From assembly GCA_039815375.1 (NCBI GenBank), contig JBCBZJ010000004.1:1-64000 (forward strand): 64,000 nucleotides of DNA, read 5' to 3'. The stretch comes from Verrucomicrobiota bacterium (GTDB taxonomy: Bacteria; Verrucomicrobiota; Verrucomicrobiia; Opitutales; Coraliomargaritaceae). Positions within the stretch are counted from its first letter, which is position 1; each line of letters begins with the position of its first letter. The notes beneath the pieces were generated by a model. It had not been told where the DNA came from. It saw only the letters and a list, made by a program, of their open reading frames with translations, and made no database searches. Position numbers and translations under genes: made by a program. Below are positions 1-64,000 of the stretch, in pieces.

Positions 1-1
1 C

Positions 2-478
2 CTAGAGAGGCGCGAGAGTGGATCGCTCCCGATTACAGACCCCACGATGACTCGCTTTAATATCTCTCTCGATGAAGGAGTCGATATGGTTTTCTACGCT
101 ATGGAGCATGCTATCGGTGGCGAAATTTTTGTCCCGAAGATCCCCTCCTACAGCATTACGGACGTTGCCGAAGCAATTGCACCATCCTGCAAACAAGAGA
201 TTGTTGGAATACGACCAGGAGAAAAAATTCATGAAGAGATGATTACATCCAGTGATTCGCCTAACACGATAGAAGCAGACCACTACTACGTCATTGTACC
301 AAGCAAGATGGGTGTCCCTCAAACATCTGTTCTTACAGATTATCTCGATCACTATAACGCGACGAAGGTCTCTGAAAAGTTTTGCTACTCTTCTGGGGAT
401 AACACAGATTGGCTTAGTGTTGACCAGTTGCGCAAATTAATCGTAACCCACTGCGACCCAAATTTTTCTCCGCTCTAA
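2..478 (+). CDS. pseB: UDP-N-acetylglucosamine 4,6-dehydratase, C-terminal part (5' truncated by window)
   Basis: Frame open from base 2; LPITDPTMTRF, GEIFVPKIPS, GIRPGEKIHEEM motifs; directly upstream of pseC. Confidence 0.9.
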   Translation, partial: LERRESGSLPITDPTMTRFNISLDEGVDMVFYAMEHAIGGEIFVPKIPSYSITDVAEAIAPSCKQEIVGIRPGEKIHEEMITSSDSPNTIEADHYYVIVPSKMGVPQTSVLTDYLDHYNATKVSEKFCYSSGDNTDWLSVDQLRKLIVTHCDPNFSPL

Positions 479-484
479 AATCCA

Positions 485-1678
485 ATGGACCAACCGTTTC
501 TTCCATATGGGAAACAGACAATTGATCAGGAAGACATCGATGCAGTTTGCGCTTCACTCACTGCCGACTTCCTGACTTGCGGCCCCAAAGTAGAAGAATT
601 TGAGCAAGCCTTTGCTCAGCTTGTTGAAGCGAAACACGCGGTCGCAGTATGTAATGCTACAGCCGCATTACATTTAGCAATGCTTGTCGCTGGAGTCTCG
701 AATAGAGATCGAGTCGTCACGAGCCCAAACACATTTTTATCTTCGGCAAACTGCGCAGCATTTGTAGGGGCAACACCCGACTTTTGTGATATAGACTCTA
801 GCAGCTACACAATCTGCCCAGAATCGCTAGCGCGTGAATGGAAAAAAGATACCAAAGCAGTAATACCGGTCGCCTACGCTGGACAGTCTGCGGACATGCC
901 ATCAATCGCAAAAGTGGCGCGTGAGCGAGGTGCAGTTGTCATTGAGGACGCTTGCCATGGAACAGGAGGCGGCTTCGTTATTGATGAAAATCAATATAAA
1001 CTGGGCGGCCATCCTTGGGCCGACATGACGACATTTTCCTTTCACCCAGTTAAGTCACTTACGACTGGCGAGGGCGGTATGATAGTTACTGACAATGAGG
1101 AATACGCTCAAAAAGCCAGACTTCTCAGAACACACGGGGTAGTTCGCGATCCAATCTCTTTTGAAGGCTTGGGTTATGATAACGAAACAGGGCCATGGTA
1201 TTACGAGATGCAGGAACTTGGCTACAACTATCGAATAACTGACATCCAGTGCGCTCTCGGCCTAAGCCAGTTACGAAAACTTCCTGACTTCATAAAACGG
1301 CGTAGGGAAATTGTTTCGCAATATAACGAAGCATTCAGCGACCTAGCATGGCTAACCACGCCTAAATTACTTCGCACATCAGATAAAGACACGATCTCCT
1401 GGCACTTATACTCTGCTCAAATCGATTTTAATGCTCTCGGAAAGTCCCGAACCGAAGTAATGCAAATACTTCGCTCGAAAGGGATTGGCAGCCAAGTCCT
1501 ATATATTCCAGTCCACCTACAACCTCACTACCGTCAACAGTATGGCTACCTACCCGGAAAATGTCCAGTAGCTGAAGCATACTACGAACGAGCGCTCAGC
1601 CTACCGCTCTACCCTACCCTCAAATATGACGAAGTCGAACGAGTCATTCACGCGGTCCGAGAACTTGCTTACAACTAG
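485..1678 (+). CDS. pseC: DegT/DnrJ family PLP aminotransferase of the pseudaminic acid pathway
   Basis: LPYGKQTID, EDACH, FSFHPVKSLTTGEGG, GYNYRITDIQCALG. Confidence 0.9.
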   Translation: MDQPFLPYGKQTIDQEDIDAVCASLTADFLTCGPKVEEFEQAFAQLVEAKHAVAVCNATAALHLAMLVAGVSNRDRVVTSPNTFLSSANCAAFVGATPDFCDIDSSSYTICPESLAREWKKDTKAVIPVAYAGQSADMPSIAKVARERGAVVIEDACHGTGGGFVIDENQYKLGGHPWADMTTFSFHPVKSLTTGEGGMIVTDNEEYAQKARLLRTHGVVRDPISFEGLGYDNETGPWYYEMQELGYNYRITDIQCALGLSQLRKLPDFIKRRREIVSQYNEAFSDLAWLTTPKLLRTSDKDTISWHLYSAQIDFNALGKSRTEVMQILRSKGIGSQVLYIPVHLQPHYRQQYGYLPGKCPVAEAYYERALSLPLYPTLKYDEVERVIHAVRELAYN

Positions 1679-1681
1679 TCC

Positions 1682-2386
1682 ATGATAGTAGCAATCATCC
1701 CAGCAAGAGGTGGAAGTAAGCGAATCTCAGGAAAAAATATTCGCGATTTTCGAGGCAAACCAATGATTGCGTGGGCAATAACAGCTGCCCAAGACAGCGG
1801 TTGCTTTGATGAAATCGTAGTCTCAACAGACAGCGAAGAAATCGCATCAGTAGCTGAAAGTTTTGGGGCTTCGGTGCCTTTCATCCGCCCACAGCATCTT
1901 GCAGATGATCATACGCCTACAATTCCAGTGCTTCGACACGCGATAGACGAAATAAACAGCACCTCGAACACAGAAATCGCTATAGGATGTTGTATCTATG
2001 CCACCGCTCCATTTTTAACACCTAGCGCGTTAAGGGAAGGATTGGAAACACTCGAAAGCGATGACATGCTTGATTTCAGTTTTTCAGTCACAAGTTTTCC
2101 GTTCCCAATTCAACGAGCACTAGAAATTACCGACAGTGGGCGCGTAGAGATGATCTCTCCCAAATACGAACTAACCCGTTCGCAAGACCTTCCTGAACGT
2201 TATCACGATGCTGGCCAATTCTATTGGTTCCGTTCGAAGGGAATATTTAATAATAACGGTTTTTTTTCAGCCAAATCGGCCCCTGTGATTTTGGAGAGAA
2301 AATTTGTTCAAGACATCGACACATTAGAAGACTGGGAAGCTGCTGAAATAGCCCACGCACTATTGGAAAAGGCCCACGATTTATGA
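1682..2386 (+). CDS. pseF: Pseudaminic acid cytidylyltransferase
   Basis: AIIPARGGSKRI, RSQDL, DAGQFYW, QDIDT motifs; pse context. Confidence 0.9.
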   Translation: MIVAIIPARGGSKRISGKNIRDFRGKPMIAWAITAAQDSGCFDEIVVSTDSEEIASVAESFGASVPFIRPQHLADDHTPTIPVLRHAIDEINSTSNTEIAIGCCIYATAPFLTPSALREGLETLESDDMLDFSFSVTSFPFPIQRALEITDSGRVEMISPKYELTRSQDLPERYHDAGQFYWFRSKGIFNNNGFFSAKSAPVILERKFVQDIDTLEDWEAAEIAHALLEKAHDL

Positions 2387-4053
2387 AATCAGTGATCATT
2401 CGCGCAGACGGAGGTGGCATGATCGGAACAGGCCATATCATGCGAATGTTGGCCTTGGCACAAGCGATCAGGCGCAAGGGACAAAACGTAGTATTCGCGA
2501 CCGTCGCTTGTCCACCTAAGCTCGTCGAAAGATTGGAAAGCGCCAACCTAAACCATAGAAGACTAAAAGTAGAATCTGTAGGATCTACGTCTGACGCCGA
2601 ATCAACCATGGATCTAATAGAGGAGCTTGAAGCTCCTTGGGTCGTCCTAGATGGATATCACTTTGGCGTAGACTACCAAAACCGACTCGCCAAGACGGAC
2701 GCACAAGTGCTGTGTGTCGATGACCATCTCCACGGCAATGAATGGAATTGCGATGCAATCCTGAATCAAAACTTAGATGCGGAAATATGGGCTCACTACT
2801 CTAGCCAAAATCCAAACACACAAATGCTCTTGGGTTCTTCTTTCTGCCTACTCCGTGAAGAATTTCTGAAAGATAAGCCTTCAAAGAAGGGCTGGCAAAA
2901 AATCGAAAAACTACTCATCACTCTTGGAGGTTCAGACCCCGAGAATGCTAGCCTTAAAGTCCTAAATCTACTAGAGCAAACCGACTCTCCTTTTATTCAA
3001 ATCCGCCTAATCATCGGACCCGATAATCTGAATACTGAAACACTAAGAGCTTTCAAGACTCGACATGAAATCGACCTACTAAGTGACATTCATGATATGC
3101 CAGCGCAATATCAGTGGGCAGATGGAATCATTTCAGCTGGAGGAAGCACCTGCTGGGAATGGCTCCACCACAATCTACCAGGAGCAATTATAACCATTGC
3201 AGATAATCAAGAACCAATAGTCGAAGCGATCTGTAGTTCTCATAAATCAGCCCTATCTTTAGGTTGGTTCAACAAAATCGAACATCGGAAGAGTGAACTT
3301 CAAAATTGGTTAGAGAATCCAAGGGATGTCATTAACGAGGCCTACACTTCAACTCTTATTGATGGATTTGGAGCGGACCGCGTTGCCTCGCTTCTCACAG
3401 GTCAATTGAGGATTCATTTTCTAACACAAAAGGATGGTTGGATGTCACACCGTCTCCGAGAACTCATAGAGCAATCCAACTTGAGTCAGCACTCCCCAGA
3501 AATCTACTACGACACACAGGATCTCCCGAGGGGTGATTTGCTATTCATATTGTCATACTGGGGTCTTGTAGACTCTCGAACATTAGCAAAACATAGTCAC
3601 AACCTCGTCGTCCACGAAAGTGATCTCCCGAAAGGAAAGGGATGGTCTCCTCTAACATGGCAAATTATCGAAGGAAAGAATTCGATCCCATTCACGCTTT
3701 TCGAGGCAATCGAGAAAGTCGATGCGGGCGATATTTACGCACAGACCGAATTAGCTTTAAACGGAAACGAACTACTAGATGAACTCCACGAACTTCAAGT
3801 GAAAGAAACCATTAAGCTTTGTGAACATTTCGTAGATAAGTACCCAGCTGTCGTGACACAAAAACGACCTCAAAAAGGTAGGGATAGTTTCTATGAAAGA
3901 CGAACCCCTGCGTCAAGCGAACTGGATCCAACCTGCTCTATAGAAAAGCAGTTCGACCTATTACGAACAGTAGACAATCAGCTCTACCCTGCTTTTTTCT
4001 TTCATAGAGGCACAAAGTATATCCTTAGAATAAATCGCGCAGACAATGACTAA
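2383..4053 (+). CDS. pseG: PseG UDP-sugar hydrolase fused to a C-terminal formyltransferase-like domain
   Basis: RADGG..IGTGHIMR, LGGSD, SAGGSTCWE in N-terminus; HESDLPKGKGWSP and VDAGDIY in C-terminus. Confidence 0.85.
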   Translation: MKSVIIRADGGGMIGTGHIMRMLALAQAIRRKGQNVVFATVACPPKLVERLESANLNHRRLKVESVGSTSDAESTMDLIEELEAPWVVLDGYHFGVDYQNRLAKTDAQVLCVDDHLHGNEWNCDAILNQNLDAEIWAHYSSQNPNTQMLLGSSFCLLREEFLKDKPSKKGWQKIEKLLITLGGSDPENASLKVLNLLEQTDSPFIQIRLIIGPDNLNTETLRAFKTRHEIDLLSDIHDMPAQYQWADGIISAGGSTCWEWLHHNLPGAIITIADNQEPIVEAICSSHKSALSLGWFNKIEHRKSELQNWLENPRDVINEAYTSTLIDGFGADRVASLLTGQLRIHFLTQKDGWMSHRLRELIEQSNLSQHSPEIYYDTQDLPRGDLLFILSYWGLVDSRTLAKHSHNLVVHESDLPKGKGWSPLTWQIIEGKNSIPFTLFEAIEKVDAGDIYAQTELALNGNELLDELHELQVKETIKLCEHFVDKYPAVVTQKRPQKGRDSFYERRTPASSELDPTCSIEKQFDLLRTVDNQLYPAFFFHRGTKYILRINRADND

Positions 4054-4756
4054 GCATAGTAAAAAACCGATTATTCTAGCTGGATCACGCCCTTGGAATC
4101 GGGTGCAAATCCAAGAGTATCGCGAGTGGTCTGGCCGCAATATTATCGATGTTTCAACTCCAAAGGAACTTGAAGTAGCAATCAAGGAAATCGAAGAGCT
4201 TCGTCACATCTTCTTTCTACACTGGTCTTATATTGTTCCAGACGATATCACATCAAACTACGAATGCATCTGCTTCCATATGACAGACCTTCCTTTTGGA
4301 AGGGGAGGAAGCCCACTCCAGAACCTTATAGCAAGAGGCCATACAACAACGATGTTGACTGCATTAAGAATGGTCCGAGAAATCGACGCAGGTCCAGTCT
4401 ACCTGAAGAAACCGCTCAAAATAGATAAAGGTTCAGCTCTTGAGATATACAAAGAAGCTGGCGCTCTTTCCTGCGAGATGATCGAAGAAATATTAATAAA
4501 CGCGCCCTCTCCTATCCCACAGGTTGGTCAGGAAACTTCCTTTCGTCGTCGAACCCCAGAGCAAAGTGTCATTACAGAAACCAAAAACTTGCAAATGGTC
4601 CATGACCACATTCGGATGCTGGATGCTCCTGGCTATCCTGCGGCGTTCATTGAAATAAATGGGTTACGAATAGAGTTCAATAATTCGAAACTACTCTCAG
4701 ATAACACAATCGAAGCTACTGCTAAGATATCGGTCATATCACCTCCAACTTCCTAA
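4046..4756 (+). CDS. Formyltransferase (Fmt-like), probable sugar N-formyltransferase
   Basis: FHMTDLPFGRGGSPLQN, IDAGPVY, IRMLDAPGYP. Confidence 0.8.
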   Translation: MTKHSKKPIILAGSRPWNRVQIQEYREWSGRNIIDVSTPKELEVAIKEIEELRHIFFLHWSYIVPDDITSNYECICFHMTDLPFGRGGSPLQNLIARGHTTTMLTALRMVREIDAGPVYLKKPLKIDKGSALEIYKEAGALSCEMIEEILINAPSPIPQVGQETSFRRRTPEQSVITETKNLQMVHDHIRMLDAPGYPAAFIEINGLRIEFNNSKLLSDNTIEATAKISVISPPTS

Positions 4757-4760
4757 AGTA

Positions 4761-5813
4761 ATGTGCCAAACATTAGAGATAGAACAGCGTCTGATAGGCC
4801 CAGGCCATCCTACCTATTTTATTGCCGAAATATCAGCGAATCATCATCATAATATTCAGGAAGCAATCGATTTAATTGAGATCGCTTCCGAATGCGGAGC
4901 AGATGCAGTCAAGATCCAAACCTACACTCCCGACACAATGACAATTAATTGTGCGAACGAGCACTTTCAGCTGGGAGCAGGCACAATCTGGGAAGGGAAA
5001 AACCTATTTGAGCTATATGGCGAAGCCTACACCCCTTGGGATTGGACGGCCCAACTACAAAAGGCCGCTAAAGAAGCAAATATCACCTTATTCTCTACAC
5101 CCTTCGACGAATCCTCAGTCGATTTTTTAGAGGCCCACAAAGTCCCAGCGTATAAAATAGCTTCTTTCGAGCTCACTCACATCCCACTTCTTCGTAGAAT
5201 AGCACAGACAGGTCGCCCAATTATTCTTTCGACTGGAATGGGAACGCTAGATGAAATTGGGCTGGCAGTAGGGACTCTTCTCCAAAACGGCTGCACGCAG
5301 CTAGCGCTTCTCAAATGCACCAGTGCATATCCAGCCCCCCCGTCTGAAGCGAATTTGGTCAGAATCAAACATATGAGTGAATTTTTCGACCTACCAATAG
5401 GCCTATCGGACCACACCATGGGCACCACAATTCCTGCACTGGCCGTTACGCAAGGCGCCTGCATTGTAGAGAAGCACTTCACAAAATCTCGTTCAGTATC
5501 AGGTCCTGATAGCGAATTTTCACTTGAGCCGCACGAACTAAAAGAAACCATCATGGCAATACGCACGGCTGAACAAGCTCTTGGAGAAGTAACTTACGAA
5601 CTAACGGAAAAAGAAAAAAGTAGCAGAGTTTTTAGAAGGTCTATTTTCGTCACTACGGATATAAATAAAGGCGAACATTTGAGTATTGAAAATATTCGTA
5701 TCATTCGTCCTGGATATGGGATGGCACCAAAGCACTTTGACGAGGTTCTCGGTAGAAAAGCACGTATGAATATCGTGCGCGGAACACCCTTAACTCCAGA
5801 ACTCTTTGAATAG
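4761..5813 (+). CDS. pseI: Pseudaminic acid synthase (NeuB family)
   Basis: IAEISANH, KIASFE, GLSDHT, EKHFT, C-terminal SAF domain (IRPGYG). Confidence 0.9.
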   Translation: MCQTLEIEQRLIGPGHPTYFIAEISANHHHNIQEAIDLIEIASECGADAVKIQTYTPDTMTINCANEHFQLGAGTIWEGKNLFELYGEAYTPWDWTAQLQKAAKEANITLFSTPFDESSVDFLEAHKVPAYKIASFELTHIPLLRRIAQTGRPIILSTGMGTLDEIGLAVGTLLQNGCTQLALLKCTSAYPAPPSEANLVRIKHMSEFFDLPIGLSDHTMGTTIPALAVTQGACIVEKHFTKSRSVSGPDSEFSLEPHELKETIMAIRTAEQALGEVTYELTEKEKSSRVFRRSIFVTTDINKGEHLSIENIRIIRPGYGMAPKHFDEVLGRKARMNIVRGTPLTPELFE

Positions 5814-5831
5814 CGTAGTAGCTCTAGAGAA

Positions 5832-6512
5832 ATGAACAAAATTCTCATTGTAGCTGCCCACGCGGACGACGAAATATTGGGCTGTGGTGGAACAATCGCT
5901 TCACATCATGACAACGGGGATCAAGTATCAGTGGTCTTTCTCACTGACGGCGTGGGATCCAGGGACGACAGATCTGGAGATGGAACGGATCCAGCGGTCC
6001 GCGCCTCTGCAGCTGAGCAGGCACTATCTATAGTAGGAGCAAAGATTCTTGCTGCACTTGATTTACCAGACAATGCCACTGACTCATGCTCTCGTATCTC
6101 AATCACTCAAAGTCTTGAGAAAACTTTTTCTGACTACTCACCCGACATTATTTATACGCACCACGGAGGAGATCTCAATATTGACCACCGTCGAGCTCTA
6201 GAGAGTGTATTAACAACTTTTCGTCCTCAACGTTCACATTCCCCTCGGGCGATTTATTCTTTTGAAGTTGCATCAAGCACTGGATGGCAAGGCCAGTCTC
6301 TCTTTCAGCCCTTTGTTCCGAATCATTACGTCAACATTACAGATCAGCTGGAACGTAAATTAGAAGCACTTAATGTTTACGCAGAGGAGATGCGTCCTTT
6401 CCCCCATGCTAGATCTATAGAGGCACTTAAATACCTAGCTAGATTTAGAGGATCACAAGTTGGAGTAGAAGCAGCTGAAGCTTTCGCTCTAGAGCGAAGT
6501 ATCTCATTTTGA
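5832..6512 (+). CDS. PIG-L/LmbE family N-deacetylase
   Basis: AHADDEILGCGG and DLNIDH motifs. Confidence 0.85.
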   Translation: MNKILIVAAHADDEILGCGGTIASHHDNGDQVSVVFLTDGVGSRDDRSGDGTDPAVRASAAEQALSIVGAKILAALDLPDNATDSCSRISITQSLEKTFSDYSPDIIYTHHGGDLNIDHRRALESVLTTFRPQRSHSPRAIYSFEVASSTGWQGQSLFQPFVPNHYVNITDQLERKLEALNVYAEEMRPFPHARSIEALKYLARFRGSQVGVEAAEAFALERSISF

Positions 6513-6646
6513 AATCAAAATCGGCCAAATTGAAAAGACATAACTGGGCAAACTTGCCCAACTGCAGATTAGGTTAGAAACCGCCAAGAGAGATCCACAT
6601 ATATACTTATACTTCTTGTTGGAGCCTAAAAGTAAGTCTGATTGTT

Positions 6647-7357
6647 TTATACGCCAGCGAGCGTCGGCATAACATAGCCTGCTTTTTCCAATCGAGTCGC
6701 AATTCGATTTTTCAGACGCTCGAAGCGATTTCGTTTGCTCCGATGGTTAATTTGCCTGCTCAGGAGTTTGAAAGGCAGAAAATTGGCGTTTCCGAGTCCA
6801 TCGATCAGCACGAAGTGATTTCCATGCTCCTGACTGTAAGCGTAAACGAGGTTGCCTGCATTCATGTCACTGATCACCACGTCGCACGCTAGGATGTTCT
6901 CTAAGAATTTCTCGAGATCATGAAGCACAGCCTCATCGAAAGCACCGCTCGAAATCAGTGTGCCAATACTGGGAGCAAGCTTCCCATTTCGACCCAGAAC
7001 TGCTTTAGACACCAAACCCAGACCTAGGTCGGTCTCTACAACTCCGGCTACGGTTTGCAGGAAATACGGAGTCTTTCCCATAGACGCATAGACTGCTACA
7101 TATTCCTGAATTTCGCGAATAAAGGAGCGGTAAAAGCCATAACGGCGACGACGTTTCCGTAAGGGAGCATCGGGTCCATAGCGCGTGGACATCAAATCAG
7201 GGCGAAGGACCTTCACAAGCCATCTAGAGTCATTCGGATGCTCAAAAACCAGACGACTGTTACCTTTATTTAATGGAGTGAGGTTTGTGAGTTCGAGTTC
7301 AGCGTTTGATTTAGATTGCTCGGCCAAGTGAGCTCCCTCTTTCATGTTCATTTGCAT
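6647..7357 (-). CDS. YrbL family kinase-like protein
   Basis: KGNSRLVFEHP, VETDLGLGLV, ISDMNAGN, LIDGLG; exact start uncertain. Confidence 0.7.
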   Translation of the reverse strand: MQMNMKEGAHLAEQSKSNAELELTNLTPLNKGNSRLVFEHPNDSRWLVKVLRPDLMSTRYGPDAPLRKRRRRYGFYRSFIREIQEYVAVYASMGKTPYFLQTVAGVVETDLGLGLVSKAVLGRNGKLAPSIGTLISSGAFDEAVLHDLEKFLENILACDVVISDMNAGNLVYAYSQEHGNHFVLIDGLGNANFLPFKLLSRQINHRSKRNRFERLKNRIATRLEKAGYVMPTLAGV

Positions 7358-7559
7358 CTAAGTTAGTTCAGGAAGAAGCACTCCCTTCGTGAACGAGAGA
7401 TCATCCGAGAGTGTAGTGCGAGAAAGCAATTTCATTTTCTTGTGAATTCTACCAACCACGTTTGGATCATTCGATTCGCCTAAAGTAGCGGGGGCACACA
7501 AACCAACATTAATCTTTGAAAGAAAACAACTTATAGGCCTATCCATTAAAACCGCGCGT

Positions 7560-8501
7560 ATGCCACACATAAATATCATTGCACGAACGAATGGCGTCGG
7601 CCTCGACCAGGATGTCATTCTGGTTCGGGACCATCTCGAAAAGGCCGGTTTAGAGGTGAGTGTGAGCCACTGTCGCAGTATCCCACTCTGGTCGGGAATC
7701 TTTCCTAAAAAACCGCAATTCGATGCAAATGTTTTCTTGGAGCGTATCTTCTCGCGCTGGCTTCCCGCCGGAAAAATGAACTTTCTCATACCGAATCAGG
7801 AGCGCTTCCCGCGGCGTCATCTGAAGTATCTTAGCAACATCGATGTGGTCCTTTGCAAAACGCAACACGCCGAAGAAATCTTCTCAAAATATGCAGAAGC
7901 ACACACAATCGGCTTTAGCTCAGCTGACCGCTTGATTGCCGAAGCTCGACCAGACTACACATCATGTCTTCATCTCGCAGGCAAAAGCACTCTTAAAGGC
8001 ACAGAAACGCTACTCGAACTGTGGAAAAATCATCCTGATTGGCCGGTTTTGACACTCATTCAGTGCAAAGAGAATGCACCGAAGTCCGTTCCAGATAATG
8101 TGCGGCTTTTATCTCATTACCTCGCACCGGATGAGCTGACTAAAGAAATGAACCGACATGGCATACATCTATGCACTTCTCGATCGGAGGGCTGGGGGCA
8201 TTACATCGTCGAAGCCATGAGCGCTCAGGCAGTCGTCATCACAACAGATGCTCCACCGATGAACGAGCTCATTACGTCATCTACCGGTATACTAGTGCCT
8301 TATAGCAACGAGGAATCACGCCATTTGGGCAGAAACTTTTATGTGGATCCTAATGAACTAGCCCAAGCGCTAGACCGAGTCTTTGCACTTAGCTACAAAG
8401 ATAAGGTCGCCCTGGGAGGTTCCGCACGAGACTGGTTTGAATTCAACCACAAGACATTTGCTCGAAGCTTCCCAGAAGTCGTCAAATCTTTGTTATCCTA
8501 A
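7560..8501 (+). CDS. Glycosyltransferase (GT4-like)
   Basis: SRSEGWGHYIVEAMS, TTDAPPMNE. Confidence 0.8.
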   Translation: MPHINIIARTNGVGLDQDVILVRDHLEKAGLEVSVSHCRSIPLWSGIFPKKPQFDANVFLERIFSRWLPAGKMNFLIPNQERFPRRHLKYLSNIDVVLCKTQHAEEIFSKYAEAHTIGFSSADRLIAEARPDYTSCLHLAGKSTLKGTETLLELWKNHPDWPVLTLIQCKENAPKSVPDNVRLLSHYLAPDELTKEMNRHGIHLCTSRSEGWGHYIVEAMSAQAVVITTDAPPMNELITSSTGILVPYSNEESRHLGRNFYVDPNELAQALDRVFALSYKDKVALGGSARDWFEFNHKTFARSFPEVVKSLLS

Positions 8502-8502
8502 G

Positions 8503-9612
8503 ATGCCAAATTGCTCCTCAGACCAGATCGAACTGATACTAGGGAACTCGAACCGGAGATTCTCTGGAGTCACCTCGACCATGCTACAGGTGTTGGAACA
8601 TCAAAAGAAGCTGATCTCGGTCGCAGTGCTTGGTAAGCATCATTTACCTAAAGACGCTACAGCGTTAACCTTCTCTAAAGCGCTTAAGCTCTGCAACAGC
8701 CCATTGCCCGATGACAAGTCACGCATTTTCCACGCTCGTCGCAATCGAGAAGCGCTTCATGCTCTAGTACTTAAAAAGCTATCACGCACACAAATCAAGA
8801 TAGCCTTCACCTCAACAGCTCAACGCCACCACTCGTGGATCACTCGCTGGATCCTGAGGAAAGCAGATGCGGTGCTGACAACTTCCTCTGCAGCAAACGC
8901 TTACATTAAAGGAGGGGCCGATCTCATCTGCCCACACGGAGTTGATCTGAAACGGTACTATCCTAGCGAAAACCGTTCAGCACTTTGGAAGAAGCTTGGA
9001 TTCCCTGGAAAGTATGGCATCGGTATTTTTGGTCGGGTCCGACACCAGAAAGGTATCGATGTCCTGATTGATGCCTCCATCCCACTGCTTTCGAAGTATC
9101 CAGATTTTACAGTAGTCATTTGCGGGGAAACGACACCCGCGTATGCGAAGTATTTGCAGGAGTTAAAGTCTAAGATCTCTGCCGCGGGACTGGAGAATCG
9201 CTTTGTTTTCCTTGGAGAAAGGCCTTTTTCAGAGCTACCCGAGTTGTTCCGTGCAATGCACCTGGTTGCAGCATTGAGTCGAAACGAAGGTTTCGGACTA
9301 ACCGTGCTCGAAGCGATGGCTAGCGGAACGGCGGTGCTCGCCTCCGAGACAGGCGCCTGGAAGGACATTGTACGTCCAGGAACCACGGGCTTCATCGTTC
9401 CATGTGGTAATGTCGAGGCCACGCAAGAGTCGCTTGAAACTCTACTTAATGACATCGGCTTTCTGGAGTCTTTGGGCAAAAACGGCAGGCACTTAGCCGA
9501 AACGCAACACACTCTAGAGCATGAAGCGAAGACCATTACCGAGTTCTTTCGTAGTTTACAGACCCCTGACTCAGTAAATGGGGACCAAAGTCCGAGAAAG
9601 CAGAGGACTTAA
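8503..9612 (+). CDS. Glycosyltransferase family 4, LpcC-like LPS core transferase
   Basis: RRFSGVTST, FHARRN, GRVRHQKG, EGFGLTVLEAMASG; ATG at 8503 follows the upstream stop. Confidence 0.8.
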   Translation: MPNCSSDQIELILGNSNRRFSGVTSTMLQVLEHQKKLISVAVLGKHHLPKDATALTFSKALKLCNSPLPDDKSRIFHARRNREALHALVLKKLSRTQIKIAFTSTAQRHHSWITRWILRKADAVLTTSSAANAYIKGGADLICPHGVDLKRYYPSENRSALWKKLGFPGKYGIGIFGRVRHQKGIDVLIDASIPLLSKYPDFTVVICGETTPAYAKYLQELKSKISAAGLENRFVFLGERPFSELPELFRAMHLVAALSRNEGFGLTVLEAMASGTAVLASETGAWKDIVRPGTTGFIVPCGNVEATQESLETLLNDIGFLESLGKNGRHLAETQHTLEHEAKTITEFFRSLQTPDSVNGDQSPRKQRT

Positions 9613-9627
9613 ACCATCGTAAACGAG

Positions 9628-11808
9628 ATGAATTTCGTAGAATTTTCACTTGGAGGCTTTCGAGGACTAGTTCGACAAGACTTAGTTGAGGGTCTTTCCG
9701 AAAGCCGACTCTCGAGTTTACACAAAGAAGTTGCGACAGCGAGTGAGGGCGTTCTTGCACGTCGTAGAAATCAGGTAGTCGTGCGGGAGTTCAAAATTGA
9801 CAGAAAACCTTGTCAAGTAGCAGTAAAGAGCTTCGGGCGGCAAGCAGAATGGAAAGATGGATACGACAAGAAGCGTGGCACCAAAGCAGCGCGGTCCTTT
9901 GAAGCAGCCGTTTATCTTCAAGACCACGGCGTTGGGACACCGCCCCCCCTGGCTTACCTTGAGCGCTGGGACGGTGATCGAATTGCCGAAAGTTTTTACC
10001 TATCCGCCTATCTGGGCGAACTGCAAAGCTTCAAGACTCGGCTTACCAACCTATATGCCTCAAAAGGGCCTTGTGCGGAACTAGTCAGTTTACTGGAGCA
10101 AGTTGCAACAGCGGTGCGAAAGATGCATGACGCGGGCTTCTATCATCGCGACTTAGGCAACCAGAATATTGAACTCCTTCCGGATAGCCCTAGCGGCGAT
10201 GGTGCGGTCCAGTTTTTGGATTTAAATCGTGGCCGAATACGCGACCAGCTCAGCCCTGAGGAAAGAGCTAAAGATTTTGCCCGACTAAACATACCGTCTG
10301 CTTTTCTCCTCATCTTCATACGGCTGTATTGGAATTTAAAAACGCCCAAAGACTTTGAGCGCCAAGTAAATAAGCAGCGTCGGCTCTTCACAATATGGCA
10401 AAAGAGCCGACTCATAAGGCACCCGATTAAGAGCATCCGCAAAGCATGGAAGCTTCGCAATCACCCCACCTCCAGAATCGAAGATATCTGGATCTGGGAT
10501 GACCGATCCGCTCAGGCCTCAATCATGCTAAATAAGGCGGACCGTAGAAGATGCTACTCATGGCTAAATCATTGCAAAGTCGCCTACTCGAACCTGAAAG
10601 CGATTAAGTCTGTGAAGCGAAGCTATGACGAGCAGCTAAAAAAAGCGTTTAGCGACAAAGTCGATCTCTCGCAACGGATCGGAATGTCCCTCGAGCCAGC
10701 AGATGTAGAATTTGAGCCACAATTAGAGTTCCTCTACGAACTAGGACATATACCTGTTTTACTTCGCTTTGGTCACCATGAGAGTCGGGAACAATGGGAC
10801 AGAACATTGCACTATCTAAACCAGATTCATGAGCAGGGGCACTCGATCATGGTTGCCATTTTGCAAGATCGAGAAGCCTCGCTGAAACCAGAATCATGGA
10901 CTAGTTTCCTTGAGTATATTTTTAGCAACATCGCTGGCAAGGTAGAGACTGTAGAGATCGGTCACGCAATGAATCGCGTCAAATGGGGCGTCCATAATCT
11001 GACCGAATACCGCAGATTGATGCTCCCAGTTATGAAGTTGCGCAAAAAATACCCCCAGATCGGGATTGTCGGCCCTGCCTGCATCGACTTCGAGCTACAT
11101 CACACTGTAGCGGCACTCGATCACCTGCCGAAAGGCCTTCAATTCGATGCCCTGTCACACCTTTTATATGTCGACCGGAGAGGAGCTCCCGAGAACAAAC
11201 AAGGGCGCTTTGCCACCGTAGAGAAAGCTGCTTTGCTCAAAGCGATTGCATCCACCTCAGATCGTTGCAATGACCGTGTCCTTGTCTCAGAAACCAATTG
11301 GCCTCTGGAATACACAGCCGAATGGTCTCCTGTAGCCGCGTCGCACGTCGCAAAAGGCACAAGAGGGAGCCGCGTTCATGTTACGGAAGAGCAATACGGA
11401 AATTATATGATCCGGTATTTGGCGCTGGTGCTCTGTTCGGGTCTGGTCGAACGCGTCTACTGGTGGCGTCTGGTTGCCCATGGGTTTGGCCTGGTCGATG
11501 AGCGAGATCCAGGCGGTTGGAGAAAGCGAATCGCATTTAAAATGCTCCAGACTTTTCTGCAGGAGTTGGGCCAAGCGACCTTTATCGAAAAACTCGATAT
11601 GCCAGAAAGTGTCTATGCTTTAAAGTTCGTTCGCGACGATGGCGAAATCGCCCTTCTTTGGTGTAACGCTCGCAAATACGAAGGACCGTGGCCGCTCGCT
11701 TTTGACAAAGCACTAGACTCAAAAGGTGAAGCAATCAGCCTCAGTGAGGTCGGCGACGAACCAGTGTATCTCATTAAAACAAAGCAACGAACATCTGACT
11801 ACGTTTGA
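9628..11808 (+). CDS. Kdo/WaaP-like LPS kinase fused to a glycoside-hydrolase-like barrel
   Basis: VAVKSF, HRDLGNQN, FLDLNRG in N-terminus; FDALSH, VSETNW, RVYWW in C-terminus. Confidence 0.7.
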   Translation: MNFVEFSLGGFRGLVRQDLVEGLSESRLSSLHKEVATASEGVLARRRNQVVVREFKIDRKPCQVAVKSFGRQAEWKDGYDKKRGTKAARSFEAAVYLQDHGVGTPPPLAYLERWDGDRIAESFYLSAYLGELQSFKTRLTNLYASKGPCAELVSLLEQVATAVRKMHDAGFYHRDLGNQNIELLPDSPSGDGAVQFLDLNRGRIRDQLSPEERAKDFARLNIPSAFLLIFIRLYWNLKTPKDFERQVNKQRRLFTIWQKSRLIRHPIKSIRKAWKLRNHPTSRIEDIWIWDDRSAQASIMLNKADRRRCYSWLNHCKVAYSNLKAIKSVKRSYDEQLKKAFSDKVDLSQRIGMSLEPADVEFEPQLEFLYELGHIPVLLRFGHHESREQWDRTLHYLNQIHEQGHSIMVAILQDREASLKPESWTSFLEYIFSNIAGKVETVEIGHAMNRVKWGVHNLTEYRRLMLPVMKLRKKYPQIGIVGPACIDFELHHTVAALDHLPKGLQFDALSHLLYVDRRGAPENKQGRFATVEKAALLKAIASTSDRCNDRVLVSETNWPLEYTAEWSPVAASHVAKGTRGSRVHVTEEQYGNYMIRYLALVLCSGLVERVYWWRLVAHGFGLVDERDPGGWRKRIAFKMLQTFLQELGQATFIEKLDMPESVYALKFVRDDGEIALLWCNARKYEGPWPLAFDKALDSKGEAISLSEVGDEPVYLIKTKQRTSDYV

Positions 11809-11977
11809 ATCACGAGAAAGAGCGCTGAAAAAATCAATGGATGAACATCATTTGAATCTAAGGACCCTGATTTAACAGAAAGCCTCAGATGACAAAGTAT
11901 CCTCCATTGATTGAAAACGAAGTTTCTGCCAAAAATCCGACTTGGAAGCTCTTACGAATCCACTCAGGTTTGTTCCA

Positions 11978-13087
11978 GTGAAGGTCATCCAAATACTCCC
12001 AGAACTGAATGCCGGCGGTGTCGAGCGCGGCACTCTGGAAGTGGGAAAGTGTTTAGTCGAAGCAGGACACGAGTCGATCGTAGTATCCAACGGCGGCCGC
12101 CTGGTAGAACAGCTCGAAGCAGACGGTACTCGTCATATCACCCTGCCCATCCACAGGAAGCATCTTTCATCGCTGAAACAAGTTAAAGTGCTACGTCGCC
12201 TTTTCGAAGCCGAAAAAGCCGACATCCTCCATTTACGCTCTCGTCTTCCCGCGTGGCTGGCATGGCTGGCATGGCGAAAGATGAACCCGGCTAATCAACC
12301 TCGACTCGTCACCACCGTTCACGGCTTTTACTCGGTCAATGCTTACTCCGCCATCATGACAAAGGGCGAGCACATCATTTGTGTTTCGAATAGCGTGAAA
12401 GATTATGTCCTCAAAAACTACCCGAAAGTCTCGGAAGAAAAACTAACTGTAATCCATCGGGGCGTTTCTTCAGAAGCCTTCCCAAGCGGATACCAACCCA
12501 GTTCAGAGTGGCTCATGCAGTGGCAGGCCGAATACCCTCAACTTGCAGGCAAATACATTGTTACCCTACCAGGCAGAATAACCCGTTGGAAGGGGCAACT
12601 TGATTTCGTCAAAGTTATCGCCGGGCTCAAGTATAAGGGTATTCCGGTACACGGTCTAGTAGTAGGTAGTCCGCACTCTGATAAGTTGGAATTTTTCAAC
12701 GAACTCAAGCAAGCGATCAAAGCGGCCGATCTTGATGCAGATATAACACTCACTGGCCATCGCTCTGATATGAAGGAAGTCATGGCTGCCTCCCATGCCG
12801 TCGTCTCACTCTCAACTGAACCGGAAGCCTTCGGCCGCGTCAGCCTGGAAGCACTATCTGTCGGCAAACCAGTAGCCGGCTACGCTCATGGCGGCGTGGC
12901 CGAGCAGCTTGAGGCTCTTTTTCCCGAAGGACAGGTCCCTGTAGGGAACACATCGAAAATGATTCAACTTCTTGCGAATTGGACAAGCGACCGAGGTTCA
13001 CCTGCTCGAAATGCTGCATTCACCCTCAATTGCATGCTGGGAGAAACGCTCTCGATTTACAATAAGCTCGCTGAGAGAAGTGGGTAA
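11978..13087 (+). CDS. Glycosyltransferase family 4
   Basis: [36 protein letters not shown] start chosen. Confidence 0.85.
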
Positions 13088-13111
13088 TTCTGATCGAAAA
13101 TCGTTCAAGTA

Positions 13112-13915
13112 ATGGCTAAAAACCCTGATAAGAAAAGTATAGGTAGATGGTCTTATTGTAAACCGTTCCTCTTATGGGTGAACCGCGATCAACACATCGC
13201 TTGGGCACGTAAAATCGTCGCAAACATTGACTCAATCCCCAGCCGCAATCATCGCCAGATGGCTTTCCTCGAAGAGCCTGACGCAGAAACCGGAGCCGTT
13301 TTCATCAAAGTTAACCACAAAGACAGGAAGAGCTGCTTTCCGAAAACAGGAAACATCATCGATACAATCCGAGAATCGAGAGCCTACCTTGAGTTCAGCA
13401 AAAAAAATATTCCGGCACCCGGGCTTCTTTTCTATGCCATAGAACCGTTTTCTTTGAATGGCCGTGGAATACTCGCCCGCCAAAAAGTTGATGGCCAGAC
13501 CAGCTACGAAATCGCTAAAACTGCAGAGACCTCCGAAGCTCAGCTTAACGCGTTGCGAAAGGCCCTGTCGGCCTTAGCCCACATCCATCGCGCGGGCTAT
13601 TCGCACGGCGACGCCTCACTTTATAATTTTCTCGAACAGAATGGCCGCCTCTCAACGATCGACCTCTCAAGAACGAAGAAAATGACACCTGCGAGTCAAT
13701 CCAGAGACACCATTCGCATGCTCAGCCACGCCTTCGCAATAGAGGGTAATCACGCAACTACCGAGGAACTTATTCGCGTATACAAGGAACAGAACTTCCT
13801 CCCAGAATCGCGGGAGACTCTCCTCAAAGAGGCCGAACGTCTCTCCTTTCGCTATAGCAAACTTTCCCGCTGGACAGCTCCTGAGGATAGAACAATTACC
13901 ATCCGCGATCCCTAA
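13112..13915 (+). CDS. Lipopolysaccharide kinase-like (Kdo/InaA family)
   Basis: VFIK, HRAGYSHGDASLYNFL, IDLSR. Confidence 0.7.
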   Translation: MAKNPDKKSIGRWSYCKPFLLWVNRDQHIAWARKIVANIDSIPSRNHRQMAFLEEPDAETGAVFIKVNHKDRKSCFPKTGNIIDTIRESRAYLEFSKKNIPAPGLLFYAIEPFSLNGRGILARQKVDGQTSYEIAKTAETSEAQLNALRKALSALAHIHRAGYSHGDASLYNFLEQNGRLSTIDLSRTKKMTPASQSRDTIRMLSHAFAIEGNHATTEELIRVYKEQNFLPESRETLLKEAERLSFRYSKLSRWTAPEDRTITIRDP

Positions 13916-13937
13916 GGACTTTGGAAGAAGCCCTCAC

Positions 13938-15026
13938 TCAGCTCGAAACGATCTCAGACAATTTGCCCAAATACGTTCCCTTCGAGAAGCGGGTCGCATC
14001 TGCAAAGACATCCATCCGGAAGTGCTTCATCATCTCAACACCCTCAATGTAGCAGCCCTGCTTGTCGTATGCGATCGGGACCACACTATCGTAGATTCCC
14101 GACTTAACGGTGAGTCTTTCGGCCCTTGCTGAAGTGTTCAGCCGCAGCTTGCAGCAGATGTCCTCAGATACGGAATCATTCAAACTACCGATCCGGGCTT
14201 TTAGCTCCTCTCTGTAACGATCAAAAGATTCTTCTAATCGAGCCGGGATGACAGAGGGTTCCCTCGATTCCCAATCAATGGATCGGCTTGGCTTTCCATC
14301 CTTAATCCAGACGATATTCATAAACTCTTCGTAACCTGAAAACCGCCCACGGCTCTTGGGTTTGTCTTCGAGAATCACGACAACCGGTGTGCCAAAGCCG
14401 ACACAGGGCAACGCAGTATGCAACCGCCGCGTTACAACCAGCTCCGCTCTCCTTAAAATGTCGCAGGTCGCAGCGATGCGCGTCCATCGTGCAAATGGGT
14501 TCTTTACAATGTCCGGAGTGGTGAAGTTCGTGAGCGACCTCGAAGCGTCCTTTACATGCTGTGGGATGAGGCCATCTGCCTCGGGAACGTCAACAAAGAC
14601 GATACCACTTCGCTCCTCAGCTGGTATTCTGCGAAAACGCTTACCCATGAATAGAGTGATGCAGCCACTATAGTAAGAATCGACTCCGGCTGCTTTAAGT
14701 TTATCCGCAGTCCTCAAGTCACGCGATCCGATCGGCTCATTCTCCTTTAGGTAGCCCAACCAATCCGTCTCCAAGAGCACGTCGCGCCCCAAACAAAAAC
14801 CAAAGAAAATCGGATCGATCTGCGATCTCGGCAACCGCTTGTAATTCTTAACGAGAAACCAGGAAGCCATCGTGCAAAGGTGTTGCTCCTCGAGTTTTGC
14901 CACATCAAGACGATCACGATTCACAAGAGTATCCAGCCAAGGATACTGTGAAACCGCAGCAATCGCCTGCATGTCATCACCAAGATTCGGAGTGCTGTAA
15001 CCGAAGGCTGCAACTTTCTGTTTCAT
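13938..15026 (-). CDS. Polysaccharide pyruvyl transferase family protein
   Basis: NLGDDMQ, PIGSRD, VVTRRLHTALPC; start moved to MKQKVAAF. Confidence 0.75.
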   Translation of the reverse strand: MKQKVAAFGYSTPNLGDDMQAIAAVSQYPWLDTLVNRDRLDVAKLEEQHLCTMASWFLVKNYKRLPRSQIDPIFFGFCLGRDVLLETDWLGYLKENEPIGSRDLRTADKLKAAGVDSYYSGCITLFMGKRFRRIPAEERSGIVFVDVPEADGLIPQHVKDASRSLTNFTTPDIVKNPFARWTRIAATCDILRRAELVVTRRLHTALPCVGFGTPVVVILEDKPKSRGRFSGYEEFMNIVWIKDGKPSRSIDWESREPSVIPARLEESFDRYREELKARIGSLNDSVSEDICCKLRLNTSARAERLTVKSGIYDSVVPIAYDKQGCYIEGVEMMKHFRMDVFADATRFSKGTYLGKLSEIVSS

Positions 15027-15153
15027 AAAAAAAGGGGGCTTAATCGAAGACTGCAAAAACTCCAGCGGTTTTCTTAACAAATCCTGAAGAGATACTTCCG
15101 GGACTTCAGGGTCAATAAGAACAACTCTACAGCAGTTTTCCGTCTTCGGTAGA

Positions 15154-16167
15154 TCATTCCTCCCCTTGGTGCCCGAGTCCCACAACCTCTAAAATCAGCC
15201 CTGTAAGCTTGGATGTCGGATTTCTGCGCAAAGAAACCCAACCACCCGAGGGCACTGTGGCAGGCTCAATTCCAGGCAAAGTTTGAACGACCAGATAGCC
15301 GGACTGCTCAAGCGTGTCCAAGTTCCCCAGCAAGCGTTTGCCCACCTGACCTCTGCCCGAAAGCAGGGAAAATACTGGTCGGCCTGAAGATACGGCCTCA
15401 TGCGTCATCGACATACTGTCCGCGGTCACAAACAAGCGCTCGCAGCCCCCCATCATCGAAAGTAGGGAGTGATCCGCTGAACTTCGGTCATGGAACCAAA
15501 GGGCGCCGACGCATATACCAGAATCTTCGAACAAAAAACGTAGCTTGGCTTCCACGGCCAGAGGAGTTCGGCGAGAGGTAGCAACCCGGATATGCACTCC
15601 AGCCTGTTTTGCCTGCGCAATCAGTATATTCGCAAGTGCCAGAAAATCTTCCTCCTGCCAAATGACACCTTCACCATCGCCACCGATCAGAATTCCCCAA
15701 TCCTGCGCTGGTTCAAACCCTGCCTCTTCAGCTGCGCGCCGAGCACTTTCGAAAGTTACATTTGAAGGAATAACCTCAAGTTTATAACAGGGCAGTTCAT
15801 TTGACGGTGGATCGTGTGAGGCCACTACAACGAAAGCATCCAAGGGAACCGACCGGGGTGAACCTAAAAAGACATTGGCGATTCCAGTTTGCCGAGCCAG
15901 CGCAACGTTCGGCCATAGCGTTGCTCCACCCGCAGACACAATCAGGTCAACGCCCCCTGAATCGGGAAGCCCCTTCACGAACCACCGAACAGGTAATGAT
16001 AACCCGATGCGGCCCAGATACCGAAGAACCGGACGAACGAAAGGAAAGCGCCACACGAGGTCATACTCCGTAAAATCAAGTTCAACTGTATCGCTGAGCG
16101 CACTAAATAAGCCAGATACCTTATTTTGGTGGCCTGCCTTTCCGTCTTTTATCCAGAGGGCTTTCAT
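15154..16167 (-). CDS. ELM1 family putative nucleoside-diphosphate sugar-binding protein
   Basis: DGKAGHQN, TSRRTP, VTADSMSMTHEA. Confidence 0.8.
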   Translation of the reverse strand: MKALWIKDGKAGHQNKVSGLFSALSDTVELDFTEYDLVWRFPFVRPVLRYLGRIGLSLPVRWFVKGLPDSGGVDLIVSAGGATLWPNVALARQTGIANVFLGSPRSVPLDAFVVVASHDPPSNELPCYKLEVIPSNVTFESARRAAEEAGFEPAQDWGILIGGDGEGVIWQEEDFLALANILIAQAKQAGVHIRVATSRRTPLAVEAKLRFLFEDSGICVGALWFHDRSSADHSLLSMMGGCERLFVTADSMSMTHEAVSSGRPVFSLLSGRGQVGKRLLGNLDTLEQSGYLVVQTLPGIEPATVPSGGWVSLRRNPTSKLTGLILEVVGLGHQGEE

Positions 16168-16874
16168 GCCAAAGGATGGGTGGAATCAAAAACAAATTTT
16201 TTCAGTGCGATCTCTCGATGAAAAAGAAGTGCAACCTGTCTCTTAGATTCCTCATCGTAATACTCGCGGTAGTCGACTTTGCCACTCGTGATCGCAGTTT
16301 TTTCGCGAGGCATGTCTCCATCAAAGGGTAGACAAAGCTTTTTGCAGATTGCATCAAACTGCTCCAGGAAATCTGCATAATCAGCGACTCGATCTACAAG
16401 GCACTTATCACCTTCGAAATAAAGCCGCGCATCGAGCGGGAGCCGATGCGACTTTGTCATCACGTAAGACTTAAAGTCCGGCATCTTCCTCTTCTGCCCA
16501 TACTTTTTCCAGTTGTAATACGATACAACCTTGTCCCACGGATTTCTCTCAAAACAGAACTTGTAATAAGTCTCCCAGACGTCTTCGCCAACCAGCTCAC
16601 GGACCCGCCAAGCTGGCATATGCTCGTAAAACCATTTTCCAAGCCTTGGAGAGTGTCGGTCGATACACTTTCTGAATAATCGAGAGCGCGCATAGCTGCG
16701 GCCCATCAAAGTATCTTCATGGAAATTACGCGGGATATCCGTGCCGACATTCGACTCCATCGGCGTAATAATATCGTCTGCCCCGCAAAGCGGCGCTAAA
16801 GCCATCTCCATACTGCTCCCGGCCGTCTTATGGGTTTTTATAAATATAAACTTATGTCGGTGGCTGACAATCAT
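16164..16874 (-). CDS. Sulfotransferase family 2 protein
   Basis: FIFIKTHKTAGSS (PAPS loop), FERNPWDKVVS. Confidence 0.8.
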   Translation of the reverse strand: MIVSHRHKFIFIKTHKTAGSSMEMALAPLCGADDIITPMESNVGTDIPRNFHEDTLMGRSYARSRLFRKCIDRHSPRLGKWFYEHMPAWRVRELVGEDVWETYYKFCFERNPWDKVVSYYNWKKYGQKRKMPDFKSYVMTKSHRLPLDARLYFEGDKCLVDRVADYADFLEQFDAICKKLCLPFDGDMPREKTAITSGKVDYREYYDEESKRQVALLFHREIALKKFVFDSTHPLA

Positions 16875-17827
16875 CCCTGATTGGATTTTGACGGCCTAAA
16901 ACGATCATGAAACCAAAAACCATCAAGAATACTTGAAGATAAGGCACGCTCCAGGGCTTCATTCGCGATCGTCGCACAGACTGCTCGGGATTTGATATCG
17001 GCACCCTTAGGAAACTCAATAAGTTGATACCGTAAGCGCCAGCGCATTCTGCCCAGAGTGACGAGTGACATACTGACCATTACAGATCCCGAACGTCGCA
17101 TGAACAACCCAGGCAGTGGCAGCGTCTTGACGAGTTTCCCAAAAAACGGGACCGATACTCCCTGCCGGGTGCGTTGATCCGCTAGAATCCCCAGCATACT
17201 TCCAGTCCTCAGGAAATCGACCGGCTTATGAAAGCCATCATTGCGACTGAACATTTTTGTTCCCAATGCTTCACGCTGCGATTTATACCACCTGTCCAGA
17301 TAAACGTTATTCAGAGGGCGATACATTGACCCTGTGGGATTCTTAATACCACGGGATGCCAGACTCTTACAAAGGTTCGTCATAGCCTCCCAAGGCCCCA
17401 TGTGCGCAGCAAGGAGTATAACACCGCCGCCCGCAGAAAAACCTTCGACAAGCGACTCATGCCCTTCGATTTTCAAGTAACGGCTAAGGCGCTCAGGCTC
17501 CATTTTGGACATAGAAAAGCCACAGAACAGATTGGCCCCACTGCGCATGAAAATCTCACGCACTTGCTCCTCCATCTCCATCGACGGCAGCGCATCAGGT
17601 TTAGATTCATACATCCATTCATGAATGATCGATAAGTTTTTACGGACTAAATCTCGGCGCCTCTTGAGTATTTTCCAGAAAACCCAGCCAAGTGATCGTC
17701 CAAAATGGTAGTTGAAAGCCATAGGCAAGTTCTGAAAAACAGTAATCAGCATTCTCGCTAAAACATACTGGCACCATTTAGAGAAGCCTTTGAAGCGGGC
17801 GGATTTTACTTTTGGATGACTCGACAT
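16871..17827 (-). CDS. Lipid A late acyltransferase family (LpxL/HtrB-like)
   Basis: HMGPWE, YRPLNN, LADQ, VPFFG, FWFHDRF. Confidence 0.8.
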   Translation of the reverse strand: MSSHPKVKSARFKGFSKWCQYVLARMLITVFQNLPMAFNYHFGRSLGWVFWKILKRRRDLVRKNLSIIHEWMYESKPDALPSMEMEEQVREIFMRSGANLFCGFSMSKMEPERLSRYLKIEGHESLVEGFSAGGGVILLAAHMGPWEAMTNLCKSLASRGIKNPTGSMYRPLNNVYLDRWYKSQREALGTKMFSRNDGFHKPVDFLRTGSMLGILADQRTRQGVSVPFFGKLVKTLPLPGLFMRRSGSVMVSMSLVTLGRMRWRLRYQLIEFPKGADIKSRAVCATIANEALERALSSSILDGFWFHDRFRPSKSNQG

Positions 17828-17836
17828 GAGAAGTAT

Positions 17837-18772
17837 TTATAGAGTGAAAAATTCCATAATCATGCGGGCAACACGATCCGTCTCGGCAAGAGGAGTATGC
17901 GCATCGACGGGCCTAATGATTGTCTTAGATTGAACATCAATTCCCGCCAGTCGACCCTCATCGCGAAGGCACTCAACCTCAGCAGCCACTCTGGAATCAT
18001 TTTCTTTAGAAGCTAAGCCAAAGACTCCAACTCGATTGATAGAAGTCATCGCCTCGTAGAGCATGGATACACTATCTGGGGTGACCCAAATCTCACTGGA
18101 CTCAAACATACGTTCAGCCACCCAGCCTTTCGGCGTAGCTGTATGAGGAACAAAACTAAGGTTTTCAAACCGCTTCGATTTTAATAAATCGATCATACGA
18201 TCAGGTGTTCGGCGAGAAGAAGTTAATGTCCAGTCCATCTGGCGGTGCTCGTTCAACAAAACGAGCAACTGCTCAAAAATATAGTCTGAATCCCATCGAT
18301 AATGCTTTGATTCTCCTCCTAGCAAAATCAATCCCTTCCCCGATTCCTGCGGCTCTGAAGCTCGAATCGTATTCAGAACACCCTTAGTCTTTATGACATT
18401 AGCCCTGTCTTTTGGGCGGTCGTGCTCCGGCACGATGCAGAGGTCAAAACAAGACAAAGGCATACTAGGCTTCATTAAGACAATCACTCGACCTCCAAAT
18501 CGACGCCGCGCAGCAAGCATCGGCAGATGTGTCGCATGTCCTGCTCCGATAAGCAAAGACGGGGCAGGAAGATGCCACCCCGCCTTGAAGGAAGCACAGG
18601 CATATTCTATTAAAGCCTTGGCTTTCGAGCCTACTCGCAGGTTATGAACTTCCAATCTACCAAGTCGCGACAATGCATCTACCATTCCTTCCGATTGCGA
18701 TTCGTGGCCTGGCCTACCATCCAAGAAACGCCAAACCACAAGAGGTTCAGCAACTGAAGGTTGAGTAAACAT
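17837..18772 (-). CDS. ELM1 family protein (second paralog)
   Basis: DGRPGHESQ, SSRRTP, VTPDSVSMLYEA. Confidence 0.8.
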   Translation of the reverse strand: MFTQPSVAEPLVVWRFLDGRPGHESQSEGMVDALSRLGRLEVHNLRVGSKAKALIEYACASFKAGWHLPAPSLLIGAGHATHLPMLAARRRFGGRVIVLMKPSMPLSCFDLCIVPEHDRPKDRANVIKTKGVLNTIRASEPQESGKGLILLGGESKHYRWDSDYIFEQLLVLLNEHRQMDWTLTSSRRTPDRMIDLLKSKRFENLSFVPHTATPKGWVAERMFESSEIWVTPDSVSMLYEAMTSINRVGVFGLASKENDSRVAAEVECLRDEGRLAGIDVQSKTIIRPVDAHTPLAETDRVARMIMEFFTL

Positions 18773-18836
18773 GAGTGTAATCGGGAGCAGGCTAGCTATT
18801 TTTCGTCGAGAAACACAAATCGATGTCACGATTCGT

Positions 18837-19709
18837 TCACAAGACGATAAAAAGTGATAAAAGCACTCCATACAACGCCACAACAAGCCCGGAAATCTTC
18901 AATGCAGCGAGAAATTCCTGCGGCGATAAAGATGGGGTGAGTCGATATCCAACAAACAGACTCAACCCTAGCGGCACTACGGAAATTGCTGTATCCCAAC
19001 CGAAAACTGAAACACTGCAATAGACCGTAATAATGATAACCAGAACCGTAGAGAAAATATACTGCCGTCGCGCAAAGTGCCGCCCCAGCAAAACAACAAG
19101 TGTCCGTTTGCCCGCACGCTTGTCCCCTTCGTAGTCTCGATAATTATTCACGATCAGGATGTTGTTGATGATCAGGCCGCATGCGAGCCCGAGTAACAGG
19201 GCATAAAAGCTCAGTGACTGAGCCTGGACGTAATAAGTACAGCCGACCGCTACAAAACCAAAGAAGATGATAACAAAAACATCTCCTAGGCCATTGTAGG
19301 CCAGCGGGTAGCTCCCTCCGGTATAAAGCCAGGCACAAAGCACGGAGGTAATGCCGACAGCGAGCAACCACCAGCCCCCATAAGGAATCAGCAAAAGACC
19401 GAGGCAAAAAGCGACCGCCAGGATGAAAAGCGTTGCGACTTTCATTTGATCGGCTCCGATTAAACCACTGGCTACTGCCCTCCGAGGCCCGATCCGATCT
19501 GCTGTATCTGTCCCCTTTATCCCGTCCAGATAATCATTCGCGAAGTTGGTTCCGATTTGAACAAGTAAAGCGAAAGCGAGACAGAGCAAAGCCGGCACCC
19601 AATTAAAAAGGCCTTCGACATAAGCCAAGGACGAGCCGACCAAAACCGGGCATGCCGCCGCCGAGAGCGTTTGAGGACGCGTCGCCTCCAGCCAGACACG
19701 AATCATCAC
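18837..19709 (-). CDS. menA: 1,4-dihydroxy-2-naphthoate polyprenyltransferase
   Basis: RPQTL, NFANDYLD..KGTD, NNYRD...D..AGKRTL; multiple hydrophobic helices. Confidence 0.9.
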   Translation of the reverse strand: MMIRVWLEATRPQTLSAAACPVLVGSSLAYVEGLFNWVPALLCLAFALLVQIGTNFANDYLDGIKGTDTADRIGPRRAVASGLIGADQMKVATLFILAVAFCLGLLLIPYGGWWLLAVGITSVLCAWLYTGGSYPLAYNGLGDVFVIIFFGFVAVGCTYYVQAQSLSFYALLLGLACGLIINNILIVNNYRDYEGDKRAGKRTLVVLLGRHFARRQYIFSTVLVIIITVYCSVSVFGWDTAISVVPLGLSLFVGYRLTPSLSPQEFLAALKISGLVVALYGVLLSLFIVL

Positions 19710-19730
19710 AAAGAATATTATTCAGCAGAA

Positions 19731-20390
19731 TCAGGACTCGCTTGATGCGGATCGACTTGAGTCGCTATGGATGTGGGCGAGCTTAGCCTTCGCCTTCGAA
19801 CGATTCGCGAAGAAGCGAAAGATCATGCGCAAAACAAAATAGAGCAGGATACAAACAAGCACTCCGGCAATTATGGGCACAAGGACTGCGAGACCCGCAG
19901 TGAGAATTGAACCTCCCAGCTCGGCGGTAGAAACTGCCGGATTACCGATACCTCCTGTGGTTGCCGAGGAAGTTCCACGAGCGATCACCGAAGCACCTTG
20001 AACAACACCTGCGGTGCCGCCTCCAGCAATTGTCGCTATGGCCCACTTAAAAGAGCCGTCCCCCATAAACTCTGGCATCATGGCACCAGTAATTAAAGTG
20101 CCCGCCCCAACAGCCAACGGGGAAGCGATTGTATCCAGGGCATTATCTATCCATGGAACATAATAGCCGGCGACTTCTACGGCTGTCGCTACACCGAGCA
20201 TAATTGTCACTGGAGTGCTGCCCAACCAGTGATGCTCCCCTAGAATCTCACTGACATTAAAACTACCGAGAAAGTCGACCTCCACACCCATATTCGCTGC
20301 CAAACTCGCGATAAACAAAGGAACAAAGACCCGGAAACCACAGGCAGCGGCCAGTCCAATACCTGCAAAAATTGCCGTAAACTCATTCAT
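19731..20390 (-). CDS. DUF4126 family membrane protein
   Basis: GLAAACGFRVFVP, YYVPWIDNALD, TTGGIGNPAVSTAE. Confidence 0.8.
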   Translation of the reverse strand: MNEFTAIFAGIGLAAACGFRVFVPLFIASLAANMGVEVDFLGSFNVSEILGEHHWLGSTPVTIMLGVATAVEVAGYYVPWIDNALDTIASPLAVGAGTLITGAMMPEFMGDGSFKWAIATIAGGGTAGVVQGASVIARGTSSATTGGIGNPAVSTAELGGSILTAGLAVLVPIIAGVLVCILLYFVLRMIFRFFANRSKAKAKLAHIHSDSSRSASSES

Positions 20391-20566
20391 AACAGAAAAG
20401 ATACTAAGTATTTTGACCTCCAATGAAAGTATAGAGTTCCCGATTGAATACTCCTACGGCAGCAATAGACCTGCAAAAAAGAATTGGACTTCATTTGAAA
20501 GCCCCATATATTACCTCACAAAAGGTTGATTCGTCATCTACACAAAGTCTATATTTACTGTTAATT

Positions 20567-21310
20567 ATGAAAATTCGCAACTCCCCACGCTCAGGCTTTA
20601 CCCTGATTGAGCTACTTACAGTCATCGCGATTATCGGCATCCTTGCCGCGATCCTTATCCCAGCTGTCGGTGCCGTTCGAAAAAAAGCTTCACAAGCACA
20701 GTCTTCGAGTAACATGCGCCAGATCGCACTTGCATACAACAACTTTTCCACATCCGGCGGACGAACGCGCGTTATTAAATCAGGTAGTTACGACTCATCT
20801 ACCGCCACCAATTCAGCTTCCAATCTAAAAGAATGGGCCCTTGTTCTGGCTCAAGGAGCAGAGCTTACAGACGCCTCAATTTATATTGTCGATTCAGACC
20901 CAGCGCTTAATGAGATTTCCGGGGAACTACCTAAAGTAATTGGCTCCAGACAGTCAGACGGATCATTTCAATCGAACAACGACTGGGATAGTTTTGATGA
21001 AGAAGGCATTGGCTATGCAGCGGTTGTAGGGATGAACGGTAACGCTCCGGCATCGACCACTCCGCTTCTTTGGACTAAAGGTCTTCAATCCTCAGGTTTC
21101 TGGGAGCCAAGCGAAAATCCTTGGGGCAACGATGGAGGACACATCGTGTTTATGGATGCACACGTTACATTTTACGACAATGTAGCCGAACCACAAGCAC
21201 TGGTCGGCGCCTCTAACTCGGGTTCATCCGGTCAGGCAACAAGTAACATTGTTGAAGCTACTCAAACTACAGATTCTACAGAAATTTTCGATCCATCCGG
21301 AACGATCTAA
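20567..21310 (+). CDS. Prepilin-type N-terminal cleavage/methylation domain protein
   Basis: GFTLIELLTVIAIIGILAAILIP; C-terminal GGHIVFMDAHV. Confidence 0.9.
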   Translation: MKIRNSPRSGFTLIELLTVIAIIGILAAILIPAVGAVRKKASQAQSSSNMRQIALAYNNFSTSGGRTRVIKSGSYDSSTATNSASNLKEWALVLAQGAELTDASIYIVDSDPALNEISGELPKVIGSRQSDGSFQSNNDWDSFDEEGIGYAAVVGMNGNAPASTTPLLWTKGLQSSGFWEPSENPWGNDGGHIVFMDAHVTFYDNVAEPQALVGASNSGSSGQATSNIVEATQTTDSTEIFDPSGTI

Positions 21311-21333
21311 TTTTATTATCCAGAACAATTTTC

Positions 21334-21368
21334 AAGCCCCGGTTTCCACTGAAGCCGGGGTTTTCTTT
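21334..21368 (+). terminator. Rho-independent terminator
   Basis: AAGCCCCGGTTTC-CACT-GAAGCCGGGGTTTT hairpin plus T-run after the prepilin gene. Confidence 0.75.
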
Positions 21369-21429
21369 GGTATAGTTCCAAACTTTTGCGTTGTTTCTGC
21401 CCAATTGAAGCAGTTATCACTATTACTTA

Positions 21430-23100
21430 GTGTCAGATACGATATACATACTTGGTCACAAAAACCCAGATGCAGACGCCATCTGTTCGGCACTTGCATA
21501 CGAAGCCTACAAGCATGCGATTGGGCAAACCGATTATATTGCTGCACGCTGTGGTAATTCAAATGCGCGTATCGATGCCATTCTCGAGCGCTTCAAAATA
21601 CCTCTCCCACTCTTCCTTGGTGATGTCACTCCACGAGTTGAAAACATCATGCACACCGACGTGCTTAGCGTTTCAAAAAACGGCACGTGCGCTGAAGCAC
21701 TCGAACTCATCGATAAATACGACATTCGTGCGCTCCCAGTTGTCGATGAAGACGGTAAACTCGAAGGCTTGGTTTCTATTTTTCAACTGGGAGAGTTCTT
21801 CATCCCCAAACCAAACGAGCCCAAGGCGCTACGACGGGTGCACACAAGTATCAGTTCGATTATCCGCTCGCTAAGCGCAGAAGTGCTGCACAGCAATAAT
21901 TCCGACCGTCTGGAGGAACTGTTCGTGCGGATCGGTGCGATGGATATTCGTTCCTTCGGCAACCATCATAAGGAACAGGGCCTGCCTTCCGAAAAAAGCA
22001 TTATCATCGTCGGCGATCGCTGGGACATCCAAGAACGCAGCATCCAACTGGGTGTCCGCCTACTTGTAATCACTGGTGGATTAGAGGTGGACGAGGATGT
22101 TATCAGCCACGCCAAAGAGCGCAATGTTTCGTTAATCGTCAGTCCTTACGACTCGGCCACAACTTCCTTGATCATTCGAACGGCGACCCACATCGAGACG
22201 CTAATTGAAAAAGAAGTGCAGTGCTTCCCGGCAGGCGACCGAATTTCCTCGGTCAAGCGGCGCATCGCAAACAACAACGAGCCGCTTTACATGGTCCAAA
22301 ACGACCAAAAGGAACTAATCGGTGTTTTCTCAAAGAGTGATATCCTGCGCCCCAGTAAGACCAAGATCGCTCTGGTTGATCACAATGAACTAGGGCAGGC
22401 CGTCAACGGCGCCAGCGAAGTTAAAATCACCGAAATTCTCGACCACCACAGATTGGGTAACATCCCGACCGAACAGCCAATTCTTTTCATCAACAGGCCG
22501 GTTGGTTCCACCTGCTCAATCGTTGCTGACTTGTTCCGCAGTCGAGGGCTCACCCCTGAACCTAGTATCGCCGGTGTGATGATGGCGGGAATTATCTCTG
22601 ATACTTTGCTTCTTCACAGCCCAACAACAACTTCACTTGAAGGTGAGCTGCTTGACTGGCTGAGCCCGATCGCCGGGATCAAACCGAAAGACTTGGCAGA
22701 CATCATATTCACTGCTGGATCACTCATCGTAAACAATCTGCCGGAGCAGGTGATCCGTGCCGACTGTAAGGTGTATGATGAGGGCGAGTTACGTTATTCT
22801 GTTTCCCAGATTGAGGAGCTCGGCTTCGATAATTTCTGGAAGAATGAAACGGTTTTGACAGAGGCGTTAAACGCATACCGTAAAGAAGAGGGCCTTTATT
22901 TCAGCTTTCTTTTGGTCACGGATATCAATTCTCAAAACTCACTTCTCGTCGTTTCTGGAAATGATGAACTCAAAGCTGCAATAAACTATCCACGCCGGAG
23001 TCTGAGTAACATCTACGAGTTGGCCGGGATCGTGAGCCGCAAAAAACAACTCATTCCTTACATCTCGACGATGCTGAAAACGATGGGCGTCCTCCCCTAA
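21430..23100 (+). CDS. ppaC: Mn-dependent inorganic pyrophosphatase with CBS/DRTGG domains
   Basis: GHKNPDADAI, LVDHNE, ILDHH, SRKKQ; CBS insert. Confidence 0.9.
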   Translation: MSDTIYILGHKNPDADAICSALAYEAYKHAIGQTDYIAARCGNSNARIDAILERFKIPLPLFLGDVTPRVENIMHTDVLSVSKNGTCAEALELIDKYDIRALPVVDEDGKLEGLVSIFQLGEFFIPKPNEPKALRRVHTSISSIIRSLSAEVLHSNNSDRLEELFVRIGAMDIRSFGNHHKEQGLPSEKSIIIVGDRWDIQERSIQLGVRLLVITGGLEVDEDVISHAKERNVSLIVSPYDSATTSLIIRTATHIETLIEKEVQCFPAGDRISSVKRRIANNNEPLYMVQNDQKELIGVFSKSDILRPSKTKIALVDHNELGQAVNGASEVKITEILDHHRLGNIPTEQPILFINRPVGSTCSIVADLFRSRGLTPEPSIAGVMMAGIISDTLLLHSPTTTSLEGELLDWLSPIAGIKPKDLADIIFTAGSLIVNNLPEQVIRADCKVYDEGELRYSVSQIEELGFDNFWKNETVLTEALNAYRKEEGLYFSFLLVTDINSQNSLLVVSGNDELKAAINYPRRSLSNIYELAGIVSRKKQLIPYISTMLKTMGVLP

Positions 23101-23207
23101 CTTTCATCGCCGATGAGTTAAATTGAAGGTTTCGGATTCCTACGAACGAGCACGCATACATTACGCCGACGATCCGCGGGTGCTCAAAGGTTAGCTTTTT
23201 TCCAGAT

Positions 23208-23981
23208 CTAAGCTACTGGCTGGAACAGACTTTTGAACTGTGCACTGGCGTAATCGCGGTTGAGTTGCGCAATCATATCCAGAGAAATTTCCTTCGGACA
23301 AACCGCTTGGCATTCCCCGATGTTAGTGCATCCGCCAAATCCTTCGCCATCCATCGTCGTAACCATGGCAATCGTGCGGCGATCCTTCTCAGCCTTCCCC
23401 TGGGGCAAGCTATTCATGTGTGATACTTTGGCAGAGGTAAAAAGCATAGCTGATGCATTCGGACAGGCCGCAACACATGCGCCGCAACCAATACAGGCTG
23501 CTGCATCCATCGCATAATCAGCGATGTCTTTTGAAATCGGCATTGCGTTGGCGTCGACTGCACTTCCAGTTCGGCCAGTGATGAAACCACCGGATTGTAT
23601 GATACGATCAAATGGGGAACGATCCACAATCAGATCTTTCATCACGGGAAACGGTTTTGCGCGCCAAGGCTCGATCGTAATAGTCTGCCCATCGTAAAAG
23701 TGGCGCATATGCAACTGGCAAGCGGTGATCGCCTTTTCGGGACCGTGTGGAATCCCGTTGATCGTCATCGAGCACATTCCACAAATACCCTCGCGGCAGT
23801 CATGATCGAAGGCCACGGGCTCCCTATTATCTTCGACAAGCTGCTCGTTCAAAATGTCAAGCATCTCAAGAAAAGAGGAGTCTTCGGAAACATCCTTTAG
23901 CGGGTATTCTTCGAAGTGTCCTTCTTTGCTGCCGTTCTTCTGACGCCAGACCTTTAAGGTGAGATTCATTGTCTTTTCCAT
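23208..23981 (-). CDS. sdhB: Succinate dehydrogenase/fumarate reductase Fe-S subunit
   Basis: [32 protein letters not shown]. Confidence 0.95.
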
Positions 23982-23999
23982 CGTTACTCTCGTTTGAGA

Positions 24000-25943
24000 T
24001 TACTTGTAGCTACGGGTCGCAAATTTCACATTCTCATAGATGAGCTCTTCTCGGTGCAATTCAGGTTCTACCCAATCGCCTTTGTATTCCCACACTCCAG
24101 CAAAAGCAAAGCTCTCATCATCGCGCATTGCCTCGCCGTCTTCGGTTTGGTGCTCGACTCGAAAATGTCCGCCACAGGACTCCTCGCGCATCAGCGCGTC
24201 ACGACACATTAGCTCACCGAACTCAATAAAATCGGCAACGCGACCGGCACGCTCGAGCTCGGGATTGATTCCACCGGCTTCACCAACGACTTTAAGATTC
24301 GACCAGAACTCTTCCCGAAGCTCCTGAATCTCGGTGATAGCTTGTTCAAGGCCTTCCTTGGAACGTGCCATGCCGCATTTTTCCCACATGATATTACCAA
24401 GCCGCTTATGGAAAGAACGGGGCGACTCAGTGCCGTTAATCGACATAAGCCGGTCGATGCGGGCCTTTACTTCGGTTTCGACTTCGTCGAATGCCGGATG
24501 ATCTGCTGAAATGGTTCCCGCAGCGGCAACGCCCTGCTCACCGAGGTAATTACCGACTGTGTAAGGCAAAACAAAATATCCGTCTGCCAAACCTTGCATG
24601 AGCGCGGAAGCTCCAAGCCGGTTCGCTCCGTGGTCAGAGAAATTAGCTTCACCACCGACGAACATTCCGGGGATAGTCGACTCCAGATTGTAGTCTACCC
24701 AAAGCCCTCCCATCGTGTAATGAACAGCCGGGAAAATCATCATCGGCACTTCGTATGGATTGTCTCCGGTAATGGAACCATACATATCAAAGAGATTGCC
24801 ATAGCGTTCCTCAATGGCCTTTCTCCCGTCGCGCTTAATCGCATCGCGGAAGTCGAGGTAGACACCGAGTCCGGTCGAAGCGATCCCGCGTCCCTCGTCA
24901 CAAGCTTCTTTCGCAGCACGCGAAGAAATATCGCGCGGGGCAAGGTTACCAAAGCTCGGGTATTTACGCTCAAGGTAGTAATCGCGGTCATCTTCCGGCA
25001 CATCATTGGCGAATACTTTACCCTCGCGAATCAACTTTGCCGTTTCTGCGGACTTAGGTGCCCAAACCCTTCCGTCGTTACGCAATGATTCAGACATAAG
25101 CGTTAGCTTGGACTGCTGGTCACCGTGGACGGGGATGCAAGTCGGGTGAATCTGAGTGTAGCAAGGATTCGCAAATCCAGCACCACGCTTGTGCGCGCGG
25201 TAAGCAGCAGTCACATTGCAACCCTGCGCATTGGTCGAAAGAAAGAAGACATTACCATATCCACCAGTCGCAAGGACCACACAGTCACCAGCGTGGCGAG
25301 ACACTTCACCGGTCGCCATGTTACGAACAATAATACCCTTTGCGTGGCCATCGACTTTGACAACGTCGAGCATCTCATGGCGGTTATACATTTTCACTTT
25401 ACCGAGGCCGATCTGACGACTGAGTGACGCATAGGCACCAAGTAAGAGTTGCTGGCCAGTCTGCCCTCGGGCGTAGAATGTTCGGGAAACCTGAGCACCT
25501 CCAAACGAGCGGTTTGCAAGCTGACCCCCATATTCTCGGGCGAAAGGCACTCCCGACGCAACGCATTGATCAATGATATTCGCGCTCACTTCAGCGAGGC
25601 GATAGACATTAGCCTCACGGGCGCGATAGTCGCCGCCTTTTACAGTATCGTAGAAGAGTCGATAGATACTATCACCGTCGTTTTGGTAATTTTTAGCGGC
25701 ATTGATACCACCTTGAGCAGCAATACTGTGTGCACGGCGCGGGCTGTCCTGATAACAGAAACACGAAACGTTGTAACCCTGCTCAGCCAGGCTAGCGGCT
25801 GCAGCGCCACCTGCGAGTCCGGAACCAACCACGATAATGTGATATTTGCGCCGGTTCGCCGGATTCACCAGCTTCATTTTAAACTTATGGTTCGACCACT
25901 TCTCAACGATTGGCCCCTCGGGGATCTTTGAATCCAGGTTCAT
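24000..25943 (-). CDS. sdhA: Succinate dehydrogenase/fumarate reductase flavoprotein
   Basis: [31 protein letters not shown]. Confidence 0.95.
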
Positions 25944-25955
25944 CTTCGTTTTGTC

Positions 25956-26789
25956 CTATTTTTGGAGATTCTCTGAAACAGCAGCCACCGTCTTGGTAAC
26001 ACCACCAGATGGATCTACTTTAATCAAACCTGTCATTGCTGCAAGTGGGATGACTGCAAAACCAATGAACACAATCCAACCATAACCAAGCGCGATGAAG
26101 TCGAGCCGCTTACGCCAATCCGCATTCCGGAATCCAATCGTTTGAAACATGCTGCTAACACCGTGAGCGAGGTGCATGCAGAGCAATCCAGTAGCAACAA
26201 TGTAGAAAGCCGAGACCCACCAAACCTTGAAGCCGGCGATCATCATGTCGTTTACGTTAAAGGTCTTGATGATCTCACCTTCTTTAACAACGGGTTCACC
26301 TTTCTTGACGAGCGGAACTTTGGTCGGGTAGCTCTCCGCCATACCATCACCGGAAGCAATCGCAATTGCTTCATTGTATTCCATCCCGGGAACAACACGC
26401 GCAGTATAGTGGGCGATATGGAAAAAGATAAAGGCCAGCAAAATAACTCCGCTCACACGCATCGTGCGTGCGGAATAAGTCGCTTGAACGGTTTTGTTGT
26501 CGGCGTAGTTCTCGGGTCGGGCCTTCCTGTTGTCGAGTGTGAGTGATACGGCGGCCCAAACATGAATGGCAATACATGCCAGTAAGAAAAGGCGGATTCC
26601 CCAAAGTGCAGCCGTGGGCAGCTGGTAGTGCAGCTTGTAGGCATAAGCATTAATCACCTCGGCACCGAGAAAGATCTGCAGGTTGCCAAGCATGTGACCC
26701 ATCACGAAGCCTACAAGGACTACGCCACTCAACGCCATCAAGATTTTCCTTCCGATCGTAGATCGGAGAAAGATAATAAAAGAGCTCAT
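25956..26789 (-). CDS. sdhC: Succinate dehydrogenase cytochrome b subunit
   Basis: STIGRKILMALSG, HMLGNL, heme-ligand His residues; operon position. Confidence 0.9.
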   Translation of the reverse strand: MSSFIIFLRSTIGRKILMALSGVVLVGFVMGHMLGNLQIFLGAEVINAYAYKLHYQLPTAALWGIRLFLLACIAIHVWAAVSLTLDNRKARPENYADNKTVQATYSARTMRVSGVILLAFIFFHIAHYTARVVPGMEYNEAIAIASGDGMAESYPTKVPLVKKGEPVVKEGEIIKTFNVNDMMIAGFKVWWVSAFYIVATGLLCMHLAHGVSSMFQTIGFRNADWRKRLDFIALGYGWIVFIGFAVIPLAAMTGLIKVDPSGGVTKTVAAVSENLQK

Positions 26790-27084
26790 TTTCGTTCGTT
26801 CGTCGTTGTCAATACTGCTATGAAGCACCCAAGTCTTTTCAAACTAGTTGGCGTCAGAGCAGCATCTATTAGGCAACAATATGCTGTCTATTAGTAAAGC
26901 TATCTCTGATTCGTCCCCTTTCATGCAGCCATTGCCTACTTAAAATGAACAACGCCCAAGGTGTCGAACATAAAATCATTAAAACTTATCTTATTATAAA
27001 CTTGTAGCAGTTTAGCTTATTGAAAAAGCCTCTCTCCGGCTCTGGCCTAAAAATGTTTGCCATCCCCAAAGTCCTGACAATTGA

Positions 27085-28746
<1,662 letters not shown>

Positions 28747-28753
28747 TTTTCTT

Positions 28754-29392
28754 CTAGGGAGCGAGGCGTTCGGTCGACCACAGCCTTTTTTCGCACAAGC
28801 GATAAACGAAGCGGTCATGCAAACGGTTCGGTCGCCCCTGCCAGAATTCGAAAGCATGTGGAACAATGCGGTAACCACCCCAATGATCAGGGAGTGGCAC
28901 CTTGCCCTCTGCAAACTTCCGCTTCATCTGATCCAGCTTCGTTTCAAGAACGGACCGAGAGGTAATGACTTTACTCTGCGGCGAGGTCCAGGCACCGAGT
29001 TGACTACCGAATGGGCGGCTGAGGAAATACTTTAACGATTCTGCCTTCGGGATGCGTTCCACACTTCCGGTCACGTTCACCTGGCGCTGTAACGGTAACC
29101 AAAGGAAATTCGCACCTGCTTTACCTGCTGCGTCCAGTTCATCAGCTTTCCGGCTTTCGTAGTTGGTGTAAAAAACAAGCCCCTTTTCAGAGAACTCTTT
29201 CAACAACACGATGCGTGTGCTCGGTTGGCCATGCTCTGAGACTGTGGCCAAACACATTGCGTTCGGCTCCTCCAGTTGAGCGGCCTCAGCCTCGTGAAAC
29301 CACTTCTCAAACTGCTCGAAGGGAGAGGCCAACAGATCATCCTCGGAGAAACTGCCCTTGGTGTAGCTTTGCCTGAGTTCAGAGAGATCCAT
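28754..29392 (-). CDS. pdxH: Pyridoxamine 5'-phosphate oxidase
   Basis: [28 protein letters not shown]. Confidence 0.95.
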
Positions 29393-29452
29393 AAAGTTGT
29401 TATCGTTGGAACTGAACTATCAACGGACGACCAGCAAAACAACCCGGCGCAG

Positions 29453-30382
29453 CTAGCCTTGCTCGGCCAACCAACGCTCGGCTTCGATCGCTGCCTGGCA
29501 ACCCATACCCGCCGCAGTGATGGCCTGACGATACACATGGTCAACACAATCACCGGCAGCGTAAAAGCCTTCGTATTTGGTCTTAACCTGACTTCCTGCT
29601 TCAGGGACGATGTAACCATCGCCATCGCGCTCGAGCACGCCTTCAACAAAATCAGTGTTCGGGATATGCCCGATCGCAATAAAGACACCCTTACACGGAA
29701 TCTCGCGCTCTTCGCCGGTGTTTGCATCTTTGACCTGAATACCCTTGGTGAAACCCTTGTCATCAGCCAGCACTTCGACTGGAACCGTGTTCCATGCCAT
29801 CTCAATCTTCTCATGCGAAGTCGCACGATCCGCCATGATCTGGGATGCACGCAATTCACCGCGACGGTGAATCAGGGTCACCTTCGAACAAAAACGAGTC
29901 AGGAATAGTGCCTCTTCACAAGCGGAATCACCACCACCGATAACAACTACATCCATCTCGCGATAAAAGGCACCATCACAAGTTGCACAGGTCGTCACGC
30001 CCTTGCCACCATACATTTCCTTCTCACCGGGGATCTCCAGCAAACGGGGACGAGCTCCGGTTGCTACAATGACGGATTTTGCCTCGTAGACCTTATCCCC
30101 CGCATAGAGCCTTTTCACATCAGCATCGATTTCGACTCGGTCGATCTTGGCATGCTCGTAACGTGCACCAAAACGCGCCGCCTGTTTACGAAGATTGTCC
30201 ATCATCATGAATCCATCGATTCCCTCCGGGAAACCGGGGAAATTTTCCACCTCGGAGGTTGTCGTGAGCTGCCCACCAGGTTGTGTGCCCTCAAGCACGA
30301 GCGGGTTCAATTGAGCCCGACCGGTATAAATTGCCGCAGTGAGTCCGGCACAACCGGTGCCGAGTATGATAACATCTTCCAT
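29453..30382 (-). CDS. trxB: Thioredoxin reductase
   Basis: [31 protein letters not shown]. Confidence 0.95.
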
Positions 30383-30492
30383 AATACTATTCGCTTTCGA
30401 TTCCAAGAGCCGAAAAAGATGGACCCCGGTAATCGTTTCTCAACCAAATTATGCGATTTGCTATTGAAGCAGAATAGCACAGACTACATCGC

Positions 30493-31302
30493 ATGAAGTT
30501 TTACCCCGTCTTAATTGCTTTCTTACTCAGCGTCACAGCGGCAGCCCACGGAAAAATCGAGCTGGGCGACGACTTGGAAACGGCATTGGAAAGACTGGGC
30601 AAGCCCATCGGCACCATTGAGCTACGCGATAAGACGCTCCTGCTTTATCCTCAGGGTGAAATCGCTCTCCGGGAGGTTAAAATCACAGAGATTGATCTGA
30701 TGTCCGATGAAGAATTCGCTGCTGACCAAGAACGCATTAAACAAGAACGTGAAGAATGGCAGATGGCGCAGGAGCGGCGAGCCATTCGCCATACCGAAGA
30801 AGGCAAGTCCATCAAGGCGGACAAGCTGTCAAGTAGTGCATTTGCTGCCCTTCCGGCTAAAGATCGTGTCGACTACTGGCGCAGCTTTCAGATTCGCTAC
30901 ACCGGAGTGGATGTCTCAGACGAGATAGGCCGCGCCCTTGAGAGCTACCAAACCGAACTAGCCGAACTGGAAACCCAGCAACGCATTGCCGAGCTGGAAG
31001 CCCGCGTTGCACAAGCCGAGAAGGAGGCAACCACAGCTAAGCTCGAAACCGAGAAATTGAAGGATCAGGCACTACGCTCACGCAGCTCGACCCGGTATGG
31101 CCTTCGCTATTACTACGATCCAGTAACCCATCCTCGATATCTCTATCGGCCTCCAACCGTAACCATCTTCACCAACGGAAACCAGCAGAAGACCCAAAAA
31201 CAAGCGCCTGACTACTGGAAATTCCGCGATTACAATCCCGAGGGAACGGCTGAACGGGTCGCGCGAATTTTACAGGATACCAAAGAGAAGGTTAATCCGT
31301 AA
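30493..31302 (+). CDS. Hypothetical exported coiled-coil protein
   Basis: Signal-peptide-like N-terminus, charged helical stretches. Confidence 0.6.
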
Positions 31303-33211
31303 GAACGATTCCCTCGATCAATGCATCTGCTTCGCGGGTAATACCTTCACGAGCCAGGCGGCTGGCAGGATATACATCCTGTGCGGCCAGGTAAGCTGCG
31401 AGCGCTCCAGCCACATGCCCTTGAGTGGATTGACGGTCAGCGCGATCAATCTGCAAAACGAAATCAGCCACACGAGGAGCGAGCTCAGCACGAGCCTGAT
31501 TCATCGGACCATCCGAGCCATCGATGGTCGAAGCTTCTACCAGCAGCTCCCAAGCCGCGTAAGCTTCGCCCTGTTTCACCAGCTCTTCACTCTGTTTGAC
31601 CAGAAGATCAATGCGGGCAACTTCCTCAACGACAGCCATCAGCAGAGGCTTGCGTTGCACATCATCGGAGAGTGCAAAACCCAGCTCCATTCGACGCTCG
31701 TAGATAGCGCGACGGTCGTTCCTCTCAAAAAGATCATCGAAGACCTGAATGCCCTGCGAGCCGGCTGTCGCAAGCTTGGTCGTTTCCATCTGGAACTCTC
31801 GAATCGCAGGGTTCGACGGCCAAATATCGATAGCTTGCTTCAGCTCTTCACGGGCCTTATCAATCTGACCGATGTTACGATACTGCGAAGCAGCAAAAAC
31901 GGCCATGTCACTCATACTCTTTGCTGTTTCCAAACCGGAAAGCACACGCATTGTCGGGAAATCCTCAGCCATTTCGGAAATTTTCTCAGCCATGATGCCC
32001 ACACCACTGTAGTCTTTGGCATCCGCCAGATCTCCAGCCTCAATCAAGCTGCGATATAGATCCAGCATGTACCGGCGCTGCTCTACCGGAATTTTATTCA
32101 GTTCGGTCAGGAACTCCCCAAGGAAGAAAACCTCCTGCAGGCGTTCAAGCGCAAGCATCGTGCGCCCTTCGGCATAAGCCGCATTGACCGCTTCGACGCC
32201 TTTGTTGACATCATTCACCGCTTCACGGGAGACAAAAGACATACTGTCGACCGTGTAGGCCAAATCGCTACCCGGCAGAAACTCAGCAAGTTGGCTCTTC
32301 CCTACTTCGAGCTGCTGGTGCGAGCCTTTGAACAACCATTGATAAAAACCTGAGAGCACAAGCGCGTGCTCAAACCGGCGCTGTAGCATGAAGCTGACGA
32401 TCTGGCTCTGAAACTGAAGTTTTGCCTGCAGGCCCGTTGCCGCCGCATTTGATTCAAGCGCGAGAATCTTGGCTTCGGTCTCTGCAAGATCGAGCACACG
32501 AAAGGCAGCTTCAGAAGTGAGCGAATCTTCGCCACCGCCTGAGCTGGATGCAGAATCAGAATTTCCACCTCGTGAGGCACTGGACTCCCGGATACGTTGT
32601 TGCTGGATCTTGTCCGCAATGAAAGCACGGTTCGCAACGACCTCTTGCTGGTATTTTCGTATGTCCTCCAGCTCGCGCTGCGAAAGAGCGACGCCCCGGC
32701 TTTCCTTACGAATACGCCAGGCATTGAAGACCTGGTTTGCGACGATTGTGCTGTTACCACCATCGATATCGAAGGCCGAAGCCCGAAAGAGCAGTTCCCA
32801 GGTGTCGAGAATAGCATCATCCGTGTTATTATTTGAAACCGATAGACGTTCGAGGATATCCGCCATCAGAAGGGCGTATTCCTCTTCCTCACGCGTCGGT
32901 GAAGCGAGCAGGAAACGTTCGAAGCGGGAGCGGAAGGCACGTTGCTCCGTTAAATTAAAGGTTTTCCCCTTCCAGTTGAAACTGCCGTTCTCGAAATCCA
33001 TCGAATCACTCGTAGGATCGAAGACGCGATTCGCCATTTCAAGAAAGCTGCTGCTCTCAAAAATACCGCCGGTCGGGGCAGCCACGTTGGCCTGCGCAGG
33101 TTGAGCAGAAGGTGCCGAAAAGCCATTCGCTGAAGTCGGACCACCTTGAGCAAGCATCTGCCCGGCAAGGGCGATACACCCGATACTAAAACTTGCGTAA
33201 CTCTTCCACAT
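31292..33211 (-). CDS. Hypothetical exported alpha-helical (TPR-like) protein
   Basis: 639 aa ORF, signal peptide, TPR-like segments ([15 protein letters not shown]). Confidence 0.6.
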
Positions 33212-33572
33212 AAATAAGGCCTCCCTCTAGTATATTCGCCCGCATCTCGTAGCGCTGGCCCACATGTAAGTTCTTACCTCCTGCATCTGAGACAAAAACA
33301 GGTATGCGCGATGACGATCCTTCAACCACTACAGCTAGAATCCGACCGACGCCTTCTTCCCACTTGATTTGCGAGTCAATTTGCGCTGTTAAAAGATAGG
33401 TATTCCCAAGGAAATCTCCGGGCTTTGCCAGGTAAGTGCTCACGGGAAGTGGCTCGAGGCTGCTAAAACTATTTTTCCCGCAAGCAACAAAAAGAAAACT
33501 ACTCAAAGACAGACAGATAAGACTGAGGTAGCGATGCGGGATACAGGAAGATTCTGGTCGGTATAGGGGCAT
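33186..33572 (-). CDS. Putative lipoprotein
   Basis: Lipobox-like LFVAC. Confidence 0.55.
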
Positions 33573-33615
33573 GTCAAATGGATCGCTTAAAACAACTTAA
33601 AGTTACATCAAACGC

Positions 33616-35271
33616 TTAGTTCCAGGACTTTTTCTGGCAACCTAAAAAGACCATTAGAGCACCCACACAAAACTGTAACAGCAAGACAAATACAGCAAGC
33701 GAGGGCGATGGAATCCATTCCGCAGACTCGAGGCGATAGGCATCGTAAACCCGCGTCTCGCGCATTGAACCAAAATAGCCGGCCCAACCCCAGTAGGCAT
33801 TGATAAAAGGACGGCAGGTCCATATCAGCAACTCGGGCAGCGCCAGCACAATGCCTGACAAAGGCAACTGAAAGCCGACCAAATAAACAGACAGGAGAGA
33901 TGCTTTATCCGCAGAGCTAAAAATGGCTGAGAAGCCAAGACAGACGGCCGTCATCGAAACACAACTCAGCATAAGAACGATGGACTGTGCCAGAAGCGCT
34001 CCCGGGAACTGGCAAATATATTTCACGAAAAGCGTCATCCACAGCCCTTGCAGTAGCGCAACGCCGGATGCAAAGATCAGCTTGCTCAACCCGTAGGCGA
34101 TGGGGTTCAGGCCGCTGAAACGCTCCTTCTCGTAGAGCTGTCGCTCCCCGGCGATCTCACGTGCGCCGTTGTTACTCCCCATCAACGTTAGCAGGATGAC
34201 CTGAAAAAGAATCAGACCCGTCACCAGTGACGCAGTCTCCAGAGCGTCGATTCGGAAACGGATACTATCCTGCATCTGCTCAAGAAAGCCCGCGTTTGAA
34301 TCCAGCGACATGCCCTGCAGTTGCGGGATACCGTCAAGAGCAAAGATCACCACCAGCAGAGGAAAGCCAAGTGTGATTCCGAGCGTAAGCAGCCAGTAAC
34401 CTTTGTCTCTTCGAAACAAGACTGTCCTTCGCTTCAACAAGGTCACGATTTGTGCAAGCAGCCCGGGCATTCGGGGGATCTCGTGCCCGACCTGCCCAGC
34501 TTGCTCAACTCCCGGCTTTTGCGCATCTGACCAGCGCGAACGCCAATACTCGATACTTTCTTCACCCAATCTATCGTAGAGTTGCAATGCATCGGGAATC
34601 CCGAAGTAGGCATTAAGCTCATCCAAAGTTCCCTGAAATACTACCCCACCTTCGTAGATCACAGATATTCGGTCAAAGAAATCGAGCTTCGCCAAATTGT
34701 GGATGATACAAATAAAGGTCTTTCCCTGCTCATCGCGAAGACGCTCCAGAACGCGCAGGATATCGTCCTCCGAGCGTGGATCCAAACCACTCGTGACTTC
34801 ATCACAAACCATGCAGGGCGGATCACTCACAAGTTCCAACCCCAGGCCCAATCGCCGCAGCTGCCCACCACTCAAGTCGTTTACGCGTTTTTCGCGGTGC
34901 GCCTCTAAGCCGACGCAGCCCAGGATTTCCTCCAGCCGCGCCACACGCACCGGCACATCCGTCACAGTCAGCTCCAGAGCATAACGGATTGCCTCGTCTA
35001 CAGTGAGGCCTCCATGTGCAATACTGAACTGCGGCGCGAATGAGAGTTGTCCGAGCAAATCGGCACTTGATCTGATGCGCTCGCCGTCGAAGAGGACCTC
35101 CCCCTCGCTTTTAAGAATGCCCAACATTGCCTTTACCAATGTGGTTTTGCCACAGCCGGAAGGACCGATGATTGCATTCAGGCCGCGACTCTTAAATTGG
35201 GCAGTCGCACGGTCCAGAATTCTCGGGCCTTTGGGCCCCGCGTCGACGGAAAGTTCATTGCAGGATAACAT
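33616..35271 (-). CDS. ABC transporter, fused ATPase and ABC-2 permease (ABCG-like)
   Basis: [23 protein letters not shown]-terminal TM helices. Confidence 0.9.
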
Positions 35272-35324
35272 TAAAAAAATAAATTAACTTTGCGCCAAAT
35301 ATAAAGGCCAGCATTTTGGTCACA

Positions 35325-35960
35325 ATGCAATCAATCAACTCCTATCTTCTACTTTCCCTCTTCCTATGTTCTGCGATGGCCCTGCAAGCCGTCGATGTAA
35401 ATACGAATGCGATCGAGAACAAACGAGTTTTCGGCATCGAGTTTTCAGGTCAGAATCGAGCCTACTACGCGCGTGAGGCAGGCATTCAATCGATTTCCAA
35501 ACAAGAATACATCACCTCCAACTTTCGGGTCCTCGAATTGAACGTAGTGACTGTCGGGCCGGCCTTGCTGCGGATCTATTACAGTCGCCCTCTCGAACCG
35601 GATGAGCTCAGTGCTTCGCTTGGCAATGCCATGCAAGCCTCCGGCATACCCGGAGCTTCGGCCATCAAGGCACCGACGCCCTCGCAATTGGAGAAGGTGA
35701 ACAGTAAGGCTTATGACGCGATTGATCAACTAACCGGCTCCACCGTCTTTAAAGAATACCCATATGCCACACACTCACATACCGTTGAGTTCAGAGTGAG
35801 CCGCCGCAGTGAGCTGATCGAGCTTCATGACGAGCTGAAGAAGCACTGGCTTAAAGAGCCTGCATTTTTCGAAGACGGCCAAATCGTAAGTGAAAGTTCA
35901 GACACCAGCAGTGAAATGAAGCCAAGAACCCTCGGCGGCACCTTGTTCAAGGTAAAATAG
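35325..35960 (+). CDS. Hypothetical exported protein
   Basis: Signal peptide; divergent from the ABC operon. Confidence 0.6.
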   Translation: MQSINSYLLLSLFLCSAMALQAVDVNTNAIENKRVFGIEFSGQNRAYYAREAGIQSISKQEYITSNFRVLELNVVTVGPALLRIYYSRPLEPDELSASLGNAMQASGIPGASAIKAPTPSQLEKVNSKAYDAIDQLTGSTVFKEYPYATHSHTVEFRVSRRSELIELHDELKKHWLKEPAFFEDGQIVSESSDTSSEMKPRTLGGTLFKVK

Positions 35961-36019
35961 ACAAATTTTGCCTCGGAGATTGGACCTGTGGCTCTTGATC
36001 TGCATGGTTCGGGGTTTCC

Positions 36020-39000
36020 ATGCCAACGTCTAGAGAAACCATTCGCCTGCGCGGCGTCCGCCAAAACAATCTCAAAGGCTTCGACCTCGACCTGCCGATC
36101 GGCCAGCTCACCGTCGTTACCGGCCTAAGTGGCGCAGGAAAATCGTCACTCGTATTCGAAACGCTCCACGCAGAGGGGCAGCGCCGCTACGTCGAGACCT
36201 TCTCGCCCTACACCCGGCAGTTTATGGACCTGCTTGACCGCCCCAAGGTCGACAGTGTGGAAAACATCCGTCCTTCCATCGCCATTCACCAGTCCAACAC
36301 GGTCAAGACCTCCCGCTCCACCGTCGGCACCATCACAGAACTGGCCGATTACTTTAAAGTCTGGTTCGCTAACGTCGCCACGCTCTACGATCCCGCCACC
36401 GGGGAACCCATCACCGACGATAACCCGCAAAGCGCATGGAAACAACTCCTCGCCAACCATCCCGATCAGACCGCCCTCATCTGCTTCGAGATAGCAAAGC
36501 CGGAAAAATTCACGTGGGACGAAATTCTAAAGCCTCTTAGCGCTCAGGGCTATTCTCGCGTCATTGTAGACGGAAAGATTCAGCGCATTGATCAGCTTCT
36601 AAGTTCTAACTCCAAACTTCTAACTTCCGTTCTTGTCGTTCAGGATCGCATCGGAATCAACGATAAGACGCGCGCCCGCTCTATTGAGGCCCTCCAGACC
36701 GCCTTTCAATTCGGCCAAGGTCGTATTCAAATACTCGATACAGATTGCCAGCCATTGACTGAGTTCGTCCACGGGCTCAAATCCCCCAAGACGGGTCAGA
36801 ACTTCCACCCCGCCATCCCCGCACTCTTTTCCTTCAACTCCCCTATCGGCGCCTGTGAAAGCTGCCGCGGCTTCGGGCGGGTTATCGAGATCGACTACAA
36901 ACTCGTTATCCCCGACCACAATATGTCGATTGACGAAGGTGCCATCCGCGCCTTTCAGGGTGAGGTTTACAGCGAAAGCCTCCGCGACCTGCAACGCGCC
37001 GCCAAAAAGCACAAGATCCGCACCCACATCCCCTTCGCCCAGCTCAACAAGAAAGAGCTCAGATTCGTCATGGAGGGCGAGCCGGGCTTCAAACCGGACC
37101 AAAATAAATGGTATGGCGTGCACCGCTTCTTCGATTGGCTGAATAGCAACCTCTACAAGATGCACGTCCGCGTCTTCCTCTCCAAATTCCGCAGCTACGT
37201 TGTCTGCCCCGAGTGTAACGGCGCCCGCCTCAAACCCGAATCCCTCAACTGGAAATGGCAGGGCCACACCCTCCCCGAACTCTACCAGCTAAGCGTTTCT
37301 GAGCTACTATCTTTATTAAATCAGAATCTGCGCTCATCTGCGTCCATCTGCGAATTACAAACAACCGATCTAAAAGACGACACTGCACTATCCGGCATCC
37401 TCTCCCGCCTCAGTTTTCTCGATGCTGTCGGCCTCAATTACCTTACCCTGGATCGCAGCTCACGCAGCCTCTCCGGTGGTGAGACGATGCGGGTCAATCT
37501 CACCTCCTGTCTCGGCTCCGCACTAACCGACACTCTCTTCGTGCTTGATGAGCCTTCTGTTGGCCTTCACTCCCGCGATATGGATCGACTCATTGGCATC
37601 CTGCGTCGACTCACCGCCTTGGGCAATACCGTTGTCGTGGTTGAGCACGACGAAGCCGTCATGCGCGCCGCTGACAATCTCATCGAGATCGGGCCCAAGC
37701 CGGGCGTTAACGGAGGTCGGCTCTCCTTCCACGGTAATTATAAACGTATCCTCAAATCGGATACACACACCGGTCGCTACCTTTCCGGACGAGAGACCAT
37801 CGACGCCCCCACGAAGCGACGCAGCACAAAGAAGGCACCCATGCTTTCCGTCTACGGTGCGAGCAAACACAACCTGTCGAACCTGGACCTATCGATCCCG
37901 CAACAGCGCTTTGTCTGCCTCAGCGGTGTCTCTGGTTCCGGGAAGTCCACCCTGATCAACAACGTCATCTACCAGAACCTACTCGCTCAAAAAGGCCTCT
38001 CCGTCGAAGACCCCGCCGCGATTCAGGATATCGACTCCAGCCTCCCGCTCTCAGAAGTCGTCTTCATCGATCAGAGCCCCGTCAGTAAAACCCCGCGTTC
38101 CAACCCAGCCAGCTACACCGACGCCTGGACTGAGATCCGTAAAGTCTTTGCCCAGCTCAATGCCGCCCAATCCGCCGGCATGGGCCCCGGACATTTCTCC
38201 TTCAATAGCGGCGATGGACGCTGCCCCACCTGCGCCGGTCTCGGCTTCGAACGCATCGAGATGCAGTTCGTCTCCGATGTCTTCGTGCCCTGCGAAACCT
38301 GCGAAGGTAAGCGCTTTAAAGACGAAGTCCTCGAGATTGAATATAACGGCCGCAGCATTGCCGAAATCCTCGATCTCGATATCGACGAAGCCGTCCTCTT
38401 CTTTGCCGATCACCCCAAAATTACCAACTGCCTCCAGCCCTTGATCGAAGTCGGCCTCGGCTACCTCAAGCTCGGTCAACCCCTCAACACCCTCTCCGGC
38501 GGTGAATCCCAACGCCTTAAACTAGTCAGCTACCTTGGTAAAGTCACAGGTAAACGTGCCTCGCCTCAGACATCCGCCATGATCCTGATCGACGAGCCCA
38601 CCACCGGCCTCCACCGCGCCGATGTCAAACGGCTCATCGCCGTGCTCCAACGTCTTGTCGAGGTCGGCCACTCACTCATCGTCATCGAGCACAATCTCGA
38701 TATCCTCAAAGTCGCCGACTGGATCATCGAACTCGGCCCCGAGGCCGGAGCCGGCGGCGGCCAAATCGTCGCCCAAGGCACCCCCGAGCAAATCGCCAGG
38801 TCAGAGAGCATCACTGCCCCTTACCTTGCAGAAACATTGGGAGTTCGGCTATCCCCAGCTGACGTCGCTGAACAACAAGACCCCTTTCACTCTTCATCCT
38901 TCACCCCTCAAACTTCTGGCACTCTTTCCATTCGCGGCGCCAGAGAGCACAATCTGAAAGACGTCTCCTGCGACATCCGGCACAATGCCATGACCGTCGT

Positions 39001-41608
39001 CACCGGCGTTTCCGGCTCCGGTAAATCCTCCCTCGCTTTCGACATCGTCTTTGCCGAGGGCCAACGCCGCTTCATGGAGAGCATGTCCGCCTACGCCCGC
39101 CAGTTCGTTGAGCAGATGCCCCGCGCCGATGTCGACGACCTCTCAGGCATCGCCCCCACCGTCGCCATCGAACAACGCGTCACCAAAGGCACCCGAAAGT
39201 CCACTGTCGCCACCATTACCGAAGTCGCTCAATACCTCCGCCTCCTCTACGCTCGTGTCGGCATCCAGCACTCCCCCACCACCGGCGAAGCCGTCGTCAG
39301 CCAATCCGAATCCGCCCTCCAAAAGCGCCTCAAAACCATCCTCGCCGAGCACAACTCAAAATCGAAGTCCAAATCGCCCCCCCTCTACCTCTGCGCCCCC
39401 CTCATCCGTGGACGTAAAGGCCACCACGAACCCCTCGCCAACTGGGCCCGCGACCACGGCTACGAAATACTCCGCATCGATGGAACCCTCGTCCACCTCG
39501 ACCACTTCCAGAAACTCGACCGCTACGTCGAGCACGACATTGATTTAATCATAAGCGAAATAGGTAGGGACGTCCGCACTCAGACGTCCGCACTCAAAGA
39601 AGCCCTCAAACTCGGCAAAGGCTCCGCCTTCGTCATGACACCCAAAGGCGAAGTCCTCTCCTGGCTCTCCACCAAACGCACCGACCCCACCACCGGCGAA
39701 GCCTTCCCCGAACTCGACCCCAAACACTTTTCCTGGAACAGCCCCCGAGGCTGGTGCCCCACCTGCCGCGGCTACGGTCAACTCTTCGACTGGATGGCCA
39801 AGGAAGACGACGACGAGAATCCCCTCAAAGACCGCCTCGATGGAATCGAAGACGGCCAGATCTGCCCCGACTGCCAGGGCACCCGCCTCAACCCACTCAG
39901 CCGCGCCGTCCGCCTCCCTCTCAAAAAAGGCAGCAAAAACGCACCACTTTCCACGCAGGACTCCGTTTCCCTTCCCGAGCTCCTGTCCCTCACTCCCAGC
40001 AATCTCCTTGAAGTTCTAAAAAGAACCAAGGTCGATCAGCGCAGTAAGGCCGTGCTGGACGAACTCCTCCCCGAGATCGAAGAGCGCATGCGTTTCATGG
40101 ACCGCGTCGGGCTCGACTACCTCCAGCTCGACCGCGCCACCGCCACCCTCTCCGGCGGCGAGGCCCAGCGCATCCGCCTCGCCGCCCAGCTCGGCTCCAA
40201 TCTCTCCGGTGTGCTCTACGTCCTCGACGAGCCCTCCATCGGCCTCCACGCCCGCGACAACGCCAAGCTCCTCCAATCCCTCGAGCAGCTCCGCAACCGC
40301 GGCAACACCCTCGTCATCGTCGAGCACAACGAAGCCACCATGCGCAAGGCCGATCAAATCATCGACCTCGGCCCCGCTGCCGGCATTCACGGCGGCGAGA
40401 TCGTCGCCAGCGGCAAAGTCAGCCAGATCAAAAAAGCCAAAGACTCCCTCACCGGGAAATACCTCCGCAAATCCATGCCGCACCCAATCCGCGGCAGCCA
40501 CCGCGAGCTCCCCGCACCCTGGAGCCCACGCAAGAAAAAGAGCAACGAAAACTGGATCTCCCTCCAAGGCGCCGCCTTGAGAAACCTCAAAGGCTTCGAT
40601 CTCCAGATCCCCAAGCAACGCCTCACCGCCGTTTGCGGCGTCTCCGGCGCCGGCAAAAGCACCCTCATCCGCGACCTCCTCAAACCACTCGTCGAAGAAG
40701 CTATCATCAACAAATCAGAAAAACTTACCCCCAAGAACCTATCAGCAAATCACCCCCTAAATAAAAACCCGAGCCCAAGCTTCAAAGCACTCCATCACGC
40801 CGAAGGCATTCGCAAAGTGATTGAAGTCGACCAGTCCCCCATCGGTAAAACCCCACGCTCCACCCCCGCCACTTACATCGGCGCCTTCGACATCATCCGC
40901 GACATCTACGCCAAGCTCCCCGAAGCCAACATGCGCGGCTACACCAAGAGCACCTTCTCCTTTAACACCAAGGGCGGCCGCTGCGAGACCTGCAAAGGCG
41001 CCGGGCGCATCAAGCTCGAGATGAACTTCATGCCCGACACCCACGTCACCTGTGAAGACTGCAACGGACGCCGCTACGGCGCCGAGCTCGACGAGCTCCG
41101 CTGGAACGGAAAAAGCATCGCCGACGTCCTCCAAATGAGCTTCGAAGAAGCCGCCGAGTTCTTTAGCTTCCACACCCAGCTCAGCAGCCTCATGCAACTC
41201 ATGGTCGAGACCGGGCTCGGCTACATCACCCTCGGCCAATACTCACCCACCCTCAGCGGCGGTGAAGCCCAGCGTATGAAACTCGTCAGCGAGCTCGCCA
41301 AAGGCCAACCCACCTTCAAAGAACGCCAATACAACCAAGGCAAAGGCAACCTCTACATCCTCGAAGAACCCACCATCGGTCTCCACCTCGCCGACGTCGA
41401 ACGCCTCATCGAACTCCTCCACCGCCTCGTCGACAAAGGCCACACCGTCCTCGTCATCGAACACCACCTCGAAGTCATCCAGGATGCGGACTATCTCGTA
41501 GAGATAGGTCCGAATGGCGGCGATGCCGGCGGAGAGCTGCTTTACCAAGGAAGCGTTCAAGAACTACAGAAAGCCAAAAGCAGCGTGACTGCTGAGTTCT
41601 TAAAATAG
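36020..41608 (+). CDS. uvrA: Excinuclease ABC subunit A, double length (four ABC domains)
   Basis: Four Walker A ([36 protein letters not shown]), four LSGGE signatures, CxxC zinc fingers. Confidence 0.95.
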
Positions 41609-41633
41609 GTTTCTCACGCAAAGGCGTAGAGAC

Positions 41634-41690
41634 CGCAAAGTAAGACCATACGATATTGGAAAGGTAGCGCAGCACCGTCCCGGTGCGCAC
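41634..41690 (+). repeat. 57-bp exact direct repeat, copy 1 (contains REP-like GTAG hairpin)
   Basis: CGCAAAGTAAGACCATACGATATTGGAAAGGTAGCGCAGCACCGTCCCGGTGCGCAC, identical to 42042-42098. Confidence 0.9.
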
Positions 41691-41917
41691 CTCACATCCC
41701 GAAATCATGGACAGTAAGCTAGCCGCACGGCGCCGAAGCCAAACAAGCCGACACCGACGAGTTCCTCTAACTCCAGTTAGAACGACTCCGGCCCAAAATT
41801 AAACAGGAGATAACGGAGGAAACAGAGAGAACTCATAAAACTCTGCGTCTTTGCGTGAGACATTGACCCCTCACTCTTCAAACTTCACCCACCCTGCCCT
41901 CTGGGTAGTCTGACGAA

Positions 41918-42025
41918 CAAATTGGTCAAAACGGCGGCGACGGCGGAGGAGAACTTCTCTATCAGGGAAATGTCGAAGGGCTTAAAAAAATAAAAAACAG
42001 CACAACCGCTGAATTCCTGAAATAG
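41918..42025 (+). pseudogene. Second, diverged copy of the uvrA 3' end
   Basis: Translates [35 protein letters not shown] versus uvr[36 protein letters not shown]. Confidence 0.85.
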
Positions 42026-42041
42026 GTTTTTCGCGCAGAGA

Positions 42042-42098
42042 CGCAAAGTAAGACCATACGATATTGGAAAGGTAGCGCAGCACCGTCCCGGTGCGCAC
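42042..42098 (+). repeat. 57-bp exact direct repeat, copy 2
   Basis: Identical to 41634-41690. Confidence 0.9.
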
Positions 42099-42236
42099 AG
42101 ACGTATTGAAGCATAGTCCTAAAGACTTAGGAAGCCGCACCGAGTTAAGCTAAACAAAGGCTAGAAATTCAGACTTGAAATTAATAAAACGTCGTGCGAC
42201 GATTTATTAATTAAGCCAATCACAAAACAACAAATC

Positions 42237-42752
42237 ATGCGCGCACTGCAGCGCTTGGGTGAACTCGCCCAAGACCAGCAGATCGAGATCGAACTCTCCA
42301 TTTACGGCGGATGCGCGATGATGCTCGCATTCGACCGGCGCGCCATGACCCGTGATGTCGATGCGATCTTTCATCCTGCAGAGACCGTCCGCCCATTGAT
42401 TGAACAAGTCGCCAGCGAAATGCAGCTACCGGAAGAATGGCTCAATGACGATGTCCGCCAATTCCTCGCACCCGCCGGGGCGATGCGCACACTCCCGCTA
42501 GACCTACCCGGCCTGAAAGTCACCACACCTACCGCGAGCTATCTCCTCGCCATGAAAGCCTTGGCCGGCCGCCGGGCACTCCCCGGATATGAGGGGGACG
42601 AAGCCGACCTCCGCTACCTGATCCGAAAAATGAAGATCCAATCGGTCGATGAAGTTCAGGAACATATTGATCGCTACTACCCCGACGACCTCCCCACCGA
42701 ATCCGCACGTGCGATGATCGCTCAGATTATCCGCGAAGAAAACGTATCATGA
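42237..42752 (+). CDS. DUF6036-like nucleotidyltransferase, putative toxin
   Basis: IYGGCAMML...RAMTRDVDA (GG..DxD NTase motif), LLAMK. Confidence 0.7.
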   Translation: MRALQRLGELAQDQQIEIELSIYGGCAMMLAFDRRAMTRDVDAIFHPAETVRPLIEQVASEMQLPEEWLNDDVRQFLAPAGAMRTLPLDLPGLKVTTPTASYLLAMKALAGRRALPGYEGDEADLRYLIRKMKIQSVDEVQEHIDRYYPDDLPTESARAMIAQIIREENVS

Positions 42753-43267
42753 AGAACAGCCCAATACTTCCCACCACACTGGCTGACGTCGCCGAGCAAA
42801 GTGAAAGCTTGGGCGACTTTGGACTACTCCTGCGTGAGTGGAATCACAGTGTGACACGAGGCGACATTTCCAATCGACCCGCACTCGCGCGCAGTATCGC
42901 GGAGACACCGACTCGCTTGGCTCAGCGTTTCCCAGAAGGCGAAATTGCCGACGCCTACCTAGCTGCCTATGCCGAATGGATCGCCGACAAAGCAGACATT
43001 GAACGCCCCAAGTGGACCCAGGACAACGACCAAAGCCTCGACACCCCCTGGTTCGCGGACAATGCAAGAGCCTCACTCCTGATTTTAACGCCCGCCTCCT
43101 TTCGTCAGCGCAACGTCTTTACGATCCCTGAAGACGTCATCCGGCTCCGCCGCGGACGCCCCAAAGTCAGCACCGCTCAGAAAAAAGCCAAAGCCCGCGA
43201 GCGCGACCGCCGCTACCGCGAACGCATCCGAAAACTAGTCGCTATCGGCCGCCAGCAAACCGCATAG
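42749..43267 (+). CDS. Hypothetical partner of the nucleotidyltransferase, putative antitoxin
   Basis: 4-bp ATGA overlap with upstream gene; basic C-terminus with RGRPK. Confidence 0.55.
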   Translation: MKNSPILPTTLADVAEQSESLGDFGLLLREWNHSVTRGDISNRPALARSIAETPTRLAQRFPEGEIADAYLAAYAEWIADKADIERPKWTQDNDQSLDTPWFADNARASLLILTPASFRQRNVFTIPEDVIRLRRGRPKVSTAQKKAKARERDRRYRERIRKLVAIGRQQTA

Positions 43268-43300
43268 TAGGCAAACAAGCTCTACATTCTCGAAGACCCA

Positions 43301-43555
43301 CTATCGGCCCTGCTGACCTTCACAACCCTCACAACTCAAACTTCTTTGATACTGTTCAAAGATTCCCTCCAGTTTCCGAACCTCCTCACAGATCACCTCG
43401 CTGACCACGCCGACCGCCCCGAGACTCACCGCCGAATCCGCCTCCGGCGCACGCGCCGCCGCCGCAACCACCTGCGCCAAAGCATCAATCCGCTCCAGCA
43501 ACCCATCCGCCTCTTCCCGCACCACCTCGTATTGTTTGAGGAATTTTCTATTCAT
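43301..43555 (-). CDS. Small hypothetical protein
   Basis: 84 aa ORF divergent from the RHH gene. Confidence 0.45.
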   Translation of the reverse strand: MNRKFLKQYEVVREEADGLLERIDALAQVVAAAARAPEADSAVSLGAVGVVSEVICEEVRKLEGIFEQYQRSLSCEGCEGQQGR

Positions 43556-43575
43556 AGTTCACCGTTACATTAATC

Positions 43576-43634
43576 ATGTTAACAAAGTTAATCTTATGAG
43601 GATTGAGCGCAAGCTCAAATGTTAACAAGGTTAA
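43576..43634. promoter_or_regulatory. Putative operator: two ATGTTAACAARGTTAA repeats flanking a TTGAGC-N4-GCTCAA palindrome
   Basis: Repeats at 43576-43591 and 43619-43634, palindrome at 43603-43618, between divergent genes. Confidence 0.55.
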
Positions 43635-43638
43635 CTTT

Positions 43639-43794
43639 ATGGGTAAGAAAAACGTTACTATTGGCGTGAGAGTTGATTCCGAACTTGAGGAAATTCTGAA
43701 ATCTATTGCGAAGAAAGAAGATCGAACGCTTTCGTATGTTGCACGCGAATTGATCGTCGAAGGCCTAAAAGCCAAAGGCACTATAAAGAAATAA
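43639..43794 (+). CDS. Ribbon-helix-helix (CopG/Arc-like) regulator
   Basis: MGKKNVTIGVRVDSELEEILKSIAKKEDRTLSYVARELIVEGL, typical RHH pattern. Confidence 0.75.
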   Translation: MGKKNVTIGVRVDSELEEILKSIAKKEDRTLSYVARELIVEGLKAKGTIKK

Positions 43795-43887
43795 ACTAGA
43801 AGAATACCGCCTCCCCCTCAAACGCGTCTAGGTTGTCTTTTCCTGAGAGATGTTAAGCTTGAATTAAATATAACATGCACTTCACTT

Positions 43888-45093
43888 ATGCCAAACGGCC
43901 CAGAAAATAACAAAATAACTGTGTCAAATCAAAGAACTCCAGCCAAACAGATTTCGCGCTCAAACAACGAAGCGAAGCGGCGCAGAAACAGCGTCAGAAC
44001 TATTACGGCTATCGACTTATTCGCAGGCGCAGGTGGTTTCTCGCTCGCAGCAGAAGAAGCAGGAGTAAAAGTCTTAGCAGCCGTTGAATGTGACAACTGG
44101 GCTCAGGCCACCTATCGGGCTAATTTTATTGACGGTCGCAGAGGCTCCGACAGGCATCGCCTCTACGGAGACGTCATGGACATTGAGCCCTCTGACATGC
44201 TCATGGACGTCAGATTAGAAAAAGGAGAGCTTGATTTGCTTATCGGTGGCCCCCCTTGCCAGGGCTTCTCATCACATCGCCTAAACGATGCAGGTGTAAA
44301 TGATCCGCGTAACGAACTTCTTTTGCGCTACTTCGATTTCGTGAAAGGTCTGCGTCCAAAAATATTTCTTGTCGAAAATGTTTCCGGCATGCTTTGGAAA
44401 CGGCATGAAGCCTACGTTCAAAAATTCAAACACTTGGCGAGACGAAACGGATACCGTCTGGTTGGAGGAGGCCCGCAGATAATCAACGCAAGAGACTTCG
44501 GAGTCCCGCAAAACAGGAAGCGCGTCTTCATCCTGGGTGTCCGTAATGACGTAGCTACACCGGAAGATTTCCAATGGCCACCTAAACCAACGCATTACTC
44601 GCCAAATTCAAAAGAAGCCCAAAACGGTGCACCAATCTGGAAGCCCGCCGCAGAAGTCTTCGAGAAACCGCTGGATAAAGCCGACCCCAATAACCTGCAC
44701 ATGCAACCCGGCTCTGAGATGTTGGAGCGCTTCAAGCGGACTCCAAAAAATGGAGGAAGCCGTTCCGACAGCGGGTACACTCTCGAATGCCACAAAACAC
44801 ATAAGGGCCACAAAGACGTTTACGGGCGTATAGACTCAACTAAACCCGGCCCGACTATGACAACTGGCTGCATAAATCCATCTAAAGGCCGGTTCGTCCA
44901 CCCTATCAAACACCACGGCATCACAGCAAGACACGCCGCCCGCTTCCAAACTTTCCCGGATTCGTTCATTTTCCAAGGGGGACTAGGTCAAGCAGGCAAA
45001 CAAATAGGCAATGCTGTCCCGATTGCACTTGGAGAGAAAATTATCAGATCCGTATTGGAGAGCATCGATGAGCAAAAAGACGCTAAAGATTAA
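43888..45093 (+). CDS. dcm: DNA (cytosine-5) methyltransferase
   Basis: DLFAGAGG, GGPPCQGFS, ENV, QNRKR, QIGNAVP. Confidence 0.95.
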   Translation: MPNGPENNKITVSNQRTPAKQISRSNNEAKRRRNSVRTITAIDLFAGAGGFSLAAEEAGVKVLAAVECDNWAQATYRANFIDGRRGSDRHRLYGDVMDIEPSDMLMDVRLEKGELDLLIGGPPCQGFSSHRLNDAGVNDPRNELLLRYFDFVKGLRPKIFLVENVSGMLWKRHEAYVQKFKHLARRNGYRLVGGGPQIINARDFGVPQNRKRVFILGVRNDVATPEDFQWPPKPTHYSPNSKEAQNGAPIWKPAAEVFEKPLDKADPNNLHMQPGSEMLERFKRTPKNGGSRSDSGYTLECHKTHKGHKDVYGRIDSTKPGPTMTTGCINPSKGRFVHPIKHHGITARHAARFQTFPDSFIFQGGLGQAGKQIGNAVPIALGEKIIRSVLESIDEQKDAKD

Positions 45094-47026
45094 ATTCCAC
45101 GGAAGGATCCTAGATCATCTTGGGATTCAAATGTATCAAAGCCCTGTTGCAGCAATAGCAGAACTTATTTCTAACGCCTGGGATGCTGAAGCCGAAAGCG
45201 TGAAGATAAGTATTCCAAATGCCGACAATAAGATTAACCACATTCTTGTTGAGGATGATGGAATTGGAATGACGCTCGATGACTGCGAGAAAAGATATCT
45301 CAACATAGGCTACTGCCGTAGGGGTAAGGATAATTCTATTGTTAAATCCCCATCGAAAAAACGACCAATTCTTGGAAGGAAAGGTATTGGAAAGTTTGCA
45401 GGCTTCGGTATCGCGCGGACAATTGAAGTTACGACTATTAGCAAGGAAACTGGAGAACTGACAAAGTTTCTACTAGATCTAGATCAACTCAGAACAGGTG
45501 AATACGTAGCCGAAGGTGGAACAATAGATGTAATAGAGCACCTAGAACCAGACGAAGAACGAAGATCCAAACATGGAACACAGCTAAAGCTTAAGGACTT
45601 GGTCCTCAAAAGACAGATTCGTAGAGACTTCCCCAAAAGCATGGCACGTAGGTTCATACTGCTTCAGCATGCACATGATTTTATAGTAACAATAAACGAA
45701 GAGAAGCTTCCACAAGATGGCGACCTACCCGGCATCGAATATTCATTCCCTTCAGATTATGACGAAAATGATGAAGGTGCCAAAAATTTGCACACAGATA
45801 GAGACGGTTGGGCTCTAGAGGAAATTGAAGGCTATAAAATAAAATGGAAAATCAATTTTTACAAAGACCCGATTGAGGTCGAAGAATTGCGAGGAATCTC
45901 AATTTTCGCTAATGGCAAACTCGCTCAAAAGGCATTCTTTTTCAATCTCACAGGAGGCCTAGGCGGCCAGCACGGACAAGAATATATGAGCGGCCAAGTT
46001 ATTGCCGACTACATCGACCAGATGGATTTCGATATCATCTCGCCAGAACGTCAGAGAATAAACTGGGAGGATGAGAACTCAATACCACTCGAGGCTTGGG
46101 GCCAAGGGAAGGTCAAAGAGTTACTGAAGAAATGGCAGGCTAAGCGCGGCAAAAAAAGGCAAGAGCAAATCGAATCTAAAGTTGATGGATTCTCTGATCG
46201 ACTTGGAAAATTCCAGCCAAGGGAACGGAATGTGGTGAAAACCACTCTAATGAAGCTTGGAAGCATTTCGACTCTTTCAGACGAACAATTCGAAACTTTG
46301 GGAAAATCTGTTCTACGCTCCTGGGAACAAGGGCGACTCAAGGAATTAATTACCGATTTGTCAGAAGTCGAAGAAATGGATGAGCAGAGTCTAGTAGAAA
46401 TTTTAACCGAACAGGATATTTTGACGGCACTCAATGTCGCCGAGGCCGTCAAAACTAAAAAACAAACAATTGACGGGCTCGAGAGAAGAGTAAAAGACAA
46501 GGAATTAGAAAACCCTGTCAGGGACTACATTGCTGAGAACCCTTGGCTAGTGCATCCGAAATACCAGACGTATAAAATTGAGTCCTCGCTTAAAAGCATC
46601 TTCGATCCATTTGCGATCAAACATAACATAAGCGATGGTTATGAGAAAAAAAGAGTAGATCTCATTCTTGAATCGGGCAATCAGCTGATAGTGCTCGAGT
46701 TTATGCGCCCAGGAAAGTCTCTCGACTGGGATCACCTCGCTCGCTACGAAATCTATTTCCGCGAAATCGTCGCCCACGTAAGGAGTAATTCTTCACTGAA
46801 TTACAATTCAGTAGAAGGCATCATCATCGCTGATAATCTAAATAAAGATGTCGCTTTCAATGACAAGCTACAGGCGCTCGTGCGAGACAATATGTATGCA
46901 TATGACTGGCAAACCCTACTAGCAAGAGCAGGCAGCGAATGGGGCGAATTTTTTGACGCATTAATCGAAAGAACTCCCAGGGATGCAAGAATGGCACAAT
47001 TGCTCGATCCGCCGAAAGAATCCTAA
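45068..47026 (+). CDS. GHKL/MORC-like ATPase with probable C-terminal nuclease-like domain
   Basis: ELISNAWDA, DDGIGM, GRKGIGKFA; C-terminal RVDLIL...VLEFMRPG. Confidence 0.8.
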   Translation: MSKKTLKIKFHGRILDHLGIQMYQSPVAAIAELISNAWDAEAESVKISIPNADNKINHILVEDDGIGMTLDDCEKRYLNIGYCRRGKDNSIVKSPSKKRPILGRKGIGKFAGFGIARTIEVTTISKETGELTKFLLDLDQLRTGEYVAEGGTIDVIEHLEPDEERRSKHGTQLKLKDLVLKRQIRRDFPKSMARRFILLQHAHDFIVTINEEKLPQDGDLPGIEYSFPSDYDENDEGAKNLHTDRDGWALEEIEGYKIKWKINFYKDPIEVEELRGISIFANGKLAQKAFFFNLTGGLGGQHGQEYMSGQVIADYIDQMDFDIISPERQRINWEDENSIPLEAWGQGKVKELLKKWQAKRGKKRQEQIESKVDGFSDRLGKFQPRERNVVKTTLMKLGSISTLSDEQFETLGKSVLRSWEQGRLKELITDLSEVEEMDEQSLVEILTEQDILTALNVAEAVKTKKQTIDGLERRVKDKELENPVRDYIAENPWLVHPKYQTYKIESSLKSIFDPFAIKHNISDGYEKKRVDLILESGNQLIVLEFMRPGKSLDWDHLARYEIYFREIVAHVRSNSSLNYNSVEGIIIADNLNKDVAFNDKLQALVRDNMYAYDWQTLLARAGSEWGEFFDALIERTPRDARMAQLLDPPKES

Positions 47027-47886
47027 ATGCCTAAGATAATTTTCACATCTGGCATCGATCCAGAATATGACGATATACCTGAAGTCAGATGTGAATTCCC
47101 ACAACGTTATTACAAAATGGTCAATGAGGCCATCGGCGACTGGGTGATTTACTATGAACCTAGAAAGAATGGTGGCAGAATGTCATACTATGCTTCGGCC
47201 AAAGTCGCTAAGGTCGAAAAACATCCCAAAAAATCGAATCATTTTTTCATGTTTGTTTCCGATTACCTCGAGTTCGCTCAGGCAGTTCCCTATCGCAGAG
47301 GAACTGAATAAATGGAATCGGCACTTGTCGGTGAAGGCGTTAAGCCCAACTTGGGCGCTCTTCAATGGTCAGTCAGGCGTTTGCTCGAACATGAATTTTT
47401 TGCAATCGTGCGGACAGGATTCGGAAACGAATTGATTATTTCAAAACAAGATACGCAAGTTGCAGAAGAACCAGCCGAATATAATAGACCCATAGTCAAG
47501 AAACTCACGAACCGCCCATTTCGAAATAAAGCATTCAGCAATCAAGTTCACGAAGCATACGACGACACGTGTGCGTTCACTGGCCTAAGGCTTAATAATG
47601 GGGCAGGACTGTTTGAGGTCGAGGCAGCTCACATACGAGCAGTTGAAGACAATGGACCGGACTCACCACGTAATGGCCTCGCACTTGGACAGACCATACA
47701 TTGGTTGTTCGACAAAGGTGTTCTCTCACTTGAAGACGATGGGAAAATACTGAAAGCTGGTCGTCTTGTTCCCGAAAAAGTGAATGCTCTACTCCACACG
47801 GATGGTTACGCACGATTACCAGAACGGGCGCAACTACAGCCTCACAAACAGTTTCTTAGGTTTCATCGTGAGAATCGCTTTCTAGG

Positions 47887-47890
<4 letters not shown>
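47027..47890 (+). pseudogene. HNH restriction endonuclease split by an in-frame TAA (47309-47311)
   Basis: 47027-47311 and 47312-47890 share a frame; CAFTG, EAAHI, NGLAL..TIHWLFDKG HNH motif in the second part. Confidence 0.75.
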
Positions 47891-48315
<425 letters not shown>

Positions 48316-48497
48316 AGGTAATACATTAATTGCTTGTGAATAGATGTGAAGCCTAGCGTCCATCAAAGGAAACTTCATCCGCATCTTCAAAGCAGGCAGC
48401 TACGCCGCCTACTCCTTAAAGAAAGTAAGCGATCCGGCTCAAACAAAACCTGAGTAGCCCATTCCCAGCCTCTGCTGTCTCTGTTTCCTCCTGTTCA

Positions 48498-48532
48498 ACC
48501 ATCCGCGTCGATCTGTGGTCATCCGTGGTTAA
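48498..48532 (+). repeat. 10-bp-period intergenic repeat (related copies at 52711-52745 and in uvrA at 37326)
   Basis: ACCATCCGCGTCGATCTGTGGTCATCCGTGGTTAA versus ACCATCCGTGTCGATTTGTGTTCATTCGTGGTTAA. Confidence 0.7.
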
Positions 48533-48600
48533 AATACAGATTACAGGAATAGACCGCGCGACCAGAGCTCCTACCCGCTCACTCAAACAAGTATCACATC

Positions 48601-49032
48601 ATGAACGCACTCGACCTGACCACTGACTACCCACGCAGCCCGCGCGCAACGCTCGCCGGCTATGTTATTGCCGCACGCACGCTGGACAAATGCCGAGCCG
48701 TACTCGCCGGCACCCAGGGCGAATACCACTTCGACTGTCCGCTGGATAATCTTTTCTTCGACTTCGCAGGCATCCAGGCAGACGACTTCAAGGCCTTTGT
48801 CGCCACCGGAGCGGACGACGCTGCAGTCGCCGAATGGATTCAGGCCAAGGCAGCAGAGAACACACAGGAGGAGATCGTGCAGTGGAACAATGACCTGCGC
48901 TACAAACGCATTTCCGAAATGCCGATCAAACTACAGGTCTTCCTCGAAGGCTATATCCCTGAGAACACCCCAGCCAATAAAGTCGTCTACTACTGGTTTG
49001 ACGTCTACGACATCGAAGAAAAGCGCATCTAA
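48601..49032 (+). CDS. DUF5069 domain protein
   Basis: PRSPRATLAGY..AARTLDKCRA, GEYHFDCPLD. Confidence 0.8.
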   Translation: MNALDLTTDYPRSPRATLAGYVIAARTLDKCRAVLAGTQGEYHFDCPLDNLFFDFAGIQADDFKAFVATGADDAAVAEWIQAKAAENTQEEIVQWNNDLRYKRISEMPIKLQVFLEGYIPENTPANKVVYYWFDVYDIEEKRI

Positions 49033-49226
49033 GTTCGAGGCACTCTCAAACACAAATTAATTCAATTTTGAATTAGTTTAAGAACAGTACTGAGTTCTCG
49101 CGTTCAGAACGTGTAGCTACTTGAGCTACTCCCAAAACCTGAACGACGTAAACGCATTCTTGAAATCAATCCGCGTCCACTTGTCCGGTGTAGCTGAGCA
49201 TAGACGGACCTGTGGATAAATCACCT

Positions 49227-49274
49227 TTGCACTATTTAGTATTGCACTATTTAGTATAATACTATTCAGTGCAA
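49227..49274 (+). promoter_or_regulatory. Tandem 15-bp repeat plus inverted copy, putative operator
   Basis: TTGCACTATTTAGTA twice (49227-49256), then TACTATTCAGTGCAA before the ATPase start. Confidence 0.55.
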
Positions 49275-49280
49275 AAAATC

Positions 49281-50396
49281 ATGGCTAAGCAGCAGACGAA
49301 CCCTTTCCGCTTTAATCAGGTCGTTGAGAAAGAATATTTCTGCAGCCGCCCCGAAAGCGCACTCGTATCCGAACTCGTTCAGTCAGGGCAGAATGTAGCC
49401 CTGATCGGTCCTCGACGCACAGGAAAAACCTCTCTCGCCCTCGAAGTCTGCCGAAAAGCCAAACTCAAGATCGTGCATAGTGATATGATGCGAGTCGAAT
49501 CGTATGCCGATATTATCCGTCGACTGGTCGAAGCCGCCTTACGCGATAGCAAAGCCCCCAAAGTAGAGAACTTTATCAAGGCGCTGGCTCACCTGCGACC
49601 GACCTGGACCATTGACCCGATCGGCGGTGGCACTCAGCTCACCGTCACCCCATCCGCCAAGAGTACGCCGGAAAATGTAATCGACACGCTTCGGTTGATT
49701 GAAAAGCGCTGCATTGCCACGGGCAGTATCCTTTTTATCGATGAATTTCAGGACATCACTGCCCTACCCAAGCACGAAAGCTTTATCGCCCAGATGCGCT
49801 CGCAGATACAGCGCTGGAAAAAGACCGCCATCCTCTTTGCAGGCAGCGATCGGGAGAAGATGAAGGCCCTCTTCACCGATCCAGCCAGCCCCTTCTACCA
49901 ATCAGCCACCGTTCTGATGATTGAGCAGCTGGAAGAAAAGACCTTCAAGCGCTACATCCACCGCCGTTTTGAACAAAGCGGCAAAACCATTGAGCCCGAA
50001 TGCATTGAGCAAGCACTCGCACTGACCGGGCACCACCCAAACTCTGCTCAAAAACTACTGCACTTCATCTGGTCGAAAACTCCGGAAAAAGGGCATGCCG
50101 ATGTCACGATTCTCGAATCAGCCCTCAGCCTAACCATGCGCGTGGAGCAGGACGAATTCGAACGCACCCTCGATAACCTGACCTTCATGCAAGGTCGCGC
50201 CCTGAAGGCACTCGCACAGCTCGGCGGTAAAAATACAACCAGTGGCGACTTCCTCGAAGCCGCCAACATCCGCAACCCGACCTCCTCGACCAAAGCACTC
50301 ATGCGTTGCGTGCAACTCAAGATCCTCCTGAGAGACGGTTCCGCATATCGCTTCGCCAACCCCTTCTTCAAGGCCTGGCTACAACGACAGCCTTAG
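49281..50396 (+). CDS. AAA/STAND-like ATPase with C-terminal winged helix
   Basis: [30 protein letters not shown]. Confidence 0.8.
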
Positions 50397-50490
50397 CAAC
50401 CCACGCCCACTTGTCCGGCGTCGCTAAGCGTAGACGGATCTAAATGAGATTCATGCCTTCCATTGACAGAATTTCAGTAATTCTGCAAAT

Positions 50491-50724
50491 GTGCCTGAAA
50501 AAATCGTCATTGGTCAGCGCGGCGTGCTGACACTACCCGCGAAGCTCCGGAAGCGCTATGCCCTGCAGCAGAACGACACTCTGCTCGTCGAGGAAACCCC
50601 GCAAGGCCTGCTGCTGCGCCCCTGCGTGAGCCTGCCGGTTGAGTTCTACTCGGAGGAACGCATTGCTGAGTTCAACGAAGACGATGCAGCAATCGGTGAA
50701 GCGCTGGATACATTGAACTCATAA
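50491..50724 (+). CDS. AbrB/MazE/SpoVT family antitoxin
   Basis: IGQRGVLTLPAKLRKRY...GLLLRP; upstream palindrome CAGAATT-N5-AATTCTG overlapping TTGACA. Confidence 0.8.
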   Translation: MPEKIVIGQRGVLTLPAKLRKRYALQQNDTLLVEETPQGLLLRPCVSLPVEFYSEERIAEFNEDDAAIGEALDTLNS

Positions 50725-50735
50725 TTCATCGATCG

Positions 50736-51086
50736 ATGAAATGTTTTCTGGCCGCCAATGTCCTCTTTTCAGCCGCCAATAAATTCAGCCAGCTCCATCG
50801 CTTGATCTATTGGCTACGAGAGAAGCACGAACTGATTACTTCCGACTACGCCGGCGAGGAAGCCATCCGCAACATCCGAGCCAAGCGGAGCGACTGAGAG
50901 TTGGGCTACACTCAAATCATGCAAGGCATTCGAACGGTCGAAAGCGTCCATCAGCCCATCGAAGTGGAACTCGCGGAAAAGGATCAGCCCATTTTAGCCA
51001 CAGCAATTGCAGAGGAATGTGATGTTCTCGTAAACGGCCGCTCCTTTGAAAAAGCGGACGAGCATAAGAAGGTCGACACTCCGTAG
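50736..51086 (+). pseudogene. PIN/VapC toxin pseudogene
   Basis: MKCFLAANVLFSA (canonical FLDxNV Asp lost), TGA at 50895-50897, continues EKDQPILATAI..CDVLV then diverges. Confidence 0.75.
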
Positions 51087-51228
51087 TCCATATCCGGCCT
51101 CTGCTCCCTCTGTTAGCTCCTGTTCATTCATCCGCGCCCATTTTTACGGCGCAGTCGATCAAATCGATGGAATAAAGGACATGGATTGACTTCTTTAACT
51201 AGGTAGACATTTCGAAGTTAATCCCCCT

Positions 51229-52710
51229 ATGCCGCATCATAATTTGTTCCTGTTTGTCATTCTCTTTTTTGGAATCATCGGCTCCATTATCGCGCAGTTA
51301 CCTGAAGCGCTGCCGGATAAAGCTCCCCAACAGGCCAAAATCGTTCTGGAACAAACCCATGGCCCCTACCTCGGCTTCGGTATCGGCATCCATCCCGGAG
51401 ACGTCATTTACGAAACTGCTTTCGAAGAGCTGGACCTTGAGTTCGTGCGCCTTGAGTTTGGCCCACTTTGGTATGACCTCGATGAGCTAATCCCTGCGGA
51501 TGCGAGTCTTGATGAACTCTATAGTTTCATCGCGGCCAACTACAATGGTGACGCTTATAACCGCCTCGAAGGAGCCCAATACACCTATCGCTTTTTAAAC
51601 GATCGCGATATCAAGATAGTCCTCATTCATTTCGAGCTCCCCTACCATTGGCGCAGGGACAAGGCAACCGGCCTGATCGAGCCTCAATACATCGACGACC
51701 TCGCCCGCTTTTACACCGCGCACCTTCGCTTTCTCAGAGACAACGGCGTCCATATTGATTATATCGAACTGGCCAACGAGCCCGATGGCAATTGGAACGG
51801 CCACCTGCCACCGGAATCCTACGTGAGCCTGCTCAAGCAATGCGACCACCTCTTCGAAGCCAATGACCTCGGGCATGTCCAAATCCTCGGGCCCGGCCTC
51901 GCCTTTCTCAATCTCTACAATCGATTGCCGCCCTACATGGATGCCTTGGCCCTTGGTGCACATGTTCACCTCGACGGATGGTCCACCCACACATGGGACG
52001 AAGTCGAGTTCCCCGAGGCACGCCCGGAATACACCTTTGGAGTCTGGCAACCCTTCCTCAATGGGATCAAAGAATCAGACCCTCTGCGCCGAAAACCGAT
52101 TCTTGTTACAGAGTATGGAAGCGACGTGACCCGCTTTGGAGACCGCATTTACACATCCCCACGCGACCAATTCACCGAAAACCTCACGGATAGCTGGGAC
52201 TACGCTATTCGCGTCGTCGCCAACTCCATCACCCATCTCAACCGCGGTGCCAATGCCCTCATTCTTTACCGCCTCAGCAACGCCCACTGGCAAAAAACGG
52301 GCTGGGGAATCATTCAGCCCGAAACCCCCGAGCGCTACCGCAAAAAACCCATCTACCAAGCGATCTACAAACTACTCAGCGACCTCCCACTCGGCGCCCA
52401 AATCCTCCAACCGAATTGGTATACGCATGACGATCCCATCCTCCTCGCAGTCTTTCACGATGAAGCAAGCCAACAGCTGTCCCTCATCGCCATTAACTGG
52501 ACGGACACAGACCAGAGCCAAACCATTCAACTTCCCGGCGCTTATAGAGCTGTAGAGAATCGACAGCTCGATGCCGAAGGCTTCATTACAGATGAGGCTA
52601 ATATTTCTCTGGACGACGATCAACTGACTCTAAACCTCCCGGCAAATTCAATGTGCCGTATCGAACTGGAAACCAATCAAACCAAACCGAGTGACTCGCC
52701 CGACTCATAA
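51229..52710 (+). CDS. Secreted clan-A glycoside hydrolase (GH30/GH39-like)
   Basis: Signal peptide, ANEPD acid/base, VTEYG nucleophile, beta-rich C-terminus. Confidence 0.7.
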   Translation: MPHHNLFLFVILFFGIIGSIIAQLPEALPDKAPQQAKIVLEQTHGPYLGFGIGIHPGDVIYETAFEELDLEFVRLEFGPLWYDLDELIPADASLDELYSFIAANYNGDAYNRLEGAQYTYRFLNDRDIKIVLIHFELPYHWRRDKATGLIEPQYIDDLARFYTAHLRFLRDNGVHIDYIELANEPDGNWNGHLPPESYVSLLKQCDHLFEANDLGHVQILGPGLAFLNLYNRLPPYMDALALGAHVHLDGWSTHTWDEVEFPEARPEYTFGVWQPFLNGIKESDPLRRKPILVTEYGSDVTRFGDRIYTSPRDQFTENLTDSWDYAIRVVANSITHLNRGANALILYRLSNAHWQKTGWGIIQPETPERYRKKPIYQAIYKLLSDLPLGAQILQPNWYTHDDPILLAVFHDEASQQLSLIAINWTDTDQSQTIQLPGAYRAVENRQLDAEGFITDEANISLDDDQLTLNLPANSMCRIELETNQTKPSDSPDS

Positions 52711-52852
52711 ACCATCCGTGTCGATTTGTGTTCATTCGTGGTTAAGAAATTAAACCACAGAGCAGGTAGAAATCAGAGGAGGAGTTTCTTTATAAAATCC
52801 TCCACGAAACCTGGGAAGACGATGCCTAAGGCAACGACGGAAAACAATTTGT

Positions 52853-53662
52853 TCAATTTGCTGCGCAGGACTTCCGGCGAAAGCAGTAAAACATAAGCGT
52901 GGCCAAGCCAAGACATAATGCCGACGAACCCGGCTCAGGCACAGAGGTTGCGATCAGCTGGACATCATCGAAATCAACCTCCAGATCCGGAAACCCCAGT
53001 GCTGCGTCATCAGAGGGAATCAAATTGGAATTGACCAGACGGATACCGAGGGACTCGCCCAGACGCTCGTGAGTCGCCCCGATTGTTATACTTAAGGTTA
53101 AGCGAACAAATTCGCCTTCAATCAGCAGACCGGCCTGCGCGTTATTATCCTGGGCAATAATGTTACTTTCATCACCAGCCACAGTTTCATCCCCTGCAAG
53201 TAACTCGATACGATACTCAGGAAAACCCTCCAGATTGAAAAAATCATTATTCACTGCTGTTCCCGAATCAATATCGCCGACTTCTACGCTCAGATCGTAA
53301 CGGGTGTTGGCCTGCAAGTTATCCACCAAAGTTTGCTCAAAACCATAAGCCCCTGCTCCTCGTTGCGTGCTGTTGAACAGGATAGCCACACGCGAACCTT
53401 CAGGAGCAGTTTCGTTGAAAAATTCCGTGCCGTTTGGAGTCAAGGTCCCGGTAAAGACACCTCCATCCGGAGTAATTCCGTTTGGGTCATAAATATCCCA
53501 GCCTGCGGGTGTGCCAAATGTGAATTCATTAAAAACCGACTGGCCGGAGACATCCTCAAAACCTGCATTGGTAATCGCAAGATTGACCGAACCATTTGCA
53601 ACCGGACTTAACAAACCGCAAAGAAGACTGGTTTTTACAAAAGAGATATGAGCCTGAGACAT
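52853..53662 (-). CDS. PEP-CTERM sorting domain protein
   Basis: C-terminal VPEPGSSALCLGL..FRRK. Confidence 0.85.
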   Translation of the reverse strand: MSQAHISFVKTSLLCGLLSPVANGSVNLAITNAGFEDVSGQSVFNEFTFGTPAGWDIYDPNGITPDGGVFTGTLTPNGTEFFNETAPEGSRVAILFNSTQRGAGAYGFEQTLVDNLQANTRYDLSVEVGDIDSGTAVNNDFFNLEGFPEYRIELLAGDETVAGDESNIIAQDNNAQAGLLIEGEFVRLTLSITIGATHERLGESLGIRLVNSNLIPSDDAALGFPDLEVDFDDVQLIATSVPEPGSSALCLGLATLMFYCFRRKSCAAN

Positions 53663-53887
53663 GATACTTATGAAGATCGAAATAATTAATTTCGGCAATC
53701 CATTAACGGACCAAGAAACTGGATGAATGTGTATACAATTACAGCCAGTTATCACTAAATCTTTGCGAGGGGTATGCATACAAAAAGAAATCAAAATATA
53801 ACGATACGTTAATATATTTCCTAGCTCACCTTACCAGTTGACAACAGCGCCTTGCAGCATGATTACGGCAACAACTACTAATAAAAC

Positions 53888-54016
53888 ATGCTACTATTAA
53901 ATCGCAGAACCATGCAGCCCAAAGCGGATTTTCTTAATGAATATCCGAAGGGGGATACATGCCCTCATGGCATTGGCATGTCCGGTTCTGAAAAGGTAGC
54001 GCTTATCTCAATATAG
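53888..54016 (+). CDS. Putative leader peptide 1 (42 aa)
   Basis: MLLLNRRTMQPK...VALISI*, after a TTGACA at 53838 and before a terminator. Confidence 0.35.
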   Translation: MLLLNRRTMQPKADFLNEYPKGDTCPHGIGMSGSEKVALISI

Positions 54017-54056
54017 TATTTATAGACGAGTTAACTAGAGGCACATTAACCCTTTC

Positions 54057-54096
54057 AAAAGGCCCGGACTGCAGATTGCAGCCGGGCCTTTTGTTT
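54057..54096 (+). terminator. Rho-independent terminator/attenuator 1
   Basis: AAAAGGCCCGG...CCGGGCCTTTTGTTT. Confidence 0.75.
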
Positions 54097-54261
54097 GCCC
54101 GAATCAAGACATTTTCCGTCTTCAAACCTGAAGATTGATCGCGTCAGGGCGGAGCTTTATTAGATTACATAAGTTATTTATTATAAATATTTTATGTAAT
54201 TTAATTGTTGACTCTTTATAAAATTCCATCCAAGTTCGGTGGCATAACTTTTTTCAAACAC

Positions 54262-54453
54262 ATGCATCTTCACATACATATTCAAATGCCCTGCGGCAGT
54301 TATCTTTGGTCACCCATTTCCCCAAACGGGTCCGATGATCTGTTAGCGCAGAGATTTGAGAATCCCATGGATTCAACACAAGCGAGGGCTTGTAGAGAGC
54401 AGGCATTTCAACCGCGTATTGCGGCCGAATGTTTAGAGAACACTAAACGATGA
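54262..54453 (+). CDS. Putative leader peptide 2 (63 aa, His-rich start)
   Basis: MHLHIHIQ...; TTGACT at 54208 upstream; stop about 20 nt before terminator 2. Confidence 0.4.
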   Translation: MHLHIHIQMPCGSYLWSPISPNGSDDLLAQRFENPMDSTQARACREQAFQPRIAAECLENTKR

Positions 54454-54473
54454 AATACCTGAAAGACTTTCTT

Positions 54474-54510
54474 AAAGCCCAAGCCGCAGACACCGCGCTT
54501 GGGCTTTTTT
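54474..54510 (+). terminator. Rho-independent terminator/attenuator 2, upstream of the tRNA array
   Basis: AAAGCCCAAGC...GCTTGGGCTTTTTT. Confidence 0.75.
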
Positions 54511-54653
54511 GTTTCCACCAACTACAGTTTACCGGTCTCCCTTCCACCACAGCGAAGGGTCAAACGTCACGTAAATGGCGTCCAAACCACGACTCAGAAT
54601 TTGATCGTGAGAGGGGCGAAACAGCCGTCCTTGGTGGAAACAATTAACTTTAT

Positions 54654-54730
54654 GGTAGTTATCGCTTAATGGCTAAAGCACCTGACTGTGACTCAGGGGA
54701 TCTAGAGTTCGATTCTCAGTAACTACCCCA
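54654..54730 (+). tRNA. tRNA-His(GTG)
   Basis: G-1, GTAGTTA/TAACTAC acceptor, CCTGA-ctGTGac-TCAGG, C73, CCA. Confidence 0.9.
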
Positions 54731-54740
54731 ACCTTTCTAA

Positions 54741-54815
54741 GCCTCTGTCTTCCAACAGATAGGATAGCCGATTGTCTACCGGCAGATGTGGGTGCGATTC
54801 CCATCAGAGGCGCCA
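54741..54815 (+). tRNA. tRNA-Asp(GTC)
   Basis: GCCTCTG/CAGAGGC, ttGTCta loop, G73, CCA. Confidence 0.85.
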
Positions 54816-54823
54816 TTTTTTAT

Positions 54824-54899
54824 TCGGTGGTAGTTCAATAGGTAGAACGTGGCCCTGTTAAGGCCAATGTTGCAGGATCGTAGCCTGCCCACCGAGCCA
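54824..54899 (+). tRNA. tRNA-Asn(GTT)
   Basis: TCGGTGG/CCACCGA, TGGCC-ctGTTaa-GGCCA, G73, CCA. Confidence 0.9.
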
Positions 54900-54905
54900 G
54901 TTTAC

Positions 54906-54981
54906 GGGAGTGTAGTGTAGAGAGTCTGCACGTCTGGTTGAAGACCAGAAAGTCATGGTGCGATTCCATGCGCTTCCGCCA
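54906..54981 (+). tRNA. tRNA-Phe(GAA), atypical G73
   Basis: GGGAGTG/CGCTTCC, TCTGG-ttGAAga-CCAGA, CCA. Confidence 0.8.
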
Positions 54982-54983
54982 AC

Positions 54984-55072
54984 GGACAGGTAGAGCCGTA
55001 ATTGACAGCGGCGCCGGATTGTAAACCCGGAGCATCCATGCCTTGCAGGTTTGAGCCCTGCCCTGTCCACCA
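54984..55072 (+). tRNA. tRNA-Tyr(GTA)
   Basis: GGACAGG/CCTGTCC, ttGTAaa loop, long variable arm, A73, CCA. Confidence 0.85.
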
Positions 55073-55082
55073 AATTTAACAA

Positions 55083-55207
55083 CGTGGAGTGGCCAAATTA
55101 GCAAGGCTCCGGTCTTGGAGACCGGGAAACTGCAGGTGGTCCGGTTCCCTTCGTGCCCGGTCATGTCGTCACTTCGTTCCTCGGAACGAGTCCTGTCTCC
55201 GCGACCA
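55083..55207 (+). tRNA. tRNA-Pro(TGG) with a 48-nt insertion in the T-loop
   Basis: CGTGGAG/CTCCGCG-A-CCA, CCGGT-ctTGGag-ACCGG, T-stem GCAGG/CCTGT separated by extra sequence 55139-55186. Confidence 0.75.
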
Positions 55208-55213
55208 TTTTAT

Positions 55214-55290
55214 GACCAAGTAGCCCAATCGGTAGAGGCAGCTGCCTCAGAAGCAGTTCAGTGGGGGTTCGAATCCTCTCTTGGTTACCA
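55214..55290 (+). tRNA. tRNA-Leu(CAG), short variable loop
   Basis: GACCAAG/CTTGGTT, GCTGC-ctCAGaa-GCAGT, A73, CCA. Confidence 0.85.
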
Positions 55291-55296
55291 ATTCAA

Positions 55297-55371
55297 GCCT
55301 CATTAGTTCAACAAGTAGAACAGCCGGCTTTTACCCGGTAGGCCATGGTGCAAGTCCATGATGTGGCACCA
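55297..55371 (+). tRNA. tRNA-Lys(TTT)
   Basis: GCCTCAT/ATGTGGC (one T-T mismatch), GCCGG-ctTTTac-CCGGT, CCA. Confidence 0.85.
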
Positions 55372-55377
55372 ACTTGA

Positions 55378-55454
55378 AGCAGAGTAGCTCAATCAGTCAG
55401 AGCGCGGGTCTCATACGCCCGAGGTTGTGGGTGCGATTCCCATCTCTGCAACCA
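55378..55454 (+). tRNA. tRNA-Met(CAT), 1:72 mismatch (initiator-like)
   Basis: AGCAGAG/CTCTGCA, CGGGT-ctCATac-GCCCG, A73, CCA. Confidence 0.85.
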
Positions 55455-55459
55455 TCTTA

Positions 55460-55531
55460 GCCCGTATCGTCTAGTAGCTAGGATCTCGCGCTTTCCACGC
55501 GATGACGCCGGTGCAAATCCGGCTACGGGTT
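55460..55531 (+). tRNA. tRNA-Glu(TTC), no encoded CCA
   Basis: GCCCGTA/TACGGGT, TCGCG-ctTTCca-CGCGA, Glu-type D arm. Confidence 0.8.
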
Positions 55532-55538
55532 ACTTTCC

Positions 55539-55609
55539 TGCGGGATAGTGTAAGGGCCGCACAGCGAACTTTGACTCCGCTAGAGAAGGTTCGAATCCTT
55601 CTCCCGCAA
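55539..55609 (+). tRNA. tRNA-Gln(TTG), no encoded CCA
   Basis: TGCGGGA/TCCCGCA (U1-A72), ctTTGac loop, GTTCGAATC. Confidence 0.85.
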
Positions 55610-55613
55610 TTTT

Positions 55614-56143
55614 CCGGCGCAGCCGGAGACCGCTAATTATCGCTCATAGACGCTAATGGATTGAGTCGACAGGTAGATGATTCATTCGTTAATCAAATGA
55701 CACATAACACGGAATACATGGCCGATGAAGGATACGCTCTCATCGGCGCCGCATTCGAAGTCCATCGGGAACTCGGCGGTGGCCTGAGCGAAGAAATCTA
55801 CCAAGAAAGCATAGAGATCGAACTCGGCATGCGAAATATCCCATTCAAATCGAAGGACGAACTAAGGGTCTTTTACAAGCAACAGCCCCTGAACAAGCGC
55901 TATATACCGGACCTCACCGTTTCAGGCGAGATCATCACCGAACTCAAAGCCGCTAAGGAGCTCACACACGAACATCACCGGCAACTCATCAATTACATGC
56001 GAGTCACTGAAAAAGCTGTTGGATATCTCATCAACTTCGGCCCCACAGACCAACTCGAGTGGAAGCGTTTCATCCTCAGAGACTTCATTCCTATAGAGCA
56101 TCAGCGCCTATAAGCGAGAATCAGCGGTCGCCAGCTCAGCTGG
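55614..56143 (+). mobile_element. GxxExxY gene cassette bounded by 45-bp imperfect inverted repeats
   Basis: 55614-55658 matches the reverse complement of 56099-56143 at 35/45 positions by manual alignment. Confidence 0.6.
55697..56113 (+). CDS. GxxExxY protein (PD-(D/E)XK-like)
   Basis: IGAAFEVHRELGGGLSEEIYQE, PDL, ELKA, QLINY, GYLINFG. Confidence 0.9.
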   Translation: MTHNTEYMADEGYALIGAAFEVHRELGGGLSEEIYQESIEIELGMRNIPFKSKDELRVFYKQQPLNKRYIPDLTVSGEIITELKAAKELTHEHHRQLINYMRVTEKAVGYLINFGPTDQLEWKRFILRDFIPIEHQRL

Positions 56144-56245
56144 CACATACAGATCACTTTTACAAATTTCCGGTCGGCGGCGCAATGCTCTCAGGCTTTC
56201 TGTCAGGTCATTGCGTTCCGCATCGACGTTCTAGACGGAAACCAT

Positions 56246-56315
56246 GCAAACATAGCCAAATGGTAAGGCATCCTGCATCACAGGAAAGATGCCGGTTCGA
56301 ATCCGGCTGATTGCA
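56246..56315 (+). tRNA. tRNA-like gene with a 5-nt anticodon loop (identity undetermined, possible pseudo-tRNA)
   Basis: TAGCCAAATGGTAAGGC D arm, TCCTG-catca-CAGGA, GCCGG-TTCGAAT-CCGGC. Confidence 0.65.
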
Positions 56316-56318
56316 CCG

Positions 56319-56392
56319 ATACTGTTAGCTCAGATAGGTAGAGCAGTTGACTGAAACTCAACTTGTCCCGGGTTCAATTCCCGGACAGTAAA
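56319..56392 (+). tRNA. tRNA-Phe(GAA)-like, no CCA
   Basis: TAGCTCAG..GGTAGAGC, GTTGA-ctGAAac-TCAAC, CCGGG-TTCAATT-CCCGG; 1:72 unpaired. Confidence 0.7.
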
Positions 56393-56393
56393 A

Positions 56394-56467
56394 TGGATAG
56401 TAGAGCAAATGGTTAGCTCACAGGATTAAGGTTCCTGCGGATGGAGGTTCGAATCCTCCCTACCCGA
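56394..56467 (+). tRNA. tRNA-like gene with AAG anticodon (identity uncertain)
   Basis: GAGC/GCTC D stem, CAGGA-ttAAGgt-TCCTG, GGAGG-TTCGAAT-CCTCC, imperfect acceptor. Confidence 0.6.
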
Positions 56468-56792
56468 CAAAGGGCTTGGCCGCCCTCTAAAGGCCTCCAA
56501 AACCGCCCAAGGAGAGAACGGGCGACTCGTGAAAGCCAGGCACAGCCACCACATCATGCGGGTGGATGCGCCAGCAGTTTCACCACCTGCGAGGATGCGG
56601 ATACCGGATATCTCAAACCTCAGGCCTACGAAGTGAAGAACCGGCCCATCGATCTGCACCGCATGTCGACCGGATCACCGCAAACTCATTTTGAAACGCC
56701 TCAGGCGCGGAATTCCTTAAGCATCATCCCGTGGTCCGAAGCTGTGGCGGATCGTCTCATCCGAACTCTCTGCGGGCACAACTTTCATAAAG

Positions 56793-56860
56793 GGTAGCGC
56801 AGGTCCGTCCCGGACCGCACATAACGCATACCGGACGCCTGAGGGCAGGCCGTCCCTACC
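56793..56860. repeat. Inverted doublet of REP-like GTAG hairpin elements
   Basis: GGTAGCGCAGGTCCGTCCCGGACCGCAC ... CGGACGCCTGAGGGCAGGCCGTCCCTACC; relatives at 41663, 42071 and 39563. Confidence 0.65.
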
Positions 56861-56918
56861 TTTCTCGCAGCGTCTATAGAGGCGACTGCACCAAACATAA
56901 CCCAAACGAATAACAATC

Positions 56919-58034
56919 ATGCTATTCTTCAAATACATCAACATCCCGTATGAGTATGTCGGTTTGAAATTCCGCGATGGCCAATTCGTTGAACTGCTCC
57001 AGTCCGGACGCCAATGGATCTTCGATCGATTCGGCCGCACTGTCGTCAACATTGTATGGCAAGGCGACCCATGGATCGAAATTTCCAAGGCCCAACTGAA
57101 GCAGCTTCGCGAAAACGACGCCGTCAACGGATATGCCGAATTCATCGATATGAAGGACAATCAACGCGCCCTCGTTTGGCTCGATGGTCGTTTCTATGGC
57201 ATCCTCAAACCAGGCCTCTACGGCTACTGGAAATCTCCAGTTAAAGTTAAAATCGAAATCGTGGAACTAGAAGACGTCCGTTTTCAACACGCACAATTCG
57301 ATATCATCACTAAAGACAAAGACGTCGCCGTCCACCTGAACATTCAGGACATCGAAGATGGCAAGGTTGGCGTCCTCTACGTCGATGGTGATTTCGTCGA
57401 GATACTCAAACCAGGTCGTTACGCATTCTGGAAGAACGTGGGCAACGTCCGCATCTATCAGTATGACCTACGTGAAAAAGTCCTCGATGTAACCGGCCAG
57501 GAAATCATGACTGCCGATAAGGTCACTCTACGACTCAATGCAGTCCTAAGCTACCGACTGGATGATGTCCGCAAGGTTGCTGAATCCGCAAAAGACGTCG
57601 AACAGGCGCTCTACCGTGAGATTCAGCTCATCATCCGCGCTGAAGTCGGCGGCCGCACGCTCGACCAGCTACTGGCAGACAAGTCCGCCGTCGCCAACGA
57701 AGCACTCAACGCAATTCGAGGGAAAGCAGCCGGCTATGGAATCGAAGTCAAAGGTCTGGGCATCCGTGATGTCATCCTACCGGGTGACATGAAGGAACTG
57801 CTCAACCAAGTCATCGAGGCCGAGAAAGCGGCCCAGGCCAACAACATCAAGCGTCGCGAAGAAACTGCTGCCATGCGCAGCCAGCTCAACTCTGCGAAAC
57901 TGATCGAGCAAAACCCAACCCTCATGCGTCTGCGTGAACTCGAGTCTGTCGAAAAAATCACTGAAAAGGCTAACCTGCAAATCTTCGTCGGAGATGGACA
58001 GGACCTGACTAAGCGAATCGTCAAACTCATCTAG
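56919..58034 (+). CDS. SPFH/band 7 (slipin family) protein
   Basis: Repeated LxPG N-terminal motifs, GQEIMTADKVTLRLN, RDVILPG, RREETAA, LMRLRELE. Confidence 0.85.
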   Translation: MLFFKYINIPYEYVGLKFRDGQFVELLQSGRQWIFDRFGRTVVNIVWQGDPWIEISKAQLKQLRENDAVNGYAEFIDMKDNQRALVWLDGRFYGILKPGLYGYWKSPVKVKIEIVELEDVRFQHAQFDIITKDKDVAVHLNIQDIEDGKVGVLYVDGDFVEILKPGRYAFWKNVGNVRIYQYDLREKVLDVTGQEIMTADKVTLRLNAVLSYRLDDVRKVAESAKDVEQALYREIQLIIRAEVGGRTLDQLLADKSAVANEALNAIRGKAAGYGIEVKGLGIRDVILPGDMKELLNQVIEAEKAAQANNIKRREETAAMRSQLNSAKLIEQNPTLMRLRELESVEKITEKANLQIFVGDGQDLTKRIVKLI

Positions 58035-58035
58035 C

Positions 58036-58068
58036 AAAGCCCCGGAGCCAGATACTCCGGGGCTTTTT
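58036..58068 (+). terminator. Rho-independent terminator
   Basis: AAAGCCCCGGAG-CCAGATA-CTCCGGGGCTTTTT. Confidence 0.85.
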
Positions 58069-58229
58069 ACTTTCTTTCGCACGATAAGCAGAGGCCACTG
58101 TCCGACAACTCCCTTTGCTATTTGAAAACCGTCATCCTCTTAAGGCATCCGGGAATAAGAGGCCGGAATCAGGCTCGAACTATAGCTCTACATTAGAGAA
58201 ATCCTCAACTGTCACCTTACCGAATCTCC

Positions 58230-59477
58230 ATGATCCGCTACCGAAACGCCTTAGGGTATCTTCTTGGCATACTCTTGCTAAGCCCACTTGCACTCATAAG
58301 CCAAACAGGGCCCGACCTCAGCATCCTCCAGCGCGTCCATGAGCTAAGCCGCTACATGACGCCGCACGAACAGCTGAAAATTGCAAGGTTATCAAAGTCC
58401 GTGGCCGATGCCGAATCGGACGTTCGAACTGGTCTGGCACTCACCAATTCGGAAGGGAGCCGACTGCAAAGAGATAGGGAAACAGAATCGATTAAGGCCA
58501 AAAGACAACGCGGCGAGGAACTCATTAAAGAGGCGGATGCCGCCAAAGCAGCGGCATGGAACGAAGCCGCTATTTTGCTGATCCAAGTCGACGAACGCCT
58601 TAAAAAGCAGAGTCGCCTAGAGGCCATGAAATTCGACTTCTCCATCGAACGGACTAATTTTGAAGAGGCCCAAAATACAGCCGTCAGCACAATCCTTCAG
58701 GCTACTAAAGAAGCTGGCTACAACACGATTCTTTACGACAAAAGCTTTGTCACGACAGCGTCCGGCACTCATCCGGTAAGCCCTGAACTTCGTAAATCGA
58801 CCTATACCTCGCTGCTCTATGTCGAAGGAGATATCCCGGTCATTCACCAACCCGAATCATTAGGGTTGAGCGATGCTCCTGAAAATCGTCTGTTCCATTT
58901 CAAACACGCAGACAAGATCTACAATTCAAAGAGCGCCCTGCTCGCAATCGAAATCATTCCCTATGGCAATGCCGGCGAAGGTATTCTTCTCGCTAGAGCG
59001 CTCGACCTGAAATCGCTCCGCGTCATCAAACATAGCTTTAAGCACATTACTGGGCTAGATACTTTGCTTGAGCAGAGCACTAGTACTCTAGACGGCAGCA
59101 ACAATATCCTGACGATTCCTGAGTTTGTAAAAATCTTTGACAGCGATCAGTGGATCAACCGATTCGCCTCATTGCCGAAACCTTACCAATTTGAAATTAC
59201 AACCGAGGGCACTACCCCTACCGTTGAAGATATTCTGGCAAAGAATGCCCTCGCTCATTCGCTTTTGGAAAGGTCCACAATTATTTTAATCGATTCCAGC
59301 TTTGTTAATCGAGCCTACGGAGCCACCGAAAAGACTGTTGCTGATCTGGCCAGTGCCTCCTTTACCTTAAAAGGCGGTATGGGGATGTATGAAATAGTCG
59401 CTCAGGCCCGAAACAATCCCCGTATGATCGAGATTGGCACCATTACACTTGAAGGAAATAAAAACGACCAAAGTTGA
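58230..59477 (+). CDS. Hypothetical exported protein
   Basis: 415 aa, signal peptide, N-terminal coiled coil. Confidence 0.6.
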   Translation: MIRYRNALGYLLGILLLSPLALISQTGPDLSILQRVHELSRYMTPHEQLKIARLSKSVADAESDVRTGLALTNSEGSRLQRDRETESIKAKRQRGEELIKEADAAKAAAWNEAAILLIQVDERLKKQSRLEAMKFDFSIERTNFEEAQNTAVSTILQATKEAGYNTILYDKSFVTTASGTHPVSPELRKSTYTSLLYVEGDIPVIHQPESLGLSDAPENRLFHFKHADKIYNSKSALLAIEIIPYGNAGEGILLARALDLKSLRVIKHSFKHITGLDTLLEQSTSTLDGSNNILTIPEFVKIFDSDQWINRFASLPKPYQFEITTEGTTPTVEDILAKNALAHSLLERSTIILIDSSFVNRAYGATEKTVADLASASFTLKGGMGMYEIVAQARNNPRMIEIGTITLEGNKNDQS

Positions 59478-59541
59478 TTCGATCAGGATTACAGTCAGCG
59501 CGGTCTGACGTAAGCGGATCCTTAAACACTTTCATTTCTTG

Positions 59542-59574
59542 AAGCCCCGGAGCATCTCACTCCGGGGCTTTTTT
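59542..59574 (+). terminator. Rho-independent terminator/attenuator upstream of the RtcB operon
   Basis: AAGCCCCGGAG-CATCTCA-CTCCGGGGCTTTTTT, same stem as 58036. Confidence 0.8.
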
Positions 59575-59625
59575 ATTTTCCAACACACACACAAATCAAA
59601 TCAACCGCCTTTAGAGGCAACCACT

Positions 59626-60612
59626 ATGAACGAACAAGAAATCCAATTCATTTGCGGCTGCCTATCGGAAGGCCGCACCAAATACTATACCTTCAAAGAC
59701 CACTACGTCTTTCAAATCCTCTCCTGGAAGCTCGGAAGCGGCAGCATCAAGGTGCGCGAGATTAAGACGCATCCGACTTTTGCCCGCTATGCCAACCGGC
59801 CCGCCTTCAGGGAATTCCTGCAACGTTTGCCAAATGGCATCATCGATCAGGAAAGCCTGCAAAGCTACTGGCCAACACACGATTCAATCCAAGCCTTCCG
59901 GCTTACACTGGATCGCTGGGGTGATTTTGATTCCGGCAATGATGACTGGAACCAAACCTCGCGCCGCGGCTACAATCTGGTGCTTCAACTCAACTTCCCT
60001 ATCGCCAACAGCCGTGAATATCGGGAACTCGACGAAGAAGACGATAACCCGTTCTACTTCGGTTCCAAATGCCATCCATCCCGTATTGGAGAAATCACGA
60101 CCATGTCCTGGGCCCGACTCGACATCAACCTCGATGAAGGCACCGCTCTCATTGAAGAGATTCAGACCGACTGGCTACGTGACGCCCGCGAAGAGCGTGA
60201 ACGAATCGAACGTCGTCTCAAAGACCAGAAGCTTTCAATCAACGACACCTGGAGTGGCATCAAAGTATGGAAAATTCTCCGCTACTTCGACCGACACATC
60301 CAGCCACTGATAAAGCTGTGGGACGAAGCCACTCTGGAAGCTGCCCTCTGGTTCCTTCGTGAAGAGCTCGGCATGGAGCAAGTGTATTACCACACTTGGA
60401 ATACAGGCCTCTGGTTTAAGCGCCTTGAGCCTAACTTTGCTCCACCCCGCTCGCTCTACACCAAGCTACCACAGCGCTTCGGCTTCGACTGCGTCGAGCA
60501 GGGCCCGGAGTTCATCCTCGAACAACCGGAAAACCGCCGACGCCTCAAAAGTAAACGCAACAAACATGAATCGCCAAAATGGTGGTTCATGAATTTAAAA
60601 CAAACCGCATAA
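59626..60612 (+). CDS. Hypothetical protein co-operonic with rtcB
   Basis: 328 aa from MNEQEIQF; QTSRRGYNLVLQLNF, IEEIQTDW, PPRSLYTKLPQRFGF; 9 bp before rtcB. Confidence 0.7.
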   Translation: MNEQEIQFICGCLSEGRTKYYTFKDHYVFQILSWKLGSGSIKVREIKTHPTFARYANRPAFREFLQRLPNGIIDQESLQSYWPTHDSIQAFRLTLDRWGDFDSGNDDWNQTSRRGYNLVLQLNFPIANSREYRELDEEDDNPFYFGSKCHPSRIGEITTMSWARLDINLDEGTALIEEIQTDWLRDAREERERIERRLKDQKLSINDTWSGIKVWKILRYFDRHIQPLIKLWDEATLEAALWFLREELGMEQVYYHTWNTGLWFKRLEPNFAPPRSLYTKLPQRFGFDCVEQGPEFILEQPENRRRLKSKRNKHESPKWWFMNLKQTA

Positions 60613-60621
60613 GGAAATACA

Positions 60622-62019
60622 ATGAACGCAGAAGACCTACGTCGTTGGGGTATCCCTCCAGGAGATGCCATGCGACTCACATTCCAAATCATCAAACGGC
60701 TATTTAATGAATCGATTCCAGCCGAGACTGTTCGCTCGCAGCTACTCGCAGTGATTCATCAACCATCCGCGCACCTCAACGATTCGCATTGGAGTGAACT
60801 CGCTCAGATGCTTGATGAGATCACTATCTTCGAGCCACGTGCCGAGCCAGCACCTTACCATCAATGGGGTAAGGATCTTGATGCAAACGCCATCGAACAA
60901 ATGAGGAATGCCTGCCAACTGCCCATCGCAGTGGCTGGAGCACTCATGCCTGATGCTCACCTAGGATACGGACTACCAATCGGAGGCGTCCTCGCAACAA
61001 AAGGCGCAGTCATCCCATACGCAGTCGGTGTCGACATCGCCTGTCGTATGAAGCTGACCGTGCTCGACCTGCCGCTCAAGCACTTCGAGAAACGCACCAA
61101 GATCGACCGCTTGAAAAAAGCGATCGAAGCTGAAACGCGTTTCGGAACCGGTGCCCGTTTCCAGAAAGATGCCATCCGCAACCACAAAGTTATGGATGCC
61201 GACTGGTCGATCACCAAGGTGACGGCCGCAGCTAAGGACAAAGCTTGGACACAACTCGGAACTTCGGGAAGCGGCAACCACTTCGTCGAGTTCGGTATCT
61301 TCGAAATCGAGACAGATGAACTAGGGCTGGGACCTGGCCAGTACATCGCCCTCCTCTCCCATAGCGGAAGCCGAGGCGCAGGTGCAGCCGTTGCCGGGCA
61401 CTACTCGAAGCTCGCCCGCGAAGCTCATCCAGAGCTACCGGACAAGCTGAAGCATCTGGCATGGCTCGAAATGAATAAGGAGTCCGGTCAAGCATACTGG
61501 GCAGCGATGAACCTCATGGGCGATTACGCGGCAGCCAACCATAGCTGTATCCATAAACATATCGCACGTCACCTCGGAGCCGAAGTCCTCCTCGATGTTG
61601 AGAACCACCATAACTTCGCGTGGAAGGAAGAGCACCTCGGCGACGAGCTCATCGTTCATCGCAAAGGGGCAACACCAGCGGGTAAAGGCATAATGGGAAT
61701 CATCCCTGGATCGATGGCTAGCCCAGCCTACCTCGTCCGAGGAAAAGGCAAGGCAGAGTCCCTCAACTCCGCATCTCACGGAGCTGGACGTGTCATGTCC
61801 CGCCGAAAGGCAGCTGAACACCTTCGCTGGGAAGATGCGAACAAGCTCCTTAAAGCACAGCAAGTTGAGCTCATCTCGGCTGGCCTCGATGAAGTCCCGG
61901 CCGTCTACAAAGATATCGAAACCGTGATGGACGCCCAAAGCGACCTCGTCGAAAAACTCGGCCGCTTTCATCCACGACTCGTCAAGATGGCACCTCCGGG
62001 AGAACGTCCTGAAGATTAA
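60622..62019 (+). CDS. rtcB: RtcB family RNA 2',3'-cyclic phosphate/5'-OH ligase
   Basis: MPDAHLGYGLPIGG, VGVDIACRM, GSGNHFVE, HSGSRG, HHN, HRKGAT, SHGAGR, DEVP..YK. Confidence 0.95.
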   Translation: MNAEDLRRWGIPPGDAMRLTFQIIKRLFNESIPAETVRSQLLAVIHQPSAHLNDSHWSELAQMLDEITIFEPRAEPAPYHQWGKDLDANAIEQMRNACQLPIAVAGALMPDAHLGYGLPIGGVLATKGAVIPYAVGVDIACRMKLTVLDLPLKHFEKRTKIDRLKKAIEAETRFGTGARFQKDAIRNHKVMDADWSITKVTAAAKDKAWTQLGTSGSGNHFVEFGIFEIETDELGLGPGQYIALLSHSGSRGAGAAVAGHYSKLAREAHPELPDKLKHLAWLEMNKESGQAYWAAMNLMGDYAAANHSCIHKHIARHLGAEVLLDVENHHNFAWKEEHLGDELIVHRKGATPAGKGIMGIIPGSMASPAYLVRGKGKAESLNSASHGAGRVMSRRKAAEHLRWEDANKLLKAQQVELISAGLDEVPAVYKDIETVMDAQSDLVEKLGRFHPRLVKMAPPGERPED

Positions 62020-62021
62020 CG

Positions 62022-62054
62022 AAAAGCGCCCTCAACAATGGGGGCGCTTTTTTT
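62022..62054 (+). terminator. Rho-independent terminator after rtcB
   Basis: AAAAGCGCCCTCA-ACAA-TGGGGGCGCTTTTTTT. Confidence 0.85.
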
Positions 62055-62261
62055 GCCTACACTTAAAAAAGCAAGATTTTCATCCAGAAGCTCATATTCT
62101 ATTTTTTTTAAAATCCGACACCATCTCAACCAAATCGAATATCTCCGCGCCTCCCACAGCACCAAGAAAAAGACTCGCACACGCCAAAAGGCAGAACGGA
62201 TCGAAACCGATTCGATTGGTGTTTATTTGTTTCCATTAGTGAGCAAAATAACTGCCTATAC

Positions 62262-62987
62262 ATGAATCTACAAATCGCCCAATTGCTCTCCGAACTCAAA
62301 ACAAAGGCACGAACATCTGGGTTTGAAATCGAAACTTTTGATCAAATTGAGAAATGGCCCCTCATGGCACTGTCGCGAAATTCCAGCCGACAAGGTGGTC
62401 AAAAAGTATATATATCATCGGGCATCCACGGCGATGAACCGGCGGGGCCACTCGCCTTGCTGGAGCTCCTCGAATCCGACGCCTTACCGCGACAACACGA
62501 CTACTGGATCTGCCCCGTCTTAAATCCCGCTGGGCTCGACGCAGGCACTCGTGAAAATACCGACGGCCTCGATCTCAATCGTGACTATCGCGAACCTCAG
62601 TCTTCCGAAATCCGGGCACATATCTCCTGGGCGAAGCAGCATATTCCCCCGCTCGATCTCGCCCTCCACCTCCACGAAGACTGGGAGGCCAAAGGCTTCT
62701 ACCTCTACGAACTCAACTTCAGTGGACAACCCGGCCACGCCAATGCAATCCTTGAAGCCGCCGCCAAGCACCTGCCCATCGACACCACAAACGAAATCGA
62801 CGGCAGTCCCGCAAGTGGCGGCATCATCCGCCCTCAGACTTTACCCGAACTCGAAGAAGGCTATCCTGAAGCCATCTACTTCCAGCAACAATTCGGCGGC
62901 CTCAACTACACCCTCGAAACACCCTCCGGCCTCCCACTCAAACAACGCATCGCAGCCCACAAAGACGCCATCCTCACCGTGCTCTGA
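62262..62987 (+). CDS. M14 family metallocarboxypeptidase
   Basis: GIHGDE, NPAG, DLNRD, LHED, TLETP. Confidence 0.85.
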   Translation: MNLQIAQLLSELKTKARTSGFEIETFDQIEKWPLMALSRNSSRQGGQKVYISSGIHGDEPAGPLALLELLESDALPRQHDYWICPVLNPAGLDAGTRENTDGLDLNRDYREPQSSEIRAHISWAKQHIPPLDLALHLHEDWEAKGFYLYELNFSGQPGHANAILEAAAKHLPIDTTNEIDGSPASGGIIRPQTLPELEEGYPEAIYFQQQFGGLNYTLETPSGLPLKQRIAAHKDAILTVL

Positions 62988-63059
62988 CTCTTTGCTGAAC
63001 TGCCAACAAACCAGACCGCATAGCTTGAACTTTCGCATTGGCCTGATTGCATTGGATCT

Positions 63060-64000
63060 ATGAATCACTGCCTTGCTTTATGCTTCCTTTTTATCGGTGC
63101 ACTTCTTTCAGCCGCGCCAACCATTGAAATTCTTGCCGAGCTGAACTATCGACGTCCGGGCAACCCCGCAGTGACGCCGGACGGCACCGTGTATTTTTCA
63201 ATGCACCCATTCGATGATCCCCATCACAAGGTGATGAAGCTCAATGAAGACGGCTCCTTCGAGCCCTTCCCTTACGAAGGCATCTCGAAGAACTTCTCTG
63301 CGGTGATCGGCATCCAGAGCGACAGCAAAGGTCGTGTTTGGATTTTGGACATGGGAAGCGAAGAGAAATCCCCGAAGCTTTTCGCTTGGGACACTGCATC
63401 CAACAGTCTCCACAAAGTGATCTACATCCCAAATGAAGCACTCGTTGCGAACTCTTTCCTCCAGGACTTCGCAATCGATGAAAAGCACGGCATGATCTAC
63501 ATCGCGGATATGTCCCGCAGTGGGATGATCGATGCCAGCGAACCGGCCATCATAGTCGTCGACCTGGAGCACGGTTTCTCACGTCGCGTATTGCAATCCT
63601 TCTCTGCGTTCCAACCCAAGTTTGGCGAGGTCATGATCACCGAGGGCACGCCCACGACATTTACCGATGAGGCAGGCACACACCATCCGCTGGAGATCGG
63701 ACTCAACCCCATCGCAATCGATGCGCAAAACGAGTGGGTCTATTTCTCAACCATCCATCCCGGCTCGCTGTTTCGCATTCCGGCCGCAACCCTCGCCAAC
63801 CCACATCTCCGCATGACCCCACTGATTGATTCGATCGAGCTCTTTGCCCCCAAACCCACCAGTGACGGCATCGCAGCCGATGGAAAAGGCCGCGTCTTTA
63901 TTACCAATCTGGAGGACAATGCCATCAGCATCGCAGACGAATCCGGCACCCGAATCTGGGTCCAGGACGATCGCTTTGTTTGGCCCGACGGCGTCTATGT
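63060..64000 (+). CDS. Major royal jelly/L-dopachrome tautomerase-related beta-propeller protein (3' truncated by window)
   Basis: Own translation: signal peptide, PGNPAVTPDG, RVWILDMG, SFLQDFAID, KPTSDGI, FVWPDG; open to window end. Confidence 0.8.
   Translation, partial: MNHCLALCFLFIGALLSAAPTIEILAELNYRRPGNPAVTPDGTVYFSMHPFDDPHHKVMKLNEDGSFEPFPYEGISKNFSAVIGIQSDSKGRVWILDMGSEEKSPKLFAWDTASNSLHKVIYIPNEALVANSFLQDFAIDEKHGMIYIADMSRSGMIDASEPAIIVVDLEHGFSRRVLQSFSAFQPKFGEVMITEGTPTTFTDEAGTHHPLEIGLNPIAIDAQNEWVYFSTIHPGSLFRIPAATLANPHLRMTPLIDSIELFAPKPTSDGIAADGKGRVFITNLEDNAISIADESGTRIWVQDDRFVWPDGVY

Follow-up and report, generated by a model that had tools for sequence, protein, structure and literature searches.

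The 64,000-nt stretch of verrucomicrobial DNA analysed here (the window) carries, on its + strand, two small conserved ORFs, each with a strong terminator, followed by a structured RNA, a tRNA array, a slipin gene and a further terminator (Table 1). Beyond this terminator, and on the same strand, come an inserted gene for a presumably secreted protein of 415 aa, a hypothetical gene and rtcB, with 10 nt between the end of the hypothetical ORF and the start of rtcB. The 14 tRNA and tRNA-like genes are packed into 1.8 kb, against 39 ARAGORN tRNAs in the remaining 3.56 Mb of the genome. A preliminary description of this DNA had listed leader units, tRNAs, structured RNA, slipin gene and the hypothetical gene with rtcB, all on the + strand, and ARAGORN, Rfam, Pfam and folding recovered all of these parts; absent from it were the 415-aa gene, the strong terminators 3' of the slipin gene, at 58036-58066, and 3' of the 415-aa gene, at 59541-59571, and the GxxExxY/PDDEXK_3 gene within the array. 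The module adjoins a defence-like cluster.

Table 1. Features of the locus, in window coordinates (L004 is an Opitutaceae locus, L098 another of the loci compared)
Feature	Position	Strand	Basis or remark
Candidate -35 box TTGACA of the leader transcript	53838..53843	+	conserved in L004
Leader ORF1, 42 aa, motif FLNEYPKGDTC	53888..54016	+	conserved in L004
Intrinsic terminator T1	54057..54097	+	hairpin -32.9 kcal/mol, z -5.8
Leader ORF2, 63 aa	54262..54453	+	conserved in L004
Intrinsic terminator T2	54474..54514	+	hairpin -20.5 kcal/mol, z -3.7
Structured leader RNA, model R1, 133 nt	54509..54641	+	covariance model, 136.2 bits
First tRNA cluster, 11 members	54655..55609	+	ARAGORN, Rfam, folding
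Order, first half: His GUG, Asp-like GUC, Asn GUU, Phe GAA, Tyr-like GUA (class II)			
Order, second half: UGG-loop tRNA-like (long extra arm), Leu CAG (short arm), Lys UUU, Met CAU, Glu UUC, Gln UUG			
GxxExxY/PDDEXK_3 gene (ORF 55661-56113) between inverted repeats	55613..56140	+	Pfam, TIGR04256
Three b7a-type tRNA-like genes: Asp AUC, Phe GAA, Leu AAG (ARAGORN)	56246..56468	+	no encoded CCA
Spacer, last tRNA-like gene to slipin gene	56469..56918	+	aligns in part with L004 and L098
Soluble SPFH/Band-7 ('slipin') protein, 371 aa	56919..58034	+	PF01145 at 2e-32
Terminator T3, directly 3' of the slipin gene	58036..58076	+	12-pair stem and T tail
415-aa gene (58230-59477) and T3-like terminator copy (59541-59571)	58230..59571	+	no family match; hydropathy
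Unnamed conserved protein, GNAT-like fold	59623..60612	+	329 codons from M29 of the ORF (328 aa on record)
RtcB RNA ligase, 465 aa, 85-residue N-terminal extension	60622..62019	+	PF01139 at 8.3e-87
Terminator after rtcB	62022..62054	+	GC-rich hairpin and run of 7 T

The locus is not one tight operon, because the slipin gene is parted from the hypothetical-rtcB pair by strong terminators that are also kept in L004 and in L005, a Cerasicoccus locus, and because the 415-aa gene between them is judged to be an unrelated insertion. Since these terminators stand between the two units, co-regulation of the slipin gene with the pair is putative. The T3 hairpin is kept in L004 and L005 in the same context after the slipin gene, and the terminator that follows the 415-aa gene is a duplicated copy of T3-like sequence. 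The 415-aa gene, which is absent from L004 between the slipin and hypothetical genes, encodes a protein with an N-terminal hydrophobic segment (Kyte-Doolittle mean 1.8 at residues 6-25) and without a family match in Pfam, NCBIfam, PADLOC or PHROGs; we do not count it as part of the system. The GxxExxY ORF (PF13366 at 3.8e-37, TIGR04256 at 1.2e-36) is flanked by inverted-repeat arms that match an empty hairpin in L004 at 6385-6491, and a short REP-like repeat at about 56820-56865 in the spacer has copies on many contigs of this genome and of its relatives.

The closest gene upstream of the leader units (52853-53794) is on the - strand, so that T1 and T2 are not the ends of an upstream gene. The leader is 76% identical to that of L004 over 772 nt. 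Between the two, ORF1 differs by an in-frame 9-nt indel and synonymous changes, and ORF2 by in-frame 9- and 12-nt indels and a frame shift near its end, with a stop at most 9 nt from the same place; T1 differs by one loop base, the rest being identical, and both arms of the T2 stem are identical. The pattern [FL]x[NQ]Ex[PD]xGxxC is shared by leader ORFs of two other Opitutales loci (L096 and L097) and of a Bacteroidota locus (L043), with synonymous codons for P, G and C. A scan of 2,779,448 six-frame residues returned five matches, all in such leader ORFs, the pattern having been built from the same sequences that it later matched. Small ORFs without the ORF1 motif are found in other loci. This putative leader peptide motif, common to Opitutales and Bacteroidota loci, is new here, and the conservation of a peptide motif without a run of regulatory codons suggests nascent-chain stalling of the ribosome.

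GTCCGG inside ORF1 is predicted, from two related sequences (this genome and L004), to pair alternatively with CCGGAC of the T1 5' arm in both. We predict that the two leader-ORF/terminator units form a ribosome-sensing gate of the array: in unstressed cells, ribosomes would traverse ORF1 (and ORF2), the terminators would form and the array would be silent, while a ribosome stalled on the conserved leader peptide would let the ORF1 segment and the T1 5' arm form an antiterminator, with read-through into the array. Ribosome-dependent transcription attenuators with leader peptides include the trp-type ones and antibiotic-inducible leaders such as bmrCD. The units described here share with them a small ORF followed by an intrinsic terminator, and a predicted alternative pairing that involves the ORF sequence; they differ in being two in tandem, in having no run of regulatory codons, and in that the regulated product would be a tRNA array with a slipin instead of a biosynthetic or resistance gene.

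Alternatively, T1 and T2 could be ordinary terminators of two independent small genes or sRNAs, the array having its own unregulated promoter downstream, without attenuation. A TTGAC box 5' of ORF2 is kept in L004, ORF2 has no clear relative outside L004, and no promoter at the module passed a consensus scan, which flagged nothing at the TTGACA of Table 1 and identified no -10 box; these points would suit independent genes. However, a separate promoter after T2 would find no room, since R1 already begins at 54509, before T2 ends at 54514, and the first tRNA follows at 54655. Furthermore, a strong + strand terminator stands a few hundred nt 5' of the first tRNA in 13 of the 20 regions examined, a terminator precedes the array or the slipin gene in many loci, tandem terminator pairs are present in four Bacteroidota loci, and the ORF1 motif recurs across phyla together with its spacing to the terminator. 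We find independent terminators quite improbable, and retain the predicted gate.

The RNA that follows the predicted gate is R1, a covarying leader motif without Rfam match, new here. Its 13 instances, 12 of them distinct, have 90.8% of cells paired, and compensatory change is seen at 11 of the 23 pairs. Covariation scores 0.338, whereas shuffles give 0.168 (none of 500 reached 0.338) and sliding gives at most 0.097; the Rfam scan gave no match in this region at E <= 1. R1 has eight further instances in the order, and each is followed by a tRNA array (six), the slipin gene (four) or both.

ARAGORN identifies 11 tRNA genes on the + strand from 54655 to 56468. The Rfam tRNA model recovers the same 11 and adds 54741-54812 as a twelfth (42.7 bits against a gathering score of 29); with an A.C closing mismatch allowed, this gene folds into a cloverleaf whose anticodon is GUC. 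By folding, 54984-55072 is also a cloverleaf, of class II, with GUA as its anticodon and an encoded CCA (-34.2 kcal/mol, z -2.6). A last candidate, at 55083-55207, has an acceptor stem, a UGG loop, an extra arm of about 50 nt and CCA, and is 84% conserved in L004; its fold is no better than shuffles (z -1.05) and it has no Rfam match. The earlier count of 11 tRNAs plus three tRNA-like genes holds, with 55083-55207 as its weakest member. Every ARAGORN array anticodon except AUC has a counterpart elsewhere in the genome; the array tRNAs are 56-68% identical to the best housekeeping tRNA for the same amino acid, and for the seven that share an anticodon with a tRNA of the L004 array, identity to that partner is 76-97%. 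The tRNAs are supernumerary and foreign in character.

What such tRNAs do may differ along the array. Of the ARAGORN tRNAs, the first six (His to Met) are regular cloverleaves with 7-nt anticodon loops and encoded CCA, and the His gene has G-1 opposite C73. Such canonical-looking, CCA-bearing tRNAs could top up or replace damaged housekeeping tRNAs. The three extra tRNA-likes (Asp-like, Tyr-like, UGG-loop) also encode CCA. Other features are atypical: short variable arms in Leu CAG and Leu AAG, an A.C mismatch closing the anticodon stem in the Asp-like and Tyr-like genes, and an AUC tRNA-like without U33. Because several members are atypical in this way, some may not decode. The last five, including the three adjoining the slipin gene, lack an encoded CCA, which 34 of the 39 housekeeping tRNAs have. 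The tRNA body before the slipin gene is homologous between loci, with a varying anticodon (GAA, an 8-nt loop, CAU, AAU, AGA, CUU, UGU, UCU, UAG).

These traits would also fit a second scenario, in which the tRNA-likes serve mostly for purposes other than decoding, either as decoys for anticodon nucleases or tRNA-directed toxins, or as RNA cofactors of the slipin that present broken RNA to RtcB, much as Y RNA does with Ro. Related ideas appear in the available parts of the literature, namely a tRNA sponge for Anabaena (PMC8421152) and b7a-tRNA as an RNA cofactor (10.1101/312249). The regularity of the first six tRNAs speaks against it, as does the finding, given in the accessible text of PMC8421152, that 23 of 26 Anabaena array tRNAs are detected and aminoacylated. 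As an account of the array, we hold decoys or cofactors to be unlikely, and favour spare tRNAs for its canonical part; the three CCA-less tRNA-likes would act with the slipin in repair, as a scaffold of RNA and protein like the one suggested for b7a-tRNA.

The slipin has no 19-residue window with a Kyte-Doolittle mean above 0.69, and NCBI applies the name 'slipin family protein' to homologs that match it along the full length with 50% identity or more. RtcB has all conserved motifs, in alignment with solved RtcBs, including D111, H113, C141, N219, H220, H247, H329, H330 and H386, which are invariant in 30 sequences. The hypothetical protein has 359 relatives and no match in Pfam, NCBIfam, PADLOC, PHROGs or PDB sequences. 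Its AF2 model has a pLDDT of 89.8, and the best 50 VIA rows all fit the GNAT fold (Z 7.8-10.0); judging from this model, it is a member of an unnamed GNAT-like-fold family, probably new here. It might be an accessory enzyme acting on tRNA.

The preliminary description had staked its proposal on synteny of array, slipin and rtcB in relatives. In L004, leader, array, slipin, hypothetical gene and rtcB are indeed in the same order, and the attempted refutation failed. Array, slipin and hypothetical gene stand together in two Cerasicoccus genomes, and Bacteroidota and Pseudomonadota loci carry the parts in several combinations. Of 80 loci that encode a relative of the GNAT-fold protein, 36 have RtcB on the same strand within 1.2 kb, 18 have the slipin upstream, and 22 have at least one same-strand upstream tRNA (at least five in 8); RtcB, slipin and tRNA occur together in 8. 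In L030, slipin, hypothetical gene and rtcB are spaced by gaps of 92 and 30 nt. In 30 of the 80 loci, some of them ended by contig ends, the GNAT-fold gene has no RtcB, slipin or tRNA nearby, and in the 10 of these that were examined it lies among housekeeping genes.

Of 41 related genomes, 3 encode the rtcB-linked protein, this one included, and none of 8 of the same genus does; a DNA search with the slipin to rtcB segment gave no match in these 8 genomes. The island was likely acquired horizontally. The question arises as to whether it is instead inert cargo, the decaying remains of a phage or mobile element, with tRNAs, slipin and rtcB that travelled together but have no joint function in this host. 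Its absence from the 8 same-genus genomes, the three insertions (GxxExxY cassette, REP-like repeat, 415-aa gene), the adjoining defence-like cluster and the place of RtcB among phage families (phrog_1075) are compatible with this. On the other hand, the protein genes are all intact and the invariant RtcB motifs kept, leaders, terminators and R1 are conserved across genera, with covariation, and linkage of these parts recurs in several phyla. The ORFs scanned between 36 and 64 kb matched no integrase or phage structural family, in line with the earlier description, and searches of 50,697 phage records, 72,556 plasmids and IMG/VR gave no match to the GNAT-fold family. We give very little credence to inert cargo.

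We think it rather probable that the island is a leader-gated emergency kit, which supplies spare tRNAs and RNA resealing when the translation machinery is damaged. Upon such damage, the module with RtcB would reseal cut RNA.

Several of these elements are known from elsewhere, and the preliminary claim that the architecture is undescribed stands only in part. Long tRNA arrays with their rtcB link are already published, and a Band-7/tRNA-like/RtcB system has been predicted (available parts of PMC8421152 and 10.1101/312249); the leader motif and R1 are new, and the GNAT-fold family probably so. The latter source attributes the prediction of a Band-7/b7a-tRNA/RtcB RNA-repair system to Burroughs and Aravind 2016 (NAR 44:8525). 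As that system is outlined there, tRNA-like genes that strongly resemble real tRNAs precede an SPFH protein with RtcB close by, as they do here; unlike it, the present locus has three tRNA-likes fused 3' of an 11-member tRNA cluster, a unit predicted to be leader-gated, and an RtcB paired with an unnamed GNAT-fold protein. Family scans of the locus proteins gave no match to an RlaP-type nucleotidyltransferase.

The Salmonella rsr-yrlBA-rtcBA operon (Ro60, Y RNAs with a tRNA-like domain, RtcB) likewise joins RtcB to a scaffold-type protein and a tRNA-like non-coding RNA. Ro/TROVE, RtcA and RtcR have no match in the family scans here, and the sole Rfam YrlA match is far under threshold (22.4 bits versus 69).

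A close parallel is in cyanobacteria, where long tRNA arrays are linked to rtcB (Santamaria-Gomez 2021, PMC8421152, in the portions available). The same source places the L-arrays of Verrucomicrobia and Planctomycetes in an anomalous array-length class; with 14 genes, the present array is under the 20-gene cut-off of Tran et al., as given in the accessible part of PMC4758250. According to the available text of PMC10272220 and PMC8421152, repression is lifted in an Anabaena trcR mutant from the trn array and rtcB, from the slipin operon alr0739-alr0740, and from GNAT genes and an HNH gene, and chloramphenicol induces the same gene set. By analogy, the reading of the island as a stress module agrees with these experiments. 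As far as those texts describe it, the Anabaena PCC 7120 trn operon resembles the island in its dense run of supernumerary tRNAs, patchy, transfer-like distribution and nearby rtcB, and the TrcR regulon in its partner set of tRNA array, rtcB, slipin and GNAT-type protein; the Cerasicoccus locus L005 also has an HNH gene. The TrcR operator motif does not occur near the module, and its one match elsewhere in the window is at chance level. The Anabaena parts are scattered over megaplasmid and chromosome and tied together by the repressor TrcR, which binds direct repeats. The main text of PMC8421152 contains no mention of 'attenuat', 'leader' or 'terminator'. Here, unlike in Anabaena, the parts are physically linked, and the array comes after two leader-ORF/terminator units in tandem and a structured RNA.

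The leader, tRNA array, slipin gene, GNAT-fold hypothetical gene and rtcB that follow one another on the + strand (about 53838-62054) probably form a leader-gated island of spare tRNAs and RNA repair. The evidence in hand comes from anatomy, conservation, covariation and linkage; beyond it, we infer the island's silence and induction, the use of its RNAs in decoding or as scaffolds, and whatever chemistry the GNAT-fold protein performs. The preliminary description, made from the sequence alone, had proposed an attenuator-gated tRNA back-up and RNA-repair system and had made this depend on the parts being syntenic in relatives. The Opitutaceae locus L004 repeats the full gene order of the window, and partial sets are found in two Cerasicoccus genomes (array, slipin, HNH gene and hypothetical gene) and in the Bacteroidota locus L030, where the gap between slipin and hypothetical genes is 92 nt and that between hypothetical gene and rtcB 30 nt, so that the proposal stands on this point.

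Features of the module and of its inserted genes (window coordinates)
Feature	Position	Strand	Remarks
TTGACA	53838	+	conserved, precedes ORF1
ORF1, 42 aa, then hairpin T1	53888-54016 (ORF)	+	hairpin -32.9 kcal/mol, z -5.8
ORF2, 63 aa, then hairpin T2	54262-54453 (ORF)	+	hairpin -20.5 kcal/mol, z -3.7
R1 leader RNA, 133 nt	54509-54641	+	interval from T2 to first tRNA; conserved multi-stem structure
Twelfth tRNA gene	54741-54812	+	Rfam tRNA model, 42.7 bits; Rfam also recovers the 11 ARAGORN genes
Thirteenth tRNA-like gene	54984-55072	+	class II, GUA anticodon
Fourteenth element	55083-55207	+	acceptor stem, UGG loop, long extra arm, CCA; kept in L004
GxxExxY/PDDEXK_3 gene	55661-56113	+	within array; family search
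Three tRNA-like genes	56246-56468	+	451 nt 5' of slipin gene
SPFH/Band-7 (slipin) gene	56919-58034	+	PF01145 at 2e-32; homologs named 'slipin family protein'
415-aa gene	58230-59477	+	no family; N-terminal hydrophobic segment
GNAT-fold hypothetical gene	59539/59623-60612	+	no family
RtcB	60622-62019	+	PF01139 at 8.3e-87; domain complete

The window is contig C40 of a 66-contig, 3.56-Mb genome, and its proteins have their nearest relatives in Opitutales, Verrucomicrobiota. ARAGORN called 11 + strand tRNA genes from 54655 to 56468, and three additional elements with CCA bring the array to the 11 tRNAs and three tRNA-like genes counted in the preliminary description. The twelfth and thirteenth genes fold into cloverleaves with CCA ends, an A.C mismatch closing the anticodon stem in each; the fourteenth is the weakest of the set, by folding and by Rfam alike. 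In a related array (L095), ARAGORN called a 98-nt Pro(UGG) gene. Thus, 1.8 kb holds 14 tRNA or tRNA-like genes, against 39 ARAGORN tRNAs in the other 3.56 Mb, a density of the kind by which long arrays of tRNA genes (L-arrays) are recognized, although this array is shorter than many of them (up to 43 genes). As a side observation, ARAGORN reports on another contig (C21:4743, - strand) a tRNA whose anticodon has four bases (gttt).

Like L-arrays, the array is supernumerary: 10 of its 11 ARAGORN anticodons, all except AUC, recur elsewhere in the genome. Its tRNAs are 56 to 68% identical to the best housekeeping tRNA for the same amino acid, and the seven that have a same-anticodon partner in the L004 array are 76 to 97% identical to that partner. 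The rtcB-linked GNAT-fold protein was found in 3 of 41 related genomes, this one counted, and in none of the eight same-genus genomes; in those eight, a 20-kb DNA query gave no match to the stretch from slipin to rtcB, and in the short same-genus loci L085-L089 only a downstream M14-like gene matched. The tRNA identities and the absence from same-genus genomes point to horizontal spread, also a property of L-arrays, as judged by sequence identity and distribution and not by a tree. An island distributed in this way might be inert cargo, or be expressed without regulation; conservation and linkage argue for the leader-gated island, and we leave to these alternatives the small share of probability that remains once that island and the use of tRNA-likes as baits or scaffolds have been given theirs.

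CCA is encoded in the first six ARAGORN tRNAs of the array and absent from the last five, including the three before slipin; among housekeeping tRNAs, 34 of 39 encode it. The variable arm is short in both 'Leu' genes, and U33 is missing from the 'Asp AUC' gene. Elsewhere, slipin genes are preceded by tRNA-like bodies that are related to the slipin-proximal ones and carry different anticodons. Alternatively, then, most tRNA-likes may be baits or scaffolds. The irregular genes next to slipin would suit such a role, and the encoded CCA of the first six genes would suit the spare-tRNA set that we prefer; we consider baits or scaffolds unlikely. Slipin-proximal tRNA-likes (L098 1813-2033; L044 1511-1586; L039 8106-8181) often have A34 or irregular anticodon loops, the A34 anticodons being AUU, AUG, AAU and AGA, and AUC in the window. 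In 13 other arrays of at least five genes each, Gln, Phe, Lys, Met, Asp, Asn, His and Leu CAG are commonest. A statistical claim on nuclease targets from the anticodon make-up was set aside, since the arrays are few and related.

The leader carries some of the features expected of a ribosome-dependent transcription attenuator. The nearest gene upstream lies on the opposite strand, and in each unit a leader ORF, presumably translated, stands 5' of an intrinsic terminator. Against L004, the leader is 76% identical across 772 nt; the differences in ORF1 are synonymous changes and one 9-nt indel that keeps the frame, those in ORF2 include in-frame indels of 9 and 12 nt, and the stems of T1 and T2 have the same sequence. 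In other Opitutales and in Bacteroidota, small ORFs followed by terminators, which form tandem pairs in the Bacteroidota leaders, are found ahead of arrays or slipin genes. A motif of ORF1, [FL]x[NQ]Ex[PD]xGxxC, is common to the window, L004, the Opitutales loci L096 and L097 and the Bacteroidota locus L043; the codons used for P, G and C vary among the five. It gave five matches, all in these loci, in 2.78 million six-frame residues, which shows specificity and is not independent support, as the pattern was derived from these same five. When the 3' arm of T1 is omitted, GTCCGG (ORF1 codons 31-33) is predicted to pair with the 5' arm of T1 in both sequences compared, the window and its relative L004. 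This predicted pairing, a candidate for a mutually exclusive antiterminator that would form according to where the ribosome stands, is the basis of our model, in which transcription would be attenuated at ORF1/T1. The literature matches listed for tRNA arrays led by attenuators included no natural one; they dealt with gRNA-tRNA arrays made by engineering or with unrelated subjects.

R1, which fills the interval from T2 to the first tRNA, is on sequence evidence a new leader RNA. Among 151 genomes from the order, the covariance model, trained on five sequences, detected R1 in eight, this one included. Its eight further sites, one of which appears identical to L007, have a tRNA array (six) and/or a slipin gene (four) within about 600 nt downstream. 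In an alignment of 12 distinct sequences, which was fitted to its own model and is therefore biased toward the structure, 90.8% of cells are paired and in 11 of 23 pairs both partners have changed. Covariation scored 0.338, versus 0.168 for shuffled alignments (none of 500 reached the observed value) and at most 0.097 with slid partners. When the model was run on the 80 cross-phylum loci, just the five training sources, of 81 in all, matched, so that at this level of sensitivity R1 occurs in Opitutales only. It has no match in Rfam, and from 52500 to 62500 only the tRNA family scored above threshold, neither GOLLD nor Y RNA being found.

The slipin lacks a hydrophobic segment and is therefore read as soluble. 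With tRNA-likes adjoining this SPFH protein and RtcB in the neighborhood, the window contains all the parts of the system that Burroughs and Aravind predicted from a Band-7 protein, a tRNA associated with band-7 (b7a-tRNA) and RtcB, as this prediction is cited in the accessible text of the YrlA preprint (10.1101/312249), our source for the b7a-tRNA definition; the same text says that b7a-tRNA was never validated. Full-text literature searches for slipin or SPFH together with RtcB returned nothing on this system. RtcB starts 2.6 kb 3' of the slipin stop codon, and nearer to it in L004 and L030. Aligned to 2epg, it has the MPDxHxGYG, GxDIxC, GSGNHF, H(T/S)GSRG and HGAGR motifs, invariant in 30 sequences, as expected by sequence of an RtcB 3'-phosphate/5'-hydroxyl RNA ligase with its putative metal-binding and histidine motifs. 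Its 85-residue N-terminal extension (start MNAEDLRRWGIPPGD..., 60622-60880) gave no match in Pfam and is common to the RtcBs 3' of the GNAT-fold gene in L004, L030, L036, L043, L060 and L074.

Several inserts interrupt this order. The GxxExxY gene sits in a cassette (55613-56140) flanked by inverted repeats, and in L004 (6385-6491) the gene is missing and the two repeat arms abut, much as an empty hairpin site would look; the cassette resembles the hairpin-bounded cassettes of the same family in rRNA intervening sequences. The spacer before slipin (about 56820-56865) holds a repeat of roughly 30-45 nt, near-identical copies of which occur on many contigs of this and same-genus genomes, with one in L004; in appearance, this repeat is an element of the REP or MITE type. 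A 118-aa ORF (56441-56797) had no family match and was taken as non-coding spacer. Strong terminators lie 3' of three genes: slipin, the 415-aa gene and rtcB. Two of the terminators, at 58036-58066 and 59541-59571, are near-identical and stand on either side of the 415-aa gene, which appears to have been inserted with a duplication of the slipin terminator; for this reason, and because it is absent from L004, we excluded it from the module. In Cerasicoccus frondis (L005, about 9590-9900), a small ORF with HNH-type motifs, recognized by eye, occupies the interval from the slipin terminator to the GNAT-fold gene.

For the rtcB-linked protein, M29 (59623) is the most likely start, in agreement with its relatives. 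A word-indexed search gave a family of 359 members, all unnamed, and 33 sequences share 31 invariant columns, including Q110, T111, R113, N117, H150, E177, E178, Q180, D182 and R185. The AlphaFold model (pLDDT 89.8, pTM 0.90) gave weak Foldseek matches only (best E 0.053), and every one of them was an acetyltransferase or Elp3. VIA, a structure search independent of Foldseek, found 38 chains at Z >= 8; among its best 50 rows (107-153 aligned residues within model residues 88-328), 45 have acetyl- or acyltransferase titles (Elp3 and the TacT2 toxin are among them) and the other five indicate no different fold, the Z of 7.8-10.0 being just modestly above chance-level best matches. These model-based searches point to a GNAT fold, and we read the protein as a GNAT-like core with insertions and an N-terminal domain. 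By sequence, it could be placed in no GNAT family: neither the protein against Pfam and NCBIfam GNAT models nor the family profile against PDB sequences gave a match at E <= 10, PADLOC and PHROGs had none, and the ESM Atlas yielded unnamed clusters only. The motif by which GNATs bind the pyrophosphate of acetyl-CoA is Q/R-x-x-G-x-G/A; in the alignment columns after strand 173-180, the invariant Q180, D182 and R185 differ from it. No match to the family was found in phage records, plasmids or IMG/VR.

How closely is this family tied to the rest of the module? GTDB contigs, with one genome per species, gave 387 candidate stretches; a relative is encoded in 369, from which the best 80 were taken as loci. 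Among these 80, some of which end early at contig ends, 36 have RtcB no more than 1.2 kb from the GNAT-fold gene and on its strand, and slipin lies upstream in 18, 13 of them with a tRNA as well. At least one same-strand tRNA within 8 kb upstream is found in 22 loci, and at least five in 8; RtcB, slipin and tRNA occur all together in 8, and none of them nearby in 30. Ten stand-alone loci were inspected, and the neighbors of the gene were unrelated housekeeping genes. In L049 (9702), L066 (9700) and L050 (6139-6400), the gene comes right after one to three tRNA genes, with neither slipin nor RtcB within 10 kb, which suggests that the family is tied to tRNA in its own right.

As far as the accessible text of Santamaria-Gomez et al. 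2021 (PMC8421152) goes, L-arrays, defined there, occur in phyla that include Verrucomicrobia and Planctomycetes, rtcB is among the neighbors of cyanobacterial arrays, HNH genes accompany these arrays, and translation inhibitors induce the Anabaena array and rtcB via direct repeats in the promoters. The part consulted of PMC10272220 reports that a trcR mutant de-represses the trn operon, rtcB, alr0739-alr0740 (slipin), two GNAT genes and an HNH gene. Whereas Anabaena keeps array, rtcB, slipin and GNAT parts apart, the window module unites them. In the TrcR operator, direct repeats in tandem, with the motif TGTWNWWNWNNWGTANYNWA, cover the -10 box and transcription start; in this form, as printed in the consulted part of PMC8421152 and possibly incomplete, the motif is absent near the module and has one match in the window (one mismatch, at 26932), against 0.67 by chance. 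Attenuation seems to replace the TrcR operator here.

A bolder reading joins three proposals: the conserved leader peptide, which spans Verrucomicrobiota to Bacteroidota, would be a nascent-chain sensor of ribosome poisoning that opens the spare-tRNA operon by antitermination; the GNAT-fold family would be the missing partner of RtcB, marking, protecting or re-tailoring repaired tRNA; and these, with slipin and the tRNA mimics, would make a complete sensor-to-repair circuit on one mobile island. That all of this holds together we regard as improbable. To our knowledge, very few experiments exist on either inducible spare tRNA sets or RtcB-centered repair, and we know of no bench test of the slipin/tRNA-mimic pairing. 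The locus has all the players side by side and offers three concrete handles: a short conserved leader peptide with its terminator, which would reveal how ribosome failure is sensed when no protein regulator takes part; an RNA of 133 nt that shows covariation; and a conserved enzyme-like protein, with its 31 invariant residues, that accompanies RtcB across many phyla. If the model is true, it explains emergency-tRNA switching in bacteria outside cyanobacteria and names a new RNA-repair accessory enzyme.

After rtcB comes an AstE/AspA-type (M14-like) deacylase gene (62262-62987), and in SAR324 (L029, 10985-12046) a gene of the same Pfam family follows a stand-alone GNAT-fold gene. Since the window's copy is conserved in same-genus genomes without the module, this association may be due to chance. 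Upstream of the module, a defence-like cluster (42237-50396) comprises a DUF6036 nucleotidyltransferase, a C-5 cytosine methylase, a HATPase_c_3 protein, HNH_2 and Vsr endonucleases and an AAA ATPase with weak matches to PADLOC candidate systems; at 36020-41608, a UvrA-like protein of great length (1862 aa) is encoded, in which several ABC/UvrA domains occur.

Follow-up and report, generated by a model that had tools for sequence, protein, structure and literature searches.

The 64,000-nucleotide stretch of Verrucomicrobiota DNA analysed here (hereafter the window; GCA_039815375.1, JBCBZJ010000004.1:1-64000) carries a locus that we read, with a probability of roughly 0.6, as a partly eroded, stress-induced unit of spare tRNAs and Band-7/RtcB RNA repair, with a likely horizontally moved tRNA array inside it. 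This reading is built on the gene content of the locus, its redundancy with the tRNA set of the host, the variable content of orthologous arrays, destructive insertions in the array, covariation in three structured RNAs (elements A, B and C) and the fast-changing anticodon of a tRNA mimic; the steps that join these parts we infer. The locus unites inducible tRNA arrays with the never-validated b7a-tRNA, both of which are known but poorly understood. A sequence-only reading had linked the array to tRNA damage, and this broad theme holds through the context (Band-7 and RtcB genes downstream, a duplicated host set and a tilt towards U35 tRNAs in Opitutales), whereas its specific claim, that the complete U35 set was selected as nuclease replacements, is not supported.

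Gene content and condition of the array

Eleven isotypes (His, Asp, Asn, Phe, Tyr, Pro, Leu, Lys, Met, Glu and Gln) are encoded within 955 bp (54655-55609), closely spaced, non-periodic and on one strand (+, as are the other features of the locus described below), which agrees with the spacing of an L-array. Eight of them are called by ARAGORN. tRNA-His(GTG) (54655-54730, with G-1:C73 present), tRNA-Asn(GTT) (54824-54899), tRNA-Phe(GAA) (54906-54981) and tRNA-Lys(TTT) (55297-55371) are recognised by Rfam as well, and the other ARAGORN calls are tRNA-Leu(CAG) (55214-55290), which has a short variable arm, a gene with a CAT anticodon (55378-55454), tRNA-Glu(TTC) (55460-55533, with C37) and tRNA-Gln(TTG) (55539-55609), the last two without an encoded CCA. 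tRNA-Asp(GTC) (54741-54815) is weak, with no GG in the D loop and with U37; Rfam places it at 54741-54812 with 42.7 bits, and it is lost in genome G017 and at locus L023. tRNA-Tyr(GTA) (54984-55072) was found by relaxed ARAGORN and reaches 19.4 bits in Rfam, below the cut-off of 29, and despite this low model score it shows only 3 mismatches to G017 over 88 aligned bases. With tRNA-Pro(TGG) (55083-55207; Rfam 18.1 bits), which was read from the sequence, all the isotypes previously listed, including the seven amino acids with NAN codons, were recovered, and it is equally correct that no Ala, Arg, Cys, Gly, Ile, Ser, Thr, Trp or Val gene lies in this span.

The T loop of tRNA-Pro is interrupted by a repeat of ~50 nt (about 55138-55187). 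Because sequences like this insert stand at two other places in the genome (G000 C2:~29090 and C37:~84970) and the same repeat interrupts the Pro and Leu genes of L025, the tRNA-Pro of the window is likely a pseudogene; the dispersed look-alikes and the copies in other T loops also rule out an intron. The repeat has the ends GTTCCG...CGGAAC and inserts at tRNA T loops. The CAT gene could be Met, fMet or Ile2. It has an A-A first pair but lacks the G-C triple at positions 29-31 that marks fMet tRNAs, and locus L161 carries the same tRNA body with the anticodon GAT; for these two reasons the gene may not be fMet, which leaves the proposed link to VapC cleavage of tRNA-fMet without footing. T loops with G55 occur in five of the eleven array genes, and odd variable arms were seen in relatives (L150:2708-2801, L160 and L161), short in Leu genes and long in Pro genes.

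The host genome (G000), whose closest SPFH relatives are Opitutales, contains 38 other tRNA genes that cover every array anticodon, making the array supernumerary to a complete host set. Six of the seven U35 anticodon loops differ from their host counterparts outside the anticodon, and the loops of the non-U35 genes Phe and Leu differ too. The window tRNAs match genes of their own isotype in long arrays (best 54-75%) no better than host genes (49-62%), except for Glu and Gln, and their descent from a long array is thus deduced from the shared B-Y-C-SPFH context and not from tRNA identity. A housekeeping-located Leu(AAG) call in the host (C37:174941-175027) has an A34 anticodon, which is unusual in bacteria.

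Directly behind the array lies an insertion (55609-56148) in which a GxxExxY nuclease gene of the PD-(D/E)XK type (55661-56113) is placed between 50-nt inverted repeats, and which, beyond the window, occurs only in G017 and L023. In G017, palindromic repeats replace the Asp and Pro-Leu genes. Inverted repeats like those flanking the GxxExxY gene, but without cargo, stand in place of tRNA genes there (L022:770-860 and 1142-1239), which suggests that the GxxExxY gene and the cargo-free repeats belong to a small mobile element family.

U35 tRNAs in the window and in homologous arrays

For a single array, a random 11 of the 20 amino acids would include all seven NAN ones with a probability of 0.0043, and drawing at least seven U35 genes among 11 from a 40-anticodon composite array has a probability of 0.0013. 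A random draw is however too lenient a null, because U35 genes clump in real long arrays: among contiguous 11-gene stretches of such arrays, the best holds 6-7 U35 genes in 8 of 17 arrays. Homologous loci were therefore compared, sampled as the best 80 of 445 by their downstream SPFH protein plus 15 regions found by the element A motif (four matches with two mismatches were left out, and a reversed control matched at a similar rate). The merged set comprises 15 Opitutales loci with the full layout, 13 with canonical tRNAs and two without (L153 and L159, which retain A, B, the mimics, C and SPFH); three more loci carry element A with no B or C detected. Opitutales isotypes were curated from ARAGORN, with damaged Pro and Lys genes counted as present.

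The comparison of homologous arrays, proposed as a check of the sequence-only reading, shows a tilt but goes against the reading itself. U35 genes make up 57 of the 108 genes (53%) in the 13 Opitutales arrays versus 129 of 451 (29%) in 17 long non-Opitutales arrays covering 12-19 amino acids each, and over all seven-amino-acid sets the Opitutales tilt has a P value of 0.003, the arrays being kin and not independent. The complete seven-type set, on the other hand, occurs in just one of the 13 orthologous arrays, that of the window. Gln is present in 12 arrays, Lys and Asn in 9, Glu, Phe, His and Met in 8, Leu and Arg in 7, Asp in 6, Cys, Pro and Tyr in 5, Ile and Trp in 3, Gly and Ser in 2 and Ala in 1, with Thr and Val absent throughout. 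Within the SPFH clade of the window (support 100/99) the arrays hold 11, 8, 5, 10, 0, 9 and 6 genes, and of the 13 isotypes in their union the window keeps 11. The five sister arrays (the array-less L159 left out) lost 13 of 35 U35 genes and 14 of the 30 that are not U35 (P = 0.46), so that U35 genes were lost like the rest; with the window included the losses are 13 of 42 versus 16 of 36 (P = 0.25). Among 12 short non-Opitutales remnants of planctomycete type, with at least 7 kb of upstream sequence, only 9 of 43 genes (21%) are U35, and these remnants tend to retain Arg, Cys and Trp, which lie closest to the 3' end, on the side of element B. Within the amino acids served by one tRNA, those with U35 are not favoured over Phe, Cys, Met and Trp (P = 0.11).

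A U35 tilt thus exists at the level of the lineage, real and lineage-bound, and is indistinguishable from a set of 'one-tRNA amino acids'. The full set of the window is most likely the remainder of a U35-rich 13-gene ancestor in its least eroded descendant. The pattern is a modest tilt and not a rule, and erosion alone does not explain its origin.

These results make it unlikely that the content was selected to replace U35 tRNAs that are targets of nucleases of the colicin E5, PrrC or VapC type or that depend on Q or s2U modification, as had been proposed. The seven U35 genes among the eleven of the window (P = 0.0013-0.004), the 53% versus 29% shares, the six U35 loops unlike those of the host outside the anticodon, and the presence in the host of tgt and 10 PIN matches are what such selection would leave; yet the complete set is confined to one array of 13, sister arrays drop U35 genes as often as others, Phe and Met (8 of 13 each) are retained like His and more than Asp or Tyr, the remnants outside Opitutales are U35-poor, U35 is not favoured within the one-tRNA amino acids, and the Phe and Leu loops differ from those of the host as well. 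A search of the host genome for AAA_13, which we take to be the family of RloC/PrrC-type ATPases, gave no match. Moreover, all four GUN genes (His, Asp, Asn and Tyr) retain U33-G34-U35, the YGU determinant described as an absolute requirement of colicin E5 (PMC1635277), so that the E5 site is kept.

Selection of the content as backup for amino acids that depend on one tRNA gene each (those with one or two codons, the NAN amino acids being the largest part) we regard as quite unlikely. As a set, these 11 amino acids are over-represented (P = 0.0014) and account for 9 of the 11 window genes, and few or no arrays carry Ala, Gly, Ser, Thr or Val; against this, Leu and Arg are common, planctomycete-type remnants keep Arg, Cys and Trp, which lie closest to element B, and the arrays are kin. 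It appears improbable that only the Band-7 RNA module is maintained and that the canonical tRNAs are a decaying cargo, silent and at present without function. Repeat insertions and deletions in many orthologues, the two loci without an array, odd features (the five G55 T loops and the two genes lacking CCA) and the description of degenerate planctomycete clusters as possibly dispensable (PMC4807772) would all suit decay, but in the genes that remain only 3-18% of sites differ from G017, compared with 36% of SPFH four-fold sites, their anticodons are unchanged, and 23 of 26 Anabaena array tRNAs are charged (PMC8421152). Most likely the array is a dispensable, eroding middle part of the unit. 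It was found in none of eight same-genus genomes and in one of 60 relatives, while its SPFH clade spans three families, a patchy distribution that points to horizontal spread.

Conserved RNAs around the array

The view centred on the array had missed a conserved core, which consists of the leader, elements A, B and C, three tRNA-like genes at 56246-56468, SPFH and RtcB. The leader starts with a predicted promoter, whose -35-like hexamer TTGACT (54208-54213) follows an AT-rich stretch; a simple promoter scan missed it, and TTGAC stands at the same place in the orthologous leaders compared. A 63-codon leader ORF (54262-54453) ends 110-147 nt before the core of element A in 17 of 18 loci, despite unrelated peptides, and is followed by an intrinsic-terminator-like hairpin with a U tract (54474-54514; 11-bp perfect arms, inverted repeat I7) that is present in 17 loci. 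The predicted antiterminator at 54386-54399 (inverted repeat I9), within the ORF, can pair with the 5' arm of the terminator. In 14 of 17 loci the best partner of that arm is found 71-93 nt upstream, the sequence having changed on both sides, although the pairing beats shuffles individually in only 6 of 17. From this arrangement the leader ORF, terminator and antiterminator are predicted to form an attenuator, which may explain how arrays outside cyanobacteria detect stress on translation. At 53938-54160, before the array promoter, the window holds a second short ORF with a terminator (54056-54095) and a conserved GCGTC..GGCGGAGCTT motif, an arrangement that recurs in several orthologues.

Element A (54509-54643; 18 loci) is a conserved structured RNA formed by a hairpin with an H-type pseudoknot and then two stems, and its 13-bp closing stem (I4) overlaps the U tract of the terminator. 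Over the 18 loci 95% of the cells are paired, the covariation score is reached by none of 500 shuffles, and a pair in the pseudoknot alternates between UA (8), CG (7) and UG (3). At 0-1 mismatch the element occurs in 16 of 401 order-level genomes, from six families. Patterns for elements A and B found no match in metagenome or viral contigs, and Rfam searches gave no match for A, B or C.

Element B (56167-56244) is an irregular hairpin ending in CCA, with two-sided changes in 11 of 16 pairs across 15 Opitutales loci (0 of 500 shuffles), and a related hairpin is found in a 40-locus alignment of mostly planctomycete sequences. Then follow the tRNA-like genes X (56246-56317, called by ARAGORN), Y (56319-56392, the middle mimic) and Z (56394-56468), the last of which reads AAG in the window and AAG, CAG, ATG, AGG, GAA, CGT or TGT in orthologues; the anticodon of X differs between orthologues too, and both vary as that of Y does. 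Element C (56505-56777) is a rod-like RNA of ~280-330 nt with an invariant GGAUACC internal loop. Two-sided changes affect 31 of its 46 predicted pairs (14 loci; RNAalifold counts alone), and the consensus is retained in 50 mostly planctomycete loci. A resemblance of B and C to domain V of 23S rRNA was rejected, since no 10-mer is shared in the window and forward matches are about as frequent as reverse ones. Between Z and C, L022 (2478-2494) and its orthologues carry a CUAGC/GCUAG hairpin with a variable, 7-nt, anticodon-loop-like loop; the window has lost this small hairpin by a deletion near 56500.

In 72 of the best 80 of 445 loci SPFH has a tRNA-like gene in front of it, detected by pattern in 63 and by model R1 in nine, and five of the eight loci lacking one have less than 450 nt of upstream sequence. 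The planctomycete mimic has no full acceptor stem. Tandem or partial tRNA-like genes also precede the SPFH homologue in Burkholderia, Photobacterium, Citrobacter, E. coli and Subdoligranulum records. In a search of the phylum with model R1 the three best matches, the only ones checked, adjoin SPFH; as the model scores ordinary tRNAs at 60-70 bits, this search gives no distribution.

The anticodon of Y was compared in 62 of 86 loci tried, loci being dropped for no pattern match or fewer than four stem pairs, as was L028. These loci show 29 anticodons, corresponding to 15 amino acids and a stop, and the entropy reaches 1.8-1.9 bits at positions 34-36, compared with 0.7-0.9 at 32, 37 and 38 and 1.4 at 33. 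A34 occurs in 19 of the 62 loci versus 7 of 612 array tRNAs, and U35 in 20. Between the members of 13 disjoint close pairs, differences fall on 21 of 39 anticodon positions versus 11.2 expected from SPFH four-fold sites (P~6e-4), an excess that codon bias may inflate by slowing those sites, the pairs being disjoint but kin; in the rest of Y only 61 of 674 positions differ between the same pairs. G37 follows G36 in 11 of 21 loci versus 2 of 41 otherwise, and G37 with G36 is a feature of real tRNAs that read CNN codons. Copying of the Y loops from the same array was rejected, with a loop match in only 2 of 15 loci. An anticodon that changes faster than synonymous sites suggests, as a reading of sequence comparisons, that Y is a diversifying decoy, and makes this role directly testable.

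An exact copy of the 12-nt sarcin-ricin loop of the host 23S gene, noticed post hoc, lies within a short hairpin between Z and C in four of the 15 Opitutales loci (L149:3718, L150:4342, L151:3535 and L152:3367), three of them close kin and the window not among them; within one mismatch it is absent from all other SPFH loci among the best 80 of 445. Taken further, B-(X)-Y-(Z)-C might be one stress-induced RNA of ~600 nt that displays interchangeable ribotoxin targets in an arms race with anticodon nucleases across phyla, a reading that we put forward as doubtful. The diversifying anticodon loops, and in some lineages the sarcin-ricin loop, would form the panel of decoys, and the RNA would take up or signal attacks by nucleases and pass cleaved RNA on to RtcB held by the Band-7 protein, under the control of a stall-sensing leader-peptide attenuator.

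Known systems and a model of the locus

The Band-7/SPFH (slipin) gene (56919-58034; 371 aa; PF01145, E 2e-32) is followed by a terminator-like hairpin (58036-58066), with another after the next ORF. Two ORFs with no assigned family separate it from RtcB; one of 357 aa (59539-60612) matches only unnamed clusters in the Atlas and follows SPFH in several Opitutales loci. The RNA ligase gene RtcB (60622-62019; PF01139, E 8e-87) is the only copy found in the genome and lies 2.6 kb downstream of SPFH, in keeping with the b7a-tRNA module. Among the best 80 of 445 loci, RtcB is near SPFH in 6 of the 60 with at least 5 kb downstream, and it is so in 3 of 5 loci outside that group. Both the low count of 6 in 60 and the two terminator-like hairpins weigh against the proposed unit.

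Burroughs & Aravind (2016) described the b7a-tRNA as a tRNA-like ncRNA beside a Band-7 gene with RtcB nearby (10.1101/312249), and by this likeness Y fits the type. As there, a tRNA-like gene adjoins the Band-7 gene and RtcB is near, but the window has three mimics instead of one, flanked by hairpin B and rod C and preceded by a tRNA array. Rfam 15 gave no match to a b7a-tRNA family, and in the literature covered, to which the original 2016 paper does not belong, the term b7a-tRNA turned up in one paper, and we found no description of anticodon variability, of element A or C, or of the attenuator.

In Anabaena, stress that targets the ribosome induces the L-array together with rtcB (PMC8421152), and the trn operon is induced together with a slipin gene as part of the TrcR regulon (Table 1 of PMC10272220). 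L-arrays are long, beyond the accretion curve and with up to 43 genes, and their named carriers include Verrucomicrobia and Planctomycetes; Santamaria-Gomez et al. (2021) proposed sponge and repair roles and reported no codon-usage fit (PMC8421152). The window shares with these systems the same-strand supernumerary tRNAs, the patchy distribution and the link to rtcB and slipin (PMC8421152, PMC10272220). In contrast to the Anabaena trn operon it has only 11 canonical genes (11 + 3 with the mimics, homologous arrays reaching 35 ARAGORN calls), an apparent leader-ORF attenuator in place of a repressor, no HNH gene adjoining the array, and elements A, B and C as flanks.

With the RtcR/sigma-54 operons (rtcR-SPFH-rtcB-rlaP-rtcA in P. 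aeruginosa and rsr-yrlBA-rtcBA in Salmonella) the locus shares the long SPFH subfamily, RtcB and a tRNA-like RNA, and tRNA-like genes or T-arm remnants precede the SPFH homologue in L168-L172; however no rtcR lies beside the window locus and no Ro60 is found in the genome. In E. coli and Citrobacter (L168:~3640-3745 and L172:~3630-3730), a B-like hairpin and a lone T arm lie between a promoter, whose motif we take to be of sigma-54 type, and the slipin gene. In P. aeruginosa the rtc locus contains SPFH (PMC13086221). The tRNAs with which phages escape anticodon nucleases (van den Berg et al. 2023, PMC10264068) are likewise spare tRNAs with host-unlike loops, but the array here is chromosomal and keeps the E5 site, and no full-length SPFH homologue was found in 50,697 phage records. 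Two other RNAs were considered and rejected. YrlA Y RNA is contradicted by the lack of Ro60/Rsr (TROVE) in G000 (and its presence in 1 of 5 and 0 of 5 other carrier genomes), by element B reading GUCGGCGG against the motif GNCGAAN0-1G (PMC4201824), by the normal arm order of X, Y and Z with no permuted tRNA domain, and by an RF02553 score of 22.4 bits against a cut-off of 69. GOLLD RNA (RF02032) was found in none of five carrier genomes at E<=1 and gave no match in the Rfam searches.

Returning to the stress-induced unit, the following course of events is proposed. A ribosome at the leader stop would cover the antiterminator and let the terminator form, whereas a lagging ribosome would allow the antiterminator to form, so that the tRNAs, the B-X-Y-Z-C RNA and SPFH are made. 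The spare tRNAs would serve as a bulk top-up or as a sponge and not by nuclease resistance, the mimics may act as nuclease decoys or as partners or cofactors of the ligase, and RtcB, which stands behind two further terminator-like hairpins and is perhaps transcribed separately, would reseal cut RNAs.

The gene upstream of the locus encodes an HpiC1-like protein. At 50491-51086 an AbrB/MazE-type antitoxin gene precedes two short ORFs that by eye resemble a split PIN toxin, with no family match for the pieces. About 6 kb upstream (43888-48390), a C5 DNA methylase, an HATPase protein, an HNH nuclease and Vsr form a restriction-modification-like island.
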